Shown one piece after another: positions 1 through 43,763 of a stretch of 43,763 bases of DNA. The notes beneath the pieces are model-generated. The model made no database searches, had not been told where the DNA came from, and saw nothing but the letters and a program-made list of their open reading frames with translations. How positions within the stretch are numbered: the stretch's first letter is position 1; each line of letters starts with the position of its first letter. The translations under genes were made by a program, and so were the position numbers. The stretch is from Steroidobacteraceae bacterium. Lineage in GTDB: Bacteria; Pseudomonadota; Gammaproteobacteria; Steroidobacterales; Steroidobacteraceae. The stretch spans positions 1 through 43,763 of the forward strand of contig DATNHZ010000051.1 in the NCBI GenBank assembly GCA_035604655.1, written 5' to 3'.

Positions 1-2659
1 ACAGCGCAATCACCGCGCCACCGAGCGAGAGGGGCAGCGCCGACAGAATCGTCAGCGGCTGGAATACGCGCGCGAACAACAGCACCAGCACCGCAAACAC
101 CATCAGCACGCCGGCCGCGATCGCAAGCGCAAAGTTCTGCATCATCTCCTGCATGAACTCGAAGTTGCCCACCGGCACGATATGCACGCCCTGCGGCAGG
201 TTCTTGATCGCGGGCAGCGCATCGATCTCCTTCTGGGCATCACCGAGCCCGACGCCGGGCCTCAGGTCCGCGTCGACGAACAGGCGCCGGCTCTGATTGT
301 AGCGGCGCACGGCGGCCGGTCCTTCGCCGAAGCTGATGTCGGCGACTGCTTTGAGCGGTACCGATTGGCCGCCCGCTGTCGGAACGGGGAGATTCTCGAT
401 CGTCGCCAGGTCCTGGCGCGAGGACTCCCGCAGGCTCACCCGGATCGGCACCTGGCGATCGGCGGCCGAGAATTTCGCGTCGTTCTGTTCCAGGTCGCCG
501 ATCGTGGCGATCCGGATCGTCTGGCTGATTGCCTGGACCGTGACGCCGAGCTCGGCCGCGAGGTCGAGCCGCGGCCTGATCAGCAGTTCCGGGCGCGCCA
601 GGTCGCCTTTTATTTCCGGGTCGCGCACGTCCTTGAGCGTGCGCAGCTGCGCGACGGCGTTGCGCGCCGCGGCCTCGAGCACTTCCGGATCATCGCCGGT
701 GAAGTAGAGCGTGACGGGTCGGTCGCCGAATCCGGTCTGCGACACGACAGAGACGTGCGCATCCGGGATCTTGCGCAGTTCCGGTGCCAGCCGGTCCTCC
801 CACTGCTGCTGACTGAGCTGGCGCTCCTTGCGGGGCTTGAGCGCGACGAAGACCGAACCCCCGCGGACCGTTCCGTCGTCGCCATCACCGATCGACTCGA
901 GGATGTCGGTGACGTCGGGGTACTTGCGGACGATCGCCGCTACCCGCGCCGACAGCGCCGCCGTGTCCTCGATCCGCACGCCGGGCGGCAGCTCGAGGCT
1001 GATCTGACTGGTGCCGAAGTCGGACGGCGGCATGAAGTCCTTGCGGATCAGCGCGATCCCGACCAGTGACAACGCGAAGAACAGCAGGCCGAGGCCGACA
1101 GTCCGCCACGGGTGCCGCGCGGACAAGCGCAGCAGCTCGAGGTAGCGACGCATCACGCGGCCGTCGAGGTGGGCTTTGAACCCGCTGGGCTTAAGCGTGA
1201 ATGCCGCGACGACCGGCGTGATCAGGCGCGCCACCAGCAGCGAGAAGAACACGGCGGCGGCCACTGTCAGGCCGAACTGCTTGAAGTACTGCCCGGTGAA
1301 GCCGCCCATGAAGCTGACCGGCAGGAACACCGCGATGATGGTTGCCGACGTCGCGACCACCGCGAGCCCGATCTCGTCCGCGGCGTCGAGGGCAGCCTGG
1401 TAGGGTTTCTTGCCCATGCGGATGTGCCGCACGATGTTTTCGATCTCGACGATCGCATCGTCAACCAGTACGCCGGCCACCAGTGACAGCGCCAGCAGGC
1501 TGATGCCGTTGAGCGTGAAATCCATCCATGACATGAAGGCGAAGGTCGGGATCGCCGACAGCGGGATCGCGAGCGCCGAGATCGCGGTCGCGCGCCAGTT
1601 CCGCAGGAACAGCCAGACGACGACAACGGCAAGCAGCGAGCCTTCGAGCAGCGCGTCGATGGCGGACCGGAAGCCCTGCCGCGTCGCCTCGACCGTCGTG
1701 AACACCAGCGTCATCGTCACGCCCGGGTTCTCGGCGGTTATCTTCTTGAGCTCCTTCTCGACGCGATCGAGGACGGTCACGTCGGAGACGCCGCGCGCGC
1801 GTTGCACACCGAAGGTGGTGGCTGGCCGGCCGTTCAGGCGCGAGATCGAGCGCACCTCGGCGGCACCGTCGTGGACCTCGGCAATGTCATCGAGACGTGC
1901 GAAGCGGCCGCCAGCGAGCTGGATGCGCGTCGCGCCGAGCTCCTCGGCGGTGCGCGCCCCACCAAGCACGCGGATCGACTGCTCGCCGCCCGCCAGCTGG
2001 GAGCGGCCGCCCGGAGCGTTCATGTTCAGCGAGCGCAGCTGCTGGTTCACCTCGACGGCCGTAATGCCGAGCGCCTGGGTGCGCGAAGGGTCCAGCTCGA
2101 TGCGGATCTCGCGGGTGACTCCGCCGCCGCGGTTGACCTGCGCCACTCCACTGAGGGCCAGCAGGCGCTTGGTGATCGTGTTGTCGACGAACCAGCTCAG
2201 CTGCTCGGGCGACAGCGAGGTGCTGCTGACCGCGTAATAGACCATCGCACCGCCGTCGGTGTCGATGCGGCTGACCGTCGGTTCCTGGATCCCTTCCGGC
2301 AGCTGGGAGCGGACCCTGGCGACGGCATCGCGAACGTCGCTGACCGCGCGGTCGAGTGGCGTGCCGATCTGGAACTCGATGAACACCAGGGCAGTCCCCT
2401 CGGTTGCCCGCGAGGTGACGTTGTGGACGTTGCCGACGCTTGCCACTGCGCCCTCGATCTTCTGCAGCACCTGTGTCTCGATCTCGGTGGGCGCCGCACC
2501 CGGCTGCGATACGGTCACCTGGACTCCCGGGTAGGAGACGTCCGGGTTCAGGTTCACCGGCAGGCGGATGAAGGCCACGATGCCGACGAACACCAGCACC
2601 ATGAACAGCACCAGCGGCGAGACCGGATGCCGTATTGCCCAGGCGGAGATGTTTCTCAC
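1..2659 (-). CDS. RND efflux transporter permease subunit (AcrB/HAE1-like); C-terminal part lies beyond the left window edge
   Basis: Absent from the ORF track because it runs off the edge. My minus-strand translation from GTG at 2659-2657 reads MRNISAWAIRHPVSPLVLFMVLVFVGIVAFIRLPVNLNPDVSYPGVQVTVSQPGAAPTEIETQVLQKIEGAV... and stays open to nt 1. It includes the RND-typical LVAGVLVDDAIVEIENIVRHI segment. The start overlaps the adaptor gene stop (GTGA). Confidence 0.9.
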   Translation of the reverse strand, partial: MRNISAWAIRHPVSPLVLFMVLVFVGIVAFIRLPVNLNPDVSYPGVQVTVSQPGAAPTEIETQVLQKIEGAVASVGNVHNVTSRATEGTALVFIEFQIGTPLDRAVSDVRDAVARVRSQLPEGIQEPTVSRIDTDGGAMVYYAVSSTSLSPEQLSWFVDNTITKRLLALSGVAQVNRGGGVTREIRIELDPSRTQALGITAVEVNQQLRSLNMNAPGGRSQLAGGEQSIRVLGGARTAEELGATRIQLAGGRFARLDDIAEVHDGAAEVRSISRLNGRPATTFGVQRARGVSDVTVLDRVEKELKKITAENPGVTMTLVFTTVEATRQGFRSAIDALLEGSLLAVVVVWLFLRNWRATAISALAIPLSAIPTFAFMSWMDFTLNGISLLALSLVAGVLVDDAIVEIENIVRHIRMGKKPYQAALDAADEIGLAVVATSATIIAVFLPVSFMGGFTGQYFKQFGLTVAAAVFFSLLVARLITPVVAAFTLKPSGFKAHLDGRVMRRYLELLRLSARHPWRTVGLGLLFFALSLVGIALIRKDFMPPSDFGTSQISLELPPGVRIEDTAALSARVAAIVRKYPDVTDILESIGDGDDGTVRGGSVFVALKPRKERQLSQQQWEDRLAPELRKIPDAHVSVVSQTGFGDRPVTLYFTGDDPEVLEAAARNAVAQLRTLKDVRDPEIKGDLARPELLIRPRLDLAAELGVTVQAISQTIRIATIGDLEQNDAKFSAADRQVPIRVSLRESSRQDLATIENLPVPTAGGQSVPLKAVADISFGEGPAAVRRYNQSRRLFVDADLRPGVGLGDAQKEIDALPAIKNLPQGVHIVPVGNFEFMQEMMQNFALAIAAGVLMVFAVLVLLFARVFQPLTILSALPLSLGGAVIAL

Positions 2660-3900
2660 GGTGCGGCCTTGGTCTCAAGCTGCACGCGTTCGCCTTCGTG
2701 CAGAAACGCCCCGGCCGAGGTGACGATCCGTTCGCTGCCATCGAGGCCGCGGTCGATCACGATCCCCTGCGGCTGCGTCCCGGCGATGTGCACGGGGCGG
2801 CGCACGGCGCGCAAGTCCGGACCTACGATGTAGACGAAGTTGACCGCGCCGTCGGAGAGCACCGCGGTCTGCGGGACCACCGGGTGCAGCTCGGTCCCGA
2901 TCTTGACCTCGCCGCGCGCGAACGCGCCGGGTCTGAGGTCGGGATGGGGCGGCAGCGCCACGCGGACCTCGCCGAGGCGGGTTGCGGGATCGATCACCGC
3001 GCTGATGAGCCGTACCGTGCCCGGGAACGGCGCGGCGATGCCGGTCAGATGCACCTCGGCGGTCTGGCCAATCTTCAGTCGCGGCAAGTCCTGCTCCGCG
3101 ACCTGCGCACGCATCTCGACCTCGCCACCACGTGCGAGCCGGAACAGTGTCGCGCCGCCCGGCATTGCCGTCTGGCCGACTTCGGCAGTGCGCGTCAGCA
3201 CGATGCCGTCGGACGGCGCACGAATCTCGGTGCGACCGAGACGCGCCTCGGCCTCGGCAAGCTGCGCCTCGGCCGCCTTGACGCGGGCCGAGGACGTCGC
3301 AACCTGAGATTGCCTCCGGTCGACCTCTTCCTTCGACAGCGCGCCGACGGACTCGGAGACGGCCGCGGCACGCCGATAATCAGCGGTGGCGAGTGCTGCC
3401 TCGGCACGATACTGCTCGAGGCTCGCCCTGAGACTCGCTACCTGGGCCTCGACCACGGCCGGTTCGAGGCGCGCGAGAGCCTGGCCGCGCTTGACCCGAT
3501 CGCCGCTTTCGACCAGCACCGCCGTGACGCGGCCACCTTCGCCCTCGACGCCGATCGGCATGTCGTAGCGAGCGACGATGCCACCGGTGAAGCTCACGGT
3601 CGCTGTGATCGCCGCCTGGCCCGCCGCCTTGACGGTCACGAGCGGCGACTGTTCGTTCGGATCCAACGCCGCAGCATGGCGCGCGGCATTCATCCGAAGC
3701 GCAATGATGAGCGCGAGAACGATGAGCACGAGGGCCACGGCCCCGACGGCGATGACGTGGGCACGGCGCCACCACGGCGGCTCGAGACTGTCGGCGTCAC
3801 GGGAACTGACTGCCGGCTCGCCACGAAACACGGGCGAGTCGAACTGTGGCGCATCGTGCGATTCCGGGCGCGGCGAGGCTTCGTCGTTCACGGTGGGCAC
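2656..3900 (-). CDS. RND efflux periplasmic adaptor subunit (membrane fusion protein, HlyD/AcrA family)
   Basis: 414-aa ORF with an N-terminal TM anchor (VIAVGAVALVLIVLALIIAL), a lipoyl/coiled-coil region (EAQVASLRASLEQYRAEAA...AQLAEAEARL) and a beta-barrel region (IRAPSDGIVLTR). Placed immediately upstream of, and overlapping, the RND permease. GTG start. Confidence 0.9.
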   Translation of the reverse strand: MPTVNDEASPRPESHDAPQFDSPVFRGEPAVSSRDADSLEPPWWRRAHVIAVGAVALVLIVLALIIALRMNAARHAAALDPNEQSPLVTVKAAGQAAITATVSFTGGIVARYDMPIGVEGEGGRVTAVLVESGDRVKRGQALARLEPAVVEAQVASLRASLEQYRAEAALATADYRRAAAVSESVGALSKEEVDRRQSQVATSSARVKAAEAQLAEAEARLGRTEIRAPSDGIVLTRTAEVGQTAMPGGATLFRLARGGEVEMRAQVAEQDLPRLKIGQTAEVHLTGIAAPFPGTVRLISAVIDPATRLGEVRVALPPHPDLRPGAFARGEVKIGTELHPVVPQTAVLSDGAVNFVYIVGPDLRAVRRPVHIAGTQPQGIVIDRGLDGSERIVTSAGAFLHEGERVQLETKAAP

Positions 3901-4037
3901 TTGTCTTGGCAGGCCTGGGATGCGCGAGTTTACGCGCTCAATTGTGCTAGTCGCGGCCGCACTCGACGAGCTGGTAGTCGGATGCGATGGGCCGTTGCGT
4001 GGTCGCTACGTCGCGCGAGTTCCGGGGTGCTGCGGAC

Positions 4038-4076
4038 AAAAAAAGGCGCCGGGAGCGGGGGAAGCTCGACGGCGCC
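4038..4076 (-). terminator. Rho-independent terminator (minus strand)
   Basis: Minus-strand RNA GGCGCCG-uc-GAGC-uuccccc-GCUC-c-CGGCGCC followed by U7 (plus-strand A run 4038-4044). The stem has 11 GC-rich base pairs. It is unidirectional, since the plus-strand version has no comparable T run. Confidence 0.75.
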
Positions 4077-4113
4077 GAGAGTTTCAAGCCACAGGGGGAG
4101 TTGAGACTTGCAC
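4038..4113 (-). ncRNA. Candidate sigma-54-dependent small RNA, or terminated leader of the RND operon (~75 nt)
   Basis: Bounded by the consensus -24/-12 promoter (4124-4139) and the intrinsic terminator (4038-4076). Predicted RNA: GUGCAAGUCUCAACUCCCCCUGUGGCUUGAAACUCUC + terminator, with a C-rich CUCCCCCU stretch. No credible ORF; the only one is a 9-codon GTG ORF. The 5' end is inferred from promoter geometry. Confidence 0.4.
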
Positions 4114-4123
4114 TGTAATCCAA

Positions 4124-4139
4124 GCAAGTCCCGTGCCAT
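4124..4139 (-). promoter_or_regulatory. Sigma-54 (RpoN) -24/-12 promoter
   Basis: Minus strand reads aTGGCACGggacTTGCTt, matching TGGCACG-N4-TTGCW at every specified position. It lies in an intergenic region 224 bp upstream of the adaptor gene start. Confidence 0.65.
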
Positions 4140-4203
4140 GTCCTGAACATCAATTAGATCAACAACTTACAGTGCGAACCGAGCGGCTGACGCCCACCAT
4201 GAG

Positions 4204-4231
4204 GTGACGTTCGGCGTCACATTCTGACGTC
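4204..4231. promoter_or_regulatory. Candidate enhancer (bEBP) site: perfect palindrome GTGACG-N5-CGTCAC plus adjacent GACGTC
   Basis: GTGACG (4204-4209), ttcgg, CGTCAC (4215-4220), then the palindrome GACGTC (4226-4231). The centre sits about 100 bp upstream of the predicted sigma-54 start site. An AT-rich stretch with an IHF-like gATCAAcaacTTA (4151-4170, plus-strand reading) lies between the two. Confidence 0.4.
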
Positions 4232-4259
4232 TGGGCCCGGCGGGAGTGGCTCCGCCCGG

Positions 4260-5150
4260 TCAGGAGCGGGCGGGCTTCACTGGTGGGACGACCATGCACG
4301 GGTCATGAGCCGTGCCGAACGCCCGGCACAGCGCCTGGGCTGATTCCCGGCTGAAACCGCCCAGTTGCAGCCGGTACACCTGGTGGCCGTCGGCTGTCCG
4401 GGCTGCCGCAATCAGCGGATGGCGCGTGGCGAGATCCGGGTATTTGCGCACGAGGTGCTGCCACGCCGCCGTCGCTGCATGGCTGCCTCGGGCGAAGGCC
4501 CCGAGCTGCACGCGAAAACCATGCGTGGAGTCCGGACGATCCGCCGCAGTCACTGCGCCCGCCGCGCCGGCCGGCGGAGTCACGGCAGCCGGTGCAGTCG
4601 CCCGGTCGGACGCGCCGGAGGTCGCGGCTGCACCCGGGGCAGGCGATGTCGCACGCGCGATGGCGCCCTTCGCGGTGCCGGCGGCCGCAGCGGGGCCGGC
4701 AGATCCAACCGTGGGCGAGGCGCCGCCCGGCGGTGCCTGGCCCGCCGCTTCGGTCGTCGGGGTCGCGGCCAGTCTGAGGTTTGAAATTGCGGCAAGCGCA
4801 TCGTGCGCGTGCTGACCGGCCGGGTAGCCCCTGAGGTACTGCTGGTAGGCGTCCGGCGTATCGGCAGCGTGTGCCCGCTGCCATTCACGCTCCTCGAGGA
4901 GCGTTGCGAGATGCTCGCGGGCCTCGCGCGCGTGCGCGCCGTCGGGATGCAGCCGCAGGTAGTCGTCGAAGGCGACGACGGTGTTGGCGCGCTCCGCGGT
5001 CTGGTAGTCACGATCGGCGCCGCAGCCCGCCACCAGCAGCAGGACCAGGCACGCGCAACGACTGATTCCGGCGCCGCGGTGACGCCGCGCAACCGCGGCG
5101 CCGGTCGACGACGTCGATACCACGCGTGCGCCAAGGCTGAGTCGCAGCAT
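4260..5150 (-). CDS. SPOR domain-containing lipoprotein
   Basis: Internal ATG at 5150 of the 450-aa ORF gives MLRLSLGARV...CLVLLLVAGCGAD (lipobox LVAGC). There is a Pro/Ala-rich linker and a C-terminal SPOR-like GFRVQLGAFARGSHAATAAWQHL...YRLQLGGFSRESAQALC. The upstream 154 codons are Arg/Pro-rich and overlap the divergent gene region. Confidence 0.75.
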   Translation of the reverse strand: MLRLSLGARVVSTSSTGAAVARRHRGAGISRCACLVLLLVAGCGADRDYQTAERANTVVAFDDYLRLHPDGAHAREAREHLATLLEEREWQRAHAADTPDAYQQYLRGYPAGQHAHDALAAISNLRLAATPTTEAAGQAPPGGASPTVGSAGPAAAAGTAKGAIARATSPAPGAAATSGASDRATAPAAVTPPAGAAGAVTAADRPDSTHGFRVQLGAFARGSHAATAAWQHLVRKYPDLATRHPLIAAARTADGHQVYRLQLGGFSRESAQALCRAFGTAHDPCMVVPPVKPARS

Positions 5151-5256
5151 CGTGACCCCGTCGGTACCACTGGGCGCAGGCATGGACATTAGTATAGTAG
5201 CGCGGTGCCAGTCACGGCCCGGACGCGCACCGGCGCGCCGCGCCACAGGAGACCCC

Positions 5257-5673
5257 GTGTCCGATGCTGCTGCCGGCCATCCACGCCGCCGGTTCTTTGA
5301 TCGACTACCGGGGACGCCGACGCTGATCGGCGCCGACAGCCGTTTCGAGGGCCAGCTCAGGGTCAGCGGGCCGCTGTCGCTCGGCGGCACGATCATCGGC
5401 GATGGCGTCGTCGCCGGGGCGCTGTCAATCGCGGCCGGCGGCCACTGGCAGGGCATGATCGAGGCGCAATCGGCGGTGATCGCCGGCCGTATCACCGGCG
5501 ATCTGAGGATCGAGGCCAAGCTCGAGATCGGCAAGACGGCCGTCATCCACGGCCGGGTGTGGGGCCAGGTCATTGCGATTGCTGACGGGGCGATCGTCGA
5601 CGGCGAGATCACCGTGACCGGCGATCAACCGGTCACCCGATTCAAGGAGAAGCGCGGGCCGGCGGATCCCTAG
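5257..5673 (+). CDS. Bactofilin family polymer-forming cytoskeletal protein
   Basis: Beta-helix repeats typical of bactofilin/DUF583 (GDGVVAGALSIAAGGHWQGMIEAQSAVIAGRITGDLRIEAKLEIGKTAVIHGRVWGQVIAIADGAIVDGEITV). GTG at 5257 is preceded by AGGAG. Alternative starts at 5152 and 5182 cannot be excluded. Confidence 0.75.
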   Translation: MSDAAAGHPRRRFFDRLPGTPTLIGADSRFEGQLRVSGPLSLGGTIIGDGVVAGALSIAAGGHWQGMIEAQSAVIAGRITGDLRIEAKLEIGKTAVIHGRVWGQVIAIADGAIVDGEITVTGDQPVTRFKEKRGPADP

Positions 5674-6455
5674 AGTCGGCGGTACAGATGGACGAAGCGA
5701 TCCGTCTTGCCGCGAATCGCCGGGTCGAATACCAGTTTCGAGCGGTCGTCGGCGGCATTGCGCAGGCCGTCGTAGGTGCTGAGCAGCTTGAAGCCGTGCG
5801 ACTCGATGTCCTTGATCGCGAACTGCTCGTCGATCCGGTGCAGCGTCTGCGCCGGCGCCTTGCCGCTGCCGGCCACCGCCGAGTGATCGACGATCAGCAG
5901 CAGCCCGCCGCGCTTCAGTGCCGCGTGCACTTGACCGAGAAACTGCGAGGCATCGATCCGCGGGAAGTCGTCTTTGTCCTCGTAGTACAAGTCGTGGTAC
6001 GACATCACGAATAACGCACCGTCGAGCGTCGATTTCCCAAGCTTGAGGTCCTCGTTCGGCACGACCAGACGCTCGACCTGCGGCAGTCGCCCGTCGCGAA
6101 ACCTGACGCCTTGATCCTCGGCCGCGAACTTGGCGTACGCCGGGTCGTTGACCAGCAGCACGTGGCCGGTTGGCCCCACGAGGTAGGCGAGGATTTCGCT
6201 GTAGTAGCCGCCGCCGCCAAACATGTCCGCAATCCGCATGCCCGGCTTGAAGCCCGCGAATGCGAGCACCTCGGTGGGCTTGTCGCGGGCATCGCGCTGC
6301 TTGTCCTTGTCGCTGCGCCCTTCGGTCGCGACGGCGCGTTCGTAGACGGACGGTTCCGCGCGCGCCACCGTCGCTGCTGCCGCGGCGCACACGATCAGCA
6401 ATGCGCCGAGCACGCGGGGTGCAGTCGGGTTTGGCGTTCGGACTCGGGTCAGCAT
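5670..6455 (-). CDS. Secreted class I SAM-dependent methyltransferase
   Basis: Start at ATG 6455 (GAGGGGA upstream). Signal peptide MLTRVRTPNPTAPRVLGALLIVCAAAAATVARA. Motif-I-like ADMFGGGGYYSEIL and LLLIVDH. Confidence 0.7.
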   Translation of the reverse strand: MLTRVRTPNPTAPRVLGALLIVCAAAAATVARAEPSVYERAVATEGRSDKDKQRDARDKPTEVLAFAGFKPGMRIADMFGGGGYYSEILAYLVGPTGHVLLVNDPAYAKFAAEDQGVRFRDGRLPQVERLVVPNEDLKLGKSTLDGALFVMSYHDLYYEDKDDFPRIDASQFLGQVHAALKRGGLLLIVDHSAVAGSGKAPAQTLHRIDEQFAIKDIESHGFKLLSTYDGLRNAADDRSKLVFDPAIRGKTDRFVHLYRRL

Positions 6456-6649
6456 GATGAGGTCCCCTCGCGATGTCGCGGGATCGTGCATCTTGGCCGC
6501 GGCCCGGCGTCGTGTGCAACTGCCGCGCCCGTTGCTGGCCGCGGCCGCGGAGCGTTCGGTCGCAGCCAGCGCGGCCCGGGGCACGTCGGGCGCCGGCGAC
6601 CAAGACCCGCGCCCTCGCCGATGCCCTGCGACGGGCCTTAGCGGCCCGG

Positions 6650-7633
6650 TCAATCGGCGGCCGCCACCAGCGCCTCGTGGACCTGCCGGTCGGCCCAGCT
6701 CTCTCCGGTCAGCGTCTCCAGAAACCCGCAGTGGCCGCCCCTTTGCGTGACCGTGATGCGAAGCGACGGTGGCCGCGCGAGCCGTGCCAGGTCACGCGCC
6801 GGAATGATCGGATCATCGAGCGCGGCGATGATGCGCGAAGGCACCTCGAGGCCGGCCAGCCGATCACCGACGATGGCGTAGCCGTTCAGATAGCTGGCGA
6901 GATCCGGGAAGTCCGTGTACCTGAGCACCAGATCCTCGGTCATCCGCGTCAGGTTCCGGTGCTCCATCAGCTCGTCGAGATCGTACAGGTCGGGCCACGC
7001 CTTGTGCTTGAGCTGCAGCGAGTTCCGCCACTTGAGCACGAAGTAGTTGCGGTAGATCCACGGGCCGCGCTCCAGGCGCTCAAGGGTGTGCTGCGGATCG
7101 AGCACCGGGCAGATTGCGATGACCTGGCGGAGCCGAATGCCGGCCGCCGGGGCGCGTACCGCGACCCGCAGTGCGAAGTTGCCACCGAGCGAGTGACCGA
7201 CGAGCGCCAGCGCCCGATCCGGGTACAGCCCCTGCACCGAGCGCACCGCACCGACGACCTCGGCGATCCGGCACGAGTGAAAAAGCTCTGGATTGAGGTG
7301 GTGAGTCGGGCCGTGATCGCGCAGGTTCAGGCGCAAGATCTCAAAGCCGCGCGCATACAGGTACTGCCCGGTCGACAGCACGTACTGCGCTTCGGCGCTG
7401 CCTTCCCAGCCGTGCACCAGCAGCACGAGGTTGCGCGCCCCGCCGGGCTGGCCGGCGTAGTGGCCGTGCAGCCGGACCCCGTCACCACAATCGATCAACA
7501 GTTCGCGGCTTGCCGCGATCAATTGCGCCGCGCGTCGCGCGACGTATGCCTGCCGCAGCGGGGAGCTCGGCAGCACCGATTGCAGGTGCCGGTTGGCGAG
7601 CCAGAATGGCGGCTCGAAAGCAATGACTTCCAT
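6650..7633 (-). CDS. Alpha/beta hydrolase (YheT/ABHD-like)
   Basis: LVLLVHGWEGS, the nucleophile elbow GHSLGG and a C-terminal GGHCGF motif. Start at the second Met (MEVIAFEPPFW), 10 bp after the upstream gene's stop. Confidence 0.8.
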   Translation of the reverse strand: MEVIAFEPPFWLANRHLQSVLPSSPLRQAYVARRAAQLIAASRELLIDCGDGVRLHGHYAGQPGGARNLVLLVHGWEGSAEAQYVLSTGQYLYARGFEILRLNLRDHGPTHHLNPELFHSCRIAEVVGAVRSVQGLYPDRALALVGHSLGGNFALRVAVRAPAAGIRLRQVIAICPVLDPQHTLERLERGPWIYRNYFVLKWRNSLQLKHKAWPDLYDLDELMEHRNLTRMTEDLVLRYTDFPDLASYLNGYAIVGDRLAGLEVPSRIIAALDDPIIPARDLARLARPPSLRITVTQRGGHCGFLETLTGESWADRQVHEALVAAAD

Positions 7634-7643
7634 CGGCTCAACT

Positions 7644-8693
7644 TCAGCTGAGGGTGAGCCGCCCACTGCCCGGCAGCGCCTCGACGTAGCGCGAGCCCAT
7701 CAGCCGTGCGGGCGTGATGGCGCCGGCCGGAACTGTGCCCTCCAGCAATCGCGCGACCACTCCGATCGAGGCGTGCGCCGTCACGGTGTAGCCGTTGGCG
7801 GTCACGATGCGCGCTGTTCGGGTCGTGCCGTCCGCAGCGCGCGCTTCGCCCCATACGCGCGTTGGCGTCCTCTCACGCAGCGGCGCATCGGGGCCCGGCA
7901 CGCCGCGGCCGATGCGCCATTTCAGCACGCGTTGCACGGGACCGGAGCCCAGCGCCCAGCGCAGGTACTCGAGCCGCCGGATGCGCGCGAGACCCCGCGG
8001 CGAAATCGGGACGTACACCTCGATGTTCGCAATGCCCGTGGTGCGATAAGCCGTGCTCACGTCTCCCCACGGGATCGTCATCGCGAGCTTCTCGCCGGCG
8101 CCGAAGTCGATGCGGCGGTCCTTGAATCCGAGCGGCACCGGCAACAGCACCGCGTCGCGCCGCACCATGCCGCCGGCACCGAGACCCTCGACGATCGTGC
8201 GCGCCGTGCCGCGGCTCACGGGCGAGGCGTTGTCAAAGCCGAGGGCGAGCTGTGTCGCTCCCGGCAGCGCCTCCTTAAGCGCGAGCGCCACGCAGTCCGT
8301 CGGGACGACGTCGAAACCGACGCCCGGGCACACGGCGATCCCCGCGGCGCGCGCTTCATCGTCCAGAGATGCGGCGAGCTCGAACACCGCGATCTCCCCG
8401 GTGATGTCAAGGTAGTGGGCTCGCGCCGCGAGGCACGCCGCGAGCATCGGGCGGGCGGTCGCCGAGAACGGCCCGGCGCAGTTCAACACGACGGAGATTC
8501 CGGACAGCGCGGCGGCGAGCGCCGCCGGGGAGTCGAGCCCCGCGATTCGCGACTCGAGGCCGAGCTCGCCGGCGAGCGCTTCGAGCGGGGCGCGGGACCG
8601 TCCCGCGAGCACGGGTCGCAGCCCGCGCGCAATTGCCGCGCGCGCGATCAGTTGACCGGAATAGCCGTACGCGCCGTACAGCATCCAGCTCAT
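7644..8693 (-). CDS. Saccharopine dehydrogenase family NAD(P)-binding oxidoreductase
   Basis: Internal start MSWMLYGAYGYSGQLIARAAIARG (Rossmann N-terminus). Family-typical VLNCAGPF and HYLDITGE segments. Confidence 0.75.
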   Translation of the reverse strand: MSWMLYGAYGYSGQLIARAAIARGLRPVLAGRSRAPLEALAGELGLESRIAGLDSPAALAAALSGISVVLNCAGPFSATARPMLAACLAARAHYLDITGEIAVFELAASLDDEARAAGIAVCPGVGFDVVPTDCVALALKEALPGATQLALGFDNASPVSRGTARTIVEGLGAGGMVRRDAVLLPVPLGFKDRRIDFGAGEKLAMTIPWGDVSTAYRTTGIANIEVYVPISPRGLARIRRLEYLRWALGSGPVQRVLKWRIGRGVPGPDAPLRERTPTRVWGEARAADGTTRTARIVTANGYTVTAHASIGVVARLLEGTVPAGAITPARLMGSRYVEALPGSGRLTLS

Positions 8694-8889
8694 GGCACGC
8701 GGGCTGCGGCTGCGTGCCGGGCGCCAACCTGTTCGGGCCCGCGCCGGGGCCGCGACGGCGCGACACACGCTGCGGTCGGATCGGCAACGAGCAGCGCGCG
8801 CTTGGCCGGCACGGGTACCCCCGCGTTCCGTGAAGGGAACGGCAAGCGGCGAGTGTAGCGCACGCCTCCGCGCGCGGCAGTATCGCGAG

Positions 8890-9783
8890 CTAGGCCATGC
8901 GGGCCGCGAGCAGCATGCCGCGGGCTACGTCGACGACACCGCCGCCGACACGTACCTCGATGCCGTGCGAGGTCCGCATTGCGCGCAGGTGCAGCGTCGA
9001 CGGGCGACCAATGCTGACGCCCTGCTCGACGCGGATATCGATCGGGTCGTCGTCGAAGTACCGGTGCTGCACGAGCCAGGACGCGAGGCAGCCATTGCCG
9101 CTGCCGGTCGCCGCGTCCTCCGGCACGCCGTCGTAGTCGACGAACACTCGCGCGGTCAGCTGGTGGCCAGCGCCGCGGGCGCCGGGCGCGAAGGCGATCA
9201 CCGACTTGGCATCGAGACCGCCGACCAGGCTCCGTAGCCCCTCGCGATCGACCCGAATGCGCTCCAGTGCACGCCGTGTGCGGACCGGCACGACCAGATG
9301 CGGAAGTCCGGTCGAGACCTCCTCGATCGGCTGACTGTCGAGATCGGTCGGCGACAGGCCCAGCACGGGAGCGACGAGCTTGCGGGGCAGGCGCCGGCCG
9401 AAGCTCGGGTGGCGCTGGCGCATCCAGTACAGCTCGCCCTCGCGGTTGCGCTCGACGAACACCGGCGTCCGCCCCACCTCCAGCGCCAGCGTCACCCGGT
9501 CGGTACGGCCGCCCAGCAGCACATGCCGGATCACGTGCGCCGTGCCGAGGGTCGGGTGGCCGGCGAAGGGCAGCTCCTCCTGGGGCGTGAAGATCCGTAC
9601 CGGCCAGCCGCCCGCGAGCTGCTCCTCGGCCATCACGAAGGAAGTCTCGGAGAAGTTCATCTCGCGGGCGAACGCCTGCATCTGCCGCGCCGAGAGCCCC
9701 TTGGCTCCGGTGACGACGGCGAGTTGGTTGCCGGCGCACGGGCGGTCGGTGAACACGTCGACGAGATGCAGGCTGCGGGTCAT
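8890..9783 (-). CDS. PhzF family isomerase
   Basis: Internal start MTRSLHLVDVFTDRPCAGNQLAVV..., then MNFSETSF, FAGHPTLGTA and EDAATGSGNGCLASWL, which are typical PhzF motifs. Confidence 0.85.
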   Translation of the reverse strand: MTRSLHLVDVFTDRPCAGNQLAVVTGAKGLSARQMQAFAREMNFSETSFVMAEEQLAGGWPVRIFTPQEELPFAGHPTLGTAHVIRHVLLGGRTDRVTLALEVGRTPVFVERNREGELYWMRQRHPSFGRRLPRKLVAPVLGLSPTDLDSQPIEEVSTGLPHLVVPVRTRRALERIRVDREGLRSLVGGLDAKSVIAFAPGARGAGHQLTARVFVDYDGVPEDAATGSGNGCLASWLVQHRYFDDDPIDIRVEQGVSIGRPSTLHLRAMRTSHGIEVRVGGGVVDVARGMLLAARMA

Positions 9784-9961
9784 GCCGAATCCTCTGACGG
9801 AGTGCGCCTTTCTAGCCCTTTTCGGGGCCCGCGAGCCGCGAACCAGCTCGCGGTTTGCGACCGGCGCGCCGCGCCCGCCGGCGACGGAAGCAGAGCCACG
9901 TCGCACGACTGCAGGCGGGGCGCAGATTGCAGCTGGAGTCGACGCGCCGGTGCGCGGGCCG

Positions 9962-10648
9962 TCACCCCGTCGTACCGGTCACGGGCGCGACCAATTCGGC
10001 GCCCTCGTTGCGCGGACTGTTGACACGGCGGCTAACCGGGTGCGCTCGGAGTGCGACGGCAGGCTCTCCCGTCAGCAGCGCCGCGAGCGCTGCCACGTCT
10101 TCATTGGCCGGATCGAGCCAGGCGGCGTAGGCCTCGGGCGCAATGATCGCCGGCATGCGTGCGTGAATCTCCTGCACGACGCCGCTGGACTCGCGGGTGA
10201 CGATCACGCAGGACTCGAGCGGCTCGCCGTCCTCAAGATCGCGCCATGTCTCCCACAGAGCCGCCATGCCGAACGGCAGGCCCGACGCCGCGTGGACGTA
10301 GTACGGTTGCTTGCCGCCGGTCACGGCACGCCACTCGTAATAGCCGTCGGCAAGGACCAGGCAGCGGCGGCGGCGGAACGCGCTGCGGAACGCCGGCTTC
10401 TCGAGCAGCGTCGCGCCGCGCGCATTGATCATCCGCTGCCCGATTGCGCGGTCCTTGGCCCACGACGGCACGAGCCCCCAGTGAAGGCTCACCAGTTCGC
10501 GCCGGCCGTCGCTGGCGATGCGCACCGCGGGAACATCGGCGGTCGGCGCGATATTCCAGCGCGGCGCGATTTCCGGCGCCTCGCGCGGAAGCGCGAACAG
10601 CTGCACGACCGTCTCGTGTGGGGAGTGAAAGGCAAACCGTCCGCACAT
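9962..10648 (-). CDS. SOS response-associated peptidase (SRAP/YedK family, abasic-site DNA-protein crosslink enzyme)
   Basis: N-terminal MCGRF with catalytic Cys2, then WNIAPT, LHWGLVPSWAKD, INARGATL and ADGYYEW motifs. Confidence 0.9.
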   Translation of the reverse strand: MCGRFAFHSPHETVVQLFALPREAPEIAPRWNIAPTADVPAVRIASDGRRELVSLHWGLVPSWAKDRAIGQRMINARGATLLEKPAFRSAFRRRRCLVLADGYYEWRAVTGGKQPYYVHAASGLPFGMAALWETWRDLEDGEPLESCVIVTRESSGVVQEIHARMPAIIAPEAYAAWLDPANEDVAALAALLTGEPAVALRAHPVSRRVNSPRNEGAELVAPVTGTTG

Positions 10649-10671
10649 TGAGTCGACTCCGGCGCTACGTG

Positions 10672-11466
10672 CTACTCGCGGATGCCAACGCCCTTGTGCA
10701 TCAGCCCCACCGCGAGCGCGTACAACATCACCGCGAACACGATCATGATCACAAACGCGAGCCGCACGTCGACGTCCGACACGCCGAGGAACCCGAAGCG
10801 AAAACCGTTCACCATGTACAGGATCGGGTTCGCCTGTGAAATCGCCCGGGCCCAGTCCGGCAGTAGTGCGATCGAGTAGAAGACCCCACCGAGATAGGTC
10901 AATGGGTTGAGGATGAAGGTCGGGAACCAGGAGATGTGGTCGAAGTTCTTGGCGAACACGGCATTGATGAAGCCGCCGAGCGCGAATACGACCGAGGTCA
11001 GCAGTACCGCCGCCGCGACCACTGCCCAGTGCTGCACGTGCAGATGGGTAAAGAACAGTGCGACCACCGTGACCACCATCCCGACCAGCAGCCCGCGCAC
11101 TACGCCGCCCGCGATGTAGCCCGCGACGATCAGCCAGTTCGGCAGTGGCGACACCAGGATTTCCTCGATGTGCTTGCCGAAGCGCGCGCCGAAGAAGCTC
11201 GACACGACGTTGCCGTAGGAGTTGGTGATCACCGACATCAGGATCTGGCCTGGCGCGATGTACTGCATGTAGTCGTAGCCACCCATCTTGCCGATGCGCG
11301 AGCCGATCAGGCTGCCGAAGATGATGAAGTACAGGGTCGCCGTGACCCCTGGCGGCACCAGCGTCTGGCCCCAGATCCGGACGATGCGCCCGAACTCGCG
11401 CAGCACGATCGTCCGAAAGCCAATCCAGTCGGTCCGCGCCCGCGATGGCACAGCGTCGGCGTTCAT
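10672..11466 (-). CDS. ABC-2 type transporter permease (YadH-like)
   Basis: 264 aa with six hydrophobic segments and an ABC-2 pattern (YMQYIAPGQILMSV...NPILYMVNGFRFGFLG). Overlaps the upstream ATPase gene by 4 bp. Confidence 0.85.
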   Translation of the reverse strand: MNADAVPSRARTDWIGFRTIVLREFGRIVRIWGQTLVPPGVTATLYFIIFGSLIGSRIGKMGGYDYMQYIAPGQILMSVITNSYGNVVSSFFGARFGKHIEEILVSPLPNWLIVAGYIAGGVVRGLLVGMVVTVVALFFTHLHVQHWAVVAAAVLLTSVVFALGGFINAVFAKNFDHISWFPTFILNPLTYLGGVFYSIALLPDWARAISQANPILYMVNGFRFGFLGVSDVDVRLAFVIMIVFAVMLYALAVGLMHKGVGIRE

Positions 11467-12428
11467 CGGGGGCCTGTGGTCAGCTTGGCCGCGGCCGGCT
11501 CGCCGGGGACGCTCGAGTTCGCGGCGCGCACCAGGCGCATGAACAGCTCCTCCAGCCGATTGACTTTGTTGCGCATCGAAACGACATCGATGCCCTGGGC
11601 CGCGAGGCGCACGAAGATGTCGTTCAGATTGCGGTCCTTCGACGCCTCGACCTCAAGCGTGCGGTCGTCGATCAGCGTCACCGCGAAGCCGGGCAGGCTG
11701 GGTGTCGAGGCGACCGCCTCGCGCAGGTTAAGCACGAAAGTCTCGGATTGCAGCTTGCGCAGGACGTTGCTGATGCGGTCGTTCTCGATGATCCTGCCCT
11801 TGTCGATGATCGCGACGTTGCGGCACAGGTTCTCGGCTTCTTCCAGGTAGTGCGTCGTCAGGATGATCGTGACCCCGCGCTCGTTCGTTTCGCGCAGGAA
11901 CTGCCACATCGTGCGCCGGATCTCGATATCGACGCCAGCGGTAGGCTCGTCGAGGATCAGCAGCCGCGGCTCGTGCACGAGCGCGCGCGCGATCATCAGC
12001 CGCCGTTTCATGCCGCCGGACAGGGTGCGCGCGGTTGCCTTGCGTCGGTCCCACAGCTGCAGCTGCTTGAGGTACGTCTCGGCGCGCTCGCGCGCCAGGC
12101 GGCGCGGCAGACCGTAGAAGCCGCCCTGGTTGATCAGAATGGTCTCCACCGGCTCGAACTGGTTGAAGTTGATCTCCTGCGGCACGATGCCGATGCACGC
12201 CTTCGCGAGGCCGATCTCCCGATCGATGTCGTAGCCGAAGACGCGCACCGAGCCGCCGCTCTTGTTGACCAGCGAGGTGATGATGCCGATCGTGGTGGTT
12301 TTCCCCGCGCCGTTCGGCCCGAGCAGCGCAAAGAAATCGCCTTGCGCGACGTCGAGGTTGATTCCCTTGAGCGCCTGTACGCCGTTGCGGTAGGTCTTGG
12401 TGAGATTGCTGATCGACAGCGCTTGCAT
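11463..12428 (-). CDS. ABC transporter ATP-binding protein (YadG-like)
   Basis: Start at MQALSISNLTKTY. Walker A GPNGAGKTT, signature LSGGMKRRL, Walker B LLILDEPTAGVD. Confidence 0.9.
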   Translation of the reverse strand: MQALSISNLTKTYRNGVQALKGINLDVAQGDFFALLGPNGAGKTTTIGIITSLVNKSGGSVRVFGYDIDREIGLAKACIGIVPQEINFNQFEPVETILINQGGFYGLPRRLARERAETYLKQLQLWDRRKATARTLSGGMKRRLMIARALVHEPRLLILDEPTAGVDIEIRRTMWQFLRETNERGVTIILTTHYLEEAENLCRNVAIIDKGRIIENDRISNVLRKLQSETFVLNLREAVASTPSLPGFAVTLIDDRTLEVEASKDRNLNDIFVRLAAQGIDVVSMRNKVNRLEELFMRLVRAANSSVPGEPAAAKLTTGPR

Positions 12429-12517
12429 TGCGTACGGACGAAGGCGCGGCGGGCTGCCGGCCACCGGCAGCGAGCCCGCAGCGTAAGACCCCGCGCCGCG
12501 CGCGGCAACTCTGCGCG

Positions 12518-13186
12518 CTAGGCGCCGGTGAGCGAACCCGCCGGGCGCGGCACCCGCAGCCGCAGTCCGTCGGCCGCGAGCAGCTGCAATCCAAGGAGGC
12601 GGACCGCCACCGCGCGATCGGCAGCGGCCGGCACCGCAGTGTCAATCAGCCGCGGCCAGAATGTCGCATGCCGTCCCCAGCGCGCCTGCGCCTGCGGCAG
12701 CGCCGCCATCGCCACGTGGTCGATCGCCGACAGCGGGATGCCGCGCCACGCACACTTCACCTCAGCCGTCATGCCGAGCACCAGGGCCGCCGCCAGATCC
12801 TTGCTCTGCGCCAGATGCCAGGCCAGAAACACCGCCGTGCGCGCGAAACAGGCATCGTCCGTCGCAGTGCCAGGCGTGCGCCGGGCAGCGTCGCCCGCGA
12901 GCCGGCGCCAGAATGCTGCGTCCTTGAAGCGCAGATCGAAGAGCGTGTACGGACACAGTGCCACGGCAATGCGCGCCGGCGCAGCCAGGGCTTCGATCCG
13001 GGCCACCGTCTCGGGCGCGAGGCCGAATGCGCCGCGTGCAGGCTCCGCCGCGTGGCGGTCTGCGACCAGATCAAGGAACAAGCGGTTGGCCTCGCCGATC
13101 GATGCGAGCGCGCTTTGATCGAGGATGGCGCGGGCCGCGTAGGGACCGTCGGGGGCCTCGCGCACACGGTTCGCTGACTCAACCAT
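12518..13186 (-). CDS. Hypothetical protein with two tandem FlhD-like segments (candidate partner of the divergent FlhC-like regulator)
   Basis: The real gene is the last 222 codons of a 514-aa ORF, starting at ATG 13186 preceded by AGGAGGGGG. Residues ~30-90 (ANRLFLDLVADRHAAEPARGAFGLAPETVARIEALAAPARIAVALCPYTLFDLRF) parallel E. coli FlhD ([57 protein letters not shown], recalled from memory). A second copy of the pattern sits at ~115-185 (VFLAWHLAQSKDLAAALVLGMTAEVKCAWRGIPLSAIDHVA...ARW...FWPRL). Confidence 0.6.
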   Translation of the reverse strand: MVESANRVREAPDGPYAARAILDQSALASIGEANRLFLDLVADRHAAEPARGAFGLAPETVARIEALAAPARIAVALCPYTLFDLRFKDAAFWRRLAGDAARRTPGTATDDACFARTAVFLAWHLAQSKDLAAALVLGMTAEVKCAWRGIPLSAIDHVAMAALPQAQARWGRHATFWPRLIDTAVPAAADRAVAVRLLGLQLLAADGLRLRVPRPAGSLTGA

Positions 13187-13299
13187 TGCATCCCCCTCCT
13201 GCAGCTCGGGTGTCCGGCCGCGCGCCGCGTGGCGGCGGCCTTTCTTGGTAATGCGCGAAGATATTCTGGCTAGCGCTCTCCCATGGGTGAGAGTACAGT

Positions 13300-13321
13300 T
13301 TTTGGTGCATTGATACCAAAA
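13300..13321. promoter_or_regulatory. Perfect inverted repeat TTTTGGT-N8-ACCAAAA in an AT-rich divergent promoter region
   Basis: TTTTGGT (13300-13306), gcattgat, ACCAAAA (13315-13321). It lies in the only strongly AT-rich stretch between the divergent genes at 13186 and 13364. A second imperfect dyad, CTCTC-ccatgggt-GAGAG, lies just upstream (13276-13293). Confidence 0.4.
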
Positions 13322-13363
13322 TATATTTCGAATGAAACCAATTAAAGACGGGAACTCATAGAC

Positions 13364-14011
13364 ATGCGAATCACAGACGATCGTTACACGCGCGACCGCC
13401 AACGGTTCGATCTCGCATTCAGGATGATCCACCACGAGGCACGGACCTGTACGATCCGCATCTGGACCGGGCTCAGCGACGATCGCATCCGCAAGCTGTA
13501 CCGGACTTACGTCGAGAGTCACGGCTCGGGCGTCAAACGCCACCGCGGCAAGTCGCCGACGCAAACGACCTTCTTCCTTCGCAACCGCGAGACCCGCCGC
13601 CACGCCTCGGCGCTTGGCGGGCTGTTTGCAACGCTCGGCCTGTTGCACGACGCGCCCGACCGCGGACCCGGCGGCTCGCTCGGCGGATTGCGCTGGGGCG
13701 AACTGTTCTGCCTCACCTATGAGACCTACGTGGCCTTCTACCAGCCGCACCGCATCTCGTTCGAGCACGCCTGGCACCTGCTGCGATTGCTGGAACGCGA
13801 GGCAGAGCTGAAGACCGGTACCTGCCCGACATGCGATGGCTTCATGGTCGTCGACGTGCTCAGGACCCCGGGTGCCGTCTGCACCTGGTGCGAGAGCGAG
13901 GCCCGCGCGCCGGCGGCGGCCGGCGCTCGCCGCCCTGCGCGTTTCATCCCGCTGGCCGCGCGCCGCGCCATGTCGCTGCGGAGCAGGGCCCTGGCTGCGG
14001 CGGCCGGGTAG
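13364..14011 (+). CDS. FlhC-like zinc-ribbon transcriptional regulator
   Basis: LSDDRIRKLYRTY...RGKSPTQTTFFLRNRETRRHASALGGLF parallels E. coli FlhC LSRGRLIKLYKEL...[23 protein letters not shown] (from memory). The C-terminal CPTC-x16-CTWC matches the FlhC CxxC...CxxC zinc site. Confidence 0.6.
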   Translation: MRITDDRYTRDRQRFDLAFRMIHHEARTCTIRIWTGLSDDRIRKLYRTYVESHGSGVKRHRGKSPTQTTFFLRNRETRRHASALGGLFATLGLLHDAPDRGPGGSLGGLRWGELFCLTYETYVAFYQPHRISFEHAWHLLRLLEREAELKTGTCPTCDGFMVVDVLRTPGAVCTWCESEARAPAAAGARRPARFIPLAARRAMSLRSRALAAAAG

Positions 14012-14039
14012 AATAACGGCGCGGCACCCCCGCGCCCCG

Positions 14040-14987
14040 ATGCCAGCGCGCCACCCCTCCAACGTGTTCGCCGGACCCTACGCTGACCGCGCGAGCGGCA
14101 TGCGCAAGGACGCCGCCTCGCTGGACGCTGCGCTCAGCGCTCTGGAGTCGCGCTTCGTGCCGGTGTGGCGCACGCAGAACCTGATCCGTCGTGGCCCGAC
14201 CGCGGCCGCGGTGCTGCTGCCCCGCACGGCGCTTCCGGAACTGGATGCGCGCGAGGCGATCCTGCTCGGGCGCTTCCAGGGTACAACCACTTTTGCCGTC
14301 GAGCTCACGGCCGAGGCACCCACGTTCCCCGAACTCCAGGCGGAATTCACCGACCTGCGGCTCGCCGGCGGATCGCTGCCGCCCGACGAGGCGGGGCTGC
14401 TGGCGTACGCGCGCGCGATGGTGTGGTGGCGCCACCGTCACCGGCACTGCGGCGTCTGTGGCGCACCGACCGTCGCATCGGATGCGGGCCACGTGATGAC
14501 CTGCACACGGCCCGGATGCGCCACCGAGTTCTTCCCACGCATCGATCCGGCGATCATCGTACTGGTCACGGACGGCGAGCGTGCGCTGCTCGGCCGCCAG
14601 GCCGCCTGGCCGAGTGGACGCTATTCGACGATCGCCGGCTTCGTGGAGCCAGGGGAAAGTCTCGAGGACGCCGTGGTACGCGAAGTGCGCGAGGAGACGG
14701 CCGTTGAAGTGCTCGACGTCGAGTACCAGTCGTCCCAGCCGTGGCCGTTCCCCTCGTCGCTGATGGTGGGCTTTCTCGCGCGTGCGCGGGACACGAGCGT
14801 CGCCTGTCCAGACGGTGAGCTGGAGGATGCACGCTGGTTCACGCGCGCGCAGATCGCCAGCGGCACGCCGAAGCTGCCGCCACCGCAATCGATTTCGTTC
14901 CGCCTGATTGCCGAGTGGTACGAGAAGGGGACCGGGCGCCGGCTCATCGACGAGCCCGGTGCGGCACTGTGGTCGCAGCGACGCTAG
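14040..14987 (+). CDS. nudC: NAD(+) diphosphatase / NADH pyrophosphatase NudC
   Basis: Internal start MPARHPSNVF. Zinc ribbon CGVCGAPT...CTRPGC, Nudix box GFVEPGESLEDAVVREVREETAV, and the NudC signature SQPWPFPSS. Confidence 0.9.
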   Translation: MPARHPSNVFAGPYADRASGMRKDAASLDAALSALESRFVPVWRTQNLIRRGPTAAAVLLPRTALPELDAREAILLGRFQGTTTFAVELTAEAPTFPELQAEFTDLRLAGGSLPPDEAGLLAYARAMVWWRHRHRHCGVCGAPTVASDAGHVMTCTRPGCATEFFPRIDPAIIVLVTDGERALLGRQAAWPSGRYSTIAGFVEPGESLEDAVVREVREETAVEVLDVEYQSSQPWPFPSSLMVGFLARARDTSVACPDGELEDARWFTRAQIASGTPKLPPPQSISFRLIAEWYEKGTGRRLIDEPGAALWSQRR

Positions 14988-15070
14988 CGGGTCACCGCGG
15001 CAGCGGCCGGTATCGATACGGTGGTCGGCGACCGGCTGATCCGGGCGCCGGCAGAGGCTAGGATGGCCGC

Positions 15071-15853
15071 ATGTGTCTGGTGGTCCTCGCCTGGAACGCG
15101 GTGCGCGGTCAGCGGCTGGTACTCGTCGGAAACCGCGACGAGCTGCACGCCCGGCCGACGGCACCGATGGGCTGGTGGCGGGCGCCGCGCCTGCTTGCCG
15201 GCCGCGATCTCAGCGCCGGCGGCACCTGGCTCGGCGTCGACGGCCGCGGCCGCTTCGGCGTCATCACCAACTTCCGCGGCGGTGCGGCACCGCCACCGGC
15301 GCCGCCGTCGCGCGGTACGCTGATCCCGCGCTACCTCGCCGGCGAGCTCGCGCCGGCCGCGTTCCTCGGCGCGCTCGCCGCCGAGGCTCATCGCTATGCA
15401 GGATTCAGCCTGCTGGTCGCCGACGAGCGCGAGCTCGGCTACTTCTGCAACCGCGCCGCCGGGCCGCCGCAACTGCTGCCGGCCGGCATCTACGGTCTGA
15501 GCAATGCGACGCTCGACGCGCCGTGGCCGAAGCTGGTCAACCGCCGCGCGGCGCTCGCCGCGCACCTCGGGACTGCGCCGTTGCGGGCCGCGGAGCTCCT
15601 CGACCTGCTCGCCGATCGTGCGCCCGCGGCCGATGCGGATCTGCCGGATACCGGCGTCGGGCTCGCGGCCGAGCGCCGGCTGTCTGCTGCGTTCATCCTC
15701 GGGCCGGAGTACGGGACGCGTTCGACCACGGCGCTGGTGCTCGGTGTGGACGGCCGTGGCGCGGTCTTCGAGCGCAGCTATGCGGCCGACGGCGCCGCGA
15801 CCGGGCTGCGGCGGTTTCGGCTCGCGAGCCCCGCGGTCGCGGATTGCGGCTGA
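15071..15853 (+). CDS. NRDE family protein (TANGO2/DUF833-like)
   Basis: MCLVVLAW N-terminus with Cys2, the eponymous GNRDE motif, then GGTWLGV and GVITNFR. Confidence 0.85.
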   Translation: MCLVVLAWNAVRGQRLVLVGNRDELHARPTAPMGWWRAPRLLAGRDLSAGGTWLGVDGRGRFGVITNFRGGAAPPPAPPSRGTLIPRYLAGELAPAAFLGALAAEAHRYAGFSLLVADERELGYFCNRAAGPPQLLPAGIYGLSNATLDAPWPKLVNRRAALAAHLGTAPLRAAELLDLLADRAPAADADLPDTGVGLAAERRLSAAFILGPEYGTRSTTALVLGVDGRGAVFERSYAADGAATGLRRFRLASPAVADCG

Positions 15854-15886
15854 GGCGGCCCGACGCGGCCCATAGGCTTGACGGCC

Positions 15887-15925
15887 TTCGCATAAATATG
15901 CATCATGCGTGCACTTTTATGCAGA
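15887..15925. promoter_or_regulatory. Tandem ARG-box-like operators (two 18-bp dyads separated by 3 bp) overlapping the argR start
   Basis: Box 1 is TTCGCATAAATATGCATC (15887-15904, core GCAT-AAAT-ATGC). Box 2 is CGTGCACTTTTATGCAGA (15908-15925, core TGCAC-TTTT-ATGCA). Centres are 21 bp apart, as in E. coli ARG operators (TGAAT-W4-ATTCA), with a symmetric A-to-C / T-to-G change in each half-site. A TTGACG -35-like hexamer sits at 15878-15883. Confidence 0.55.
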
Positions 15926-16386
15926 ACGAAGCGCAACACCACGGCGCGGCCGCACCGGAGGACCGGCGCGACGCGCTCCGGCGGATCATCCGCAGCGGCG
16001 AGGTCGGGCGGCAGGCCGAGCTCGTACGGCTGCTGAAGCGCGCCGGCTACGCCGTGACCCAGTCGAGCGTCAGCCGCGACCTGCGCGACCTCGGCGCCGC
16101 CAAGGTCGGCGACCGCTACGTGCTGGCCGAGGATGCTGCCGCACCGGTGGCGGGCCTCAAGGCAGTCGCGGCGTTCGTGCAGGACGTGAGCCCGTCCGGC
16201 CCCAACCTCACGGTCGTGCGTACTACGATCGGCTCCGCGCAGAGCGTGGCGCTCGCCATCGACCGGGCACGCTGGCCGGAGGTCGTCGGGACCTTGTCGG
16301 GCGACGACACGATCTTCATCGCCACCGCGACGCCGCGCGCCCAGCGCCTCGTCCTCGACCGCCTGCGCTCCCTCGAAAGCCGCTGA
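15919..16386 (+). CDS. argR: Arginine repressor ArgR
   Basis: Winged-helix segment QAELVRLLKRAGYAVTQSSVSRDLRDLG and C-terminal oligomerisation/arginine-binding segment GTLSGDDTIFIA. An alternative in-frame ATG at 15898 would add 7 codons. Confidence 0.85.
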   Translation: MQNEAQHHGAAAPEDRRDALRRIIRSGEVGRQAELVRLLKRAGYAVTQSSVSRDLRDLGAAKVGDRYVLAEDAAAPVAGLKAVAAFVQDVSPSGPNLTVVRTTIGSAQSVALAIDRARWPEVVGTLSGDDTIFIATATPRAQRLVLDRLRSLESR

Positions 16387-16395
16387 AGGCCGCCC

Positions 16396-17631
16396 ATGAC
16401 CACCACGACTCAGGGCTCGACGCCCATCCTGCTCGCTTTTTCCGGCGGCCTCGACACCTCGTTCTGCGTGCCGTGGCTGAAGGAGACGTACGGACGGCCA
16501 GTTGTCACGGTCACCATCGATACCGGAGGCATCGACCGCGCGGCCGCGCAGACGCTCGCGGACCGCGCGCGGGCGCTCGGCGCCAGTGCCCATCACCTCG
16601 TGCCCGCCAAGGCCGACTACTTCGAGCGCGTGCTCAAGTACCTGCTGATCGGCAACGCGCGCCGCGGCCAGCTGTACCCGTTCTGCGTCGGCGCCGAGCG
16701 CGTCGTGCAGGCGCAGACGATCGCGGCGATGGCCCACACGCTCGGCGCCACAGCCGTGGCGCACGGCTGCACGGCAGCCGGCAATGACCAGGTACGGTTC
16801 GAGGTCGCGCTGCGCACTCTGGCACCTTCGCTCGAGATCCTGGCGCCGGTGCGCGATCACGCTTTCAAGCGCCCCGACCAGCTCAGGTACCTCGAGGAGC
16901 GCAAGCTGCCGGTACCACCCTTCGGGGCCGCCTATTCGGTTAACCGCGGGCTGTGGGGTGTCACGATTGGCGGCAAGGAGACGCTGACTTCGGCCCACAG
17001 CATCCCGGAGTCGGCGTGGGTGCTGACGCGCGACGCGTTCACGACGCCGCGCGCGCCCGAGCGTCACTCGATCGGCTTCGAGCGGGGCGTCCCGGCAGCG
17101 CTCGACGGCGCAGGACTCGAGCCGGTCGCGCTGATCGAAAGGCTCGAGGAGCTGTCAGCGCCGTTCGGGGTCGGCCGCGGCATTCATCTCGGCGACACGG
17201 TGATCGGCACCAAGGGCCGCGTGGCGTTCGAAGCTCCGGCCGCCGAAGTACTGCTGACCGCACACCGCGAGCTCGAGAAGCTGGTGCTGACCGCCCGGCA
17301 GGTGCGGATCAAGGAACTCGTGACCGCGCCTTACGGCGACCTCGTGCACGAGGGCCAGCACCTCGATCCGGTGTGCCGCGACATCGAGGCCCTGTTGCGC
17401 TCTTCCCAGGAACGCGTGACGGGCGAGGTTACCGTGCTGCTGCGTCCCGGCAGCGTGTTCGTCGAGGGCGTCACTTCGCCGTTCTCGCTGCTGGCCGCAT
17501 CCAAGGGCGTGTACGGCGAGGCCGCCGGTGAATGGACGCCGACCGACGCGCTCGGTTTCTCGAAGATGCTGGCGCTGCCCGGCGTGTTCTACACCCGCGC
17601 GGGCAAGAACCTCACGGATCAGCGGCCGTGA
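16396..17631 (+). CDS. argG: Argininosuccinate synthase
   Basis: N-type ATP-PPase motif AFSGGLDTS, then AHGCTAAGNDQVRFE, and full-length collinearity with ArgG. Confidence 0.95.
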   Translation: MTTTTQGSTPILLAFSGGLDTSFCVPWLKETYGRPVVTVTIDTGGIDRAAAQTLADRARALGASAHHLVPAKADYFERVLKYLLIGNARRGQLYPFCVGAERVVQAQTIAAMAHTLGATAVAHGCTAAGNDQVRFEVALRTLAPSLEILAPVRDHAFKRPDQLRYLEERKLPVPPFGAAYSVNRGLWGVTIGGKETLTSAHSIPESAWVLTRDAFTTPRAPERHSIGFERGVPAALDGAGLEPVALIERLEELSAPFGVGRGIHLGDTVIGTKGRVAFEAPAAEVLLTAHRELEKLVLTARQVRIKELVTAPYGDLVHEGQHLDPVCRDIEALLRSSQERVTGEVTVLLRPGSVFVEGVTSPFSLLAASKGVYGEAAGEWTPTDALGFSKMLALPGVFYTRAGKNLTDQRP

Positions 17632-18707
17632 AATCGGTAGTCGTCGACAAGATCGCCTCGGTCACCCAGGCCTGCGGGCTCGGCCACGAGCTCAGGATCT
17701 CCGAGGACATCCCCTGCGAGGAAGGGGTCGTGCTGGTGGTGGAGGTACTCAGCAACAAGAGCACCTACAACACGCTCGAACTCACGAGCGGACGGATGGC
17801 GAAGGTCGCGAAGGGCGACATCATTGCCGGCGCGCTCGGCCACCGCAAGGCGCTGTTCGGCTATTCCGGGCACGTCCCGCAGTCGGTTCGGCCAGGCGAT
17901 GTCATCCAGCTGCTGAACATGGGTGGCGTGCTCGGGATCTGCGACTCCGTCAACGCCGACAAGGGCCGGCCCTTCGACTGCCGCGTGCTCGGCGTCGTGC
18001 TGCAGTTTCCGTACCTCGGCGAGCGCATCGGCGTCCCGGCCCGGATCGGCTACAAGCCGCTCGACTTCGATGCGCCGCTCGACACGCACGAGGTCCCCGT
18101 GATCGCGCTCGCCGGTACCTGCATGGAGGCCGGCAAGACCGCCGCCGCCTGCGCGATCATCGCGCGCATGCGCCACCGCGGACTCGCCGTGCATGCCTTC
18201 AAGGCCACCGGCGTGTCGCTGCGACGGGACATCCTGGCGATGGAGGATGCCGGCGCACGCAAGAGCATGATCTTCACCGACTTCGGCGTCGGCACGACGA
18301 CGGCGGCGGTCGGCCCCGCACTCACGCGCACGATGCTGACCGAGATGGCGCAGGGCACGCCCGATGTCATCGTGTTCGAGCTCGGCGACGGCCTGCTCGG
18401 CACCTACGGTGTCGAAGCGATCCTCGCATCGCCCGACATTCGCAAGGCGATTACCGGGCTCGTACTGTCGGCCAACGATCCAGTCGCGGCCTGGGGCGGC
18501 GTCAAGCTGCTGCGCGAGAGATTCGGCATCGAACCGACGGTCGTCACCGGCCCGGCGACGGACAATCAGGTCGGCGTCGACATCATCGCCCAGCAGCTCG
18601 GCGTATCGGCGTTCAACGCCATCACCAGCGGCGCGGGGCTCGGCGACCGGGTCATCGAGGCGGCCGGCCTCGCCGATCGCTTCCCGATCAAGCCGACGAC
18701 CGAATGA
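17628..18707 (+). CDS. Uncharacterised P-loop-like protein embedded in the arg operon (function unknown; candidate for a missing arginine-pathway step)
   Basis: GTG start overlaps the argG stop (GTGA, 17628-17631) and the stop overlaps the argC start (ATGA, 18704-18707). 359 aa with a beta-rich N-terminal ~150 aa (EGVVLVVEVLSNKSTYNTLELTSGRMAKVAKGDIIAGALGHRKALFGYSGHVP). GTCMEAGKT at nt 18114-18140 is followed by ...HRGLAVHAFKATG, resembling dethiobiotin-synthetase/CobQ/Pta-N/DUF1611-type P-loops. I recognise no GNAT, ArgJ or M20 motifs. Confidence 0.8.
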   Translation: MKSVVVDKIASVTQACGLGHELRISEDIPCEEGVVLVVEVLSNKSTYNTLELTSGRMAKVAKGDIIAGALGHRKALFGYSGHVPQSVRPGDVIQLLNMGGVLGICDSVNADKGRPFDCRVLGVVLQFPYLGERIGVPARIGYKPLDFDAPLDTHEVPVIALAGTCMEAGKTAAACAIIARMRHRGLAVHAFKATGVSLRRDILAMEDAGARKSMIFTDFGVGTTTAAVGPALTRTMLTEMAQGTPDVIVFELGDGLLGTYGVEAILASPDIRKAITGLVLSANDPVAAWGGVKLLRERFGIEPTVVTGPATDNQVGVDIIAQQLGVSAFNAITSGAGLGDRVIEAAGLADRFPIKPTTE

Positions 18708-19771
18708 GCGCCGTGGACCGCATTCCGACCCTGGTACTCGGCGGCACCGGCTATGTGGCGGGCGAGCTGCTGCGACTGCTGGCGCTGCATCCGCACCTCG
18801 AGCTGCGCGCCGCGGTGTCCGACTCCAAGCCCGGCGTGCGGCTGGCCGCGGCGTTCCCGCACCTCGCACCGGTGTATCCGGAAACGACGTTCGTCGGAGC
18901 CGTGGAGGCGGAGGAGCTGATCGCGCGGTTGCCGGTGAGCGCCGTGCTCGCGGCGGCGCCACACGGCGTGTCGGCGGGCCTGATCGACCGCCTGCTCGCG
19001 AGTGCCGCGGCCGCGGGCACTCGGCCACGTGTGGTCGACATCTCCGCCGACTATCGGTTCGCCGATGCCGCGGCTTACGCCGCGGTCTACGGCCATCCGC
19101 ACGGCGCGCCGGCACGTCTTCGCGATTTCACCTGCGCCGTGCCCGAGCACCTCGCAACGCTCGCGACGCCGCACGTCGCCCATCCCGGCTGCTTCGCAAC
19201 CGCGATGCTGCTCGCAGTCGTGCCGCTGCTCAAGCTCGGCCTCATCGAGCCCGTCTTCTATGTTGCCGGCGTCACCGGCAGCAGCGGCTCCGGCCGCATG
19301 CCGGTCGACGGCACCCACCATCCGCAGCGCCACAGCGACCTGTACTCCTACAGCGCGCTGACGCACCGCCACGCACCCGAAGTCGTGGCAATCGCGCGCT
19401 CGATCACCGGGCGGGAGGCCGAGCTTCACTTCGTGCCACATTCCGGACCCTTCGCCCGCGGCATTCATGCGACCACCCAGGCCCGGCTGATTGCACCGAT
19501 GACGTCCGGGGAGCTCCACGCCGCGCTCGCCGCGTTCTATTCCGGACAGCAGTTCGTCCGCGTCCTCGGCCAGGCGCCACGCCTCAAGGATGTCGTCGCC
19601 AGCAACTACGCGCAGCTATCGGTGAGCACGAGCGGCCGGACGGTCGCCGTCATGAGCGTACTCGACAACCTGACCAAAGGCGCCGCTGGCGGCGCCGTCC
19701 AGTGGATGAACCGCCTGTACGGCTGGCCCGAGGCGACCGGGCTCGCTGCGCCGGCGCCCGGCTGGACCTGA
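18704..19771 (+). CDS. argC: N-acetyl-gamma-glutamyl-phosphate reductase (or the corresponding N-acyl form)
   Basis: MSAVDRIPTLVLGGTGYVAGELLRLL Rossmann N-terminus, the active-site segment HPGCFATA, and a C-terminal DNLTKGAAGGAVQ. Confidence 0.9.
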   Translation: MSAVDRIPTLVLGGTGYVAGELLRLLALHPHLELRAAVSDSKPGVRLAAAFPHLAPVYPETTFVGAVEAEELIARLPVSAVLAAAPHGVSAGLIDRLLASAAAAGTRPRVVDISADYRFADAAAYAAVYGHPHGAPARLRDFTCAVPEHLATLATPHVAHPGCFATAMLLAVVPLLKLGLIEPVFYVAGVTGSSGSGRMPVDGTHHPQRHSDLYSYSALTHRHAPEVVAIARSITGREAELHFVPHSGPFARGIHATTQARLIAPMTSGELHAALAAFYSGQQFVRVLGQAPRLKDVVASNYAQLSVSTSGRTVAVMSVLDNLTKGAAGGAVQWMNRLYGWPEATGLAAPAPGWT

Positions 19772-19799
19772 AACGCACCGAGGCCTGACGAGCGTCCCA

Positions 19800-20981
19800 A
19801 TGCCGCATGCAACTGCCAAGGCTCCACCCGCCGCAGCCGCTCCGGCCGCTGGCCATCTGGCGCACGTCTTCGCCCAGTACCCACTCGAGGTTGTGCACGC
19901 CGAGGGCGTGTGGCTGCACACGCGCGACGGGCATCGCGTGCTCGACTGCTACGGTGGCCACGCGGTTGCGGCGCTCGGGTATGGGCATCCGCGCTGGATC
20001 GCGGCCCTCGAGCGCCAGGCGCGCGAGGTGCTGTTCCAGACCAACGCCATCCCGATGGCGGTGAGGGAACGCGCCGCCGCCCGCCTCGTCCGCTTCGCTG
20101 GCCTCGGCCTGGATACGGTGTTCTTCGTCAACTCGGGCGCCGAGGCGAACGAGAACGCGCTGCGGCTCGGGTTCAAGCTGACGGGGCGGCGTGAGGCGGT
20201 GGCACTCGAGCACGGCTGGCACGGCCGCACCGCGGCCGCCGGCGCGGTCACCCACGGCGCGCGCGAGAAATGGTACGGCTTCCCGCAGGCGCCTTTCGAG
20301 GTGAAGTGGGCGTCCCGCACCGACCCCGCGGCAGCGGCTGCGCAGATCGGTGCGGCGACCGCGTGCGTGATCGTCGAGCCCGTCCAAGGCCTCGCGGGCG
20401 CGTTCGACGTGCCAGCCGAGGTGCTTGGCGCACTGCGCCGCCGCTGCACGGAAGTGGGCGCGCTGCTAATTTTCGACGAGGTGCAGTGTGGCATGGGCCG
20501 CACCGGCTGGCCGTTCGGCGCGAACCGCGCGGACGTCACGCCCGACATCCTGACGACGGCCAAGGCACTCGGCGCCGGCTTTCCGGTCTCGGCGATGCTG
20601 CTCGCGCCGACCGTCGCCGCGCAATTGCGGATCGAGGACATGGGCACGACCTTCGGCGGCGCCCCGCTCGCGTGCGCCGTCGTCGAGACCGTCATCGACA
20701 TCATCGAGTCGGAGGGGCTGCTGGAGAACGTGCGCCTCATGTCGGACCTGATCCGCGCGACGTGCGTCGTCGGGCCGGTCACCTCCATCCAGGGCGCGGG
20801 CCTGCTGCTCGGACTCAGGACCAGCCGGCCAGCGAAGGACGTGCAGCGCGAGCTGCTCGCGCGCGATATCTTTGCGGGCACGGCCGCCGATCCCCATATC
20901 GTGCGCCTGCTGCCGCCGTTCACGCTCGCCGAACCGCACGTGGCCGCGCTCGCCGCGGCCCTCCGGAGCCTGCCGGCGTGA
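19800..20981 (+). CDS. argD: Class III aminotransferase, acetylornithine/succinylornithine aminotransferase type
   Basis: GGHAVAALGYGHP, FFVNSGAEANE, LIFDEVQCGMGRTG and TTAKALGAGFP (PLP lysine context). Confidence 0.85.
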   Translation: MPHATAKAPPAAAAPAAGHLAHVFAQYPLEVVHAEGVWLHTRDGHRVLDCYGGHAVAALGYGHPRWIAALERQAREVLFQTNAIPMAVRERAAARLVRFAGLGLDTVFFVNSGAEANENALRLGFKLTGRREAVALEHGWHGRTAAAGAVTHGAREKWYGFPQAPFEVKWASRTDPAAAAAQIGAATACVIVEPVQGLAGAFDVPAEVLGALRRRCTEVGALLIFDEVQCGMGRTGWPFGANRADVTPDILTTAKALGAGFPVSAMLLAPTVAAQLRIEDMGTTFGGAPLACAVVETVIDIIESEGLLENVRLMSDLIRATCVVGPVTSIQGAGLLLGLRTSRPAKDVQRELLARDIFAGTAADPHIVRLLPPFTLAEPHVAALAAALRSLPA

Positions 20982-21979
20982 GCACGCGCCCGGAACGCTT
21001 CGTCGACCTCGCCGACTTCGGTCGCGACGGCGTGCTGGAGCTGCTGGCGCTCGCCGAACGGCTGCAGCGCCAGCCCGAGCCGCGCGCGCTCGACGGTCGC
21101 ATCGTGGGTCTCGTGTTTCTGAATCCATCGCTGCGCACGCTGGCCTCTTTCCAGGCGGCGGTGGCGCGGCTAGGCGGTGCCTCGTTCGTGATCACGCCGG
21201 GTCAGGGCAGCTGGGCACTCGAGACGCGCGTCGGGATTCCGATGAATGGCGCAGCCGCCGAACACATCCGCGAGGGCCTGCCGACGCTCGCCTCGTACTG
21301 CGATGCACTCGGCATTCGCGCCTTCGCCGAAGGCCGCGACCTCGCGGTCGACCTCGCCGACGAGCGCTTCACGGCGATGGCGGCGCTCGTGAACAAGCCG
21401 GTGATCAACATGGAGTCGGCGATCAACCATCCGTGCCAGGCGCTCGCGGACTGGAAGACGCTCGACGACTGCCAGGTGCCGGAGCGCTCGAAGTTTGTGC
21501 TGTCGTGGGTCAACCACCCGCGGGCGCTGCCACTCGCCGTGCCGGCCGCGACGGTGCACATGGCGGCGCTGCGCGGCCACGAGGTCGTGGTGCTGCGGCC
21601 CGAGGGCTACGCACTGCCGCCCGCGGTGATGGCCAAGGCCCGCGCCGCCGCCGCTGGCGGCTCGGTGACGGAGACCGACGACCCCAAGAGCGCGCTGCGG
21701 GGTGCACACGTCGTCTATGCGAAGGAGTGGGGTTCGACTGCTCATTATGGCGATGCCGCCAGGGACGCGGATCTGCGCGGCCGGCTCGATGGCTGGCAGG
21801 TGCGCGATTCGTGGTTCGCGGATGCCGCCGCGGACTGCCGGTTGATGCACTGTCTGCCGGTGCGGCGCAATGTCGCCGTCGCCGACGAGGTGCTGGACGG
21901 CGCTCGCAGCGTCGTGCTCCGCGAGGCACACAATCGTCTGGTGGTGCAGATGGCGGTGCTGCACCGCCTGCTCGCCTGA
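20978..21979 (+). CDS. argF': N-acyl-L-ornithine carbamoyltransferase (ArgF' family: AOTCase/SOTCase)
   Basis: GTG start overlaps the argD stop (GTGA). FLNPSLRT carbamoyl-phosphate motif, INMES..HPCQ, HCLPVRRNV, and overall collinearity with X. campestris AOTCase (from memory) rather than classical OTCase. Confidence 0.85.
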   Translation: MSTRPERFVDLADFGRDGVLELLALAERLQRQPEPRALDGRIVGLVFLNPSLRTLASFQAAVARLGGASFVITPGQGSWALETRVGIPMNGAAAEHIREGLPTLASYCDALGIRAFAEGRDLAVDLADERFTAMAALVNKPVINMESAINHPCQALADWKTLDDCQVPERSKFVLSWVNHPRALPLAVPAATVHMAALRGHEVVVLRPEGYALPPAVMAKARAAAAGGSVTETDDPKSALRGAHVVYAKEWGSTAHYGDAARDADLRGRLDGWQVRDSWFADAAADCRLMHCLPVRRNVAVADEVLDGARSVVLREAHNRLVVQMAVLHRLLA

Positions 21980-22045
21980 ACGGATCCGCGGCACCGCGCT
22001 CCACTGACTCCGACCGATCTCATCCGCCCGCTTCAGAGGATTCCC

Positions 22046-22984
22046 ATGAGCTACCGCCCCGAACAAGCCGTTGCGATTCGCGCGATGCGCAACGCCGCAC
22101 CTTACATCCGCATGTACAAGGGCAAGGTGTTCATCGTTAAGGTCGGCGGAGCCCTGTTCGGCAATCCGGCTGCGACGCGCTCGCTGATGGAGCAGGTGGC
22201 CATCCTCCACCAGGTCGGCATCCGCGTCGTGCTGGTCCACGGCGGCGGCCCGCAGCTCGACGAGATGCAGCGCTCGCTCGGACTCGAGCCGAAGATGGTC
22301 GACGGGCGGCGAGTAACTGACGACAGGACCATCGACATCACCATCATGGTGCTCAACGGACTGCTGAACACGCGGCTGCTCGGCAATTGCCGGCAACTCG
22401 GCATCAAGGCCGTGGGTTTGTCCGGCATCGACGGCGGCCTGGTGCGCGCGCACCGGCGCCCGCCGGTGCGCGCGGCCGACGGCAGCCTCGTCGACTACGG
22501 CCAGGTCGGCGACATCGAGGGCATCGATCCGGACGTGCTGCAGAGACTGCTCGACGATGGCTACATGCCGGTCGTCAGCCCGCTGTGCTGCGACGCGCAG
22601 GGTACCGTGCTCAACATCAACGCCGACACGGTGGCGGCGAACATCGGTGCCGCGCTCGGTGCCGAAAAGCTGCTGCTGTGCACCGGCGCGGCCGGCATCT
22701 TCGAGGAACTCGACGATCCGTCGACGCTGGTGTCGTACACGGACCTCGCCGGGCTCAAGCGGCTGGAGGCAGGCGGCAGCTTTGCGGACGGCATGATGCC
22801 CAAGGCCGACGCGATCGAGGCCGCGATCCGCGGCGGCGTGCGCCGCGTGCACGTGATCTCTTTCAAGTCGACCGATGCACTGCTCGCCGAGGTGTTCACC
22901 AACGAGGGACTCGGCACGCTGATCGTCGCCGACATCAAGGCGCTGTCGGCCGCTGAGCAGCAGCCGGGGGCCGTCGGGCCATGA
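22046..22984 (+). CDS. argB: Acetylglutamate kinase (kinase domain only, no fused GNAT domain)
   Basis: YIRMYKGKVFIVKVGGALF, VLVHGGGPQ and NINADTVAA motifs. At 312 aa it is not the bifunctional ArgA/B type. Confidence 0.9.
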   Translation: MSYRPEQAVAIRAMRNAAPYIRMYKGKVFIVKVGGALFGNPAATRSLMEQVAILHQVGIRVVLVHGGGPQLDEMQRSLGLEPKMVDGRRVTDDRTIDITIMVLNGLLNTRLLGNCRQLGIKAVGLSGIDGGLVRAHRRPPVRAADGSLVDYGQVGDIEGIDPDVLQRLLDDGYMPVVSPLCCDAQGTVLNINADTVAANIGAALGAEKLLLCTGAAGIFEELDDPSTLVSYTDLAGLKRLEAGGSFADGMMPKADAIEAAIRGGVRRVHVISFKSTDALLAEVFTNEGLGTLIVADIKALSAAEQQPGAVGP

Positions 22985-24168
22985 CGCGCCTGTGGGACCG
23001 GGGCGCGCCGCTCGATGCCCGCGTGCTTGCCTATACGGCCGGCGAGGATCATGCGCTCGACGATCGGCTGGTCGCCTATGACGTCACGGCCTCGATCGCC
23101 CACGCCGAAGGGCTGCACGCGGCCGGGCTGCTGGCTGCGACCGACCTCGCCGCGCTCGTCGCGGCGCTGACCGAGATCGGCGCGGACCATGCCCGCGGCG
23201 GGTGGCGCGTTACGCTCGCCGAGGAGGACGGCCAGACCGCCCTCGAGTCCCGGCTGACCGCGCGCCTCGGCGCCGTCGGCGGCCGCATTCACCTGGGTCG
23301 TTCGCGCAACGACCAGGTGCTCGCCGCACTGCGGCTGTACCTTCGCGATGCGGTCGAGATGCTGCGGTCGGGCGCCGACGCGGTCGCTGCCGCACTCGAT
23401 GCACTGGGCGCGCGGCATCGCGGCATCGTGCTCCCCGGCTATACGCACATGCAGCAGGCGATGCCGAGCAGCGTCGAACTGTGGGCGGCAGGCTTTGCAG
23501 CCGAGCTGCACGACGACGCCGAGGGCTTGCGTCTCGCCCACCGACGCATCGGCAAGAATCCGCTCGGCTCGGCTGCCGGGTACGGCACTCCGGGCCTGCC
23601 GATCGACCGCGACGAGACGATGCGCCGGCTCGGCTTCGCGGCCAACCACGAGCCCGTCACGGCGGTGCAGCTGTCGCGGGGCAAGGCCGAAGCGACTGTG
23701 CTGTTCGAGATCGCGCTGCTGATGACTGACCTCGGGCGACTGGCGTGTGATCTGCTGCTGTTCTACACGCACGAGTTCGCGTACGTGATGCTGCCCGAGG
23801 CCTTCACTACCGGGTCGTCGATCATGCCGCAGAAGCGCAACCCCGACGTGTTCGAGCTGATCCGCGGCCGCTCGGCGACCGCGCAGGGCTGTCTGACCGA
23901 GGCACTCGGCATCATCGGCAAGCTGCCGAGCGGCTACCATCGCGACCTGCAGCTCTTGAAGCTGCCGCTGTTTCGCGGCATCGACCTCGCCGCCCAGACA
24001 CTCGACATCCTGCCGGCGGCACTCGAGGGTGTCCGCTTCCGTCCCGAGAACATCCGTCTCGATCCGGCAATTTATGCAGCGGAGCGCGCCAACCGGCTGG
24101 TCGTCGCCGAAGGGATACCGTTTCGCGAGGCGTACCGGCGCGTGGCGGCGGAGCTCGCGAACAAATAG
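22981..24168 (+). CDS. argH: Argininosuccinate lyase (short form)
   Basis: ATGA overlap with argB. GRSRNDQV, GYTHMQQAMP and the fumarate-lyase signature GSSIMPQKRNPD. Confidence 0.95.
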   Translation: MTRLWDRGAPLDARVLAYTAGEDHALDDRLVAYDVTASIAHAEGLHAAGLLAATDLAALVAALTEIGADHARGGWRVTLAEEDGQTALESRLTARLGAVGGRIHLGRSRNDQVLAALRLYLRDAVEMLRSGADAVAAALDALGARHRGIVLPGYTHMQQAMPSSVELWAAGFAAELHDDAEGLRLAHRRIGKNPLGSAAGYGTPGLPIDRDETMRRLGFAANHEPVTAVQLSRGKAEATVLFEIALLMTDLGRLACDLLLFYTHEFAYVMLPEAFTTGSSIMPQKRNPDVFELIRGRSATAQGCLTEALGIIGKLPSGYHRDLQLLKLPLFRGIDLAAQTLDILPAALEGVRFRPENIRLDPAIYAAERANRLVVAEGIPFREAYRRVAAELANK

Positions 24169-24176
24169 CGTGCGGT

Positions 24177-24461
24177 TTACTCGGCGAGACCGAGGGCGAA
24201 CCCGGCCTCGATCTCCGAATTACGGTAGACGCGAAACGAGATCAACGTCTCCGATTCGACGATGCCAGGCACCTGGTGCATGCGCTGGCTGACGATGTCT
24301 GCGAGATCCTCGTTGCGCGGCGCCCGGACGATCGCCACCAGGTCATAGCGCCCCGCGACCGAGTAGACCTCGGTGACCCCATCGAGCTCCGCGAGCGAGA
24401 CGGCCAGCTGGTTGATTTCCTGCGTCTTGGCCTTGATCAGCACGACGGCGGTCACGGACAT
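24177..24461 (-). CDS. Stand-alone Lrp/AsnC ligand-binding (RAM) domain protein, no DNA-binding domain
   Basis: 94 aa: VTAVVLIKAKTQEINQLAVSLAELDGVTEVYSVAGRYDLVAIVRAPRNEDLADIVSQRMHQVPGIVESETLISF, a typical AsnC_trans_reg fold pattern. Convergent with argH, with an 8-bp gap. Confidence 0.8.
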   Translation of the reverse strand: MSVTAVVLIKAKTQEINQLAVSLAELDGVTEVYSVAGRYDLVAIVRAPRNEDLADIVSQRMHQVPGIVESETLISFRVYRNSEIEAGFALGLAE

Positions 24462-24611
24462 GGTGCACCTCGGTACGTGAACTCAACTGACGGTCGCAAG
24501 CCCGGACCGCTCTTGCAACGGGCATCGCCCCCACCCGGCGCCGGGCGGGCCGTCGTGATCATAGCGAGTCGGCTCCCCGGGCGGCAGCTGCGGGCAGTCG
24601 GCACCGGTTGC

Positions 24612-25493
24612 TCATGCGCCGAGCAGCCGCGCGTGGAACCGCAGGTGATCGGCGATGAACGTGCTGATGAAGTAGTAGCCATGGTCGTAGCCCGGCTGCA
24701 TCCGCAGCTCGATTGCCTGCCCGGACCGGCGGCCGGCGTCGGTGAGGGAGCAAGGCTTCAGCTGCTCGTCGAGAAACTTGTCGGCCGTCCCCTGATCGAT
24801 CAGGATCGTGCCGCCACGCGCCCGGCGCGCGACGAGCACGCTCGCGTCGTAGTCGGCCCATCGATCCCGGTCGGAGCCGAGGTAGCCAGTGAATGCCTTC
24901 TCGCCCCACGGGCAGCTGATCGGCGCGGCGATCGGCGCGAAGGCTGACACGGAGCGGTAGCGGTCGGGATTCCTGAGTGCCGCGACGAGCGCGCCGTGGC
25001 CTCCCATCGAGTGCCCGAAGATGCCCTGGGCGTCGGCGCTGGCCGGAAAGTGCTTGACGATCACCGCCGGCAATTCGCGGGTCACGTAGCTGTACATCCG
25101 GTAGTGATCCGACCACGGGGCCGCGGTCGCATCGACATAGAAACCGGCGCCGAGGCCGAAGTCCCAGCTCGCGTCATCGCCCGGCAGCCGCGCCCCGCGC
25201 GGGCTCGTGTCCGGGGCGACCAGCATCAGGCCGAGCGTCGCCGCGAGGCGCTGCGCGCCGGCCTTCATCATGAACGTCTCTTCGGTGCAGGTCAGGCCGG
25301 CGAGGTAGTACAGCACCGGCACCGGCCCGGTCTTCGCCTGCGGTGGCGTGAACACCGCGAACCGCATCGGCGAGCGTGTCTCGGCCGACTCGTGCAGGTG
25401 GAAGCTGACGACCCCGCCGAAACACGCATGGCTGCTGAGCGTCGCCGGCGCCGCGGCCGCCGGCGCGAGCGCCGATGAGGCTGCCTCGCTCAA
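24612..25493 (-). CDS. fghA: S-formylglutathione hydrolase (esterase D)
   Basis: [25 protein letters not shown] and YDHGYYFI. The start is a TTG overlapping the gfa stop (TTGA), so it is somewhat uncertain. Confidence 0.9.
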
Positions 25494-26068
25494 GCCTTCA
25501 GCACGCCTTTCGCCTTCGCCGTGTGCGTCGCGATGGCATCCATCAGCGCCGGCGACAGGCAGTCGTAGGGCTCGAGCTTCAGCTCCTTGAGCCGCGCGCG
25601 GACGGCAGCCATCTGCTCAGGCTTAGCCGCGCCGGCCTCGATGATCGAGGAGACGAACGCCGCGAACTCCGGAGCGGCCCACCCCTTGTCCTTCGAGAGT
25701 TCCACGTGCACGAAGTCGAGCCCGTAGAACGGGTGGGCCTTGTTCTCGATGCGCCCGAACAGGTGCACGCCGCAGCCGCTGCAGGCGTGGCGCTGGATCG
25801 CCGCGGCCGGGTCGACGACCTTGAGCTTGTGGCCGTTCGCCGTGACCGTCAGCTTGTCCTTGGGCACGACCGCGACCACTGAAAACATCGCGCCCTTGGG
25901 CTTCCAGCACTTGGTGCAGCCACAGGCGTGATTGTGGGCGACGTTGCCCTTGATCGTGACGGTCACGGGGTCCTTAGAGCAGTGGCACGTCAGCGTGCCG
26001 CCGGCGAAGTTGGCCGTGCCGGGCCGCACACCGTTGTCGACGGACGGATGGATTGAAATCGTGGTCAT
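25490..26068 (-). CDS. gfa: S-(hydroxymethyl)glutathione synthase (glutathione-dependent formaldehyde-activating enzyme)
   Basis: Internal start [13 protein letters not shown]. Cys-rich zinc sites ([36 protein letters not shown]) are typical of Gfa. Confidence 0.9.
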
Positions 26069-26087
26069 CGCAGCCCCCTCTGGTTGG

Positions 26088-27197
26088 TTAGTAGGTGACG
26101 ACGCTGCGGATGGACTCACCCGCATGCATCAGGTCGAACGCGGTGTTGATCTCATCGAGCGGCATCACGTGCGTGATCAACGGGTCGATCGCGATCTTCT
26201 TGTCCATGTACCAGTCGACGATCCTCGGCACGTCGGTGCGACCCCGGGCGCCACCGAACGCCGTGCCCTTCCAGACCCGGCCGGTGACCAGCTGGAACGG
26301 CCGGGTCTTGATCTCCTGGCCGGCGCCGGCGACACCGATGATCACCGACACGCCCCAGCCGCGATGGCAGCACTCGAGCGCCTGACGCATCAGGTCGACG
26401 TTGCCGACGCATTCGAAGCTGTAGTCCGCCCCGCCGTCGGTGAGCGCCACGAGATGCTGCACCAGATCGCCCTCGACCTCCTTCGGGTTCACGAACTGCG
26501 TCATGCCGAACTTCTCGGCGAGCGGCCGGCGCTTTGGATTGACGTCGACGCCTATGATCCTGTTCGCACCGACCAGCCGCGCACCCTGGATCACGTTCAA
26601 CCCGATGCCGCCGAGACCGAATACGACCACATTCGCGCCCGCTTCCACCTTGGCCGTGTTGATCACGGCCCCGATGCCGGTCGTGACGCCGCAGCCGATG
26701 TAGCAGACCTTGTCGAACGGCGCGTCGTCGCGGATCTTGGCTACCGCGATCTCCGGCAGCACCGTGTAGTTGGAGAACGTCGAGCAGCCCATGTAGTGGT
26801 GCACTTTCTCGCCGCCGATCGAGAAGCGGCTGGTGCCGTCGGGCATCACGCCCTTGCCCTGGGTCGCGCGTATCGCAGTGCACAGGTTGGTCTTGCGCGA
26901 GGTGCAGCTCTTGCACTGCCGGCACTCGGGCGTATAGAGAGGGATCACGTGGTCGCCCTTTCTCACCGCTGCGACCCCCGGACCCACGTCGACGACGATC
27001 CCCGCCCCCTCGTGCCCGAAGATGACGGGGAACAGGCCCTCGGGGTCGGCGCCCGAGCGCGTGAACTCATCCGTGTGGCAGATGCCGGTGGCCTTGAGCT
27101 CCACCAGCACCTCGCCCGCCTTCGGGCCGTCGAGATCGACAGTCACGATCTCGAGCGGCTTGCCGGCGGCGTAGGCAATCGCGGCGCGGGTCTTCAT
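26088..27197 (-). CDS. adhC: S-(hydroxymethyl)glutathione dehydrogenase / class III alcohol dehydrogenase
   Basis: [46 protein letters not shown]...GHEGAGIV...VFGLGGIGL. Confidence 0.95.
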
Positions 27198-27234
27198 CGA
27201 TCAGGTCCTCTTGGTAGGTCGAATAGCGAGCGGG

Positions 27235-27873
27235 TCAGGCGGCATCCGGCTGTGCTTCGGGGCGCGCGGCGGCAAATGCCGGCAGTGCCTCGAGCGCGGC
27301 GCTGATCGCGACCAGCGTCGGGAACCCCGTCAGGTCGCAGTCGACGCGGCGCGCATTGTAGACCTGGGGCACCAGGCAGATGTCGGCGAGCGTAATGCCG
27401 GCACCGTACAGGTGCTTGCCATCCGTCGAGTACCGGCGCGCGAGCTCCTCGAGCCCGCGGAAGCCCTCGCCGATCCAGTGGCGGGACCAGGTACCCACGC
27501 TGCGCTCGTCCTGATTGAGCGGGCCTTTGAGGTAGTTGCGCACCCGCAGGTTGTTGAGCGGGTGCACGTCGCAGGCGATCGCCTGTGCCATCGACCGGAC
27601 CATGGCCCGGCCGAGCGGGTCCGCCGGCAGCAGCGGCGGGGCCCGATGCGTCTCGTCCAGATACTCGATGATCGCGAGCGACTGGCTGATGACCGCGCCG
27701 CCGTCCTCGAGCGCCGGAATGAGTCCCTGGGGATTGAGCACGATGTAGTCGGGCGAACGGTGTTCCCCGGTCGCGAATTTCTTGGGAATGCTCTGGTAGG
27801 CGAGGCGCTTGACGTTGAGCGCGATCCGCACCCGGTACGCCGCGCTGCTCCGCCACATGGTGTACAGCTTCAT
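27235..27873 (-). CDS. maiA: Maleylacetoacetate isomerase (zeta-class glutathione S-transferase)
   Basis: Internal start MKLYTMWRSSAAYRVRIALN (zeta GST SSxxxRVRIAL-type motif), then NPQGLIPAL and SQSLAIIEYLDE. ATGA overlap with the upstream RDD gene. Confidence 0.85.
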   Translation of the reverse strand: MKLYTMWRSSAAYRVRIALNVKRLAYQSIPKKFATGEHRSPDYIVLNPQGLIPALEDGGAVISQSLAIIEYLDETHRAPPLLPADPLGRAMVRSMAQAIACDVHPLNNLRVRNYLKGPLNQDERSVGTWSRHWIGEGFRGLEELARRYSTDGKHLYGAGITLADICLVPQVYNARRVDCDLTGFPTLVAISAALEALPAFAAARPEAQPDAA

Positions 27874-28430
27874 TGCGGCTCCTGCCCGGGAAACACGACG
27901 TGCGCCGACGGACGCAGCTTCGGCCGCACCACGACCGTCCCGGCAAGCTTGTCGTGCCAGCCCTGCTTGCGGGGATCCCAGCCGACCCACAGCAGGCCGA
28001 GCAGCAGCGGGATGGTTGACACGAAGTAGCCGAGGTAGCGGACCACGAGTTGCCGGGTGGAAGGTGCCGCTCCGCTCCCGGCATCGACGATCCGCGCGCG
28101 GATCAGCATCTTGCCCGGGGTGGCACTGCGGCGGCGCCAGAACAGCACGACCAGTACCGCCGGCAACACATAGCTCACGACGAAGTCGACCGGCGTCGGC
28201 GCCAGCGCCGCGGCGAGCTCCGACACCGAGACGCTCGCCGGATCGCGCAGCATCACGTCGGTCAATGCACTGTTCGCGTGCTCGAAGACGAAGCCGAGCA
28301 GCACGATGATGGGCGTCAGCCACAGCGTGTCGACGCATGCAGCCACGACCCTGAGCCAGAAGCCGACGTACTCGAGCTCGCCGGCCGGCGGACCGGCCCG
28401 TGGCACAGCTGGTTGCGGTGCGCCGCTCAC
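27870..28430 (-). CDS. RDD family membrane protein
   Basis: GTG start overlaps the FAD-oxidase stop (GTGA, 28427-28430). YVGFWLRVVAACVDTLW, TPGKMLIRARIVD and WHDKLAGTVVV are typical RDD domain features, with three hydrophobic segments. Confidence 0.75.
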   Translation of the reverse strand: MSGAPQPAVPRAGPPAGELEYVGFWLRVVAACVDTLWLTPIIVLLGFVFEHANSALTDVMLRDPASVSVSELAAALAPTPVDFVVSYVLPAVLVVLFWRRRSATPGKMLIRARIVDAGSGAAPSTRQLVVRYLGYFVSTIPLLLGLLWVGWDPRKQGWHDKLAGTVVVRPKLRPSAHVVFPGQEPQ

Positions 28431-29812
28431 AGCACGCGGCCCGGGTTCAGGATGTTGCGCGGATCGAGCGTCGCCTTCAGTGTCCTCATCAGCGTGATCT
28501 CGGCCGGGCCGCGCGACATGCCCAGGTAGCCGCGCTTCAGCACTCCGATGCCGTGCTCGGCCGACACCGAGCCGAATCCCTCGAGCGCGCCGTAGATCAG
28601 CGCATCGAGCGCGCGGACGTCGGCCGCTGCCTTCGCCGCCGCGACGATGTGCAGGTTGCCATCGCCCAGGTGCCCGAAGATGAACAGCGGGAATTCGCGC
28701 AGCAGCGGCGCCGTTGCCCGCCCAATCGCTTGCAGGTAGTCGTCCATGCGCGCGATCGGCAAGGAGATGTCGTAGGCCGTCACCGGCATCAGATGCATCA
28801 TCAGCTCGCCGGCCGATTCGCGGACCCGCCACAGGCGCGCGCTGTCCTCGAGCGAACGCGCGAGCACGGCGTCGGTTGCGAATCCGTCCTCGATCAGCTG
28901 CGCCAGCAGCGTCTCGAAGCGTTCGCTGTCGCCGGCCGGCTCGAGCGCCTCGAGCTCGACCAGCGCATAGTAAGGATGGCGTGCCGCGAAGGGCCGCGGG
29001 CCCGTCAATACCTTCGAGGCCGCGAACTCGTAGTAGTCGGACCACATCACCTCGAACGAACCGAGCTGCCCACCGAGCGCCGCGCTCACCTCGTGCAGCA
29101 CTGCAACCAGGCCAGTGAACGACGGAATCGCGACCAGCGCCGTGAGTCGGTCGCGCGGCGCAGGGTGCAGCCGCAGCACGGCGCGCGTCACGACGCCGAG
29201 CGTGCCCTCGGTTCCGATGAACAGCTGCTTGAGGTCGTAGCCGGCGTTGTTCTTCAGCATCGAGTTCATCGACGACAGTACGGTGCCGTCCGCCAGCACG
29301 GCCTCGAGACCCAGCACCAGCGCGCGCGTCATGCCGTAGCGGATCACGCGGTTGCCACCGGCATTGGTCGCGATGTTGCCGCCGATCTGGCAGGAGCCGC
29401 GAGCGGGAAGGTCGAGCGCGAACTGCAGTCCGTGGCCGGCGACCGCCTCGTGAATGGCCGCGAGCAGCGTGCCCGCGCGCACGCAAACCGTTCCGCCGTC
29501 GACGTCGATCGCCTCGATTCCGCTGAGCCGTTCGAGGGACAGCGACAGCTCGCCCGGTCGCGGCGTCGCGCCTCCGGCGAGACCGGTGAGCCCGCCCTGG
29601 ATCACGACCGGTTGCGACACGCCGTGGCAGCGACGCAGGATCGTCGCGACCTCCTCCGTCGAGCGCGGCCGGAGCACTGCGGCGGGCGGGCAGGCGTTCA
29701 GCCGCGTCCAGTCAGAATGATAGCGGGCGCCGATCGTCTCCCCGGTCAGCACGCCGCCCGGGCCGAGCTCCGAATCGAGGCTTGCGAGCAGCGCGGCGGT
29801 CTGTTGCATCAT
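28427..29812 (-). CDS. FAD-binding oxidoreductase (GlcD / D-2-hydroxyacid dehydrogenase family)
   Basis: 461 aa. PCMH-type FAD domain (VVIQGGLTGLAGGATP, IGGNIATNAGGNRVIRYG, LFIGTEGTLGVVT) and C-terminal FGHLGDGNLH...SAEHGIG. Confidence 0.85.
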   Translation of the reverse strand: MMQQTAALLASLDSELGPGGVLTGETIGARYHSDWTRLNACPPAAVLRPRSTEEVATILRRCHGVSQPVVIQGGLTGLAGGATPRPGELSLSLERLSGIEAIDVDGGTVCVRAGTLLAAIHEAVAGHGLQFALDLPARGSCQIGGNIATNAGGNRVIRYGMTRALVLGLEAVLADGTVLSSMNSMLKNNAGYDLKQLFIGTEGTLGVVTRAVLRLHPAPRDRLTALVAIPSFTGLVAVLHEVSAALGGQLGSFEVMWSDYYEFAASKVLTGPRPFAARHPYYALVELEALEPAGDSERFETLLAQLIEDGFATDAVLARSLEDSARLWRVRESAGELMMHLMPVTAYDISLPIARMDDYLQAIGRATAPLLREFPLFIFGHLGDGNLHIVAAAKAAADVRALDALIYGALEGFGSVSAEHGIGVLKRGYLGMSRGPAEITLMRTLKATLDPRNILNPGRVL

Positions 29813-29971
29813 GGAGCGGATCAGTCTCGGCAGGCCGCCTCGCGATCAGCGGCCCGGCTATGGTTCCACCTCGCGGCCGGCGTTTCAACACAGCCGTCGC
29901 GGCCGGACGCTTGCCGCGCTGCGAGGTGCTGGTGTACGAGCTACGGCCCGTGCCGGGGCCGGCAGTACCCG

Positions 29972-30883
29972 TCAGTGACCGCCTTCGCCGTAGCGCAGCT
30001 CACCCGCGGAGACGCGCAGCGTCAGGTGGTTCTGCGGCGGCGGCAACGGGCAGGTGGCGAAGGGCGTGAACGCGCACGGCGGATTGTAGGCCTTGTTGAA
30101 ATCGACCAGAACCTTCCCGGCAGCCGGCAATGGTGCCGACAGGAAGCGCCCGCCGCCGTAGGTTTCATGGCCCGAGGTCGCATCGGCAAACATCACGAAC
30201 AGCTCATCGGCGCCGGGTTCCTCGAGCAGTGAATCGAGCCGCCATTCGTGCCCGTCGCGCTCGAAGACGATGGCGCCAGGCGATTCCATGTCGATCTGCA
30301 TGCCGAGCACGTTGACGATCGGCACGTGGTGCGGCGGATCGTAGGGTTCAAAGCGCGCGGCGATGGCCCAGTTTGGATCGGCCGGAAAGTAGTCGAGGCC
30401 GCGGAACTCCCGCCGCGCGCGGCTGGCCCGGTCCCTGATCCGGACACCGAACTGCCCGCCGCGCTCGATGACGAAGAACTGCAGCGAGCCGCAGCTCAGC
30501 ACGGTCGGCTCACCGCTGAGGTCGGACTGCAGGGTCTGCGCAATGAGCGGCCGTCCCGCCAGCTGTACGCACCCGCCCCGGCCGGCCTCGAAGCGGACCG
30601 CGCCGCCCGACAGGACGAACCGGCCGGCGCGGCGTCCAAGCTGCGGGTCATTGAGTGAGATCGCGTTCGAACGGTCGCGTCCGAAGGTATTGGCGCCGTC
30701 CTTGAGCCAGTAGAGCCCGACCAGGGTCAGCCAGCCGCTCTCGTCGGTGAGCGACGCGAGCCGCTGCGCCCGCCAGGCGGCGATCGCGGTGTCGTCCTCG
30801 CCAGCCGGCATCGCGGCCATGGTGAGGCATGTCGTCGCAACCGCGACGGCTGCGAGCGCGAGGTTTCGCCACTGGATGCTCAA
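29972..30883 (-). CDS. DUF1684 domain-containing protein (secreted)
   Basis: C-terminal GGGRFL...VDFNKAYNPPCAFTPFATCPLPPPQN is the DUF1684 signature. A TTG at 30883 gives a signal-peptide-like MSIQWRNLALAAVAVATTCLTMAA, but the start is uncertain. The longer ORF upstream is Arg-rich and would overlap the next gene. Confidence 0.7.
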   Translation of the reverse strand: MSIQWRNLALAAVAVATTCLTMAAMPAGEDDTAIAAWRAQRLASLTDESGWLTLVGLYWLKDGANTFGRDRSNAISLNDPQLGRRAGRFVLSGGAVRFEAGRGGCVQLAGRPLIAQTLQSDLSGEPTVLSCGSLQFFVIERGGQFGVRIRDRASRARREFRGLDYFPADPNWAIAARFEPYDPPHHVPIVNVLGMQIDMESPGAIVFERDGHEWRLDSLLEEPGADELFVMFADATSGHETYGGGRFLSAPLPAAGKVLVDFNKAYNPPCAFTPFATCPLPPPQNHLTLRVSAGELRYGEGGH

Positions 30884-31023
30884 GGCCGTGCATGTCCGAT
30901 CGCGGACGCCGCCGCTACTTCGATCGCATGGTGGAGCTTGCCCGGGTCGGAGGCAAGTCCCGACGGCGACGGCTCTCTGACCGCGCGAGCGAGGCCGGAC
31001 CGATGCGCGGTCAGCGCGCCGCG

Positions 31024-31323
31024 TCAGTCGAGTCGGCGCACGGCGAGCGATTGCAGCGCGCCGTCCTCGGTCAGCCGCCCGTCGAGCTCGATCGGCTGGC
31101 AGCAGATCTGGCAATCCTCTACGTAGCTGAACGATCCGGCCGTCAGATCGATCAGTGTTTGGAACGACTCGCCGCAGTACGGGCAGTCGATGGCGACGAA
31201 CTCGCCCAGGCCGGCCGCGCCGGCGGCGGCGCCGGGCTCGAACACCGGTTCGAGCCCGTACCGGGCATCGACGCTCGCCGCGTCCGGGACCGCGCCGGCG
31301 GGGTTCCTGTACTGCCGTTTCAT
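31024..31323 (-). CDS. CPXCG motif-containing cysteine-rich protein
   Basis: IDCPYCGESFQTLIDLTAGSFSYVEDCQICCQPI matches the CPxCG...EDCxxCC family pattern. ATG at 31323 is preceded by GAGGA. The N-terminal ~40 aa is longer than usual for this family. Confidence 0.7.
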   Translation of the reverse strand: MKRQYRNPAGAVPDAASVDARYGLEPVFEPGAAAGAAGLGEFVAIDCPYCGESFQTLIDLTAGSFSYVEDCQICCQPIELDGRLTEDGALQSLAVRRLD

Positions 31324-31336
31324 CAGCGAGCGTTCC

Positions 31337-31933
31337 TCAGTGTCCGCCGTGGACGATCAGTCCCTCGGCGCGGAGCGCCTCGGCGAGCTCTGCCTCTATC
31401 CGGGTCGCCTCCGAGGGCCTGAGGCGCTGTAGATGCTGCACCGGTCCGATCAGCACCTCAAGGCCGCGTTTCAGGACGCTGCCCGCCGCGCGGATGCCGG
31501 CCTTGTGCTGATCGAAGCGCTCGGCCGGCGAGTACTCGGTCATGCCGACGTACACCCCGTGCGGCCCGCGCGGGCTGTCGGCGTAGTCGAGCAGCACGAG
31601 GTACAGGTTGGAGCGACCCCCGGCCGTGCCCCGGCAGCGCCCGGCCACCTCATAGACCAGAGGCAGCCACTCGACGTATCGCATCGGCAGCCACTGCGGG
31701 ATCGAGTCGGCCGCCCGCGCCCACAACTGCGCGAGCGCGCGCTCGACGGTGACCGCCATCTCGCCGCGCATGCACAGCTCATGGATGCACTCGGCGCCGG
31801 CGAGACCGTCGCCGCGGCGCAGCGCTGCCTCGAGCTCTTTCAGCACCGCCGGCTTCGAGGCCGAGCGGTGCGGCCGCCGCGGCCCCTGACAATCCTCCTG
31901 CCGCGCGCCGGACTTCTCGCCGCTCTTCAACAT
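31337..31933 (-). CDS. Hypothetical protein with a C-terminal GIY-YIG-like domain
   Basis: Internal start MLKSGEK, 9 bp after the acyl-CoA dehydrogenase stop. NLYLVLLDY...HGVYVGMTEYSPAERFDQHKAG...EATRIEAELAEALRAEG resembles the GIY-YIG core (Y-x-G-x-T...R...H...E). The N-terminal ~100 aa is unassigned. Confidence 0.45.
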   Translation of the reverse strand: MLKSGEKSGARQEDCQGPRRPHRSASKPAVLKELEAALRRGDGLAGAECIHELCMRGEMAVTVERALAQLWARAADSIPQWLPMRYVEWLPLVYEVAGRCRGTAGGRSNLYLVLLDYADSPRGPHGVYVGMTEYSPAERFDQHKAGIRAAGSVLKRGLEVLIGPVQHLQRLRPSEATRIEAELAEALRAEGLIVHGGH

Positions 31934-31941
31934 CCGCTCCG

Positions 31942-33711
31942 CTACAGGAGCTCCGCGTCCGTGGCTACGATTACGCCGACGCCGCTGTCGATCACCGCAG
32001 CGTGCATCAGCGCGCGCGGCAGGATCTGCGAGGCGTAGAACGCGGCGCAGTCGAGCACCGCGCCGGTCTGCCGGGACCCGAGCGCGGCACCGGGGCCATG
32101 GGCTGCAATCACGCTCCGCGCCCATTGCCACCCACCGCACACATAGCCGATCAGCTGCAGGTAATGGACGGAAGTGGCCCCGACCAGATCCGCATCGCCG
32201 CGGACACCCTCCAGCAGCGATCGGGTCGCGGCCTCGGCGCGATCGATCGCAGCCCCGAGGCCGCGGCGCAAGGTCTCGATGCGCGGATCTCCCGCGGGCA
32301 GCGTGGCGACGGTCTGCCGCATCTCGGCGATGAATGTGGCGAGGGCGCGCCCGTCATCGCGAAGCACCTTGCGTCCGAGCAGATCCTGGGCCTGGATCCC
32401 GTTGGTTCCCTCGTAGATGGACGTGATTCGCACATCGCGGTAGCACTGCGCGGCGCCCGCGTCCTCGGTGAATCCCATGCCACCCAGCACCTGTACCGCG
32501 AGCGAGGTCACCTCGATGGCCAAGTCGCTGCACCACGCCTTGACGACCGGGGTCAGCAGGTCGGCGCGTGCCTGCGCCGCTGCCGCAGGCGCGCCTTGCG
32601 CGTGATGTGCCACATCGAGCGCCACCGCCGCCGCATACGTGAGTCCGCGCCCCGCCTGCACCAGGGACTTCATCGTCAGCAGCATGCGCCGGACGTCAGC
32701 GTGGGCGAGGATGACGGTCGGCTTGCCGTCCGCGTCCCTCCCCTGCAGCCGCTCGCGCGCGTGCTGTACGGCGATCTGGTAGGCGTGCTCGGCGACCCCG
32801 AGCGCTTGCTCGCCCACACCGAGGCGCATGTGGTTCATCATCGTGAACATGCCGGGCAGCCCCTGGTGCAGGCCGCCGACGAGGAAAGCCTCAGCCCCGG
32901 GACCGTCACCGAGCGCCAGCACGCAGGTGGGACTCGCGTGGATCCCCATCTTGTGCTCCACCGATACGCAGCGGATGTCATTGGCTTCGCCGCAGCGGCC
33001 ATCGGCGAGAACGCGATAGCGCGGTGCGACGAACAGCGACAGCCCCTTGACGCCCGATGGCGCGTTTGGTGCGCGCGCGAGCACGAGGTGCACGATGTTG
33101 TCCGTCAGGTCGTGCTCGCCCCAGGTGATGTAGATCTTGCGGCCGCGGAGTCGCCAGCCCTCGCCGGCCGGCTCGGCGCGCGTCGTCACCGTCGACAGGT
33201 CCGATCCGGCCTGCGGCTCCGTCAGGCACATCGTGCCGGCCCATTCGCCGCTGACGAGCTTGGGGAGGAAGCGCGCGCGCAGCGCGGGTGTCGCATGCTG
33301 CGTGAGCGCGGCGATCGCACCGCTGCCGAGCTCGGGGCAGAGCGCAAAGGCCATGTTGGCCGCACCCCAGATCTCCACGGTCGCGGCATGCAGCGCGAAC
33401 GGCATGCCCTGGCCGCCGTAGTCGGGCGGGCCGCCGAGCGAGTTCCAGCCGTCGGCGACGAAGCGTCGATAGGCTTCGCGAAAACCGGGCGGCGTGGTCA
33501 CGCCATTTGGCGTGACGCTCGACCCGATGCGGTCGCCGACCGCATTGAGCGGCGCGAGCACTTCGGTGGCGAACCGGGCCGCGCCTTCGAGCACGGCATC
33601 GACGACGTCGGGTGTGACCTCGGCGAAGGCCGGCAGTGCGCGGATGCAGTCGAGCCCGGCGGTGTGTTCGAGGACGAAGCGCATGTGCGCGACCGGAGCG
33701 GCATAGGTCAT
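31942..33711 (-). CDS. Long-form acyl-CoA dehydrogenase (with extra C-terminal domain)
   Basis: 589 aa: GWNSLGGPPDYGGQGMP, MCLTEPQAGSDL, KIYITWGEHD and IYEGTNGIQAQDL. Confidence 0.9.
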   Translation of the reverse strand: MTYAAPVAHMRFVLEHTAGLDCIRALPAFAEVTPDVVDAVLEGAARFATEVLAPLNAVGDRIGSSVTPNGVTTPPGFREAYRRFVADGWNSLGGPPDYGGQGMPFALHAATVEIWGAANMAFALCPELGSGAIAALTQHATPALRARFLPKLVSGEWAGTMCLTEPQAGSDLSTVTTRAEPAGEGWRLRGRKIYITWGEHDLTDNIVHLVLARAPNAPSGVKGLSLFVAPRYRVLADGRCGEANDIRCVSVEHKMGIHASPTCVLALGDGPGAEAFLVGGLHQGLPGMFTMMNHMRLGVGEQALGVAEHAYQIAVQHARERLQGRDADGKPTVILAHADVRRMLLTMKSLVQAGRGLTYAAAVALDVAHHAQGAPAAAAQARADLLTPVVKAWCSDLAIEVTSLAVQVLGGMGFTEDAGAAQCYRDVRITSIYEGTNGIQAQDLLGRKVLRDDGRALATFIAEMRQTVATLPAGDPRIETLRRGLGAAIDRAEAATRSLLEGVRGDADLVGATSVHYLQLIGYVCGGWQWARSVIAAHGPGAALGSRQTGAVLDCAAFYASQILPRALMHAAVIDSGVGVIVATDAELL

Positions 33712-33719
33712 GTTGATCC

Positions 33720-36700
33720 TCAGGCGGCGCGATCAACGACCGGTGCCGGTTTGCGCCACTGTGCCAGCAGTTCGGCCTCGCAGCGCCGGGCACGGTCCAG
33801 ATGTTTGAGCTTGACGTGACCGTAGCCGCGGATCTGTTCGGGAATACCGGCGAGCTCGGTGGCGAGCGCGTACCGTGACGCATCGAGCCCGGCCAGCAGT
33901 TCGTCCACCAGGGCCTCGTACTCGACAATCAGCCGGCGCTCGAGCTTGCGCTCGGCACTGCGCCCGAACGGATCGAATGGCGTGCCGCGCAGCCAGCGCA
34001 GCCGCGCCAGCCAGCGAAACGCGGTCAGCACCCACGGGCCGAACTCGCGCTTGCGCGGCACGCCGGTCACCGGGTCGCGGCGCGCGAGCAGCGGCGGGGC
34101 CAGGTTGAACCGCAACCGGTAGCCGCCGGTGAAGGTGCCGGCGACCTGGGCGCGGAACGATTCGGACGAATACAGTCGCGCGACCTCGTACTCGTCCTTG
34201 TAGGCCAGCAGCTTGAAGTAGGCGCGGGCCACGGTCTCGGCCAGACCCGAGCGCCCCGGGACACGTGCCTGCTGAGCGGCGGCGGTCCGATCGACGAGCG
34301 AGCGGTAGCGGCGTGCGTAGCTGGCGTCCTGGTAGTCGGCGAGGAAGCGTTCGCGAACCGCGACGATGTCGGCAAGCGTCGTGGCGAGCGGCGCCGGTGC
34401 GCCACCCGCGGCGCCGAGCAGGCCGGCGAACCGGGCCGGATCGTGAGCGGCGAGCCGACCGAGCGCAAGCGCCCGGCGGTTGAACGCGACCGCGACGCCG
34501 TTGAGCTCGAGCGCCCGCTCGAGCGCGCCGCGCGACACGGGCAGCAGGCCCTGCTGCAGCGCATAGCCGACCACGAACATGTTGCTGCCGACCGTGTCGC
34601 CGAGCAGCCGGAGCGCGGCGCGCGTGGCCGGCACGGCGAGCGTCGCGGCTGCGCCGGCGATCGCCTCGATCGCGGCGCGCAGGTCGTCCGGACGGAAATC
34701 GACATCCGGGTTCTGCTGGAACGCGGCGGTCGGCACGAGCTCCGTATTGAGCACGACCGTGGTCCGGCCCGGGTCCAGCGCGCGCAGCACTTCTACGGAG
34801 GCCGCCACCACGAGGTCGCAGCCGAGCACCAGGTCAGCCTCGAGCGGGCCGACGCGCGGCGCGTGGATCAGGTCCGCGCTCGCGGCGATCTTGACGTGCG
34901 ACAGCACCGCACCACCCTTCTGGGCGAGGCCGGTCATGTCGAAGACGCTGGCAGCGAGGCCGTCGAGGTGCGCGGCCGTGCCGAGCACCGCGCCGACAGT
35001 CACGACGCCGGTGCCGCCGATACCGCCGATCAGTACCGCGAACCCGGCTCCGGGCTGCGCCCGCGCGGGTTCCGGCAGCGCGGCGAGCGCTTGGGAGTCG
35101 ATTGCCGCCGGCGCCGGCTTGCTGAGCGCGCCACCATCCACCGTCACGAACGACGGACAGAAGCCGGTGGCACAGGAGTAGTCCTTGTTGCAGCTCGACT
35201 GGTCGATGCGCCGCTTGCGACCGAACTCCGTCTCTTGCGGCTCGATCGACACGCAGTTCGACTGCACCGAGCAGTCGCCGCAGCCTTCGCACACGAGCTC
35301 GTTGATCAGCATGCGCCGCTGCGGATCCGGATACGCGCCCCGCTTGCGGCGGCGGCGCTTCTCGGCCGCGCAGGTCTGGTCATAGATCAGCGCCGATACA
35401 CCGCGCACGGCGCGCAGCTCGCGCTGTAGCGCATCGAGCGCGCTGCGATCATGCACGGTCGTGCCCGGCGCGAACAGCGGGTCGCGGCCGTACTTGGCGA
35501 CATCGTCGCTGACGACGGCGATCCGCGCGACGCGCTCGGCGCGCAGCTGGTGGGTGATTTCCGCGACCGACAGCCCGCCTTCGACGGCCTGGCCGCCGGT
35601 CATCGCGACCGCATCGTTGTAGAGGATCTTGTAGGTGATGCTGGCACCGGCCGTGACAGCCGCGCGAATTGCCAGCAACCCGGAATGAAAGTAGGTGCCG
35701 TCGCCGAGATTCTGGAAGACATGCGGCAGTTCCGTGAACGGCGCGATGCCGACCCAGTTGACTCCCTCGCCACCCATGTGCGTCGGCTGCAGCGTGTTGC
35801 GGTTCATGTACAACGCCATCGTGTGGCAGCCGATGCCGGCGAGCGCGAGGCTGCCCTCGGGGACCCGCGTCGAGGAGTTGTGCGGGCAGCCGGAACAGAA
35901 GTACGGGATCCGCACGGTCAGCCCGCCCTTGCGCTCGCGTACGGCGGCGAGCCTGCGCTCGAGGAGCTCGAGCCGCAGTATCAGCGCCTGGTCCGCGAGC
36001 CCGAGTGAGGCGAGCCGCGCACCGATCAGCCGCGCGATGTCGAGCGACTCGAGCACGACTGCCTCCGGCACCAGCGGTGCGCCGGTCTCGTCACGCTTGC
36101 CGACGAGTCGCGGCCGTTCGCCGTGGGGCAGGTTGTAGAGCACGTGCGCCGCCTGCGGCTCCAGGAACGGCGCCTTCTCCTCGATCACGAAGAGTTCGCG
36201 CCGGCCGCGCGCGAATTCGATCAGGCCCGCGGGCTCGAGCGGCCAGATCATCGCCGGCTTGTAGACCGCGATGCCGACGGCCGCGGCCCGCGCACCGTCG
36301 AGGCCGAGGGCCGCGAGCGCCTGCGCGACGTCGAGCCAGGACTTGCCGGCGGCGACGATGCCGAGGCCCTGCGTCGCGCCGCCGTGCGTGATGCGGTCGA
36401 GCCGGTTGGCACGCACGAAGGCCTGCGCCGCCGGCAGTTTGAAGCGCTGCAGCCGCTGGTCGTCGCCGACCGGGTCGAACACGAAGCGCGCATGCACGCC
36501 CTCGGGCGGCATCGCCGCATCCACCGGCAGCGTGATCATGACCCGCGCCGGGTCCACCTCAGCGGTCGCGGACGTCTCGACCGTGTCGTTGACGCACTTG
36601 ATGCCGACCCACACGCCCGCGAAACGCGACAGCGCAAAGCCGTAGAGGCCCAGGTCGAGGTACTCCTGCACGGTCGCCGGGTACAGCACCGGCACGCCGT

Positions 36701-37199
36701 GCGCCACCAATGCCTGCTCGCTCTGGAATGCCACCGTCGAGCTCTTGCCGGCGTGATCGTCGCCGCAGGCCAGCAACACGCCGCCGTAGCGCGAGGTGCC
36801 CATGCGGTTGCCGTGCTTGATCGGGTCGCCCGAGCGGTCGACGCCCGGTCCTTTCCCGTACCAGATCGCGAACACGCCGTCGTACCTGGCCCCCGGCAGC
36901 AGCGGCACCTGCTGCGTGCCCCAGACCGCGGTCGCCGCCAGGTCCTCGTTGACCCCGGGCTCGAAGCGGACGTGGGCCGCGGTCAGCCGCGCCTGTTCGC
37001 GCAGCAACTGCTGGTCGTAGCCGCCGAGCGGTGAGCCGCGGTAACCGCTGATGAAGCCCGCGGTGTTGAGGCCGGCGGCGAGGTCCCGGGCCCGCTGCAT
37101 CAGCGGCAGGCGCACCAGCGCCTGCGTGGCGCTCAGGAACACGCGGCCGCTGTCACGCGTGTACTTGTCGTCGAGGGTGATCTCGGGGTTGGCGCTCAT
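33720..37199 (-). CDS. Indolepyruvate ferredoxin oxidoreductase family protein (fused IorA-IorB)
   Basis: Internal start MSANPEITLDDKYTRDSGRVFLSATQALVRLPL. TPP-binding region GDGTYFHSG, ferredoxin-like CEGCGDC...C cluster, and a length of 1159 aa typical of the fused proteobacterial form. Confidence 0.9.
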   Translation of the reverse strand: MSANPEITLDDKYTRDSGRVFLSATQALVRLPLMQRARDLAAGLNTAGFISGYRGSPLGGYDQQLLREQARLTAAHVRFEPGVNEDLAATAVWGTQQVPLLPGARYDGVFAIWYGKGPGVDRSGDPIKHGNRMGTSRYGGVLLACGDDHAGKSSTVAFQSEQALVAHGVPVLYPATVQEYLDLGLYGFALSRFAGVWVGIKCVNDTVETSATAEVDPARVMITLPVDAAMPPEGVHARFVFDPVGDDQRLQRFKLPAAQAFVRANRLDRITHGGATQGLGIVAAGKSWLDVAQALAALGLDGARAAAVGIAVYKPAMIWPLEPAGLIEFARGRRELFVIEEKAPFLEPQAAHVLYNLPHGERPRLVGKRDETGAPLVPEAVVLESLDIARLIGARLASLGLADQALILRLELLERRLAAVRERKGGLTVRIPYFCSGCPHNSSTRVPEGSLALAGIGCHTMALYMNRNTLQPTHMGGEGVNWVGIAPFTELPHVFQNLGDGTYFHSGLLAIRAAVTAGASITYKILYNDAVAMTGGQAVEGGLSVAEITHQLRAERVARIAVVSDDVAKYGRDPLFAPGTTVHDRSALDALQRELRAVRGVSALIYDQTCAAEKRRRRKRGAYPDPQRRMLINELVCEGCGDCSVQSNCVSIEPQETEFGRKRRIDQSSCNKDYSCATGFCPSFVTVDGGALSKPAPAAIDSQALAALPEPARAQPGAGFAVLIGGIGGTGVVTVGAVLGTAAHLDGLAASVFDMTGLAQKGGAVLSHVKIAASADLIHAPRVGPLEADLVLGCDLVVAASVEVLRALDPGRTTVVLNTELVPTAAFQQNPDVDFRPDDLRAAIEAIAGAAATLAVPATRAALRLLGDTVGSNMFVVGYALQQGLLPVSRGALERALELNGVAVAFNRRALALGRLAAHDPARFAGLLGAAGGAPAPLATTLADIVAVRERFLADYQDASYARRYRSLVDRTAAAQQARVPGRSGLAETVARAYFKLLAYKDEYEVARLYSSESFRAQVAGTFTGGYRLRFNLAPPLLARRDPVTGVPRKREFGPWVLTAFRWLARLRWLRGTPFDPFGRSAERKLERRLIVEYEALVDELLAGLDASRYALATELAGIPEQIRGYGHVKLKHLDRARRCEAELLAQWRKPAPVVDRAA

Positions 37200-37330
37200 G
37201 AGGGGCGAAGGGCGGGTCCTGCTGGGTTCTGCAAGCGTACCTGTTGCCGGTTTGGGCGGGTACCGCCCGCCGGCGTCCCGGCCGCGCGGCCCGTGGACGC
37301 GTCGGGCCGGAACCGGTAACGTCCCCCCCA

Positions 37331-37756
37331 ATGAGCATCTGGTTCCGCCCGGTCGTCCTCGACGAGGTCCGCCAGGTGTTTGAGACGGGCATGGCCGCCC
37401 ATCTCGACATCCGGCTCAAGGGCATCGGCGATGACTGGCTGTCCGGCACGATGCTGGTCGATCACCGTACGCAGCAGCCGATGGGGCTGCTGCACGGCGG
37501 CGCATCGGCCGCACTGGCAGAGACGCTCGGCAGCGTCGCGGCGACCCTGTGCATCGACTACCCGACCGTGCGCGCGATCGGCCAGGAGATCAACAGCAAC
37601 CACATCCGCGCCGTGTCGAGCGGGATCGTGACCGGCATTGCACGACCGATCCACATCGGCCACCGCAGCCAGGTGTGGGGGATCGAGATCCGTAATCCCG
37701 CCGACAAGCTGGTGTGCATCTCGCGGCTGACGATGGCGGTAATCTCGGCGCCCTGA
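37331..37756 (+). CDS. PaaI/YbdB family hotdog-fold thioesterase
   Basis: Internal start MSIWFRP. GLLHGGASAALAETLGS and INSNHIRAV motifs. Divergent from the ior gene. Confidence 0.85.
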   Translation: MSIWFRPVVLDEVRQVFETGMAAHLDIRLKGIGDDWLSGTMLVDHRTQQPMGLLHGGASAALAETLGSVAATLCIDYPTVRAIGQEINSNHIRAVSSGIVTGIARPIHIGHRSQVWGIEIRNPADKLVCISRLTMAVISAP

Positions 37757-37810
37757 CTGCGGGCCGGCGGCCCCGGCGGCTATACTGCCGACCCGCTCCG
37801 GAGTTGCCCG

Positions 37811-38056
37811 ATGCGCCTCCAGCCGCCCACCCGTTCCTCGACGCTCGCGCTCGCCGCATTGTGTAGCGTGCTGCTCGCCGGCTGCGGGCAGAAGGGGCCA
37901 CTGGTGCGGCCAGGCACGCGCGCCGCTGCGCCCGTCGTGATCCGCGCTCCGGCTGGCGCCACGACCGCGCCGGCCGATCCGGGGACCGCACCGGCAGCGC
38001 CCGCGACGCCAGCCAAGAACCCCGACGACGACCCGAACGCACCTGCGCGCCCGTAG
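37811..38056 (+). CDS. lptM: Small lipoprotein, LptM (YifL)-like
   Basis: Signal peptide and lipobox LLAGCGQKGPLVRP match the LptM GCGxKGPLYxP N-terminus (from memory), followed by a Pro/Ala-rich tail. 81 aa. Confidence 0.65.
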   Translation: MRLQPPTRSSTLALAALCSVLLAGCGQKGPLVRPGTRAAAPVVIRAPAGATTAPADPGTAPAAPATPAKNPDDDPNAPARP

Positions 38057-38057
38057 C

Positions 38058-40817
38058 ATGGCCGACGTCCCGCGCCTGTATCTGGTCGACGGCTCCTCGT
38101 ACCTGTATCGCGCGTTTCACGCGTTGCCGCCGTTCAGCAATTCCAAGGGTGAGCCGACGGGCGCGGTGTTCGGCGTACTCAACATGCTGCAGAAGTTCGT
38201 GAAGGACGAACGCCCGACGCACATCGGGATCGTGTTCGACGCGCCGGGACGCACCTTCCGGGACGACCTGTTCGAAGCCTACAAGGCGCACCGGCCGCCG
38301 ATGCCGGACGAGCTGCGCTCGCAGGTCGCGCCGCTCCTCGAGACGGTCGAGGCCCTGGGCCTGCCGCTGCTGCGTGTCCCGGGGGTCGAGGCCGACGATG
38401 TGATCGGCACGCTGGCGCGCCGCGCTGCGGCCGAAGGCATGCAGGTCGTGATCTCGACCGGCGACAAGGACATGGCGCAACTGGTCGACGGCCAGGTCAC
38501 TCTGATCAATACGATGACCGGAACGACGCTCGACCGGGCGGGCGTCAAGGCGCGGTTCGACGTCGACCCCGAGCAGATCGTCGACTACCTGGCGCTCGTC
38601 GGCGATGCCTCGGACAACATCCCGGGCGTGCCGAAGGTCGGGCCCAAGACCGCCGCCAAGTGGCTGAGCAGCTACCGCACGGTCGATGAACTCATCACCC
38701 ACTCAGCCGAGATCGAAGGCAAGGTCGGCGAGAGCCTGCGTGCGAATCTGCCGCAGCTCGAGTTGTCGCGAAAGCTCGCCACGATCCGCTGCGACCTGGC
38801 GCTGCCCGTCGAGCCGGCCGGGCTCGCACCGCGCTCGCCCGACGTCGAGCGGCTCAAGGCGCTGTACCGCAGCTTGGAGTTCAGGAAGCACCTGGAGGCG
38901 CTCGAGGCCGGCACGTCCGGCGAGCAAGCACCCGCCGCGGTGGCTGAGCCGCCGCGTGCAACCGGCGACGGGAAGCCGGACGCGATGCGCGACGCCATCG
39001 CCGCCGCTCCGCGTCACTACGACACCGTCGTCACCGAGCAGCAGCTCGGCAACTGGCTCGAGCGGCTGCGGGCCGCGGAACTGTTTGCATTCGACACCGA
39101 GACCACCGGTCTCGACTACATGACCGCCGAGATCGTCGGGCTGTCCTTCGCGACGGCGCCCGGCGAGGCCGCCTACGTGCCGCTGATGCACGATTATGCG
39201 GGCGCTCCGGAGCAGCTGCCGCGCGAGCACGTGCTGCGGGCGCTGCGGCCGCTGCTCGAGGATCCCACAAGGGCCAAGGTTGGGCATCACGCCAAGTTCG
39301 ATGCGCACATCCTCGAGAACCACGGGATCCGCCTCGCCGGCCTGCGGTTCGACTCAATGCTCGAATCCTACGTGCTCGACAGCGTCGCCACGCGCCACGA
39401 CATGGATTCGGTGGCGGAGCGCTACCTCGGCATCCGCACGATCCACTTCGAGGATGTCGCGGGCAAGGGAGCGAAGCAGCTGACCTTCAACCAGGTACCG
39501 GTCGAGACGGCCGCCGAGTACGCCGCCGAGGACGCCGATGTCACGCTGCGCCTGCACCGCGTCCTGCGCGCGCGGCTCGAACGGGAGCCGCGGCTGCTGC
39601 GGCTTTATGACGAGCTCGAGCAGCCGCTGCAACCTGTATTGCAGCGGATGGAGCGGCGCGGCGTGCTGGTCGACCGCGAGTTCCTGCGCGGGCTCAGCCG
39701 CGAGTTCGCGCAGCGTCTCGGCGAGCTCGAGAAGGCCGCCCACGACGCAGCCGGCGGGCCTTTCAATCTCGAATCCCCGCGGCAGCTGCAGCAGATCCTG
39801 TTCGAGCGGCTGAACATTCCGGTGGTTCGGCGCACGCCGACCGGGCAACCGTCGACCGCCGAGGACGTGCTCGAGGAGCTGGCCGGGAGCCATGCGCTGC
39901 CGAAGCTGATACTCGACTACCGGGTGCTGGCGAAGCTGAAGAGCACCTACACCGACACGTTGCCCGAACAGGTGAGCCCGCGCACCGGCCGCATTCACAC
40001 CTCCTACCATCAGGCTGTCGCCGCGACCGGGCGGCTGTCGTCATCGGATCCGAACCTGCAGAACATTCCGATTCGCACGCAGGAAGGCCGTCGCATCCGT
40101 CAGGCATTCATCGCCCCGCCCGGCCGCGTGCTGCTCGCCGCCGATTACTCGCAGATCGAGCTGCGGATCATGGCGCACCTGTCGGGGGACCCCGGACTGC
40201 TGCGCGCCTTCGCCGAACGGCGCGACGTGCACGAGGCGACGGCGGCCGAGATGTTTGGTCTCGAACCGTCGGCGGTGACGGTCGATCAGCGCCGCGCAGC
40301 GAAGGCGATCAACTTCGGCCTGATGTACGGCATGTCGGCGTTCGGACTCGCCGCGCGGCTCGACATCGACCGCGGCTCCGCGCAGCAGTACATCGAGCGC
40401 TACTTCGAGCGCTATCCGGGCGTGCGTCGCTACATGGATGACACCCGCAGGCTCGCGCGCGAGCAGGGCTATGTCGAGACCGTGGACGGTCGGCGCCTGT
40501 ACCTGCCGGAGATCCGCTCCCGCAACAAGCAGCAGCAGCAGTATGCGGAGCGGGCCGCGATCAATGCTCCGATGCAGGGCACGGCGGCCGACATCATCAA
40601 GCGCGCGATGCTCGCAGTGGATTCCTGGATCGAGAGCGAGCGTGCACCGGCGACACTCGTGATGCAGGTGCACGATGAGCTGGTGCTCGAGGTCGGGGCG
40701 GACGCCGTCGAGGCGGTGCGCCCGCGCATCGTCTCGCTGATGTGTGCCGCGGCGACGCTGCAGGTGCCGCTCGAGGTCGGGGTCGGGGTCGGGGCCAACT
40801 GGGACGAGGCGCACTGA
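38058..40817 (+). CDS. polA: DNA polymerase I
   Basis: 919 aa. 5'-nuclease N-terminus (LYLVDGSSYLYRAFHA), 3'-5' exonuclease (FAFDTETTGLD), polymerase motifs (DYSQIELRI, RRAAKAINFGLMYG, QVHDEL). Confidence 0.98.
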   Translation: MADVPRLYLVDGSSYLYRAFHALPPFSNSKGEPTGAVFGVLNMLQKFVKDERPTHIGIVFDAPGRTFRDDLFEAYKAHRPPMPDELRSQVAPLLETVEALGLPLLRVPGVEADDVIGTLARRAAAEGMQVVISTGDKDMAQLVDGQVTLINTMTGTTLDRAGVKARFDVDPEQIVDYLALVGDASDNIPGVPKVGPKTAAKWLSSYRTVDELITHSAEIEGKVGESLRANLPQLELSRKLATIRCDLALPVEPAGLAPRSPDVERLKALYRSLEFRKHLEALEAGTSGEQAPAAVAEPPRATGDGKPDAMRDAIAAAPRHYDTVVTEQQLGNWLERLRAAELFAFDTETTGLDYMTAEIVGLSFATAPGEAAYVPLMHDYAGAPEQLPREHVLRALRPLLEDPTRAKVGHHAKFDAHILENHGIRLAGLRFDSMLESYVLDSVATRHDMDSVAERYLGIRTIHFEDVAGKGAKQLTFNQVPVETAAEYAAEDADVTLRLHRVLRARLEREPRLLRLYDELEQPLQPVLQRMERRGVLVDREFLRGLSREFAQRLGELEKAAHDAAGGPFNLESPRQLQQILFERLNIPVVRRTPTGQPSTAEDVLEELAGSHALPKLILDYRVLAKLKSTYTDTLPEQVSPRTGRIHTSYHQAVAATGRLSSSDPNLQNIPIRTQEGRRIRQAFIAPPGRVLLAADYSQIELRIMAHLSGDPGLLRAFAERRDVHEATAAEMFGLEPSAVTVDQRRAAKAINFGLMYGMSAFGLAARLDIDRGSAQQYIERYFERYPGVRRYMDDTRRLAREQGYVETVDGRRLYLPEIRSRNKQQQQYAERAAINAPMQGTAADIIKRAMLAVDSWIESERAPATLVMQVHDELVLEVGADAVEAVRPRIVSLMCAAATLQVPLEVGVGVGANWDEAH

Positions 40818-40890
40818 GTTTCGACTGGCCGAGCCGGGGCGCTGCGGCGCTGTCCTCGGTGGACCTTTGACGTTTCTTGACCGGCGCCCC

Positions 40891-40918
40891 GGAACTTTCG
40901 ATCCCGGCCCGGATCCAA
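40891..40918 (+). promoter_or_regulatory. Sigma-E/AlgU-type (ECF) promoter GGAACTT-N16-TCCAA
   Basis: GGAACTT (40891-40897), a 16-nt spacer, then TCCAA (40914-40918). This is close to the RpoE consensus GGAACTT-N16-TCAAA. It lies 74 bp after the polA stop. Confidence 0.45.
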
Positions 40919-40924
40919 TTTGGC

Positions 40925-41036
40925 GAACGTTCCCGGACGTTCCCCGCTGCCCTCCCTGAGCGGGCCCATCACCCGGTTTATCCCCATGCCGGGTTAGTCT
41001 GGCCCGGCGGCACTCAGTGCCGCCGGGCCTTTTTTA
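40925..41036 (+). ncRNA. Candidate ~110-nt small RNA downstream of polA
   Basis: 5' tandem ACGTTCCC x2 (40927-40934, 40937-40944). Hairpin 1: CCCGCT (40943-48) / AGCGGG (40959-64) with loop GCCCUCCCUG. Hairpin 2: ACCCGG (40971-76) / CCGGGT (40989-94) with loop UUUAUCCCCAUG. A perfect 13-bp terminator follows. The only overlapping ORF (40877..41347) has no coding character. The 5' end is inferred. Confidence 0.4.
41001..41035 (+). terminator. Rho-independent terminator
   Basis: GGCCCGGCGGCAC (41001-41013), tca loop, GTGCCGCCGGGCC (41017-41029), then TTTTTTATTTT. Perfect 13-bp stem. Confidence 0.9.
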
Positions 41037-41656
41037 TTTTGCTGTTCAATTGCTTACGCGACGGCGTCTGTCGGCGGGCCGGCAGGCACAACGAAAGCCC
41101 AATGCGGCGTCCGCGACGCCATGAAACGCTCAAGTACCGCGGACTCGGCAATCACGCCGCTTCGCTTCGGAACTTAAGCGTTCGCCGCCTGCACGGCGTC
41201 GGCCCGGCTCGAATGTCGCTCTGCAGGGCCGGCGACGGGCGGCGCGTCGCCCGCGGTCCACGCGAGCCGGCGCATCTCCAGCGTACGTCTGTGCCGGATC
41301 AGTTCAGTGCCGAGTCATCACCACACGCAAGCCAGCGCCGCGAGTAATCACTACGGATGGGCCGCGCGCCCGCCGCGGCATCGTGGAAAACCACTGTTGC
41401 CGATGCCAGGCAGCAGCGCCTCGCACGCCATCGGCTGATCTGCGCACGCTGCTGATCTCGGCCATGCGCGAGGTCCACGCCGGTTCTGCGCATAAGCGAA
41501 TATGCATTGCGAAAATGCGTAGCCCGTGACGCGCGGCGTGATTTCGGGGGCTGCGGTGGGCGCGTATAAAGTTCGAGCGATCAAAGGTTACAGGGCTTGA
41601 TGCGTTGCGGCCTGGCGAGGCCGGCGCGGCGTCTCGACGCAGAATGGGGAATTACA

Positions 41657-43763
<2,107 letters not shown>

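Follow-up and report, generated by a model that had tools for sequence, protein, structure and literature searches.

A candidate sigma-54-dependent small RNA gene conserved between SPOR-domain and RND efflux genes in Steroidobacteraceae

The SPOR–RND efflux locus

The window analysed here (the whole 43,763-nt stretch of a Steroidobacteraceae contig) carries at its start an RND efflux operon on the minus strand, preceded in the direction of transcription by a predicted 75-nt small RNA (4038..4112) and a SPOR-domain gene. The order SPOR gene, RNA, adaptor gene, RND pump gene is kept in every related locus with flanking DNA. The SPOR-domain ORF (4260..5612, minus strand; Pfam SPOR, 8e-07) lies upstream of the RNA in the same orientation and spans 450 aa. 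Its homologues are 248–311 aa long and cover 22–60% of the ORF, at about residues 176–450; the real SPOR gene is probably only the C-terminal ~270–300 codons of the ORF.

Downstream lies an adaptor (membrane-fusion) gene of the HlyD type (2656..3900, minus strand; Pfam HlyD_D23, 3.5e-24), followed by an AcrB-family pump gene on the same strand (window positions 1–1900; ACR_tran, 1e-134), which runs off the window start. Conservation in the adaptor alignment sets in at CCGTGAACGA, and the GTG at 3891 is more likely than that at 3900 to be the conserved start. The initial annotation had named a SPOR gene and an RND efflux operon as the neighbours, which the three Pfam matches bear out, and had put the adaptor GTG 138 nt beyond the terminator; we measure 137 nt to the GTG at 3900. 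Relatives of the adaptor come from metagenome-assembled genomes (MAGs) whose labels are Steroidobacteraceae, Gammaproteobacteria or comparable names of higher rank, the best at 93% identity, with one weak outlying match in Acidobacteriaceae (L080, 27% identity). An origin in Burkholderia, which an Rfam match to anti-hemB elsewhere in the window had suggested, was rejected in view of these relatives.

Predicted sigma-54 promoter and upstream elements

The predicted promoter, TGGCACGGGACTTGCT (4138..4123, minus strand), is composed of a TGGCACG −24 element, a GGAC spacer and a TTGCT −12 element. It is the single exact match to TGGCACG-N4-TTGCW in the 43.8-kb window; 0.04 matches are expected from shuffles, and 4 of 100 shuffled windows contained any match. 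A search of the intergenic DNA of 80 loci found no further sigma-54 promoters.

Upstream of the promoter is a presumed site for a bacterial enhancer-binding protein (bEBP; 4204..4230, minus strand), built from three half-sites of alternating orientation at intervals of about one helical turn. The window's version of this activator site is ACGTCAG-aat-GTGACG-ccgaa-CGTCAC, with ACGTCAG at 4230–4224, and the consensus across the family is CGTCAG-N3-CTGACG-N5-CGTCAG. The two downstream half-sites of that consensus take, in the window, the form of a perfect GTGACG-N5-CGTCAC palindrome, GTGACGCCGAACGTCAC (4220..4204, minus strand), centred 100 nt before the predicted +1 (4112); GACGTC is at 4231..4226 on the same strand. 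Extra copies of the palindrome elsewhere in the window occur at chance level only. Over 19 distinct loci, GTC, TGAC and CGTCA of the three half-sites are invariant, and in all loci the centre of the site lies 73–76 bp upstream of the −24 GG.

Between the activator site and the promoter, the 38 nt at 4139–4176 have a GC content of 39.5% (69.1% for the window), which places them in the lowest 0.2% of such stretches. This stretch holds a sequence resembling a site for integration host factor (IHF), TAAGTTGTTGAT (ATCAACAACTTA on the plus strand; 4169..4158, minus strand), by motif match; a 13-nt form, TAAGTTGTTGATC (4169..4157, minus strand), fits YAA-N4-TTGATW, the reverse of WATCAANNNNTTR. TAA-N4-(T/C)TG(A/T)(T/A) starts 33 bp upstream of the −24 GG (34 bp in L089) in 20 of 21 loci, and the twenty-first, L090, has the near-match TAACCATATGAT. 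We predict, from the motif match, an IHF site between activator site and promoter. Of these elements, the initial annotation had reported the −24/−12 match on the minus strand, there placed one base away at 4139–4124, the perfect palindrome some 100 bp upstream followed by GACGTC, and the AT-rich stretch with its IHF-like sequence; each sequence feature that it listed is there, none displaced by more than one base.

Boundaries and fold of the predicted RNA

The 75-nt RNA (4038..4112, minus strand) is differentiated into a 5′ domain, a linker, a terminator hairpin and a U7 run. An exposed C-run, CUCCCCCU (4100..4093, minus strand), lies in the 5′ domain, and a second, UUCCCCC (4063..4057, minus strand), forms the loop of the terminator hairpin. 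The latter (4076..4045, minus strand; −19.2 kcal/mol) pairs GGCGCCG..GAGC with GCUC..CGGCGCC over 7 + 4 bp and is followed directly by U7 (4044..4038, minus strand). These features agree with the transcript as first described, some 75 nt from its start to a strong intrinsic terminator (an 11-bp GC stem and U7), with two C-rich stretches. A simple scan for terminators and sigma-70 promoters does not call the terminator, because its stem has an internal loop.

The 78-nt stretch containing the RNA (4036–4113, minus strand) folds with a minimum free energy (MFE) of −28.4 kcal/mol (z = −4.2), a stability reached by 0 of 200 shuffles. Its MFE structure is identical to the centroid and makes up 47% of the ensemble. 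The 5′ hairpin is weak, at −7.6 kcal/mol in the window, and weaker still in most relatives through a G·U pair. Across lineages the 5′ domain is often open in the MFE fold, and CUCCCCCU is exposed either way, while the second C-run always sits in the terminator loop. The U-run, of U7–U9, has an interruption (UUCUUUUUU) in many loci. No conserved ORF is present in the RNA, in line with the earlier view that it has no credible one; a short frame opens with the 5′-terminal GUG in the window, but it is not kept in relatives, since the 5′-most bases differ among loci.

The hairpin is also the only intrinsic terminator between the SPOR stop (4260) and 4038. The SPOR gene lacks a dedicated terminator, so its transcripts probably end at the RNA hairpin too.

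Conservation of the module

Some 30 related loci, reached from three independent anchors, have the same module between their SPOR and adaptor genes. Anchoring on the adaptor in GTDB genomes, we compared the eight closest loci (62–93% protein identity) and found the whole module in six (L001, L002, L003, L004, L006 and L008). Anchoring on the RNA, a 22-nt core, with no promoter motif in the query, returned 18 loci from JGI metagenomes; the half-site block and TGGCA[C/T]G-N4-TTGCT are present in all 17 that include upstream DNA, as is the IHF-like site or, in L090, its near-match. Anchoring on the SPOR gene, through a protein database and contig look-ups, recovered the module in 8 of 8 loci with enough downstream DNA. 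A BLAST search of the intergenic region against PLSDB plasmids gave no match.

Conservation within the region is highly uneven. The −24 element is TGGCACG in 29 of 30 loci and TGGCATG in one; compared in pairs, the loci have an identity of 0.98 in TGGCACG and 1.00 in TTGCT, falling to 0.57 in the N4 spacer, 0.48 in the non-motif DNA at −10 to −1 and 0.34 at −43 to −27. Conserved RNA sequence, (U/C)GCAAGUCUCAACUCCCCCUGUGG, starts 12–13 nt past the C of the −12 element, the point at which sigma-54 polymerase is expected to initiate. RNA conservation extends from the predicted +1/+2 to the U-run, with a mean column identity of 91% in the adaptor-anchored loci. Set against this identity of more than 90%, the SPOR protein retains 34–50%, the adaptor 58–70% and the adjacent non-motif DNA 34–57%. 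Such invariant islands, held at fixed spacing in otherwise scrambled DNA (34–57% identity), suggest a pattern of DNA–protein contacts and would be hard to explain otherwise. The initial annotation had proposed a complete sigma-54 promoter architecture and had made conservation of the −24/−12 element and palindrome in related genomes a test of it; the −24/−12 element and the activator site are kept in about 30 loci, and the footprint over these loci supports the activator site, the IHF-like site, the −24/−12 element and a short terminated transcript.

A covariance model of the RNA scores 88–108 bits in 29 full-length copies, one per locus, and 31.9 bits in a copy cut by a contig end (L096); nothing else in the sequence searched exceeds 23 bits. 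Covariation of the hairpin in related genomes had been put forward as a check. The structure is kept (pairing in 99% of cells). Compensatory changes were seen at none of its pairs, and the variation at one of them is between G-C and G-U. The RNA is nearly invariant, so the covariation test is uninformative, support for the predicted fold being thermodynamic.

Relation of the RNA to the efflux operon

The initial annotation had offered two readings of the transcript, an RpoN-dependent trans-acting sRNA or a terminating leader that gates the efflux operon. We favour the first on comparative grounds, the RNA being separable from the control sequences that appear to belong to the operon; the leader reading is the less favoured of the two. 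DNA directly after the U-run varies between loci in both sequence and length. Closer to the operon, two blocks are present in all sRNA-bearing loci: CAACGGCCCATCGC (3997..3984, minus strand; family form CGTTCGTCGC) and GAGCGCGTAAACTCGCGC (3939..3922, minus strand; family form G-TAnAnT-CGCG), the second about 45 nt before the adaptor GTG. Two loci carry orthologous adaptors (63–68% identity) but have no SPOR neighbour, no sRNA and no sigma-54 promoter. Both retain the blocks upstream of the adaptor, as CGCGTACAAT in L005 and as GTTCGTCGC and TACACT in L007. Because these loci keep the blocks without the RNA, the blocks would belong to the operon and the RNA module would be separable from it. 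The conserved sequence at 3922..3997 is presumably the efflux operon's own control region, separate from the sRNA.

If the transcript were instead a dual-function leader, the sigma-54 promoter would also feed the RND operon: most transcripts would stop, releasing the RNA, and a regulated or constitutive fraction would read through, so that the bEBP signal would adjust efflux expression. The strict linkage fits such a role in cis, since in all loci with flanks the RNA is never away from the adaptor and RND operon and always has the same orientation. So does the U-run, with its interruption in many loci, and so does the lack of a canonical sigma-70 promoter between terminator and adaptor gene, a simple sigma-70 scan having found neither a −35 element nor a −35/−10 pair for the operon in the window or in two related loci. 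Several observations point the other way. The terminator is strong (−19.2 kcal/mol with U7–U9), and no antiterminator fold competing with it is predicted from the MFE and centroid of the 78-nt stretch, which coincide. The DNA that read-through would cross first is unconserved and of variable length, and the operon-proximal blocks, TAnAnT included, persist in L005 and L007 where the sRNA and its promoter are missing. No G-rich stretch in the 5′ region of the adaptor could partner the invariant loop sequences, and Rfam contains no riboswitch or leader family matching the RNA. Weighing these, we regard the leader as unlikely and the free-standing sRNA as the favoured reading.

Activator and target searches

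Scans for GAFTGA and Walker-A motifs, and tblastn with consensus sequences for the bEBP AAA+ domain and the RpoN C terminus, turned up neither a bEBP gene nor rpoN in the window and some 0.8 Mb from related loci. For the window this agrees with the earlier statement that it contains no bEBP gene. It also means that sigma-54 itself is an assumption for this Steroidobacteraceae lineage. A literature search with the TGACG/CGTCA activator motif returned primer noise only and matched no known bEBP to the half-site.

Target sites resembling CAGGGGGAG are not enriched in the window. The best candidate for pairing at a translation-initiation region, among those scanned in the window and the neighbouring operons, is GGAGGGGGA-N4-AUG (13205..13186, −26.4 kcal/mol). 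As a target of the RNA, this Shine-Dalgarno region, four bases before the AUG at 13186, is speculative. The neighbouring efflux operon contains no complementary site conserved across loci. Its strongest duplex, over P-Q-G codons of the adaptor gene ~120 nt before the pump gene, was rejected as a coding coincidence, because the complementarity decays at third codon positions in other loci.

Pairing with mRNAs has itself a competitor, which we consider very unlikely: the invariant, C-rich RNA could titrate an RNA-binding protein, in the manner of CrcZ, which sequesters Hfq/Crc, and GlmY, which sequesters RapZ, both of them sigma-54-dependent. Almost all nucleotides of the RNA are invariant, stems included and with no compensatory changes, a pattern more typical of protein recognition or of multiple constraints than of a need for structure by itself. 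Set against this, the RNA has no repeated protein-binding motifs of known type (GGA for CsrA, CA-rich runs for Hfq/Crc), and its two short C-runs within 75 nt resemble those of a seed-type sRNA. Least plausible of all is that the hairpin and U-run merely terminate the SPOR gene and that the sigma-54-like motif lacks promoter activity, as this would account for the lack of another intrinsic terminator after the SPOR stop but would leave unexplained the invariant TGGCACG and TTGCT at exact spacing around a free N4, the activator palindromes and IHF-like site at fixed distances and the >90% conservation of an unpaired 5′ domain from the predicted +1 onward.

Discussion

The reading that we prefer, with a probability of roughly 70%, is that the module is a gene in its own right, read by sigma-54 RNA polymerase into a regulatory RNA of ~75 nt that acts in trans. 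We infer that its transcription depends on RpoN, a bEBP and IHF, and that its targets are mRNAs recognized through the C-runs. In the model that follows, an enhancer-binding protein encoded elsewhere would bind the three CGTCAG/CTGACG half-sites ~100 bp upstream, IHF would bend the AT-rich DNA at about −57 to −45, and the activator would open the TGGCACG-N4-TTGCT promoter. Transcription would start at about 4112 and stop at the GC-rich hairpin and U7 at 4038. The C-runs of the RNA (CUCCCCCU and UUCCCCC) could then pair in trans with G-rich regions, typically Shine-Dalgarno sequences, and repress translation, a mode modelled by analogy on sRNAs of the sX13, CcsR and RsaE types. An anti-Shine-Dalgarno mode would imply AGGGGGAG-like sequences in the translation-initiation regions of targets.

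On the comparative evidence, the RNA appears to define a real, undescribed family of sigma-54-type sRNAs, so far confined to one Steroidobacteraceae clade. The family is in neither Rfam 15 nor the literature searched, and would extend the short list of sRNAs transcribed by sigma-54. Its host lineage is poorly studied and mostly uncultured, from soil and peat, and the clean promoter footprint could be used to search MAGs for the cognate enhancer-binding protein and for its regulon. The mechanism is conventional; the value of the locus lies in annotation and in generating hypotheses, with no new concept involved.

Comparison with known RNAs and sigma-54 sRNA genes

No Rfam 15 family matches the RNA at its gathering threshold. 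In a permissive search the best match is sX13 (RF02232; 24.4 bits, E 0.012, gathering threshold 50), with CcsR1 (RF02791; 18.3 bits, threshold 65.3), ar14 (RF02344; 13.3 bits, threshold 58.8) and ncS54 also returned. CcsR1 and ar14 carry C-rich loops. Literature searches for sigma-54 sRNAs of Burkholderia or Steroidobacter gave nothing relevant.

sX13 is a 115-nt, three-hairpin sRNA of Xanthomonadaceae, 'always located downstream of polA', whose C-rich loops have been demonstrated by experiment to repress mRNAs carrying G-rich motifs close to their start codons (PMC3771888). It is a short sRNA of the abundant type from a related gammaproteobacterial lineage, and the RNA described here shares with it the display of C-runs in hairpin loops, one of them a C5 run in the loop of the terminator. 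The present RNA differs in architecture, with two domains and two C5 runs in 75 nt in place of three stem-loops with CCCC(C) loops in 115 nt, and in synteny, lying between SPOR and adaptor genes and not downstream of polA. A sigma-54 promoter is not mentioned for sX13, the term 'RpoN' occurring 0 times in that paper (PMC3771888). In the window, polA (38058–40817) is 34 kb from the sRNA and is followed, about 110–125 nt downstream, by an RNA of its own, with three hairpins and C-rich loops (40926–41037). This polA-linked RNA scores 49.7 bits against anti-hemB, just over the threshold of 49.5, and 34 bits against sX13; on these matches and its position, it is likely to be the sX13 counterpart in the window. 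Since a separate sX13-like RNA sits downstream of polA, the SPOR–adaptor RNA is not an sX13 orthologue, an identity that we rejected also on score (24.4 versus 50 bits), architecture and synteny.

A single genome may accordingly have more than one instance of regulation through C-rich loops of the sX13 kind, with different sigma factors in control. A bolder extension, to which we give little weight, is that the clade has two C-rich-loop sRNAs, the polA-linked sX13-like RNA and the sigma-54-gated one. In response to a signal, the second might boost the first or compete with it on a shared regulon of mRNAs with G-rich Shine-Dalgarno regions, under an uncharacterised enhancer-binding protein that recognizes the unusual three-half-site array CGTCAG-N3-CTGACG-N5-CGTCAG; partial read-through might in addition couple the signal to RND efflux.

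Two further groups offer parallels in the proposed mode of action. The alphaproteobacterial CcsR1–4 or 'cuckoo' RNAs share the two-hairpin layout and C-rich, anti-Shine-Dalgarno-like loops. Their loop motif is CCUCCUCCC (for CcsR1), in contrast to CUCCCCCU and UUCCCCC here, and scores are far below threshold; moreover, CcsR RNAs form tandem arrays and are RpoHI/HII-dependent, whereas the present RNA is single-copy, from a different phylum-level lineage and with a different predicted sigma factor. In the Firmicutes, unpaired C-rich motifs of RsaE/RoxS pair with Shine-Dalgarno sequences. The two RNAs are unrelated to ours in sequence, lineage and promoter type, and the comparison is one of analogy only; a parallel between sX13 and RsaE has itself been drawn (PMC3771888).

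In gene layout the closest likeness is to the sigma-54-dependent sRNA genes glmY/glmZ (activated by GlrR), crcZ (CbrB), qrr (LuxO) and nrsZ (NtrC), which have a −24/−12 promoter, a short terminated RNA and activator sites about 100 bp or more upstream, with IHF between. GlmY and CrcZ act by protein sequestration, unlike the seed pairing proposed here, and the RNAs of all four groups are unrelated to ours in sequence and structure. The glmY/glmZ promoters use sigma-54 with three GlrR sites and IHF sites (PMC3045617), and the layout of the CbrB-dependent crcZ promoter is comparable (PMC6296734). The GlrR site is TGTCN10GACA, against CGTCAG/CTGACG half-sites in the present family, and the activator gene adjoins the sRNA gene in glmY–glrR and qrr–luxO but not here. 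The SPOR–adaptor RNA gene would combine two known themes, an enhancer-dependent sRNA promoter and C-rich, anti-Shine-Dalgarno seed motifs.

Conserved core and extent of the SPOR gene

Synteny is limited to a core of SPOR, the predicted ~75-nt sRNA, the HlyD-type adaptor and the AcrB-family pump. The genes upstream of SPOR differ between carriers. In the more distant ones (L099–L103) they are a bactofilin gene, encoded on the opposite strand, and a pair of ORFs without annotation (about 300 aa and about 495 aa), one of which gives a weak Proton_antipo_M match; in the window and its nearest relatives, an alpha/beta hydrolase and an ORF of 327 aa take their place. The SPOR ORF itself was called at 450 aa (4260–5612, minus strand). 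Each of its 26 homologues is 248–311 aa long, spanning only 22–60% of the ORF and matching about residues 176–450. The ORF's first 129 residues show separate conservation, and in one related locus, L095, they lie ~3 kb from the SPOR gene. On these alignments, the 450-aa ORF probably extends too far or represents a fusion.

Elements flanking the sRNA

Downstream of the palindrome of the presumed activator site, at a distance of 11 nt, the window has a fourth CGTCAG half-site (4193–4188, minus strand), which is not conserved in relatives. On the other side of the sRNA, two conserved non-coding blocks separate the terminator from the adaptor gene on the minus strand: a CGTTCGTCGC-like block (3997–3984) and G-TAnAnT-CGCG (3939–3922). 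Both also precede orthologous adaptor genes that have no sRNA (L005 and L007). These blocks may be the promoter or operator of the efflux operon, but a canonical −35 element is absent. Conservation across loci at the 5′ end of the adaptor gene (minus strand) starts at CCGTGAACGA; the GTG at 3891 (VNDEA...) is the more likely start, in preference to the ORF-finder GTG at 3900.

A candidate target and a polA-linked RNA

The window's top translation-initiation match to the CUCCCCCU run of the sRNA is GGAGGGGGA-UGCA-AUG (13205–13186, minus strand; predicted −26.4 kcal/mol, top 0.1%). It begins a 222-aa ORF, with no match in Pfam, upstream of an ABC ATPase gene. It is separated from a plus-strand ORF that partially matches an FlhC domain (13364–14011) by a very AT-rich divergent intergenic region (13200–13363).

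Downstream of polA (38058–40817, plus strand), an RNA with three hairpins, C-rich loops (CCCUCCCUG and AUCCCCAU) and a terminator is predicted at 40926–41037 (plus strand). It barely attains the Rfam anti-hemB threshold (49.7 bits against 49.5), and the model of sX13, a Xanthomonadaceae sRNA with C-rich loops, gives 34 bits. Because it occupies the polA-downstream site described for sX13, this RNA is probably the lineage's sX13 counterpart.

Follow-up and report, generated by a model that had tools for sequence, protein, structure and literature searches.

A candidate FlhDC-derived regulatory pair with a tandem FlhD-FlhD partner at a non-flagellar locus of uncultured Steroidobacteraceae

FlhDC is a textbook master regulator, and its known relatives beyond flagellar control are switches of conjugative elements; a vertically inherited chromosomal relative would add a third setting. 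In the FlhD4C2 complex, FlhC contacts the DNA while FlhD works as dimers, each comprising a peripheral and an internal protomer that are not equivalent (PMC3510510). Among the relatives carried by mobile elements, AcaD, at 22.8 kDa, is far longer than FlhD (PMC4207636), and BisDC of ICEclc is a two-component activator composed of an FlhC-like subunit and a larger, tightly dimerising helical partner (bioRxiv 10.1101/2024.09.16.613209).

Here, we describe a divergent gene pair in a 43,763-nt stretch of contig DATNHZ010000051.1 (GCA_035604655.1, Steroidobacteraceae bacterium), which is derived from an uncultured soil bacterium and is referred to below as the window. Both open reading frames were confirmed at the coordinates listed in Table 1. 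The 222-aa product begins with MVESANRV; its frame displays a coding-type codon-position GC content (0.77/0.57/0.81), an AGGAGG ribosome-binding site is located 8 nt upstream, and homologues begin at the same Met. The initial annotation had described an FlhC-like gene and a divergently transcribed FlhD-like partner of approximately double length, placed in a non-flagellar context with an ABC-2 exporter, SRAP and nudC as neighbours. This layout was recovered in full: a divergent orientation is seen in the window and throughout the related loci discussed below, the neighbours are those named, and the partner, with its two FlhD domains, measures 222 aa as against ~105-120 aa for a canonical FlhD.

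Table 1. Coordinates of the gene pair, its domains, its intergenic elements and its neighbours in the window.
Feature	Position	Strand	Basis or remark
yadGH-type ABC-2 exporter (ATPase 11463-12464, permease 10672-11466)	10672..12464	-	permease PRK15066, 395.7 bits vs cut-off 225
Predicted tandem FlhD-FlhD protein, 222 aa	12518..13186	-	homologues, hhalign, AF2
C-terminal FlhD-like domain, residues 117-203 (to FlhD 16-101), with invariant LGLQL helix	12578..12838	-	hhalign
N-terminal FlhD-like domain, residues 23-104 (to FlhD 3-86)	12875..13120	-	hhalign, hmmsearch, sub-threshold Pfam
Divergent promoter region, 177 bp	13187..13363	.	53% GC vs ~69% for window
Palindrome TTTTGGTGCATTGATACCAAAA, candidate operator	13300..13321	.	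conserved across loci
Second small inverted repeat, (G/A)TTTC-N4-GAAAC	13325..13338	.	between palindrome and ribosome-binding site
FlhC-family putative regulator, 215 aa	13364..14011	+	PF05280 match, PDB profile matches, AF2/Foldseek
Zinc-site region of the FlhC-like protein, C154-x2-C157-x15-C173-x2-C176	13823..13891	+	four Cys invariant, PDB alignment
nudC (NAD+ diphosphatase)	14040..14987	+	NCBIfam equivalog NF001299, 241 bits vs cut-off 158

The product of the plus-strand gene is a true FlhC-family protein by its sequence, its zinc site and its predicted fold. It scores 38.4 bits against Pfam PF05280 (cut-off 27, E 1.4e-9), and a profile of its family retrieves FlhC chains from the PDB, namely 8j56_C (E 1.9e-6) and 2avu_E (E 3.8e-3, aligned over 12-187). 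The AF2 model (pLDDT 86.7) has 8j56_C, 8j56_F and 2avu_E as its best three Foldseek matches in the PDB (prob 1.00, TM(target) 0.73-0.78, rmsd 3.2-3.7 A), every non-FlhC match having an E of at least 0.96. The resemblance to FlhC that was initially proposed is borne out by these profile and structural matches. Judged from its sequence, the protein is a member of the family below the level of an orthologous FlhC, since it reaches only 37.6 bits against the NCBIfam FlhC equivalog NF009365, the cut-off of which is 216. Its motifs include LSDDRIRKLY at residue 37, HAS at 80, CPTC at 154 and CTWC at 173; the four cysteines are invariant in 35 homologues and coincide, in alignments to 8j56_C and 2avu_E, with the FlhC Cys cluster. 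A zinc site of the form CxxC-x16-CxxC had been anticipated, and both Cys motifs are indeed present, with a spacing of 15 rather than 16 residues. The C-terminal ~35 residues of the protein constitute a low-complexity tail that was seen only in its closest relatives.

The partner is, on profile evidence, a tandem FlhD-FlhD fusion, because its two halves each match FlhD, match each other and are predicted to contain corresponding helices ~83 residues apart. With hhalign, the N-terminal half matches the FlhD profile with a probability of 96.9% (P 1.9e-10, 82 columns) and the C-terminal half with a probability of 94.3% (P 1.1e-7, 84-86 columns), and the two matches do not overlap. Reversed profiles gave P values of 0.011-0.27, and controls with the FlhC profile or unrelated profiles were negative. 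The matches listed in a homologue search with E. coli FlhD were all enterobacterial, with at least 80% identity, and the FlhD profile was widened with FlhD sequences of Cupriavidus, Paraburkholderia, Ralstonia and Azospirillum, translated from plasmid and chromid loci. When the halves were compared with one another, the match was weak with a shallow alignment of 40 sequences (P 0.0097) and became convincing only once 146 diverse representatives were aligned (P 1.8e-5), in the register that the initial annotation had proposed. At the sequence level, the FlhD halves have diverged to the point of being scarcely recognisable as mutual homologues; the C-terminal half is the better conserved (1.91 bits per column vs 1.57 in the N-terminal half).

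Other searches reached FlhD through the N-terminal half. A profile of the 222-aa family matched the FlhD structure 8j56_A (hmmsearch, E 8.8e-6), and Pfam FlhD was found below threshold in eight of ten homologues (12-19 bits vs a cut-off of 27), always in this half. The window protein itself has no PF05247 match at E<=10, such that the homology to FlhD holds at the level of profile comparison and not of a direct Pfam hit. The AF2 model of the 222-aa protein is all-helical (pLDDT 88.1, pTM 0.84); in this confident single-chain model, the helices and short strands predicted for the C-terminal half mirror those of the N-terminal half one-to-one at an offset of ~83 residues, and their order fits the hhalign register. 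Invariant G55 and G138 each align with the Gly of the FlhD FRLG motif. Foldseek with the whole model returned no FlhD chain from the PDB, giving weak helical matches (best E 0.14, TM <0.2), and the FlhD-matching N-terminal half was likewise not recovered; for this reason, the FlhD assignment of the halves rests on profiles and secondary-structure register rather than on 3-D superposition. The two FlhD-like copies had originally been placed at residues ~30-100 and 115-185, close to the profile-defined domains of Table 1, and each was said to end in R[FW]...FW.RL. Both motifs are present, as RFKDAAFWRRL at residues 86-96 and RWGRHATFWPRL at 169-180, their internal spacing differing by one residue. 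Taken on its own, the architecture of an FlhC-family protein paired with a tandem FlhD is one that we hold with high confidence.

The tandem-FlhD protein has at least 142 close homologues. At 50% identity, 1212 cluster representatives are found at E<=1e-3 and at least 700 at E<=1e-10; apart from one of 109 aa and one of 158 aa, the best 150 representatives measure ~200-300 aa, and they are mostly matched across both halves. Members of this family are unnamed, or termed 'hypothetical protein' wherever a source gives an annotation. The suggestion that the pair was undescribed is upheld insofar as no description of the fused protein was found in the literature or among the Pfam and NCBIfam models.

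The divergent arrangement was seen at every one of the 26 related loci that were checked, which stem without exception from uncultured Steroidobacteraceae-like bacteria and comprise the 21 GTDB species loci, L026, L027 and three contigs that are short and distant. The FlhC-like gene stays divergently upstream of the tandem-FlhD gene even where the identity of the fused product falls to 27-40%. In the window, nudC begins 28 nt past the stop codon of the FlhC-like gene, with which it is probably co-transcribed, and it lies directly 3' of that gene in 20 of the 21 GTDB loci as well as in L003, L004 and L026. The yadGH-type exporter is situated downstream of the tandem-FlhD gene in the window. All 21 GTDB loci also have it close to the pair, as do L026 and L027, but in these two, opposite-strand genes intervene. 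Arginine genes, nudC and yadGH keep their synteny with the pair across the 21 GTDB species loci, although the association with the exporter and nudC may reflect nothing more than a stable core region. Flagellar and chemotaxis genes are absent from the 43.7-kb window and from ~6-10 kb around the pair in those related loci that are sufficiently long, and integrase, relaxase, transfer and lytic transglycosylase genes are absent from the window and the related loci, in agreement with the non-flagellar context originally noted. Furthermore, tblastn of both proteins against PLSDB (72,556 plasmids) gave no match, no relatives of either were found among viral contigs, and the GC content of the two genes (66-69%) is near the window average of ~69%.

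The intergenic region contains a 22-bp palindrome, TTTTGGT-N8-ACCAAAA, with 7-bp arms and an 8-bp spacer, which represents a candidate operator. It occurs once in the window, where 0.01 occurrences would be expected by chance, even with two mismatches allowed. Exactly one match to the core TTTGGT-N8-ACCAAA is present in 22 of the 25 loci examined, and in the window, as in each of the 21 GTDB loci, the palindrome, either exact or with one or two arm changes, is located 20-42 bp upstream of the ATG of the FlhC-like gene. Its position beside the gene pair is kept while the remaining intergenic sequence diverges. In L027 it reads ATTGGC-N8-GCCAAT, both arms having changed symmetrically, and in the most distant loci (L156-L158) it is unrecognisable. 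The second inverted repeat of Table 1 is found in most of the closer loci and is missing from the divergent ones. A sigma-70 scan of the 177-bp region of the window returned no promoter; by eye, a -35/17-nt/-10 arrangement overlapping the palindrome was recognised only in the four most divergent loci, and this overlap suggests autorepression there. To our knowledge, neither the ArgR box, the NtrC site and the LexA box nor sigma-54 and sigma-28 promoters fit the conserved bases of the palindrome. A scan of metagenome contigs for TTTTGGT-N8-ACCAAAA did not delineate a regulon: among the matches listed, nearly all were chance occurrences in unrelated low-GC DNA, one was an orthologous locus, and the single match in 70%-GC DNA (L054) was inside the ruvB coding sequence.

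We consider it probable that these features together reflect a chromosomal, vertically inherited FlhDC-derived pair, in which a single-chain FlhD pseudo-dimer acts with an FlhC-like protein and the palindrome in their own promoter is the first target. The FlhD homodimer would be replaced by one chain with two diverged FlhD domains, which would pack together as an intramolecular pseudo-dimer. One fused chain would associate with one FlhC-like subunit, and two such units could form a D'2C2 assembly, the equivalent of the FlhD4C2 ring, contacting DNA chiefly through the zinc and basic surface of the FlhC-like protein. A partnership of this kind is suggested by the strict co-occurrence of the two genes. 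Fusion would leave the halves free to specialise for the peripheral and internal FlhD positions. The likeliest first target of such a complex would be the divergent promoter of the pair itself, bound at TTTTGGT-N8-ACCAAAA; control exerted there, whichever its sign, would act on the FlhC-like/nudC transcript and possibly also on the side of the tandem-FlhD gene and the ABC-2 exporter, and a regulon wider than this may exist.

The palindrome could alternatively serve an unrelated regulator or form a leader RNA/DNA hairpin, with the pair acting elsewhere or having lost DNA binding. It resembles no known FlhDC-family box, the paired arm changes in L027 (T to C, A to G) would also preserve a hairpin, and in divergent loci it lies just 20-23 nt from the start codon. 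The arms, however, are invariant in sequence across 22 loci, beyond what mere complementarity would demand, the single-arm changes in L017, L020 and L025 are uncompensated, and the site has retained its place beside the pair within diverging intergenic DNA. We view this alternative as rather unlikely, albeit one to be taken seriously. A flagellar role for the pair, as the master regulator of the lineage, relocated and remodelled and still activating class 2 operons elsewhere in the genome, is unlikely. FlhDC needs no adjacency to its targets, the FlhC fold and zinc site have been retained in full here, and several Steroidobacteraceae in culture swim with a polar flagellum (PMC7966939). Against such a role stand the lack of flagellar and chemotaxis genes in the window and around the pair in the longer loci, the low score against the FlhC equivalog, and a sole conserved candidate operator that is unlike the FlhD4C2 box. 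In addition, the master regulators of polar-flagellate Gammaproteobacteria are usually of the FleQ/FlrA type.

The two remaining alternatives are weaker still. It is improbable that the N-terminal half alone is derived from FlhD and that the C-terminal half is an unrelated helical extension, with no tandem duplication; HMMER profile searches do reach FlhD via the N-terminal half only, and both the Foldseek result and the shallow N-versus-C comparison would agree with this, but the C-terminal half matches FlhD by itself at a P value far below those of the controls, the deeper alignment relates the halves to each other, and the secondary-structure elements recur at a constant offset. An activator like SetCD, AcaCD, SgaCD or BisDC, as the sign of a conjugative element or island integrated here, might be expected given that the non-flagellar FlhDC-like regulators described so far are all of this kind and that AcaD is likewise much larger than FlhD. 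Such an origin is nonetheless very hard to credit for a locus without integrase, relaxase, transfer or lytic transglycosylase genes, whose housekeeping synteny is alike in 21 species, whose genes match the window in GC content and find no counterpart among plasmids or viral contigs, and whose divergent layout differs from that of the plasmid D-like and C-like genes, which are co-directional behind an SLT gene.

If the vertically inherited, FlhDC-derived pair is indeed what this locus encodes, its fused, asymmetric double FlhD would test the division of labour between peripheral and internal protomers in the FlhD4C2 ring. More tentatively, it is possible that environmental Gammaproteobacteria possess a widespread, as yet unnamed family of such chromosomal regulators, composed of an FlhD pseudo-dimer and an FlhC-type zinc protein, belonging neither to flagella nor to mobile elements, recognising a short palindrome and controlling housekeeping functions, e.g. 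the ABC-2 exporter and NudC, a hydrolase of NAD caps. Such a family would represent the first FlhDC branch that is cellular and serves no flagellar role, as well as a natural experiment on the separable roles of the two protomers of an FlhD dimer. Since the fused family has at least 700 representatives, all of them unnamed or 'hypothetical', naming these tandem FlhD would at once improve the annotation of soil and freshwater metagenomes, while the conserved candidate palindrome offers a concrete and low-cost starting point for binding assays.

In comparison with FlhD4C2, as seen in E. coli (2AVU) and Cupriavidus necator (8J56), the FlhC-like protein described here shares the four-Cys zinc site and, by prediction, the FlhC fold, and it too is accompanied by a partner with FlhD domains: FlhD4C2 has two such domains per FlhC, and there are two in each fused chain. 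In FlhD4C2, however, FlhD is present as separate chains, each FlhD being a single homodimerising domain of ~105-120 aa, whereas here two diverged domains are joined in one chain of 222 aa. The canonical flhD-flhC genes form a co-directional operon, while those of the present pair are divergent and have no flagellar neighbourhood. The DNA sites also differ, as the FlhD4C2 box consists of 17-18 bp repeats separated by 10-11 bp (PMC3510510), in contrast to the 7-bp arms and 8-bp spacer of our 22-bp candidate.

SetCD, AcaCD and SgaCD, the activators of SXT/R391 ICEs, IncA/C plasmids and SGI1, are heteromeric regulators that derive from FlhDC and govern non-flagellar regulons, for which the pair described here is likewise a candidate; they resemble it in their weak Pfam FlhC/FlhD matches and in having unrelated DNA motifs of their own. 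Their genes are borne by mobile elements and run in one direction, D before C, in most cases following a gene for a lytic transglycosylase, whereas the present genes are chromosomal, syntenic and divergent. Sequence searches from the pair detected no match to plasmid-borne homologues. A possible tandem FlhD in AcaD-type partners was sought with hhalign of single sequences: a 174-aa AcaD-like protein and two proteins from Pseudomonas plasmids, compared with FlhD and with either half, gave P values of at least 0.016. In BisDC (bioRxiv 10.1101/2024.09.16.613209), a fusion has reshaped the D subunit, as appears to be the case for the tandem FlhD. BisD, however, consists of a ParB-like CTP clamp to which an activator domain is fused and has no detectable FlhD similarity, and BisC lacks the zinc site (bioRxiv 10.1101/2024.09.16.613209); in the pair described here, both partner domains are recognisably FlhD at the profile level, and the zinc site of the FlhC-like protein is intact.

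On balance, the 222-aa protein is a tandem FlhD-FlhD fusion. A spurious longer ORF encloses its true minus-strand gene; the codon-position GC of the 222-aa frame (0.77/0.57/0.81) is that of real genes of the window, the overlapping plus-strand ORF shows the reversed pattern, an AGGAGG site lies 8 nt 5' of the start, and the same methionine begins the homologues. The protein matched no Pfam or NCBIfam model, while sub-threshold Pfam FlhD matches were obtained for eight of ten homologues, every one in the N half. A 40-sequence profile of the family matched the FlhD chain of the Cupriavidus necator FlhDC complex (8j56_A; E 8.8e-6) over profile positions 24-118, with no FlhD match for the C half. 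For the tandem test, an exhaustive HMM search supplied 146 diverse members of the family, which were compared, profile to profile, with 89 enterobacterial FlhDs plus those of Cupriavidus, Paraburkholderia, Ralstonia and Azospirillum (the latter four translated from plasmid or chromid loci). The two consecutive FlhD-like copies proposed in the initial annotation were recovered: the N half matched FlhD with a probability of 96.9% (P 1.9e-10; residues 23-104 to FlhD 3-86) and the C half with 94.3% (P 1.1e-7; residues 117-203 to FlhD 16-101), and the full-length family gave two matches without overlap. Reversed profiles gave P 0.011-0.27, and the FlhC-like family P 0.07-0.12.

Aligned with each other, the halves match at P 1.8e-5 in the register originally suggested, FGL pairing with LGM and RF..FW with RW..FW. 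The R[FW]..FW.RL motifs do occur in both copies (residues 86-96 and 169-180); their spacing differs by one residue. In the AlphaFold2 model (pLDDT 88.1, pTM 0.84), the N-half helices 24-47, 58-66 and 69-76, strand 83-84 and helix 90-98 are repeated, at an offset of ~83 residues, as helices 110-128, 141-148 and 152-165, strand 167-168 and helix 176-184. Foldseek did not recover FlhD with the whole-chain model as query. The last helix of FlhD is missing from the N copy and kept in the C copy, the better conserved half, as an invariant LGLQL segment.

The FlhC-like protein belongs to the FlhC family, without being a close flagellar FlhC. It scores 38.4 bits against Pfam FlhC (cut-off 27) and 37.6 against the orthologue-level NCBIfam FlhC model, far below the cut-off of 216. 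A profile of 35 homologues matches the FlhC chains of two solved FlhDC complexes, 8j56_C of C. necator (E 1.9e-6) and 2avu_E of E. coli (E 3.8e-3, residues 12 to 187 aligned). The sole significant PDB matches of its AlphaFold2 model (pLDDT 86.7) are FlhC of these two species (probability 1.00, TM-score 0.73-0.78, rmsd 3.2-3.7 Å), all others having E near 1 or worse. The four zinc-site cysteines are invariant among homologues; the site is present as described, with the spacing CxxC-x15-CxxC rather than x16. The kinship with FlhC that the initial annotation had read from the sequence holds, the motifs it quoted were all found in both proteins, and the profile comparison it suggested gave significant similarity to FlhC/FlhD for both.

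For both proteins, the named homologues belong to Steroidobacteraceae or to unclassified proteobacterial MAGs. A pattern scan of one genome per GTDB species located the pair in at least 21 species, all uncultured, a lower bound since the patterns catch close relatives only. Exhaustive HMM searching for the 222-aa family returned 1212 cluster representatives at E<=1e-3 (700 at E<=1e-10); among the best 150 of the 1212, lengths are ~200-300 aa, except for one 109-aa and one 158-aa sequence, and both halves are matched in most. Every representative whose name was looked up is a 'hypothetical protein'. The tandem-FlhD protein evolves fastest, with ~35% identity between the window and the related locus L023; the corresponding figures are 51% (FlhC-like protein), 70% (ABC ATPase) and 79% (ArgG).

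Gene order is identical in all 21 GTDB loci. The FlhC-like gene's side carries argG (not seen in three), TANGO2 and nudC, and in 20 of the 21 nudC comes immediately after the FlhC-like gene in the 3' direction; on the other side, the divergent tandem-FlhD gene is followed by the ABC ATPase, the ABC-2 permease and, in about half of the loci, SRAP. By model match, the permease belongs to the YadH type (PRK15066, 395.7 bits), and nudC reaches equivalog level as an NAD+ diphosphatase gene. The window itself shows the divergent arrangement and the ABC-2 exporter, SRAP and nudC neighbours, as first described. Five more distant loci keep the divergent FlhC-like partner; nudC or the exporter can be set apart there or give way to dinB. 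Hence, the pairing is the invariant feature and the neighbour genes are lineage-specific. In two distant loci (L156 and L157) a convergent dinB-type (IMS) polymerase gene takes the place of the ABC exporter after the tandem-FlhD gene, and in the window the exporter is followed by a gene for SRAP (SOS-response-associated peptidase). DNA-damage genes are thus a recurrent element of the pair's surroundings, which may be coincidental.

Several further features of the region were observed. The FlhC-like stop codon and the nudC start are 28 nt apart, and a 7-bp G+C stem-loop, flagged by the terminator scan on the minus strand only, takes up most of this gap. Between argG and argC lies a 391-aa gene unmatched in Pfam and NCBIfam, with a Walker-A-like AGTCMEAGKT motif; its orthologue in the related locus L003 is 87% identical and overlaps the neighbours' stop and start codons, and the gene may be an uncharacterised arginine operon member. 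In L003, the gene call for a 720-aa fusion protein unites acetylornithine-aminotransferase-like and OTCase-like domains; their window counterparts, in different reading frames, are either separate genes or parted by a frameshift. A large MtrC/OmcA-like outer-membrane multihaem cytochrome, running past the window end, hints at extracellular electron transfer in the source organism.

Coordinates of the pair, its spacer elements and other features of the window and related loci
Feature	Locus	Position	Strand	Remarks
Tandem-FlhD gene	window	12518-13186	-	222 aa, start MVESANRV
Conserved block	window	13262-13275		ATATTCTGGCT(A/G)GC
Conserved block	window	13288-13299		GAGAGTACAGT
Palindrome	window	13300-13321		TTTTGGTGCATTGATACCAAAA, within the 177-bp spacer
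FlhC-like gene	window	13364-14011	+	215 aa
Stem-loop	window	14018-14036		GGCGCGG-CACCC-CCGCGCC
391-aa gene	window	17532-18707	+	
Aminotransferase/OTCase counterpart	window	19866-20924	+	reading frame 3
Aminotransferase/OTCase counterpart	window	20996-21973	+	reading frame 2
Multihaem cytochrome	window	41570-43762	+	
391-aa gene orthologue	L003	14873-15958		
720-aa fusion protein	L003	17058-19220		
dinB-type polymerase	L156	1193-2338		
dinB-type polymerase	L157	1580-2743		
Region of the gene annotated flhC	L035	345-1476		Burkholderia gladioli plasmid

The spacer between the pair is 53% GC and its palindrome, TTTTGGTGCATTGATACCAAAA, is found as a single copy in the window (chance expectation 0.01, two mismatches allowed). 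The core TTTGGT-N8-ACCAAA has exactly one match in each of 22 of the 25 loci. Each of the 21 GTDB loci has the palindrome, intact or altered at one or two arm positions, 20-42 bp 5' of the start codon of the FlhC-like gene, and it persists where the remaining spacer has diverged. Three loci (L017, L020 and L025) carry single-arm changes without compensation, a pattern more in keeping with protein binding than with a hairpin; in another (L027), both arms are altered together to ATTGGC-N8-GCCAAT. A readable TTGnnn/17-nt/(G/A)ATACT promoter overlaps the palindrome in the four most divergent loci, and a protein bound there would probably repress; no promoter of this type is obvious in the window's own spacer. 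Two conserved blocks of the closer loci, the second directly abutting the palindrome, are missing from the most divergent loci and could be promoter elements of the tandem-FlhD gene.

The palindrome is conceivably the site of another regulator, which we consider somewhat unlikely and which concerns the operator only, not the protein identities. As to these, it is very improbable that only the N half of the 222-aa protein is FlhD and its C-terminal extension unrelated, given the profile-profile match of the C half to FlhD. It is doubtful, though conceivable, that the pair is a flagellar master regulator that has been relocated. In favour of this reading, a polar flagellum occurs in some cultured Steroidobacteraceae (PMC7966939). 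The window holds no flagellar, chemotaxis, integrase or transfer genes, in agreement with the non-flagellar context of the initial annotation. That the pair is a mobile-element activator like SetCD, AcaCD or BisDC is hardly credible, being contradicted by synteny, by composition (~69% GC for the window, 66-69% for the two genes) and by gene content; furthermore, searches of 72,556 plasmids and of the viral contig collection gave no relative of either protein.

The FlhD homodimers of FlhD4C2 are tight, and their protomers occupy non-equivalent peripheral and internal ring positions; FlhC touches DNA with a basic surface and with its zinc-cysteine cluster (PMC3510510). In the simplest reading of a tandem FlhD, one fused chain would replace one FlhD dimer and pair 1:1 with the FlhC-like subunit, two such units forming a D'2C2 ring, and fusion would leave the halves free to specialise. 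As an autoregulatory site, the best candidate would be the conserved palindrome of the promoter that the two genes share; it may also govern nudC, with its start so close to the FlhC-like stop codon.

Known FlhDC-family systems comprise the flagellar FlhD4C2 and the mobile-element activators SetCD, AcaCD (PMC4207636), SgaCD and BisDC (bioRxiv 10.1101/2024.09.16.613209). No description of a tandem FlhD protein or of a chromosomal non-flagellar FlhDC-type pair was found in papers or curated models; support for the tandem architecture is solid, and its family is large. On the Burkholderia gladioli conjugative plasmid bgla_3p (L035), a gene annotated flhC is preceded 5' by a 158-aa hydrophobic hypothetical protein, and not by a recognisable flhD. 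By single-sequence comparison, AcaD may or may not be a double FlhD; at 22.8 kDa (PMC4207636), AcaD is well above the size of FlhD, as is the tandem-FlhD protein.

Follow-up and report, generated by a model that had tools for sequence, protein, structure and literature searches.

The arginine genes of Bacteroides are arranged as argR-GNAT-argG-argC-argD, accompanied by a succinyl-specific ArgF' and an M20 desuccinylase, and BT3761/Cabys_1732 of Bacteroidetes is a probable N-succinylglutamate synthase (PMC7311316). A protein of Steroidobacter denitrificans, ACG33_RS14135, was predicted by Price et al. to catalyze the same first step of the pathway, as a prediction only (bioRxiv 10.1101/2024.10.14.618325, Appendix 2). 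According to that preprint, S. denitrificans grows in minimal medium, possesses no protein similar to any characterized ArgA, and is also missing ArgE. Homologues of ACG33_RS14135 never co-occur with the Pseudomonas aeruginosa-type ArgA, in a comparison that covered this classical ArgA only; they always lie in arginine operons, some of them near argE, and the residue at position 92 of ArgF' is non-acidic (bioRxiv 10.1101/2024.10.14.618325). A Foldseek search with a model and server other than ours linked ACG33_RS14135 weakly to DgcN (PDB 7XRJ), with an E value of 1.4e-7 and an rmsd of 5.6 Å (bioRxiv 10.1101/2024.10.14.618325).

The window, which means here the whole 43.8-kb stretch of DNA that was analyzed, belongs to a Steroidobacteraceae genome and contains an arginine operon with the gene order argR-argG-X-argC-argD-argF'-argB-argH. 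The neighbors of gene X were identified by profile, and the genes are as follows.

15934..16386, forward strand: argR, arginine repressor (PF01316, 53 bits; PF02863, 64 bits), first gene of the cluster, start codon approximate
16396..17631, forward strand: argG, argininosuccinate synthase, 411 aa (TIGR00032, 284 bits against a cut-off of 268; PF00764 and PF20979)
17628..18707, forward strand: X, 359 aa, delimited by its ORF and by 4-bp overlaps with argG and argC
18704..19771, forward strand: argC (TIGR01850, 286 bits), with X directly 5' of it in nearly all loci examined
19800..20981, forward strand: argD, N-acylornithine aminotransferase, 393 aa (PF00202, Aminotran_3, 254 bits)
20978..21979, forward strand: argF', N-acylornithine carbamoyltransferase, 333 aa (NF003384, 319 bits against a cut-off of 288), predicted to be succinyl-specific
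22046..22984, forward strand: argB, N-acylglutamate kinase, 312 aa (TIGR00761, 206 bits), kinase domain only, with no GNAT fusion
22981..24168, forward strand: argH, argininosuccinate lyase, short form, 395 aa (TIGR00838, 290 bits)

The best NCBIfam matches of ArgD were acetylornithine transaminase models, which scored under their cut-offs, and NF003384, the model matched by ArgF', represents N-acetylornithine carbamoyltransferase. Matches of ArgB to ArgA models were confined to the kinase part (positions 6 to 292 of 441), and the length of ArgB was kept in relatives. ArgH matched positions 22 to 386 of the 455 positions of the TIGR00838 profile and had no C-terminal ASL_C2 region; this short length was kept across the Steroidobacteraceae loci. 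In related loci, argR was likewise located upstream of argG. Neither Pfam searches of most of the larger ORFs nor tblastn searches querying M20 and GNAT proteins turned up a gene for GNAT, ArgJ or M20 in the 43.8-kb window, and a classical ArgA was also absent from it. The initial annotation had described an operon lacking argA/argJ and argE with a kinase-only ArgB of 312 aa, and the Pfam and tblastn results in the window bore this out.

Gene X is a genuine gene that is translationally coupled and strongly conserved. Its GTG start codon overlaps the stop codon of argG (GTGA, 17628-17631), and the ATG of argC overlaps the stop codon of X (ATGA, 18704-18707). Overlaps of the same kind were observed between argD and argF' (GTGA, 20978-20981) and between argB and argH (ATGA, 22981-22984), so that the 359-aa ORF at 17628-18707 and all four junctions were as first described. 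More than 100 homologues of 357 to 361 aa share the N-terminus MKS(V/I)VVDKI. Because they begin at the same residues, we placed the start of X at GTG 17628 and not at the upstream ATG 17532. The GC3 of X was 0.87, which is typical for the genes of the window (70% GC).

We searched the sequence of X against family and structure databases. No Pfam or NCBIfam family was matched above threshold, and the profile searches gave no confident match to a family of unrelated function. Against PDB chains, the X sequence matched no solved structure and returned only spurious LRR matches, and a profile of the X family built from 63 sequences added only a marginal match to the P-loop of dethiobiotin synthetase beyond the spurious LRR matches. 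GNAT (PF00583 and similar) and ArgJ (PF01960) domains were absent from X at E values up to 10 and were absent in 46 family members. Pfam showed no match of X to Peptidase_M20 or M20_dimer either, in agreement with the earlier view that X contains no M20, GNAT or ArgJ motifs. The match to PF07755 (DUF1611) reached 17.5 bits against a cut-off of 25 and covered residues 148 to 196 only; weak sub-threshold matches to PF07755 were found in 25 of 46 X-family members, with a best E value of 1.3e-5. Other weak matches of the family were to CbiA, CobB, CobQ, BioD and Mur-type ligases. The databases contained at least 6953 homologues of X, and 1496 clusters were counted when grouped at 50% identity; relatives occur in Acidobacteriota, Planctomycetota, Gammaproteobacteria and one archaeal MAG. 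Look-ups of the clusters gave neither names nor accessions other than 'hypothetical protein'. X was 77 to 78% identical to its counterparts in the Peristeroidobacter and Steroidobacter sp. loci, and in 38 of 46 related loci none of the other seven operon proteins was as conserved as X.

The AlphaFold model of X was confident, with a pLDDT of 94.4. The N-terminal domain (about residues 1 to 150), which had been expected to be beta-rich, was all-beta in the model, and the C-terminal domain (about residues 158 to 345) was predicted to adopt a dethiobiotin-synthetase-like (SIMIBI) P-loop fold. Foldseek matches in the PDB covered the C-terminal domain only and included 3of5, 1dts, 2qmo, HypB and SRP GTPases, with E values of 1e-5 to 2e-4, a probability of 1.00 and modest target-normalized TM scores of 0.5 to 0.62; FleN was also among the matches. 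These matches of the model are consistent with the original placement of X as a P-loop protein in the dethiobiotin synthetase/CobQ/DUF1611 neighborhood. DUF1611/DgcN entries, including 7XRJ, were absent from the best 50 PDB matches of X (top E value of 1e-5), and a Foldseek search of the PDB with the N-terminal domain alone found no analogue. Three motifs of the C-terminal domain are located as follows.

18114..18140, forward strand: Walker A P-loop GTCMEAGKT, X residues 163 to 171, seen in alignments A1 and A2 and followed by FKATG
18201..18203, forward strand: Lys192 of X (in FKATG), invariant in alignments A1 and A2, at the position of Lys37 of Escherichia coli dethiobiotin synthetase
18378..18392, forward strand: ELGDG motif of X (E251, G253, G255), Walker B-like, with E251 and G253 invariant in alignment A1

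The P-loop was thus present where it had been reported (GTCMEAGKT...FKATG, nt 18114-18140), and its residues G169, K170 and T171 were invariant in the family in both alignments. K170, T171, K192 and E251 were invariant even across relatives of 30% identity. The profile-to-PDB comparison aligned the P-loop of X with that of dethiobiotin synthetase (GTDTEVGKT), and this alignment ended at Lys192. We take Lys37 to be the catalytic lysine of the E. coli enzyme, and the ELGDG motif of X presumably corresponds to the EGAGG motif of dethiobiotin synthetase. In the N-terminal domain, many Gly, Arg, Glu, Asp and Tyr residues were invariant, which suggests a small-molecule site in this domain. A role of the Cys residue of GTCM as catalytic nucleophile was rejected, because S, G, D, A or I occupies its position in distant family members.

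The gene order argR-argG-X-argC-argD-argF'-argB-argH was shared by 49 of the 80 related genomes; truncated loci and sub-clusters made up the rest. X was located in an arginine cluster directly before argC in essentially all of 80 metagenome loci with sufficient flanks. Distant relatives with 30 to 50% identity, from Acidobacteriota, Planctomycetota and the archaeal MAG, were also found in arginine clusters directly 5' of argC in 10 of 12 lineages, and one lineage (L092) carried X outside any arginine cluster. The neighborhood survey therefore placed X homologues almost entirely within arginine clusters and not mostly outside them. An M20 ArgE/DapE-type gene shared the operon with X in L082, L086 and L090 and in eight metagenome loci. 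Operons of the L082 and L090 type encode ArgG, X, ArgC, ArgD, ArgF', ArgB, M20 and ArgH, that is, all steps except glutamate acylation, plus X.

Smaller clusters were observed as well, with X-argC-argB in about 9 Steroidobacteraceae loci and X-argC-argD-argB in L087, L095 and L096. Furthermore, one X-ArgB fusion ORF was continuous in the contigs of two samples. Both the minimal clusters and this fusion connect X with the early part of the pathway. Candidate X-ArgC fusions were rejected, P0168 and P0103 as frameshift garbage and P0405 on the grounds that it lies in a long-read contig of 4x coverage, in which one indel within the ATGA overlap would be enough to join the two reading frames. In L086 (archaeal MAG GCA_016192905.1), X lies in the operon and a gene for a 157-aa GNAT protein is located just upstream of argG. 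The best NCBIfam matches of this protein were of the NAGS type (PRK07757, an ArgH-ArgA fusion and a short mycobacterial NAGS), and no homologue of it was found in the other 173 loci. With a NAGS-like GNAT beside it, X in this archaeal operon would therefore be redundant or do something else.

The acyl group of the pathway was examined through the specificity residue of ArgF'. In the ArgF' of the window, the residue corresponding to Glu92 of X. campestris is Ala (about residue 94, within the motif MNGAA-A-EHI), as seen in the alignment with its best PDB match, the E92A mutant 3l02. Among the ArgF' proteins linked to X, this residue was Ala in 64 of 66 loci and Thr in the other 2 of the 66, and eight additional loci likewise had Ala or Thr; the overall count was about 67 Ala, about 7 Thr and never Glu. 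S, P, A or V at position 92 confers a succinyl preference (PMC7311316; bioRxiv 10.1101/2024.10.14.618325). Since the linked ArgF' proteins carry Ala or Thr and not Glu, succinylated intermediates are predicted, and the pathway of this operon is probably succinyl-based rather than acetyl-based. This corrects the initial annotation, which had named acetyl- and succinyl-CoA side by side.

We consider it probable that X is an N-succinyl-L-glutamate synthase, which would catalyze the first committed step of arginine synthesis. X would N-acylate L-glutamate, with succinyl as the most probable acyl group, and the resulting N-succinyl-L-glutamate would be converted to arginine via ArgB, ArgC, ArgD, ArgF', a desuccinylase encoded elsewhere, ArgG and ArgH. 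In this way, X would be a non-orthologous substitute for the usual GNAT-type ArgA or ArgJ. One argument is elimination, as glutamate acylation is the only step left unfilled in operons such as those of L082 and L090. Operon membership, the distribution across lineages, the minimal clusters, the strong conservation of X and the preprint support the assignment as well. The kinase-only ArgB and the absence of an alternative synthase gene nearby in the window also support X as the acylating enzyme. The GNAT gene near X in L086, the lineage L092 with its X outside arginine clusters and the remoteness of the DgcN similarity count against it. Within this reading, succinyl-CoA may tentatively be named as the acyl donor by analogy with the remotely similar DgcN, and we weigh this route somewhat above ATP plus free succinate. 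The initial annotation had left two roles open to X as a non-orthologous replacement; gene context across phyla and the preprint favor the glutamate N-acyltransferase, and the coexistence with M20 genes and the fold speak against the deacylase. The same prediction already stands in the preprint of Price et al. and in GapMind; the finding is sound, but its conceptual novelty is low.

A variant of the synthase reading, which we regard as rather doubtful, is that X is a CoA-independent, ATP-dependent succinate:glutamate ligase. The succinate carboxylate would be phosphorylated to an acyl phosphate and then attacked by the glutamate amine, comparable to dethiobiotin synthetase, CobB and CobQ, and free succinate from the desuccinylase would be re-used without CoA in an acyl cycle mechanistically unlike those of ArgA and ArgJ. 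Dethiobiotin synthetases are indeed the closest structural matches of X, and the sole profile-to-PDB sequence match extends from the dethiobiotin synthetase P-loop through the catalytic Lys. The invariance of Walker A Lys170 and Thr171, together with Lys192 and Glu251, and the weak family matches to CbiA, CobB, CobQ, BioD and Mur-type ligases point in the same direction. However, the conserved P-loop residues could equally bind the phosphates of CoA, and DgcN presumably uses acetyl-CoA. DgcN is the only characterized remote relative named in the literature and is described as an acetyltransferase (bioRxiv 10.1101/2024.10.14.618325). Quite unlikely is a non-catalytic role, in which X would act as a nucleotide-dependent partner protein to ArgC or ArgB, for example as a regulator or as a scaffold protecting or channeling the labile N-acyl-glutamyl phosphate, and an unlinked GNAT or ArgJ would perform the first step. 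The position directly upstream of argC in almost every locus, the X-ArgB fusion in one lineage and the coexistence with a NAGS-like GNAT in L086 would fit such a partner, and many SIMIBI proteins are regulators or chaperones (HypB, FleN and SRP GTPases were among the Foldseek matches). On the other hand, the invariant residues of the N-terminal domain suggest a small-molecule site, and we know of no comparable partner of ArgB or ArgC in other organisms. In addition, S. denitrificans has no ArgA-like protein, and X was never found together with classical ArgA (bioRxiv 10.1101/2024.10.14.618325).

The remaining readings give X a part in the deacylation step. That X is itself the missing deacylase, an N-acylcitrulline or N-acylornithine hydrolase, is barely credible, even though the window operon and S. 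denitrificans lack ArgE and an ArgE gene presumably occupies the position of X in Xanthomonas-type clusters, as the initial annotation noted. X shares operons with an M20 ArgE-like deacylase in L082, L086, L090 and the eight metagenome loci, which argues that X is not the deacylase. Furthermore, its fold is that of a P-loop NTPase and not of a hydrolase, and in the minimal operons X joins argB and argC, as opposed to argF' and argG. It is also very improbable that X recycles the succinyl group in the manner of ArgJ, taking it from N-succinylcitrulline (or N-succinylornithine) and returning it to glutamate, so that one protein would fill both the ArgA and the ArgE gaps in Steroidobacteraceae. 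In its favor, both steps are missing in S. denitrificans and in the window, and operons of layout A have no M20 gene. However, a hydrolase is present in related operons, the conserved Walker motifs argue for the use of a nucleotide or CoA, and to our knowledge there is no precedent for transacylation by a P-loop fold.

If X is the predicted N-succinyl-L-glutamate synthase, it represents a further independent invention of N-acylglutamate synthase, with a fold unrelated to GNAT or ArgJ, and the succinyl variant of the pathway extends well beyond Bacteroidetes. The first arginine step has no recognizable enzyme in Steroidobacteraceae or in many X-bearing Acidobacteriota and Planctomycetota, so that metabolic reconstructions wrongly take these organisms for arginine auxotrophs.

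We compared X with the known systems. ACG33_RS14135 (A0A127FCT3) and X both belong to Steroidobacteraceae and are hypothetical proteins at the same position of the arginine cluster, and taxonomy and synteny point to their orthology. The account of ACG33_RS14135 by Price et al. contains no experiment, domain analysis or view on the acyl donor, and the X-ArgB fusion, the minimal clusters and the GNAT-containing operon are absent from it.

DgcN, a D-glutamate N-acetyltransferase of the DUF1611 family (PDB 7XRJ; reportedly the subject of Yu et al. 2023, ISME J 17:537), resembles X in N-acylating glutamate, as predicted for X, and in having a P-loop domain of the broad BioD/CobQ-like group. However, PF07755 stayed sub-threshold in X, and no NCBIfam DgcN model was matched. 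The N-terminal domains also differ: that of X is all-beta with no PDB match, and X showed no Pfam match to DUF1611_N, which is a Rossmann-like N-terminal domain. In addition, the predicted substrates of X are L-glutamate and a succinyl group, and its role would be biosynthetic as opposed to catabolic. The DUF1611/DgcN link drawn in the initial annotation thus holds as a remote resemblance of the P-loop domain and does not extend to family membership (17.5 bits versus 25) or to the N-terminal domain.

The best structural matches of X were BioD proteins (3of5 and 1dts), with E values of about 1e-5 and target-normalized TM scores of 0.55 to 0.62. BioD, CobB and CobQ catalyze ATP-dependent C-N bond formation. 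They share with X a GTxxxxGKT P-loop, a Lys residue after strand 2 and an E-G-x-G-G-like motif, whereas the sequence identity is 11 to 14%, X carries an extra beta domain of 150 residues, and ATP use by X is putative. The GNAT N-acylglutamate synthases (ArgA, Xanthomonas ArgA/B and BT3761/Cabys_1732 of Bacteroidetes) have the reaction proposed for X and lie in a similar operon, but their fold is unrelated, and X has no GNAT domain. The X-ArgB fusion parallels the kinase-acyltransferase fusions, with the domain order reversed.

The open reading frame of X, its overlaps, its neighbours, the absent genes and the P-loop all checked out, which confirms the initial annotation's description of this locus. 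Two features of X are referred to throughout.

17628-18707, + strand: X, an ORF of 359 aa
18114-18140, + strand: sequence of the X P-loop, GTCMEAGKT, where it had first been read

The window has a GC content of 70%, and its closest relatives are genomes and MAGs of Steroidobacteraceae (Gammaproteobacteria), whose X proteins are 76-90% identical. X is indeed translationally coupled on both sides: its GTG start lies in a GTGA shared with the stop of argG, and an ATGA joins its own stop to the first codon of argC. We chose 17628 over an upstream ATG as the start codon because more than 100 homologues of 357 to 361 aa share the same first residues. The GC3 of X (0.87) was like that of the adjoining genes. 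Profile searches identified the neighbours as ArgR, ArgG, ArgC, ArgD, ArgF', ArgB and ArgH; ArgF' matched NF003384 at 319 bits (cut-off 288), and ArgB was a kinase-only protein of 312 aa, as annotated. The operon had been described as lacking argA, argJ and argE, and no GNAT, ArgJ or M20 gene was found in the window by profile search of most larger ORFs and by tblastn for M20 and GNAT.

Other features of the window are the following.

13346-14011, + strand: 221-aa protein with a partial FlhC match (PF05280, 38 bits) in the C-terminal zinc-binding part only
24177-24482: small AsnC-type ligand-binding protein
24612-27200, - strand: formaldehyde detoxification set convergent with argH, from profile matches to an S-formylglutathione-hydrolase-like esterase (PF00756), a GFA family protein and a zinc alcohol dehydrogenase
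31942-37415, - strand: TamA/TamB-like pair (597 and 1232 aa), assigned by size and position
41570-43762, + strand, running off the end: large MtrC/OmcA-like outer-membrane multihaem cytochrome (PF22113, PF22112, several CXXCH motifs)

The cytochrome match suggests extracellular electron transfer. No flagellar genes lay near the FlhC-like gene in the window; NADH pyrophosphatase (NUDIX) and TANGO2-family genes come after it. ArgH (22981-24168, + strand) is a short form (395 aa) that stops ahead of the C-terminal ASL_C2 region, with TIGR00838 covering only profile positions 22-386 of 455. The short length is kept across the Steroidobacteraceae loci and recurs in the archaeal locus L086 (14210-15412; 400 aa, Lyase_1 only), whereas in other X-carrying operons ArgH is full length (459-463 aa).

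X scored above no Pfam or NCBIfam threshold, and every source annotates its relatives as "hypothetical protein". The family is large: a word-indexed search gave at least 6953 proteins, and an exhaustive one 1496 clusters at 50% identity. Alignment of 46 members (29-49% identity) showed invariant Walker A residues (G169, K170, T171), further invariant C-terminal residues (K192, G195, E251, G253 of an ELGDG motif, and G308) and four in the N-terminal half (G33, R73, P84, G100). Among the eight operon proteins X was the most conserved in 38 of 46 Steroidobacteraceae loci, with a median identity of 79% versus 59-76% for the others.

The AlphaFold2 model of X, built from a 63-sequence alignment, was confident (pLDDT 94.4, pTM 0.90). 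It bore out the beta-rich N-terminal domain and C-terminal P-loop expected from the sequence, predicting that the N-domain (about residues 1-150) is all beta and that the P-loop domain is alpha/beta. Foldseek against the PDB matched the C-domain only, with dethiobiotin synthetases best (3of5, 1dts; E ~1e-5, TM 0.55-0.62 relative to the target), followed by SRP GTPases, HypB and FleN, and we therefore assigned this domain to the SIMIBI class. The family profile also aligned marginally to the dethiobiotin synthetase P-loop, as far as its catalytic Lys37. The N-domain modelled alone reached pLDDT 89, and Foldseek found no PDB analogue for it (best E 0.58, TM no higher than 0.24).

The proposed likeness to DUF1611 held as a remote P-loop match, the best for X (17.5 bits versus a cut-off of 25, over ~50 residues), but did not extend to DgcN, no model of which matched any of the 46 members. 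Sub-threshold matches were scattered over CbiA (26/46), DUF1611_C (25/46), MobB (23/46), BioD and CobB/Q. By these profile comparisons, X represents a distinct, undescribed family whose ties to DUF1611 are no closer than those to the other BioD-like groups.

The complete argR-argG-X-argC-argD-argF'-argB-argH order occurred in 49 of the best 80 genome loci, most of the remainder being truncated. In about nine Steroidobacteraceae loci X is instead part of a three-gene operon, X-argC-argB, located downstream of tamAB. We looked up twelve more, distant lineages.

L081, L084, L088, L089: argR-argG-X-argC-argD-argF'-argB
L082, L090: argG-X-argC-argD-argF'-argB-M20-argH
L086 (archaeal MAG GCA_016192905.1, labelled Woesearchaeota): GNAT-argG-X-argC-argD-argF'-argB-M20-argH-pyrB
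L087: X-argC-argD-argB
L091: argG-X-argC
L092: X alone
L093/L094: X-ArgB fusion

Most of these X relatives lie in arginine clusters with argC next; the one in L092 is outside any such cluster. Eighty metagenome loci, picked around one consensus-like member, repeated three layouts, and argC directly followed X in every one with downstream sequence, except one. The L092 homologue (P0350, 9001-10032, GCA_964624115.1) is flanked by a PrsW protease gene on one side and SMC/ThrRS genes on the other. In one Steroidobacteraceae sub-lineage (L025, L033, L054, L057; about 4200-9970), X-argC-argB directly follows a TamA/TamB-like pair whose ORFs measure about 590-600 aa and about 1234-1260 aa.

The fusion joins full-length X to full-length ArgB (AA_kinase) in one ORF of ~673 aa, continuous at both positions.

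L093, 8860-10881: X-ArgB fusion
L094, (about 5936)-7957: X-ArgB fusion

It is known from a single lineage and is unbroken in the contigs of two JGI samples, 1 nt apart over 1881 nt; its X part extends ~47 codons upstream of the called start, to the full N-terminus. It stands alone beside a divergently transcribed arginase-family gene. Apparent X-ArgC fusions were not counted, P0168 and P0103 being frameshift artefacts and P0405 lying on a long-read contig with 4x coverage. The clean 721-aa X-ArgC ORF of L175 (9001-11166), on a contig labelled 4x coverage, may be an assembly artefact, since just one indel where the ATGA overlap normally lies would be enough to produce it.

X had been proposed to replace either the glutamate N-acyltransferase or the deacylase. 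The M20 genes of L082 and L086 scored best against ArgE/DapE deacylase models, and L090 has an equivalent gene, identified by Pfam only. All three share an operon with X, so that a deacylase role is hardly credible; the modelled fold is not suggestive of a hydrolase either. The acyltransferase alternative is sound on gene context: operons of the L082/L090 type have a recognisable gene for each step but glutamate acylation, leaving X over, and minimal clusters join X to steps 2-4 (ArgB, ArgC, ArgD). We consider X probably an N-succinylglutamate synthase, which would N-acylate L-glutamate to N-succinyl-L-glutamate. That X is an ArgJ-like succinyl recycler is very improbable. In L086, however, each step seems to be covered by a candidate gene, with X in addition, so X might instead act as an accessory or regulatory partner of ArgB or ArgC, although we regard this as unlikely.

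L086, 6193-6666, + strand: GNAT of 157 aa, in the X operon, immediately before argG

Its best matches, all below their cut-offs, were NAGS-type GNAT domains (PRK07757 at 70 bits, the GNAT part of an ArgH-ArgA fusion, and short mycobacterial NAGS), and no homologue occurred near X in the other loci of the 174 examined. The two genes may be redundant, in the way that many bacteria have both ArgA and ArgJ.

The window ArgF' aligned best to 3l02, the E92A mutant of X. campestris N-acetylornithine transcarbamylase, and has Ala at that position. Passages in the GapMind papers citing Shi et al. 2007 link S, P, A or V at residue 92 to a preference for succinylornithine (PMC7311316; bioRxiv 10.1101/2024.10.14.618325). 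X-linked ArgF' had Ala in 64 + 3 loci, Thr in 2 + 5 and Glu in none, and for this reason the pathway is predicted to run, probably, on succinylated intermediates, with N-succinyl-L-glutamate as the product of X. The Steroidobacteraceae N-succinylcitrulline desuccinylase is still missing, because no M20 ArgE-like gene lies in or near the operon in the window or in loci L001-L080 (the sole M20 matches, weak ones in L002 and L021, lie some 6-10 kb downstream) and S. denitrificans lacks ArgE genome-wide (bioRxiv 10.1101/2024.10.14.618325).

The Walker A Lys and Thr are conserved in X, an invariant Lys sits at the Lys37 position of dethiobiotin synthetase, and an invariant Glu lies in a motif resembling Walker B. 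By analogy with DgcN, these residues could bind the phosphates of succinyl-CoA; synthesis by this route is a possibility, if short of an even chance. The CoA-donor assumption depends on that analogy, which is weak because the DgcN structure 7XRJ was not in the best 50 Foldseek PDB matches. Alternatively, with the same chemistry as BioD, CobB and CobQ, they could bind Mg-ATP and convert succinate to an activated acyl phosphate; synthesis by this route is rather doubtful.

The idea is already published as a prediction for the same bacterial family, and our analysis arrived at it independently. Price et al. ([quoted passage not shown], bioRxiv 10.1101/2024.10.14.618325, version dated 2026-07-02) predicted an N-succinylglutamate synthase role for ACG33_RS14135, a hypothetical protein in the arginine cluster of S. 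denitrificans, which grows in minimal medium yet encodes nothing similar to a characterised ArgA. They reported that its homologues are virtually always in arginine operons, adjoin argE candidates in some cases and never co-occur with P. aeruginosa-type ArgA, that residue 92 is A, P, S or V in 90% of linked ArgF', and that Foldseek weakly matched the protein to DgcN (7XRJ; E 1.4e-7, rmsd 5.6 A). We add the domain analysis, the N-domain without a solved analogue, the conservation ranking, the X-argC-argB and X-argC-argD-argB clusters and the X-ArgB fusion, together with two cautions, namely the GNAT beside X in L086 and the rank of 7XRJ. The remaining value lies in the biochemistry of X, the choice of acyl donor and the missing desuccinylase. 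The X-ArgB fusion parallels the kinase-acyltransferase fusions of classical ArgA, and the pathway predicted with X would resemble that of Bacteroidetes, which also uses succinylated intermediates.

Follow-up and report, generated by a model that had tools for sequence, protein, structure and literature searches.

A polA-linked small RNA gene of the anti-hemB type, with a proposed sigma-E-type promoter and C-rich hairpin loops, in a Steroidobacteraceae genome

What is encoded in the DNA that follows polA in this Steroidobacteraceae genome, and which promoter would drive it? We addressed this question in the window, by which we mean the whole 43,763-nucleotide stretch of DNA that was analysed. 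An earlier reading made from the letters only (here, the sequence-only reading) had proposed a sigma-E-driven sRNA with C-rich loops directly downstream of polA, and the features on which it relied were all found in place when positions 40600-41500 were read again. We regard 40891-41040 as an independent sRNA gene, the local representative of anti-hemB (ncS04), for which sigma-E-type control and repression through C-rich loops are proposed, and put the probability of this reading at roughly 0.72. The elements discussed below are as follows.

38058-40817, + strand: polA (DNA polymerase I), the upstream anchor, a 919-aa open reading frame (Pfam DNA_pol_A, 8.9e-159).
40891-40897, + strand: putative -35 element GGAACTT (sigma-E/AlgU, ECF02 type), unique in the window and conserved in homologs.
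40914-40918, + strand: putative -10 element TCCAA, after a 16-nt spacer from the -35 element; TC..A is conserved.
40924-41037, + strand: predicted sRNA of ~114 nt, matched by covariance model R1 (defined below; 102.2 bits) and by the anti-hemB and sX13 models.
40925-40942, + strand: hairpin H1, 7 bp, GAACGUU (40925-40931), loop CCCG, GACGUUC (40936-40942).
40943-40964, + strand: hairpin H2, stem 40943-40948/40959-40964, loop GCCCUCCCUG.
40971-40994, + strand: hairpin H3, stem 40971-40977/40988-40994, loop UUAUCCCCAU.
41001-41040, + strand: intrinsic terminator H4, 13-bp stem 41001-41029 with the 3-nt loop UCA, then T6-A-T4.
41654-43762, running past the window end, + strand: gene for an MtrC/OmcA-like outer-membrane multihaem cytochrome (PF22113, 7e-36; PF22112).

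The polA stop codon at 40817 was confirmed from the list of open reading frames and from Pfam, which recognised 5'-3' and 3'-5' exonuclease domains and a SAM fold in addition to DNA_pol_A; the predicted sRNA starts 107 nt from this codon. The next gene had been read as encoding an outer-membrane cytochrome, and the PF22113 and PF22112 matches agree with that assignment. It is context and lies outside the sRNA element.

The folding energy of the 118-nt RNA is -61.3 kcal/mol (z = -6.0), and none of 200 shuffled sequences folded as well. Both expected hairpins with C-rich loops are present in this fold, the loop of H2 (CCCUCCC) and that of H3 (CCCC) being C-rich and the terminator loop being UCA, and the predicted 13-bp terminator was found with a U-run after its stem. 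The number of hairpins had to be corrected, however. Three had been claimed, with a tandem ACGUUCCC x2 at the 5' end of the RNA. The repeat does occur in the sequence, with copies of ACGTTCCC at 40927-40934 and 40937-40944, 10 nt apart, but in the fold it is better read as the 7-bp 5' hairpin H1, and the RNA therefore has four hairpins.

An Rfam scan of the window returned a single match at gathering level, to anti-hemB (RF02837, alias "Burkholderia RNA 7", whose member in Burkholderia cenocepacia J2315 is ncS04). This match, at 40941-41037 on the + strand, is marginal at 0.2 bit over the cut-off (49.7 bits against 49.5; E = 9.2e-9 for the whole window), and the relatives L002, L005 and L008 scored 51-55 bits with the same model. 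At relaxed thresholds the sX13 model (RF02232) aligned full-length to 40926-41034, with 34.0 bits against a cut-off of 50 (E = 1.7e-4). The RF01719 (Pseudomon-1/ErsA) model gave no match at E <= 10 within 40700-41700, and the Spot 42 (RF00021) model gave none in the window in either the Rfam scan or the relaxed scan. The window RNA is of a kind that Rfam already covers, not a novel one; annotation software relying on Rfam would call the element anti-hemB, and sX13 and ErsA foreshadow its biology. Rfam membership, the published sX13 with its C-rich loops and the hairpin nature of the 5' repeat were points absent from the sequence-only reading.

Copies of the element in polA loci were found by nhmmer and blastn searches seeded with the intergenic sequence. 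The best matches to the C-terminal half of PolA came from MAGs of Steroidobacteraceae and Woeseiaceae (70-72% identity), and in many of these loci the element lies 3' of polA on the same strand; Salinisphaera shabanensis carries three tandem copies. A four-hairpin covariance model, R1, was built from 15 aligned polA-linked copies (alignment A1). R1 found further copies downstream of polA in Woeseiaceae, Wenzhouxiangella and Rhodanobacter (42 bits), matched true Stenotrophomonas sX13 with 35-36 bits (E about 1e-6), and gave weak scores of 15-26 bits on seven Pseudomonas loci at the position of ErsA; searched in Spot 42 loci, it gave no match at E <= 1. GTDB genomes were also scanned for exact occurrences of the H2 core, CCGCT-N3/4-CTCCCTGAGCGG; this yielded at least 120 loci, and among the matches listed most were from Betaproteobacteria, with some from Steroidobacteraceae, Salinisphaera, Immundisolibacter, Contendobacter and Rudaea. 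R1 was run on 100 of these at least 120 loci and matched nearly all of them over its full length, and more than 100 homologs from Gamma- and Betaproteobacteria were identified with this model. A candidate second copy within the window, at 26195-26315 (R1 16 bits, E = 0.15), was rejected as noise because it lies inside long open reading frames and has neither a terminator nor C-rich loops.

Structural conservation was assessed in alignment A3, which comprises 102 homologs aligned to R1 and hence fitted to that model. In A3, standard pairs fill 92.4% of the pair cells, and 29 of 29 pairs have changed on both sides. For covariation the score was 0.505, compared with at most 0.113 when the partners are slid by 1-3 columns, and none of 500 shuffles reached the observed value. 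All six pairs of H1 show compensatory changes in the 102 homologs (GAGUGC/GCACUC and GAGCGU/ACGCUC are examples), 98.3% of cells are paired in H2 and likewise in the terminator H4, and each of the nine main pairs of H4 has compensatory changes. A structure-blind MAFFT alignment upheld H1, H2 and H4, with 81.7% of cells paired and double changes in 18 of the 29 pairs. H3 was misaligned in the MAFFT-only alignment (54% of cells paired), which was replaced for this hairpin by the model-based alignment and by separate folding: the segment between H2 and H4, folded alone, formed a hairpin in all 102 sequences. The sRNA candidate that the sequence-only reading had placed downstream of polA is borne out by the Rfam match, the homologs and the compensatory changes alike.

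The loops differ in their degree of conservation. The core of the H2 loop, CUCCCU, is essentially invariant across the 102 homologs, and this loop is a putative anti-Shine-Dalgarno-like seed of the whole family. The H3 loop varies by lineage, being of the CCCC type in 27 of 102 homologs, the window included, and GAGACC in 9. The terminator loop contains CCCC in 50 of the 102 but not in the window. Overall, conservation tracks stems and loops, not codons.

We further investigated the putative promoter. When GGAACTT-N16-TCNAA was searched with at most one mismatch on both strands of the 43.7-kb window, a single site was found, with 0.05 expected; the near-consensus RpoE/AlgU promoter that had been read at 40891-40918 (GGAACTT-N16-TCCAA) is thus present and unique in the window. 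For comparison, the 55 nt upstream of each R1 match listed were collected. GAAC-N18/19-TC was found in 64 of 100 homolog upstream regions; controls placed a further 300 nt upstream gave 4 of 95 and shuffles ~2.2, and in 51 of the 64 motif-bearing homologs GAAC lies 32-34 nt ahead of the model start. Positions outside the search pattern are conserved as well: of 43 sequences, 32 have G ahead of GAAC, 36 have T behind it and 38 keep the final A of TCnnA. The information content of the 16-nt spacer is about 0.04-0.6 bit per position (<=0.3 at most of them), and the flanks are also unconserved. The resulting homolog consensus, gGAACTt-N16-TCtnA, is that of RpoE/AlgU, and the bipartite layout with TCnnA at -10 and a fixed 16-nt spacing is the RpoE/AlgU (ECF02) signature. 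A scan of the window's sRNA region for sigma-70 promoters returned nothing.

The promoter type differs with the genes to which the sRNA is linked. Sigma-E-like motifs precede 31 of 35 polA-linked homologs, 5 of 6 linked to engB only and 22 of 32 linked to both hemB and engB, the corresponding counts of sigma-70-like motifs being 0, 0 and 1; among the 20 Comamonadaceae homologs linked to hemB only, 3 have a sigma-E-like and 14 a sigma-70-like motif (TTGAAA-N17-TAAATT). The Burkholderia and Paraburkholderia copies have GGAAACTTTTCGAGACAATGGTATATCATA upstream, which is ambiguous, and those of Burkholderia may use an extended -10 element (TGgTATATC) of sigma-70 type instead of a clean sigma-E motif. 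The upstream regions of two Stenotrophomonas sX13 genes have nothing conserved in common except a TATA(A/G)C box, with no clean GGAACTT-N16-TCnnA at the right distance, and a sigma-E promoter ahead of true sX13 was rejected for want of a clean GAACTT in these two loci. Since the sigma-E motif has been replaced in some relatives, regulation of the sRNA appears to be evolutionarily labile. All seven Pseudomonas loci, in turn, have GAACT-N16/17-TCAGA ahead of ErsA, an sRNA that is strictly sigma-22 dependent (PMC7565897, PMC8395346). The sigma-E/AlgU reading of the promoter is backed by the fixed place of the motif in the 64 motif-bearing homologs and by this likeness to ErsA, and we infer that the window sRNA is sigma-E dependent.

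A different source of control is the alternative that survives best: the RNA would be real, with another ECF sigma factor acting at the motif or with most of it arising by read-through from polA and processing of the 3' UTR. Because no terminator was found between the polA stop and the sRNA, read-through and processing of the polA 3' UTR could contribute. Sigma-70-type promoters appear to drive the same RNA in other lineages, and many ECF sigma groups share -35 boxes of the AAC type. In B. cenocepacia, moreover, ncS04 was unresponsive to the stresses tried, SDS and NaCl among them (PMC5688073). These points are countered by the conservation of the full bipartite motif, at its fixed spacing, over large evolutionary distances; by the orientation of the RNA in the Beta lineage, which is divergent from hemB and therefore needs a promoter of its own; and by ErsA, for which the same motif in the same slot has been shown by experiment to depend on sigma-22 (PMC7565897). 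We consider control of this other kind unlikely, with a minor though appreciable chance of being correct.

The genomic setting of the element was examined by Pfam searches of flanking open reading frames and by tblastn with PolA, EngB, HemB and cytochrome c4. Synteny is strict: the arrangement polA> sRNA> <engB cyc4> was seen in 37 gammaproteobacterial loci, all Pseudomonas loci included, and <hemB sRNA> <engB cyc4> in 34 betaproteobacterial loci. Comamonadaceae loci have retained hemB alone; the window, Stenotrophomonas, Rhodanobacter and one Wenzhouxiangella locus have retained polA alone, and tblastn detected neither hemB nor engB in the window. The window's closest relatives keep engB and cyc4 downstream of the sRNA. 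A sigma-E-type promoter appears to be the commonest state of this engB-linked sRNA slot in Beta- and Gammaproteobacteria.

Four Rfam families share the slot, since Rfam scans of polA loci place all four there. At gathering level, Spot_42 was found in Photorhabdus, Klebsiella, Enterobacter, Lonsdalea, Vibrio and Shewanella, Pseudomon-1/ErsA in Pseudomonas and Stutzerimonas, sX13 in Stenotrophomonas, and anti-hemB in Steroidobacteraceae. Matches below the cut-offs were to anti-hemB (many loci), sX13 (Rhodanobacter, 42 bits; locus L043), αr14 (Wenzhouxiangella) and Pseudomon-1/ErsA (locus L016, 34 bits against 50). Intermediate forms connect at least anti-hemB and sX13. The positional analogy to Spot 42 that had been drawn from the sequence holds, Spot_42 lying 3' of polA in these scans, and the likeness extends to the engB synteny; in E. 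coli, engB (yihA) is the convergent gene after Spot 42.

The same data bear on the proposal that the element acts in cis on a neighbour, as an antisense RNA to hemB or as a 5' UTR element (a 'hemB motif') on the reverse strand. Anti-hemB was predicted by Weinberg et al. in 2007 with its strand left undecided (PMC1950547), and a 2026 preprint reads it as a regulator of hemB (10.64898/2026.09.01.748597). In 86 of the 102 homologs, however, a U·G occupies pair 54-65, which read from the opposite strand would become a C·A mismatch; the frequent U·G pairs therefore place the RNA on the + strand, and the U-run terminator and the promoter agree with that orientation. No hemB lies near the element in the window or in the 37 Gamma loci, and in most Beta loci the sRNA and hemB are divergent and do not overlap, typically being 90-360 nt apart. 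The sibling copies in tandem in Salinisphaera fit a trans-acting RNA. The conserved putative sigma-E promoter and the shared slot conflict with the hemB-antisense reading of the preprint (10.64898/2026.09.01.748597), and we regard cis or antisense action as very improbable.

That the region holds only the polA terminator with chance GC-rich hairpins, or a small protein, and no functional RNA is already effectively refuted: hairpins and long spurious open reading frames are common, the genome being GC-rich, but the z score of the fold, the compensatory changes in more than 100 homologs, the Rfam match and conservation that follows stems and loops all stand against it. Examples of such open reading frames lie at 40877-41347 (+) and 40469-40987 (-); a protein-coding reading of the former, which overlaps the sRNA, was rejected, as it has no Pfam match.

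For the independent sRNA gene that we favour, the following mode of action is proposed. An RpoE/AlgU-type ECF sigma factor would recognise GGAACTT-N16-TCCAA, and transcription would start at about 40924-40926, 6-8 nt past the -10 element. The resulting ~114-nt RNA would end at the intrinsic terminator and adopt the four hairpins, a structure shown by covariation. The H2 loop (CCCUCCCU) and the H3 loop (AUCCCCAU) would then bind G-rich motifs that resemble Shine-Dalgarno sequences and lie near start codons, thereby repressing translation, a step suggested by the demonstrated action of the C-rich loops of sX13. From a stress promoter combined with loop-mediated repression it would follow that, under envelope stress, the RNA reduces the output of a group of proteins; on the precedent of ErsA, MicA and RybB these would plausibly belong to the envelope or be exported, and outer-membrane proteins are the presumed targets. 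Seven base pairs can form between the H3 loop and the ribosome-binding site of the MtrC-like gene (AUGGGGA). Pairing energies with this site were -13.5 kcal/mol for H3 and -17.1 kcal/mol for H2, both at about the 24th percentile of the GC-rich window background and hence no better than that background.

How might four families have come to occupy one slot, which follows polA or hemB and has engB as its convergent neighbour? One possibility is that anti-hemB (Betaproteobacteria and basal Gammaproteobacteria), sX13 (Xanthomonadaceae), ErsA/Pseudomon-1 (Pseudomonas) and possibly Spot 42 (enterics and vibrios) are diverged orthologs of one sRNA that lay beside engB and cytochrome c4 before the Beta/Gamma split, was driven by an envelope-stress sigma factor, and was later rewired. 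We hold this account tentatively, at somewhat less than even odds. Homology of ErsA with the anti-hemB-type RNA is suggestive, given the same position, promoter class and weak model matches; Spot 42 shares position alone with the other families of the slot. If the account is true, the promoter was rewired several times (to CRP/sigma-70 control in enterics, to sigma-70 in Comamonadaceae and Burkholderia, and to another type in Xanthomonadaceae), the seed loops changed too, and the window RNA is a linking intermediate form. It would be a testable case of an sRNA gene that keeps its place while regulation and seed are rewired; it would also favour a trans-acting, stress-controlled anti-hemB, in which case reading it as an 'antisense regulator of hemB' would be wrong. 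Our literature search found no paper linking sX13 with ErsA, and the anti-hemB literature examined nowhere mentions sigma-E. Both a sigma-E-type promoter conserved across the anti-hemB family and an engB-anchored slot common to anti-hemB, sX13, ErsA and Spot 42 look unreported in the searchable literature. For the genome at hand, which belongs to a little-studied lineage (Steroidobacteraceae-like in its polA), the outcome is a confident annotation of an anti-hemB/sX13-type sRNA gene with a predicted envelope-stress promoter.

Among the known systems compared are the E. coli sRNAs MicA, RybB and MicL. Their promoters are of the class predicted here, and the lowering of envelope proteins under stress is the role that would be expected of the window RNA as well, but they are unrelated to it in sequence, locus and seed type: they use single-stranded 5' seeds and need Hfq, whereas the candidate seeds of the window RNA are C-rich hairpin loops. 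Spot 42 (spf) likewise lies downstream of polA on the same strand. Covariance searches detected no similarity to the window RNA in sequence or structure, and sequence homology to Spot 42 was rejected after searches with the Rfam and R1 models. Spot 42 has a CRP-repressed sigma-70 promoter and targets in carbon metabolism.

ErsA occupies the polA> sRNA> <engB cyc4> slot, of which the window retains the polA linkage, engB being adjacent in its relatives instead; the promoter motif is of the same class, predicted for the window and sigma-22 dependent for ErsA; and the ErsA terminator loop is C-rich. ErsA nevertheless has no significant sequence match to the window, and it uses U-rich single-stranded seeds and needs Hfq.

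Two further counterparts are sX13 and anti-hemB itself. In Xanthomonas campestris pv. vesicatoria, sX13 is a 115-nt RNA that is always found downstream of polA; it has three stable stems whose apical C-rich loops (4C/5C) are required to repress mRNAs with G-rich motifs near the start codon, and it acts independently of Hfq (PMC3771888). The window RNA shares with it the place directly 3' of polA on the same strand, a length of ~115 nt and stable hairpins with C-rich apical loops (loop 2 of the UCCCCA type), and the two are linked by reciprocal covariance-model matches below threshold. It differs in scoring 34 bits against the sX13 gathering cut-off of 50 and in its terminator loop, which is not C-rich. 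The anti-hemB member ncS04, 105 nt long, is transcribed from a start site of its own; it was detected by Northern blotting and, unlike the Hfq-independent sX13, binds Hfq (PMC5688073). The window sRNA departs from anti-hemB in following polA and not hemB, the neighbour to which the family owes its name, with engB not downstream, in its CCCC-type H3 loop, as in sX13, and in H1, which the Rfam anti-hemB model lacks. The two nonetheless have in common the H2 hairpin with its CCUCCCUG loop, a middle hairpin and the U-run terminator, together with a similar length (105 nt for ncS04, ~114 nt in the window) and the engB/cytochrome c4 synteny shared by the window's closest relatives.

The sigma-E motif that precedes the sRNA gene was replaced by TTGAAA-N17-TAAATT, a near-consensus sigma-70 promoter, in homologous loci (L-numbers, from other genomes) of the Comamonadaceae, including Variovorax, Caenimonas, Ramlibacter and relatives (L115, L120, L116, L156, L101, L154, L082 and others). 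Linkage to engB and the cytochrome c4 gene cyc4 was also lost in these loci, which offer a clean example of a conserved sRNA gene whose promoter has been exchanged. Many homologs (e.g., L002, L008, L027, L149, L166, L170, and L147) carried an A/T-rich tract resembling AAAATTTTTT 5 to 20 nt 5′ of GGAAC, upstream of the −35 element, and only a weak T-rich version, CTTTGACGTTTCTTGA, was present in the window at 40866-40880. The tract might act as an UP element, or it might just be the U-run that ends a terminator located further upstream.

The sRNA gene was present in several copies between polA and engB in Salinisphaera shabanensis (L027):

3772-3889, sRNA copy
3996-4107, sRNA copy
4211-4321, sRNA copy

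Tandem sibling sRNAs were also seen in the polA-engB interval of L166 (three), L147 (two) and L170 (two). Every tandem copy in these four loci had its own terminator and its own GGAAC-N16/17-TCTGA promoter motif. The occurrence of two or three sibling copies suggests dosage or target diversification. The loop of the third hairpin (H3) varied as well, with (U/C)GAGACC in place of CCCC in a subgroup of Steroidobacteraceae MAGs (L002, L004, L005, L008, L009, L011, L142, L148, and L149), in which the gap from polA to the sRNA was 430 to 1490 nt.

Two neighboring protein genes in the window were characterized by their domains:

33720-37331, − strand, 1203-aa ORF with POR and DUF6537 domains
41654-43762, continuing past the window end, + strand, MtrC/OmcA-like outer-membrane decahaem-type cytochrome (PF22113, PF22112, several CXXCH domains)

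The former is located 5′ of polA, is transcribed in the direction opposite to it, and encodes an indolepyruvate/2-oxoacid:ferredoxin oxidoreductase-like fusion protein. The cytochrome gene implies a capacity for extracellular electron transfer in this gammaproteobacterium, which appears to be Steroidobacteraceae-like. The H3 loop is complementary to the ribosome-binding site of this gene (AUGGGGA), though not to a significant degree.

In enterics and vibrios, many sRNA genes lie around polA. In the Vibrio loci, ∼2 kb separated RyhB from the matched C-terminal segment of polA downstream of it:

L037, 464-529, RyhB
L060, 354-420, RyhB

We note that CsrC lies ∼1 kb downstream of Spot 42 in Klebsiella (L028). 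In Wenzhouxiangella, an element 3′ of polA matched the alphaproteobacterial Rfam family αr14 at 38.8 bits, below the cut-off of 58.8:

L017, 3795-3900, subthreshold αr14 match
L018, 3797-3906, subthreshold αr14 match

This match is in line with a comment made in the sX13 study (PMC3771888), namely that the αr7 sRNAs of Alphaproteobacteria, which have C-rich loops, are likewise located at polA.
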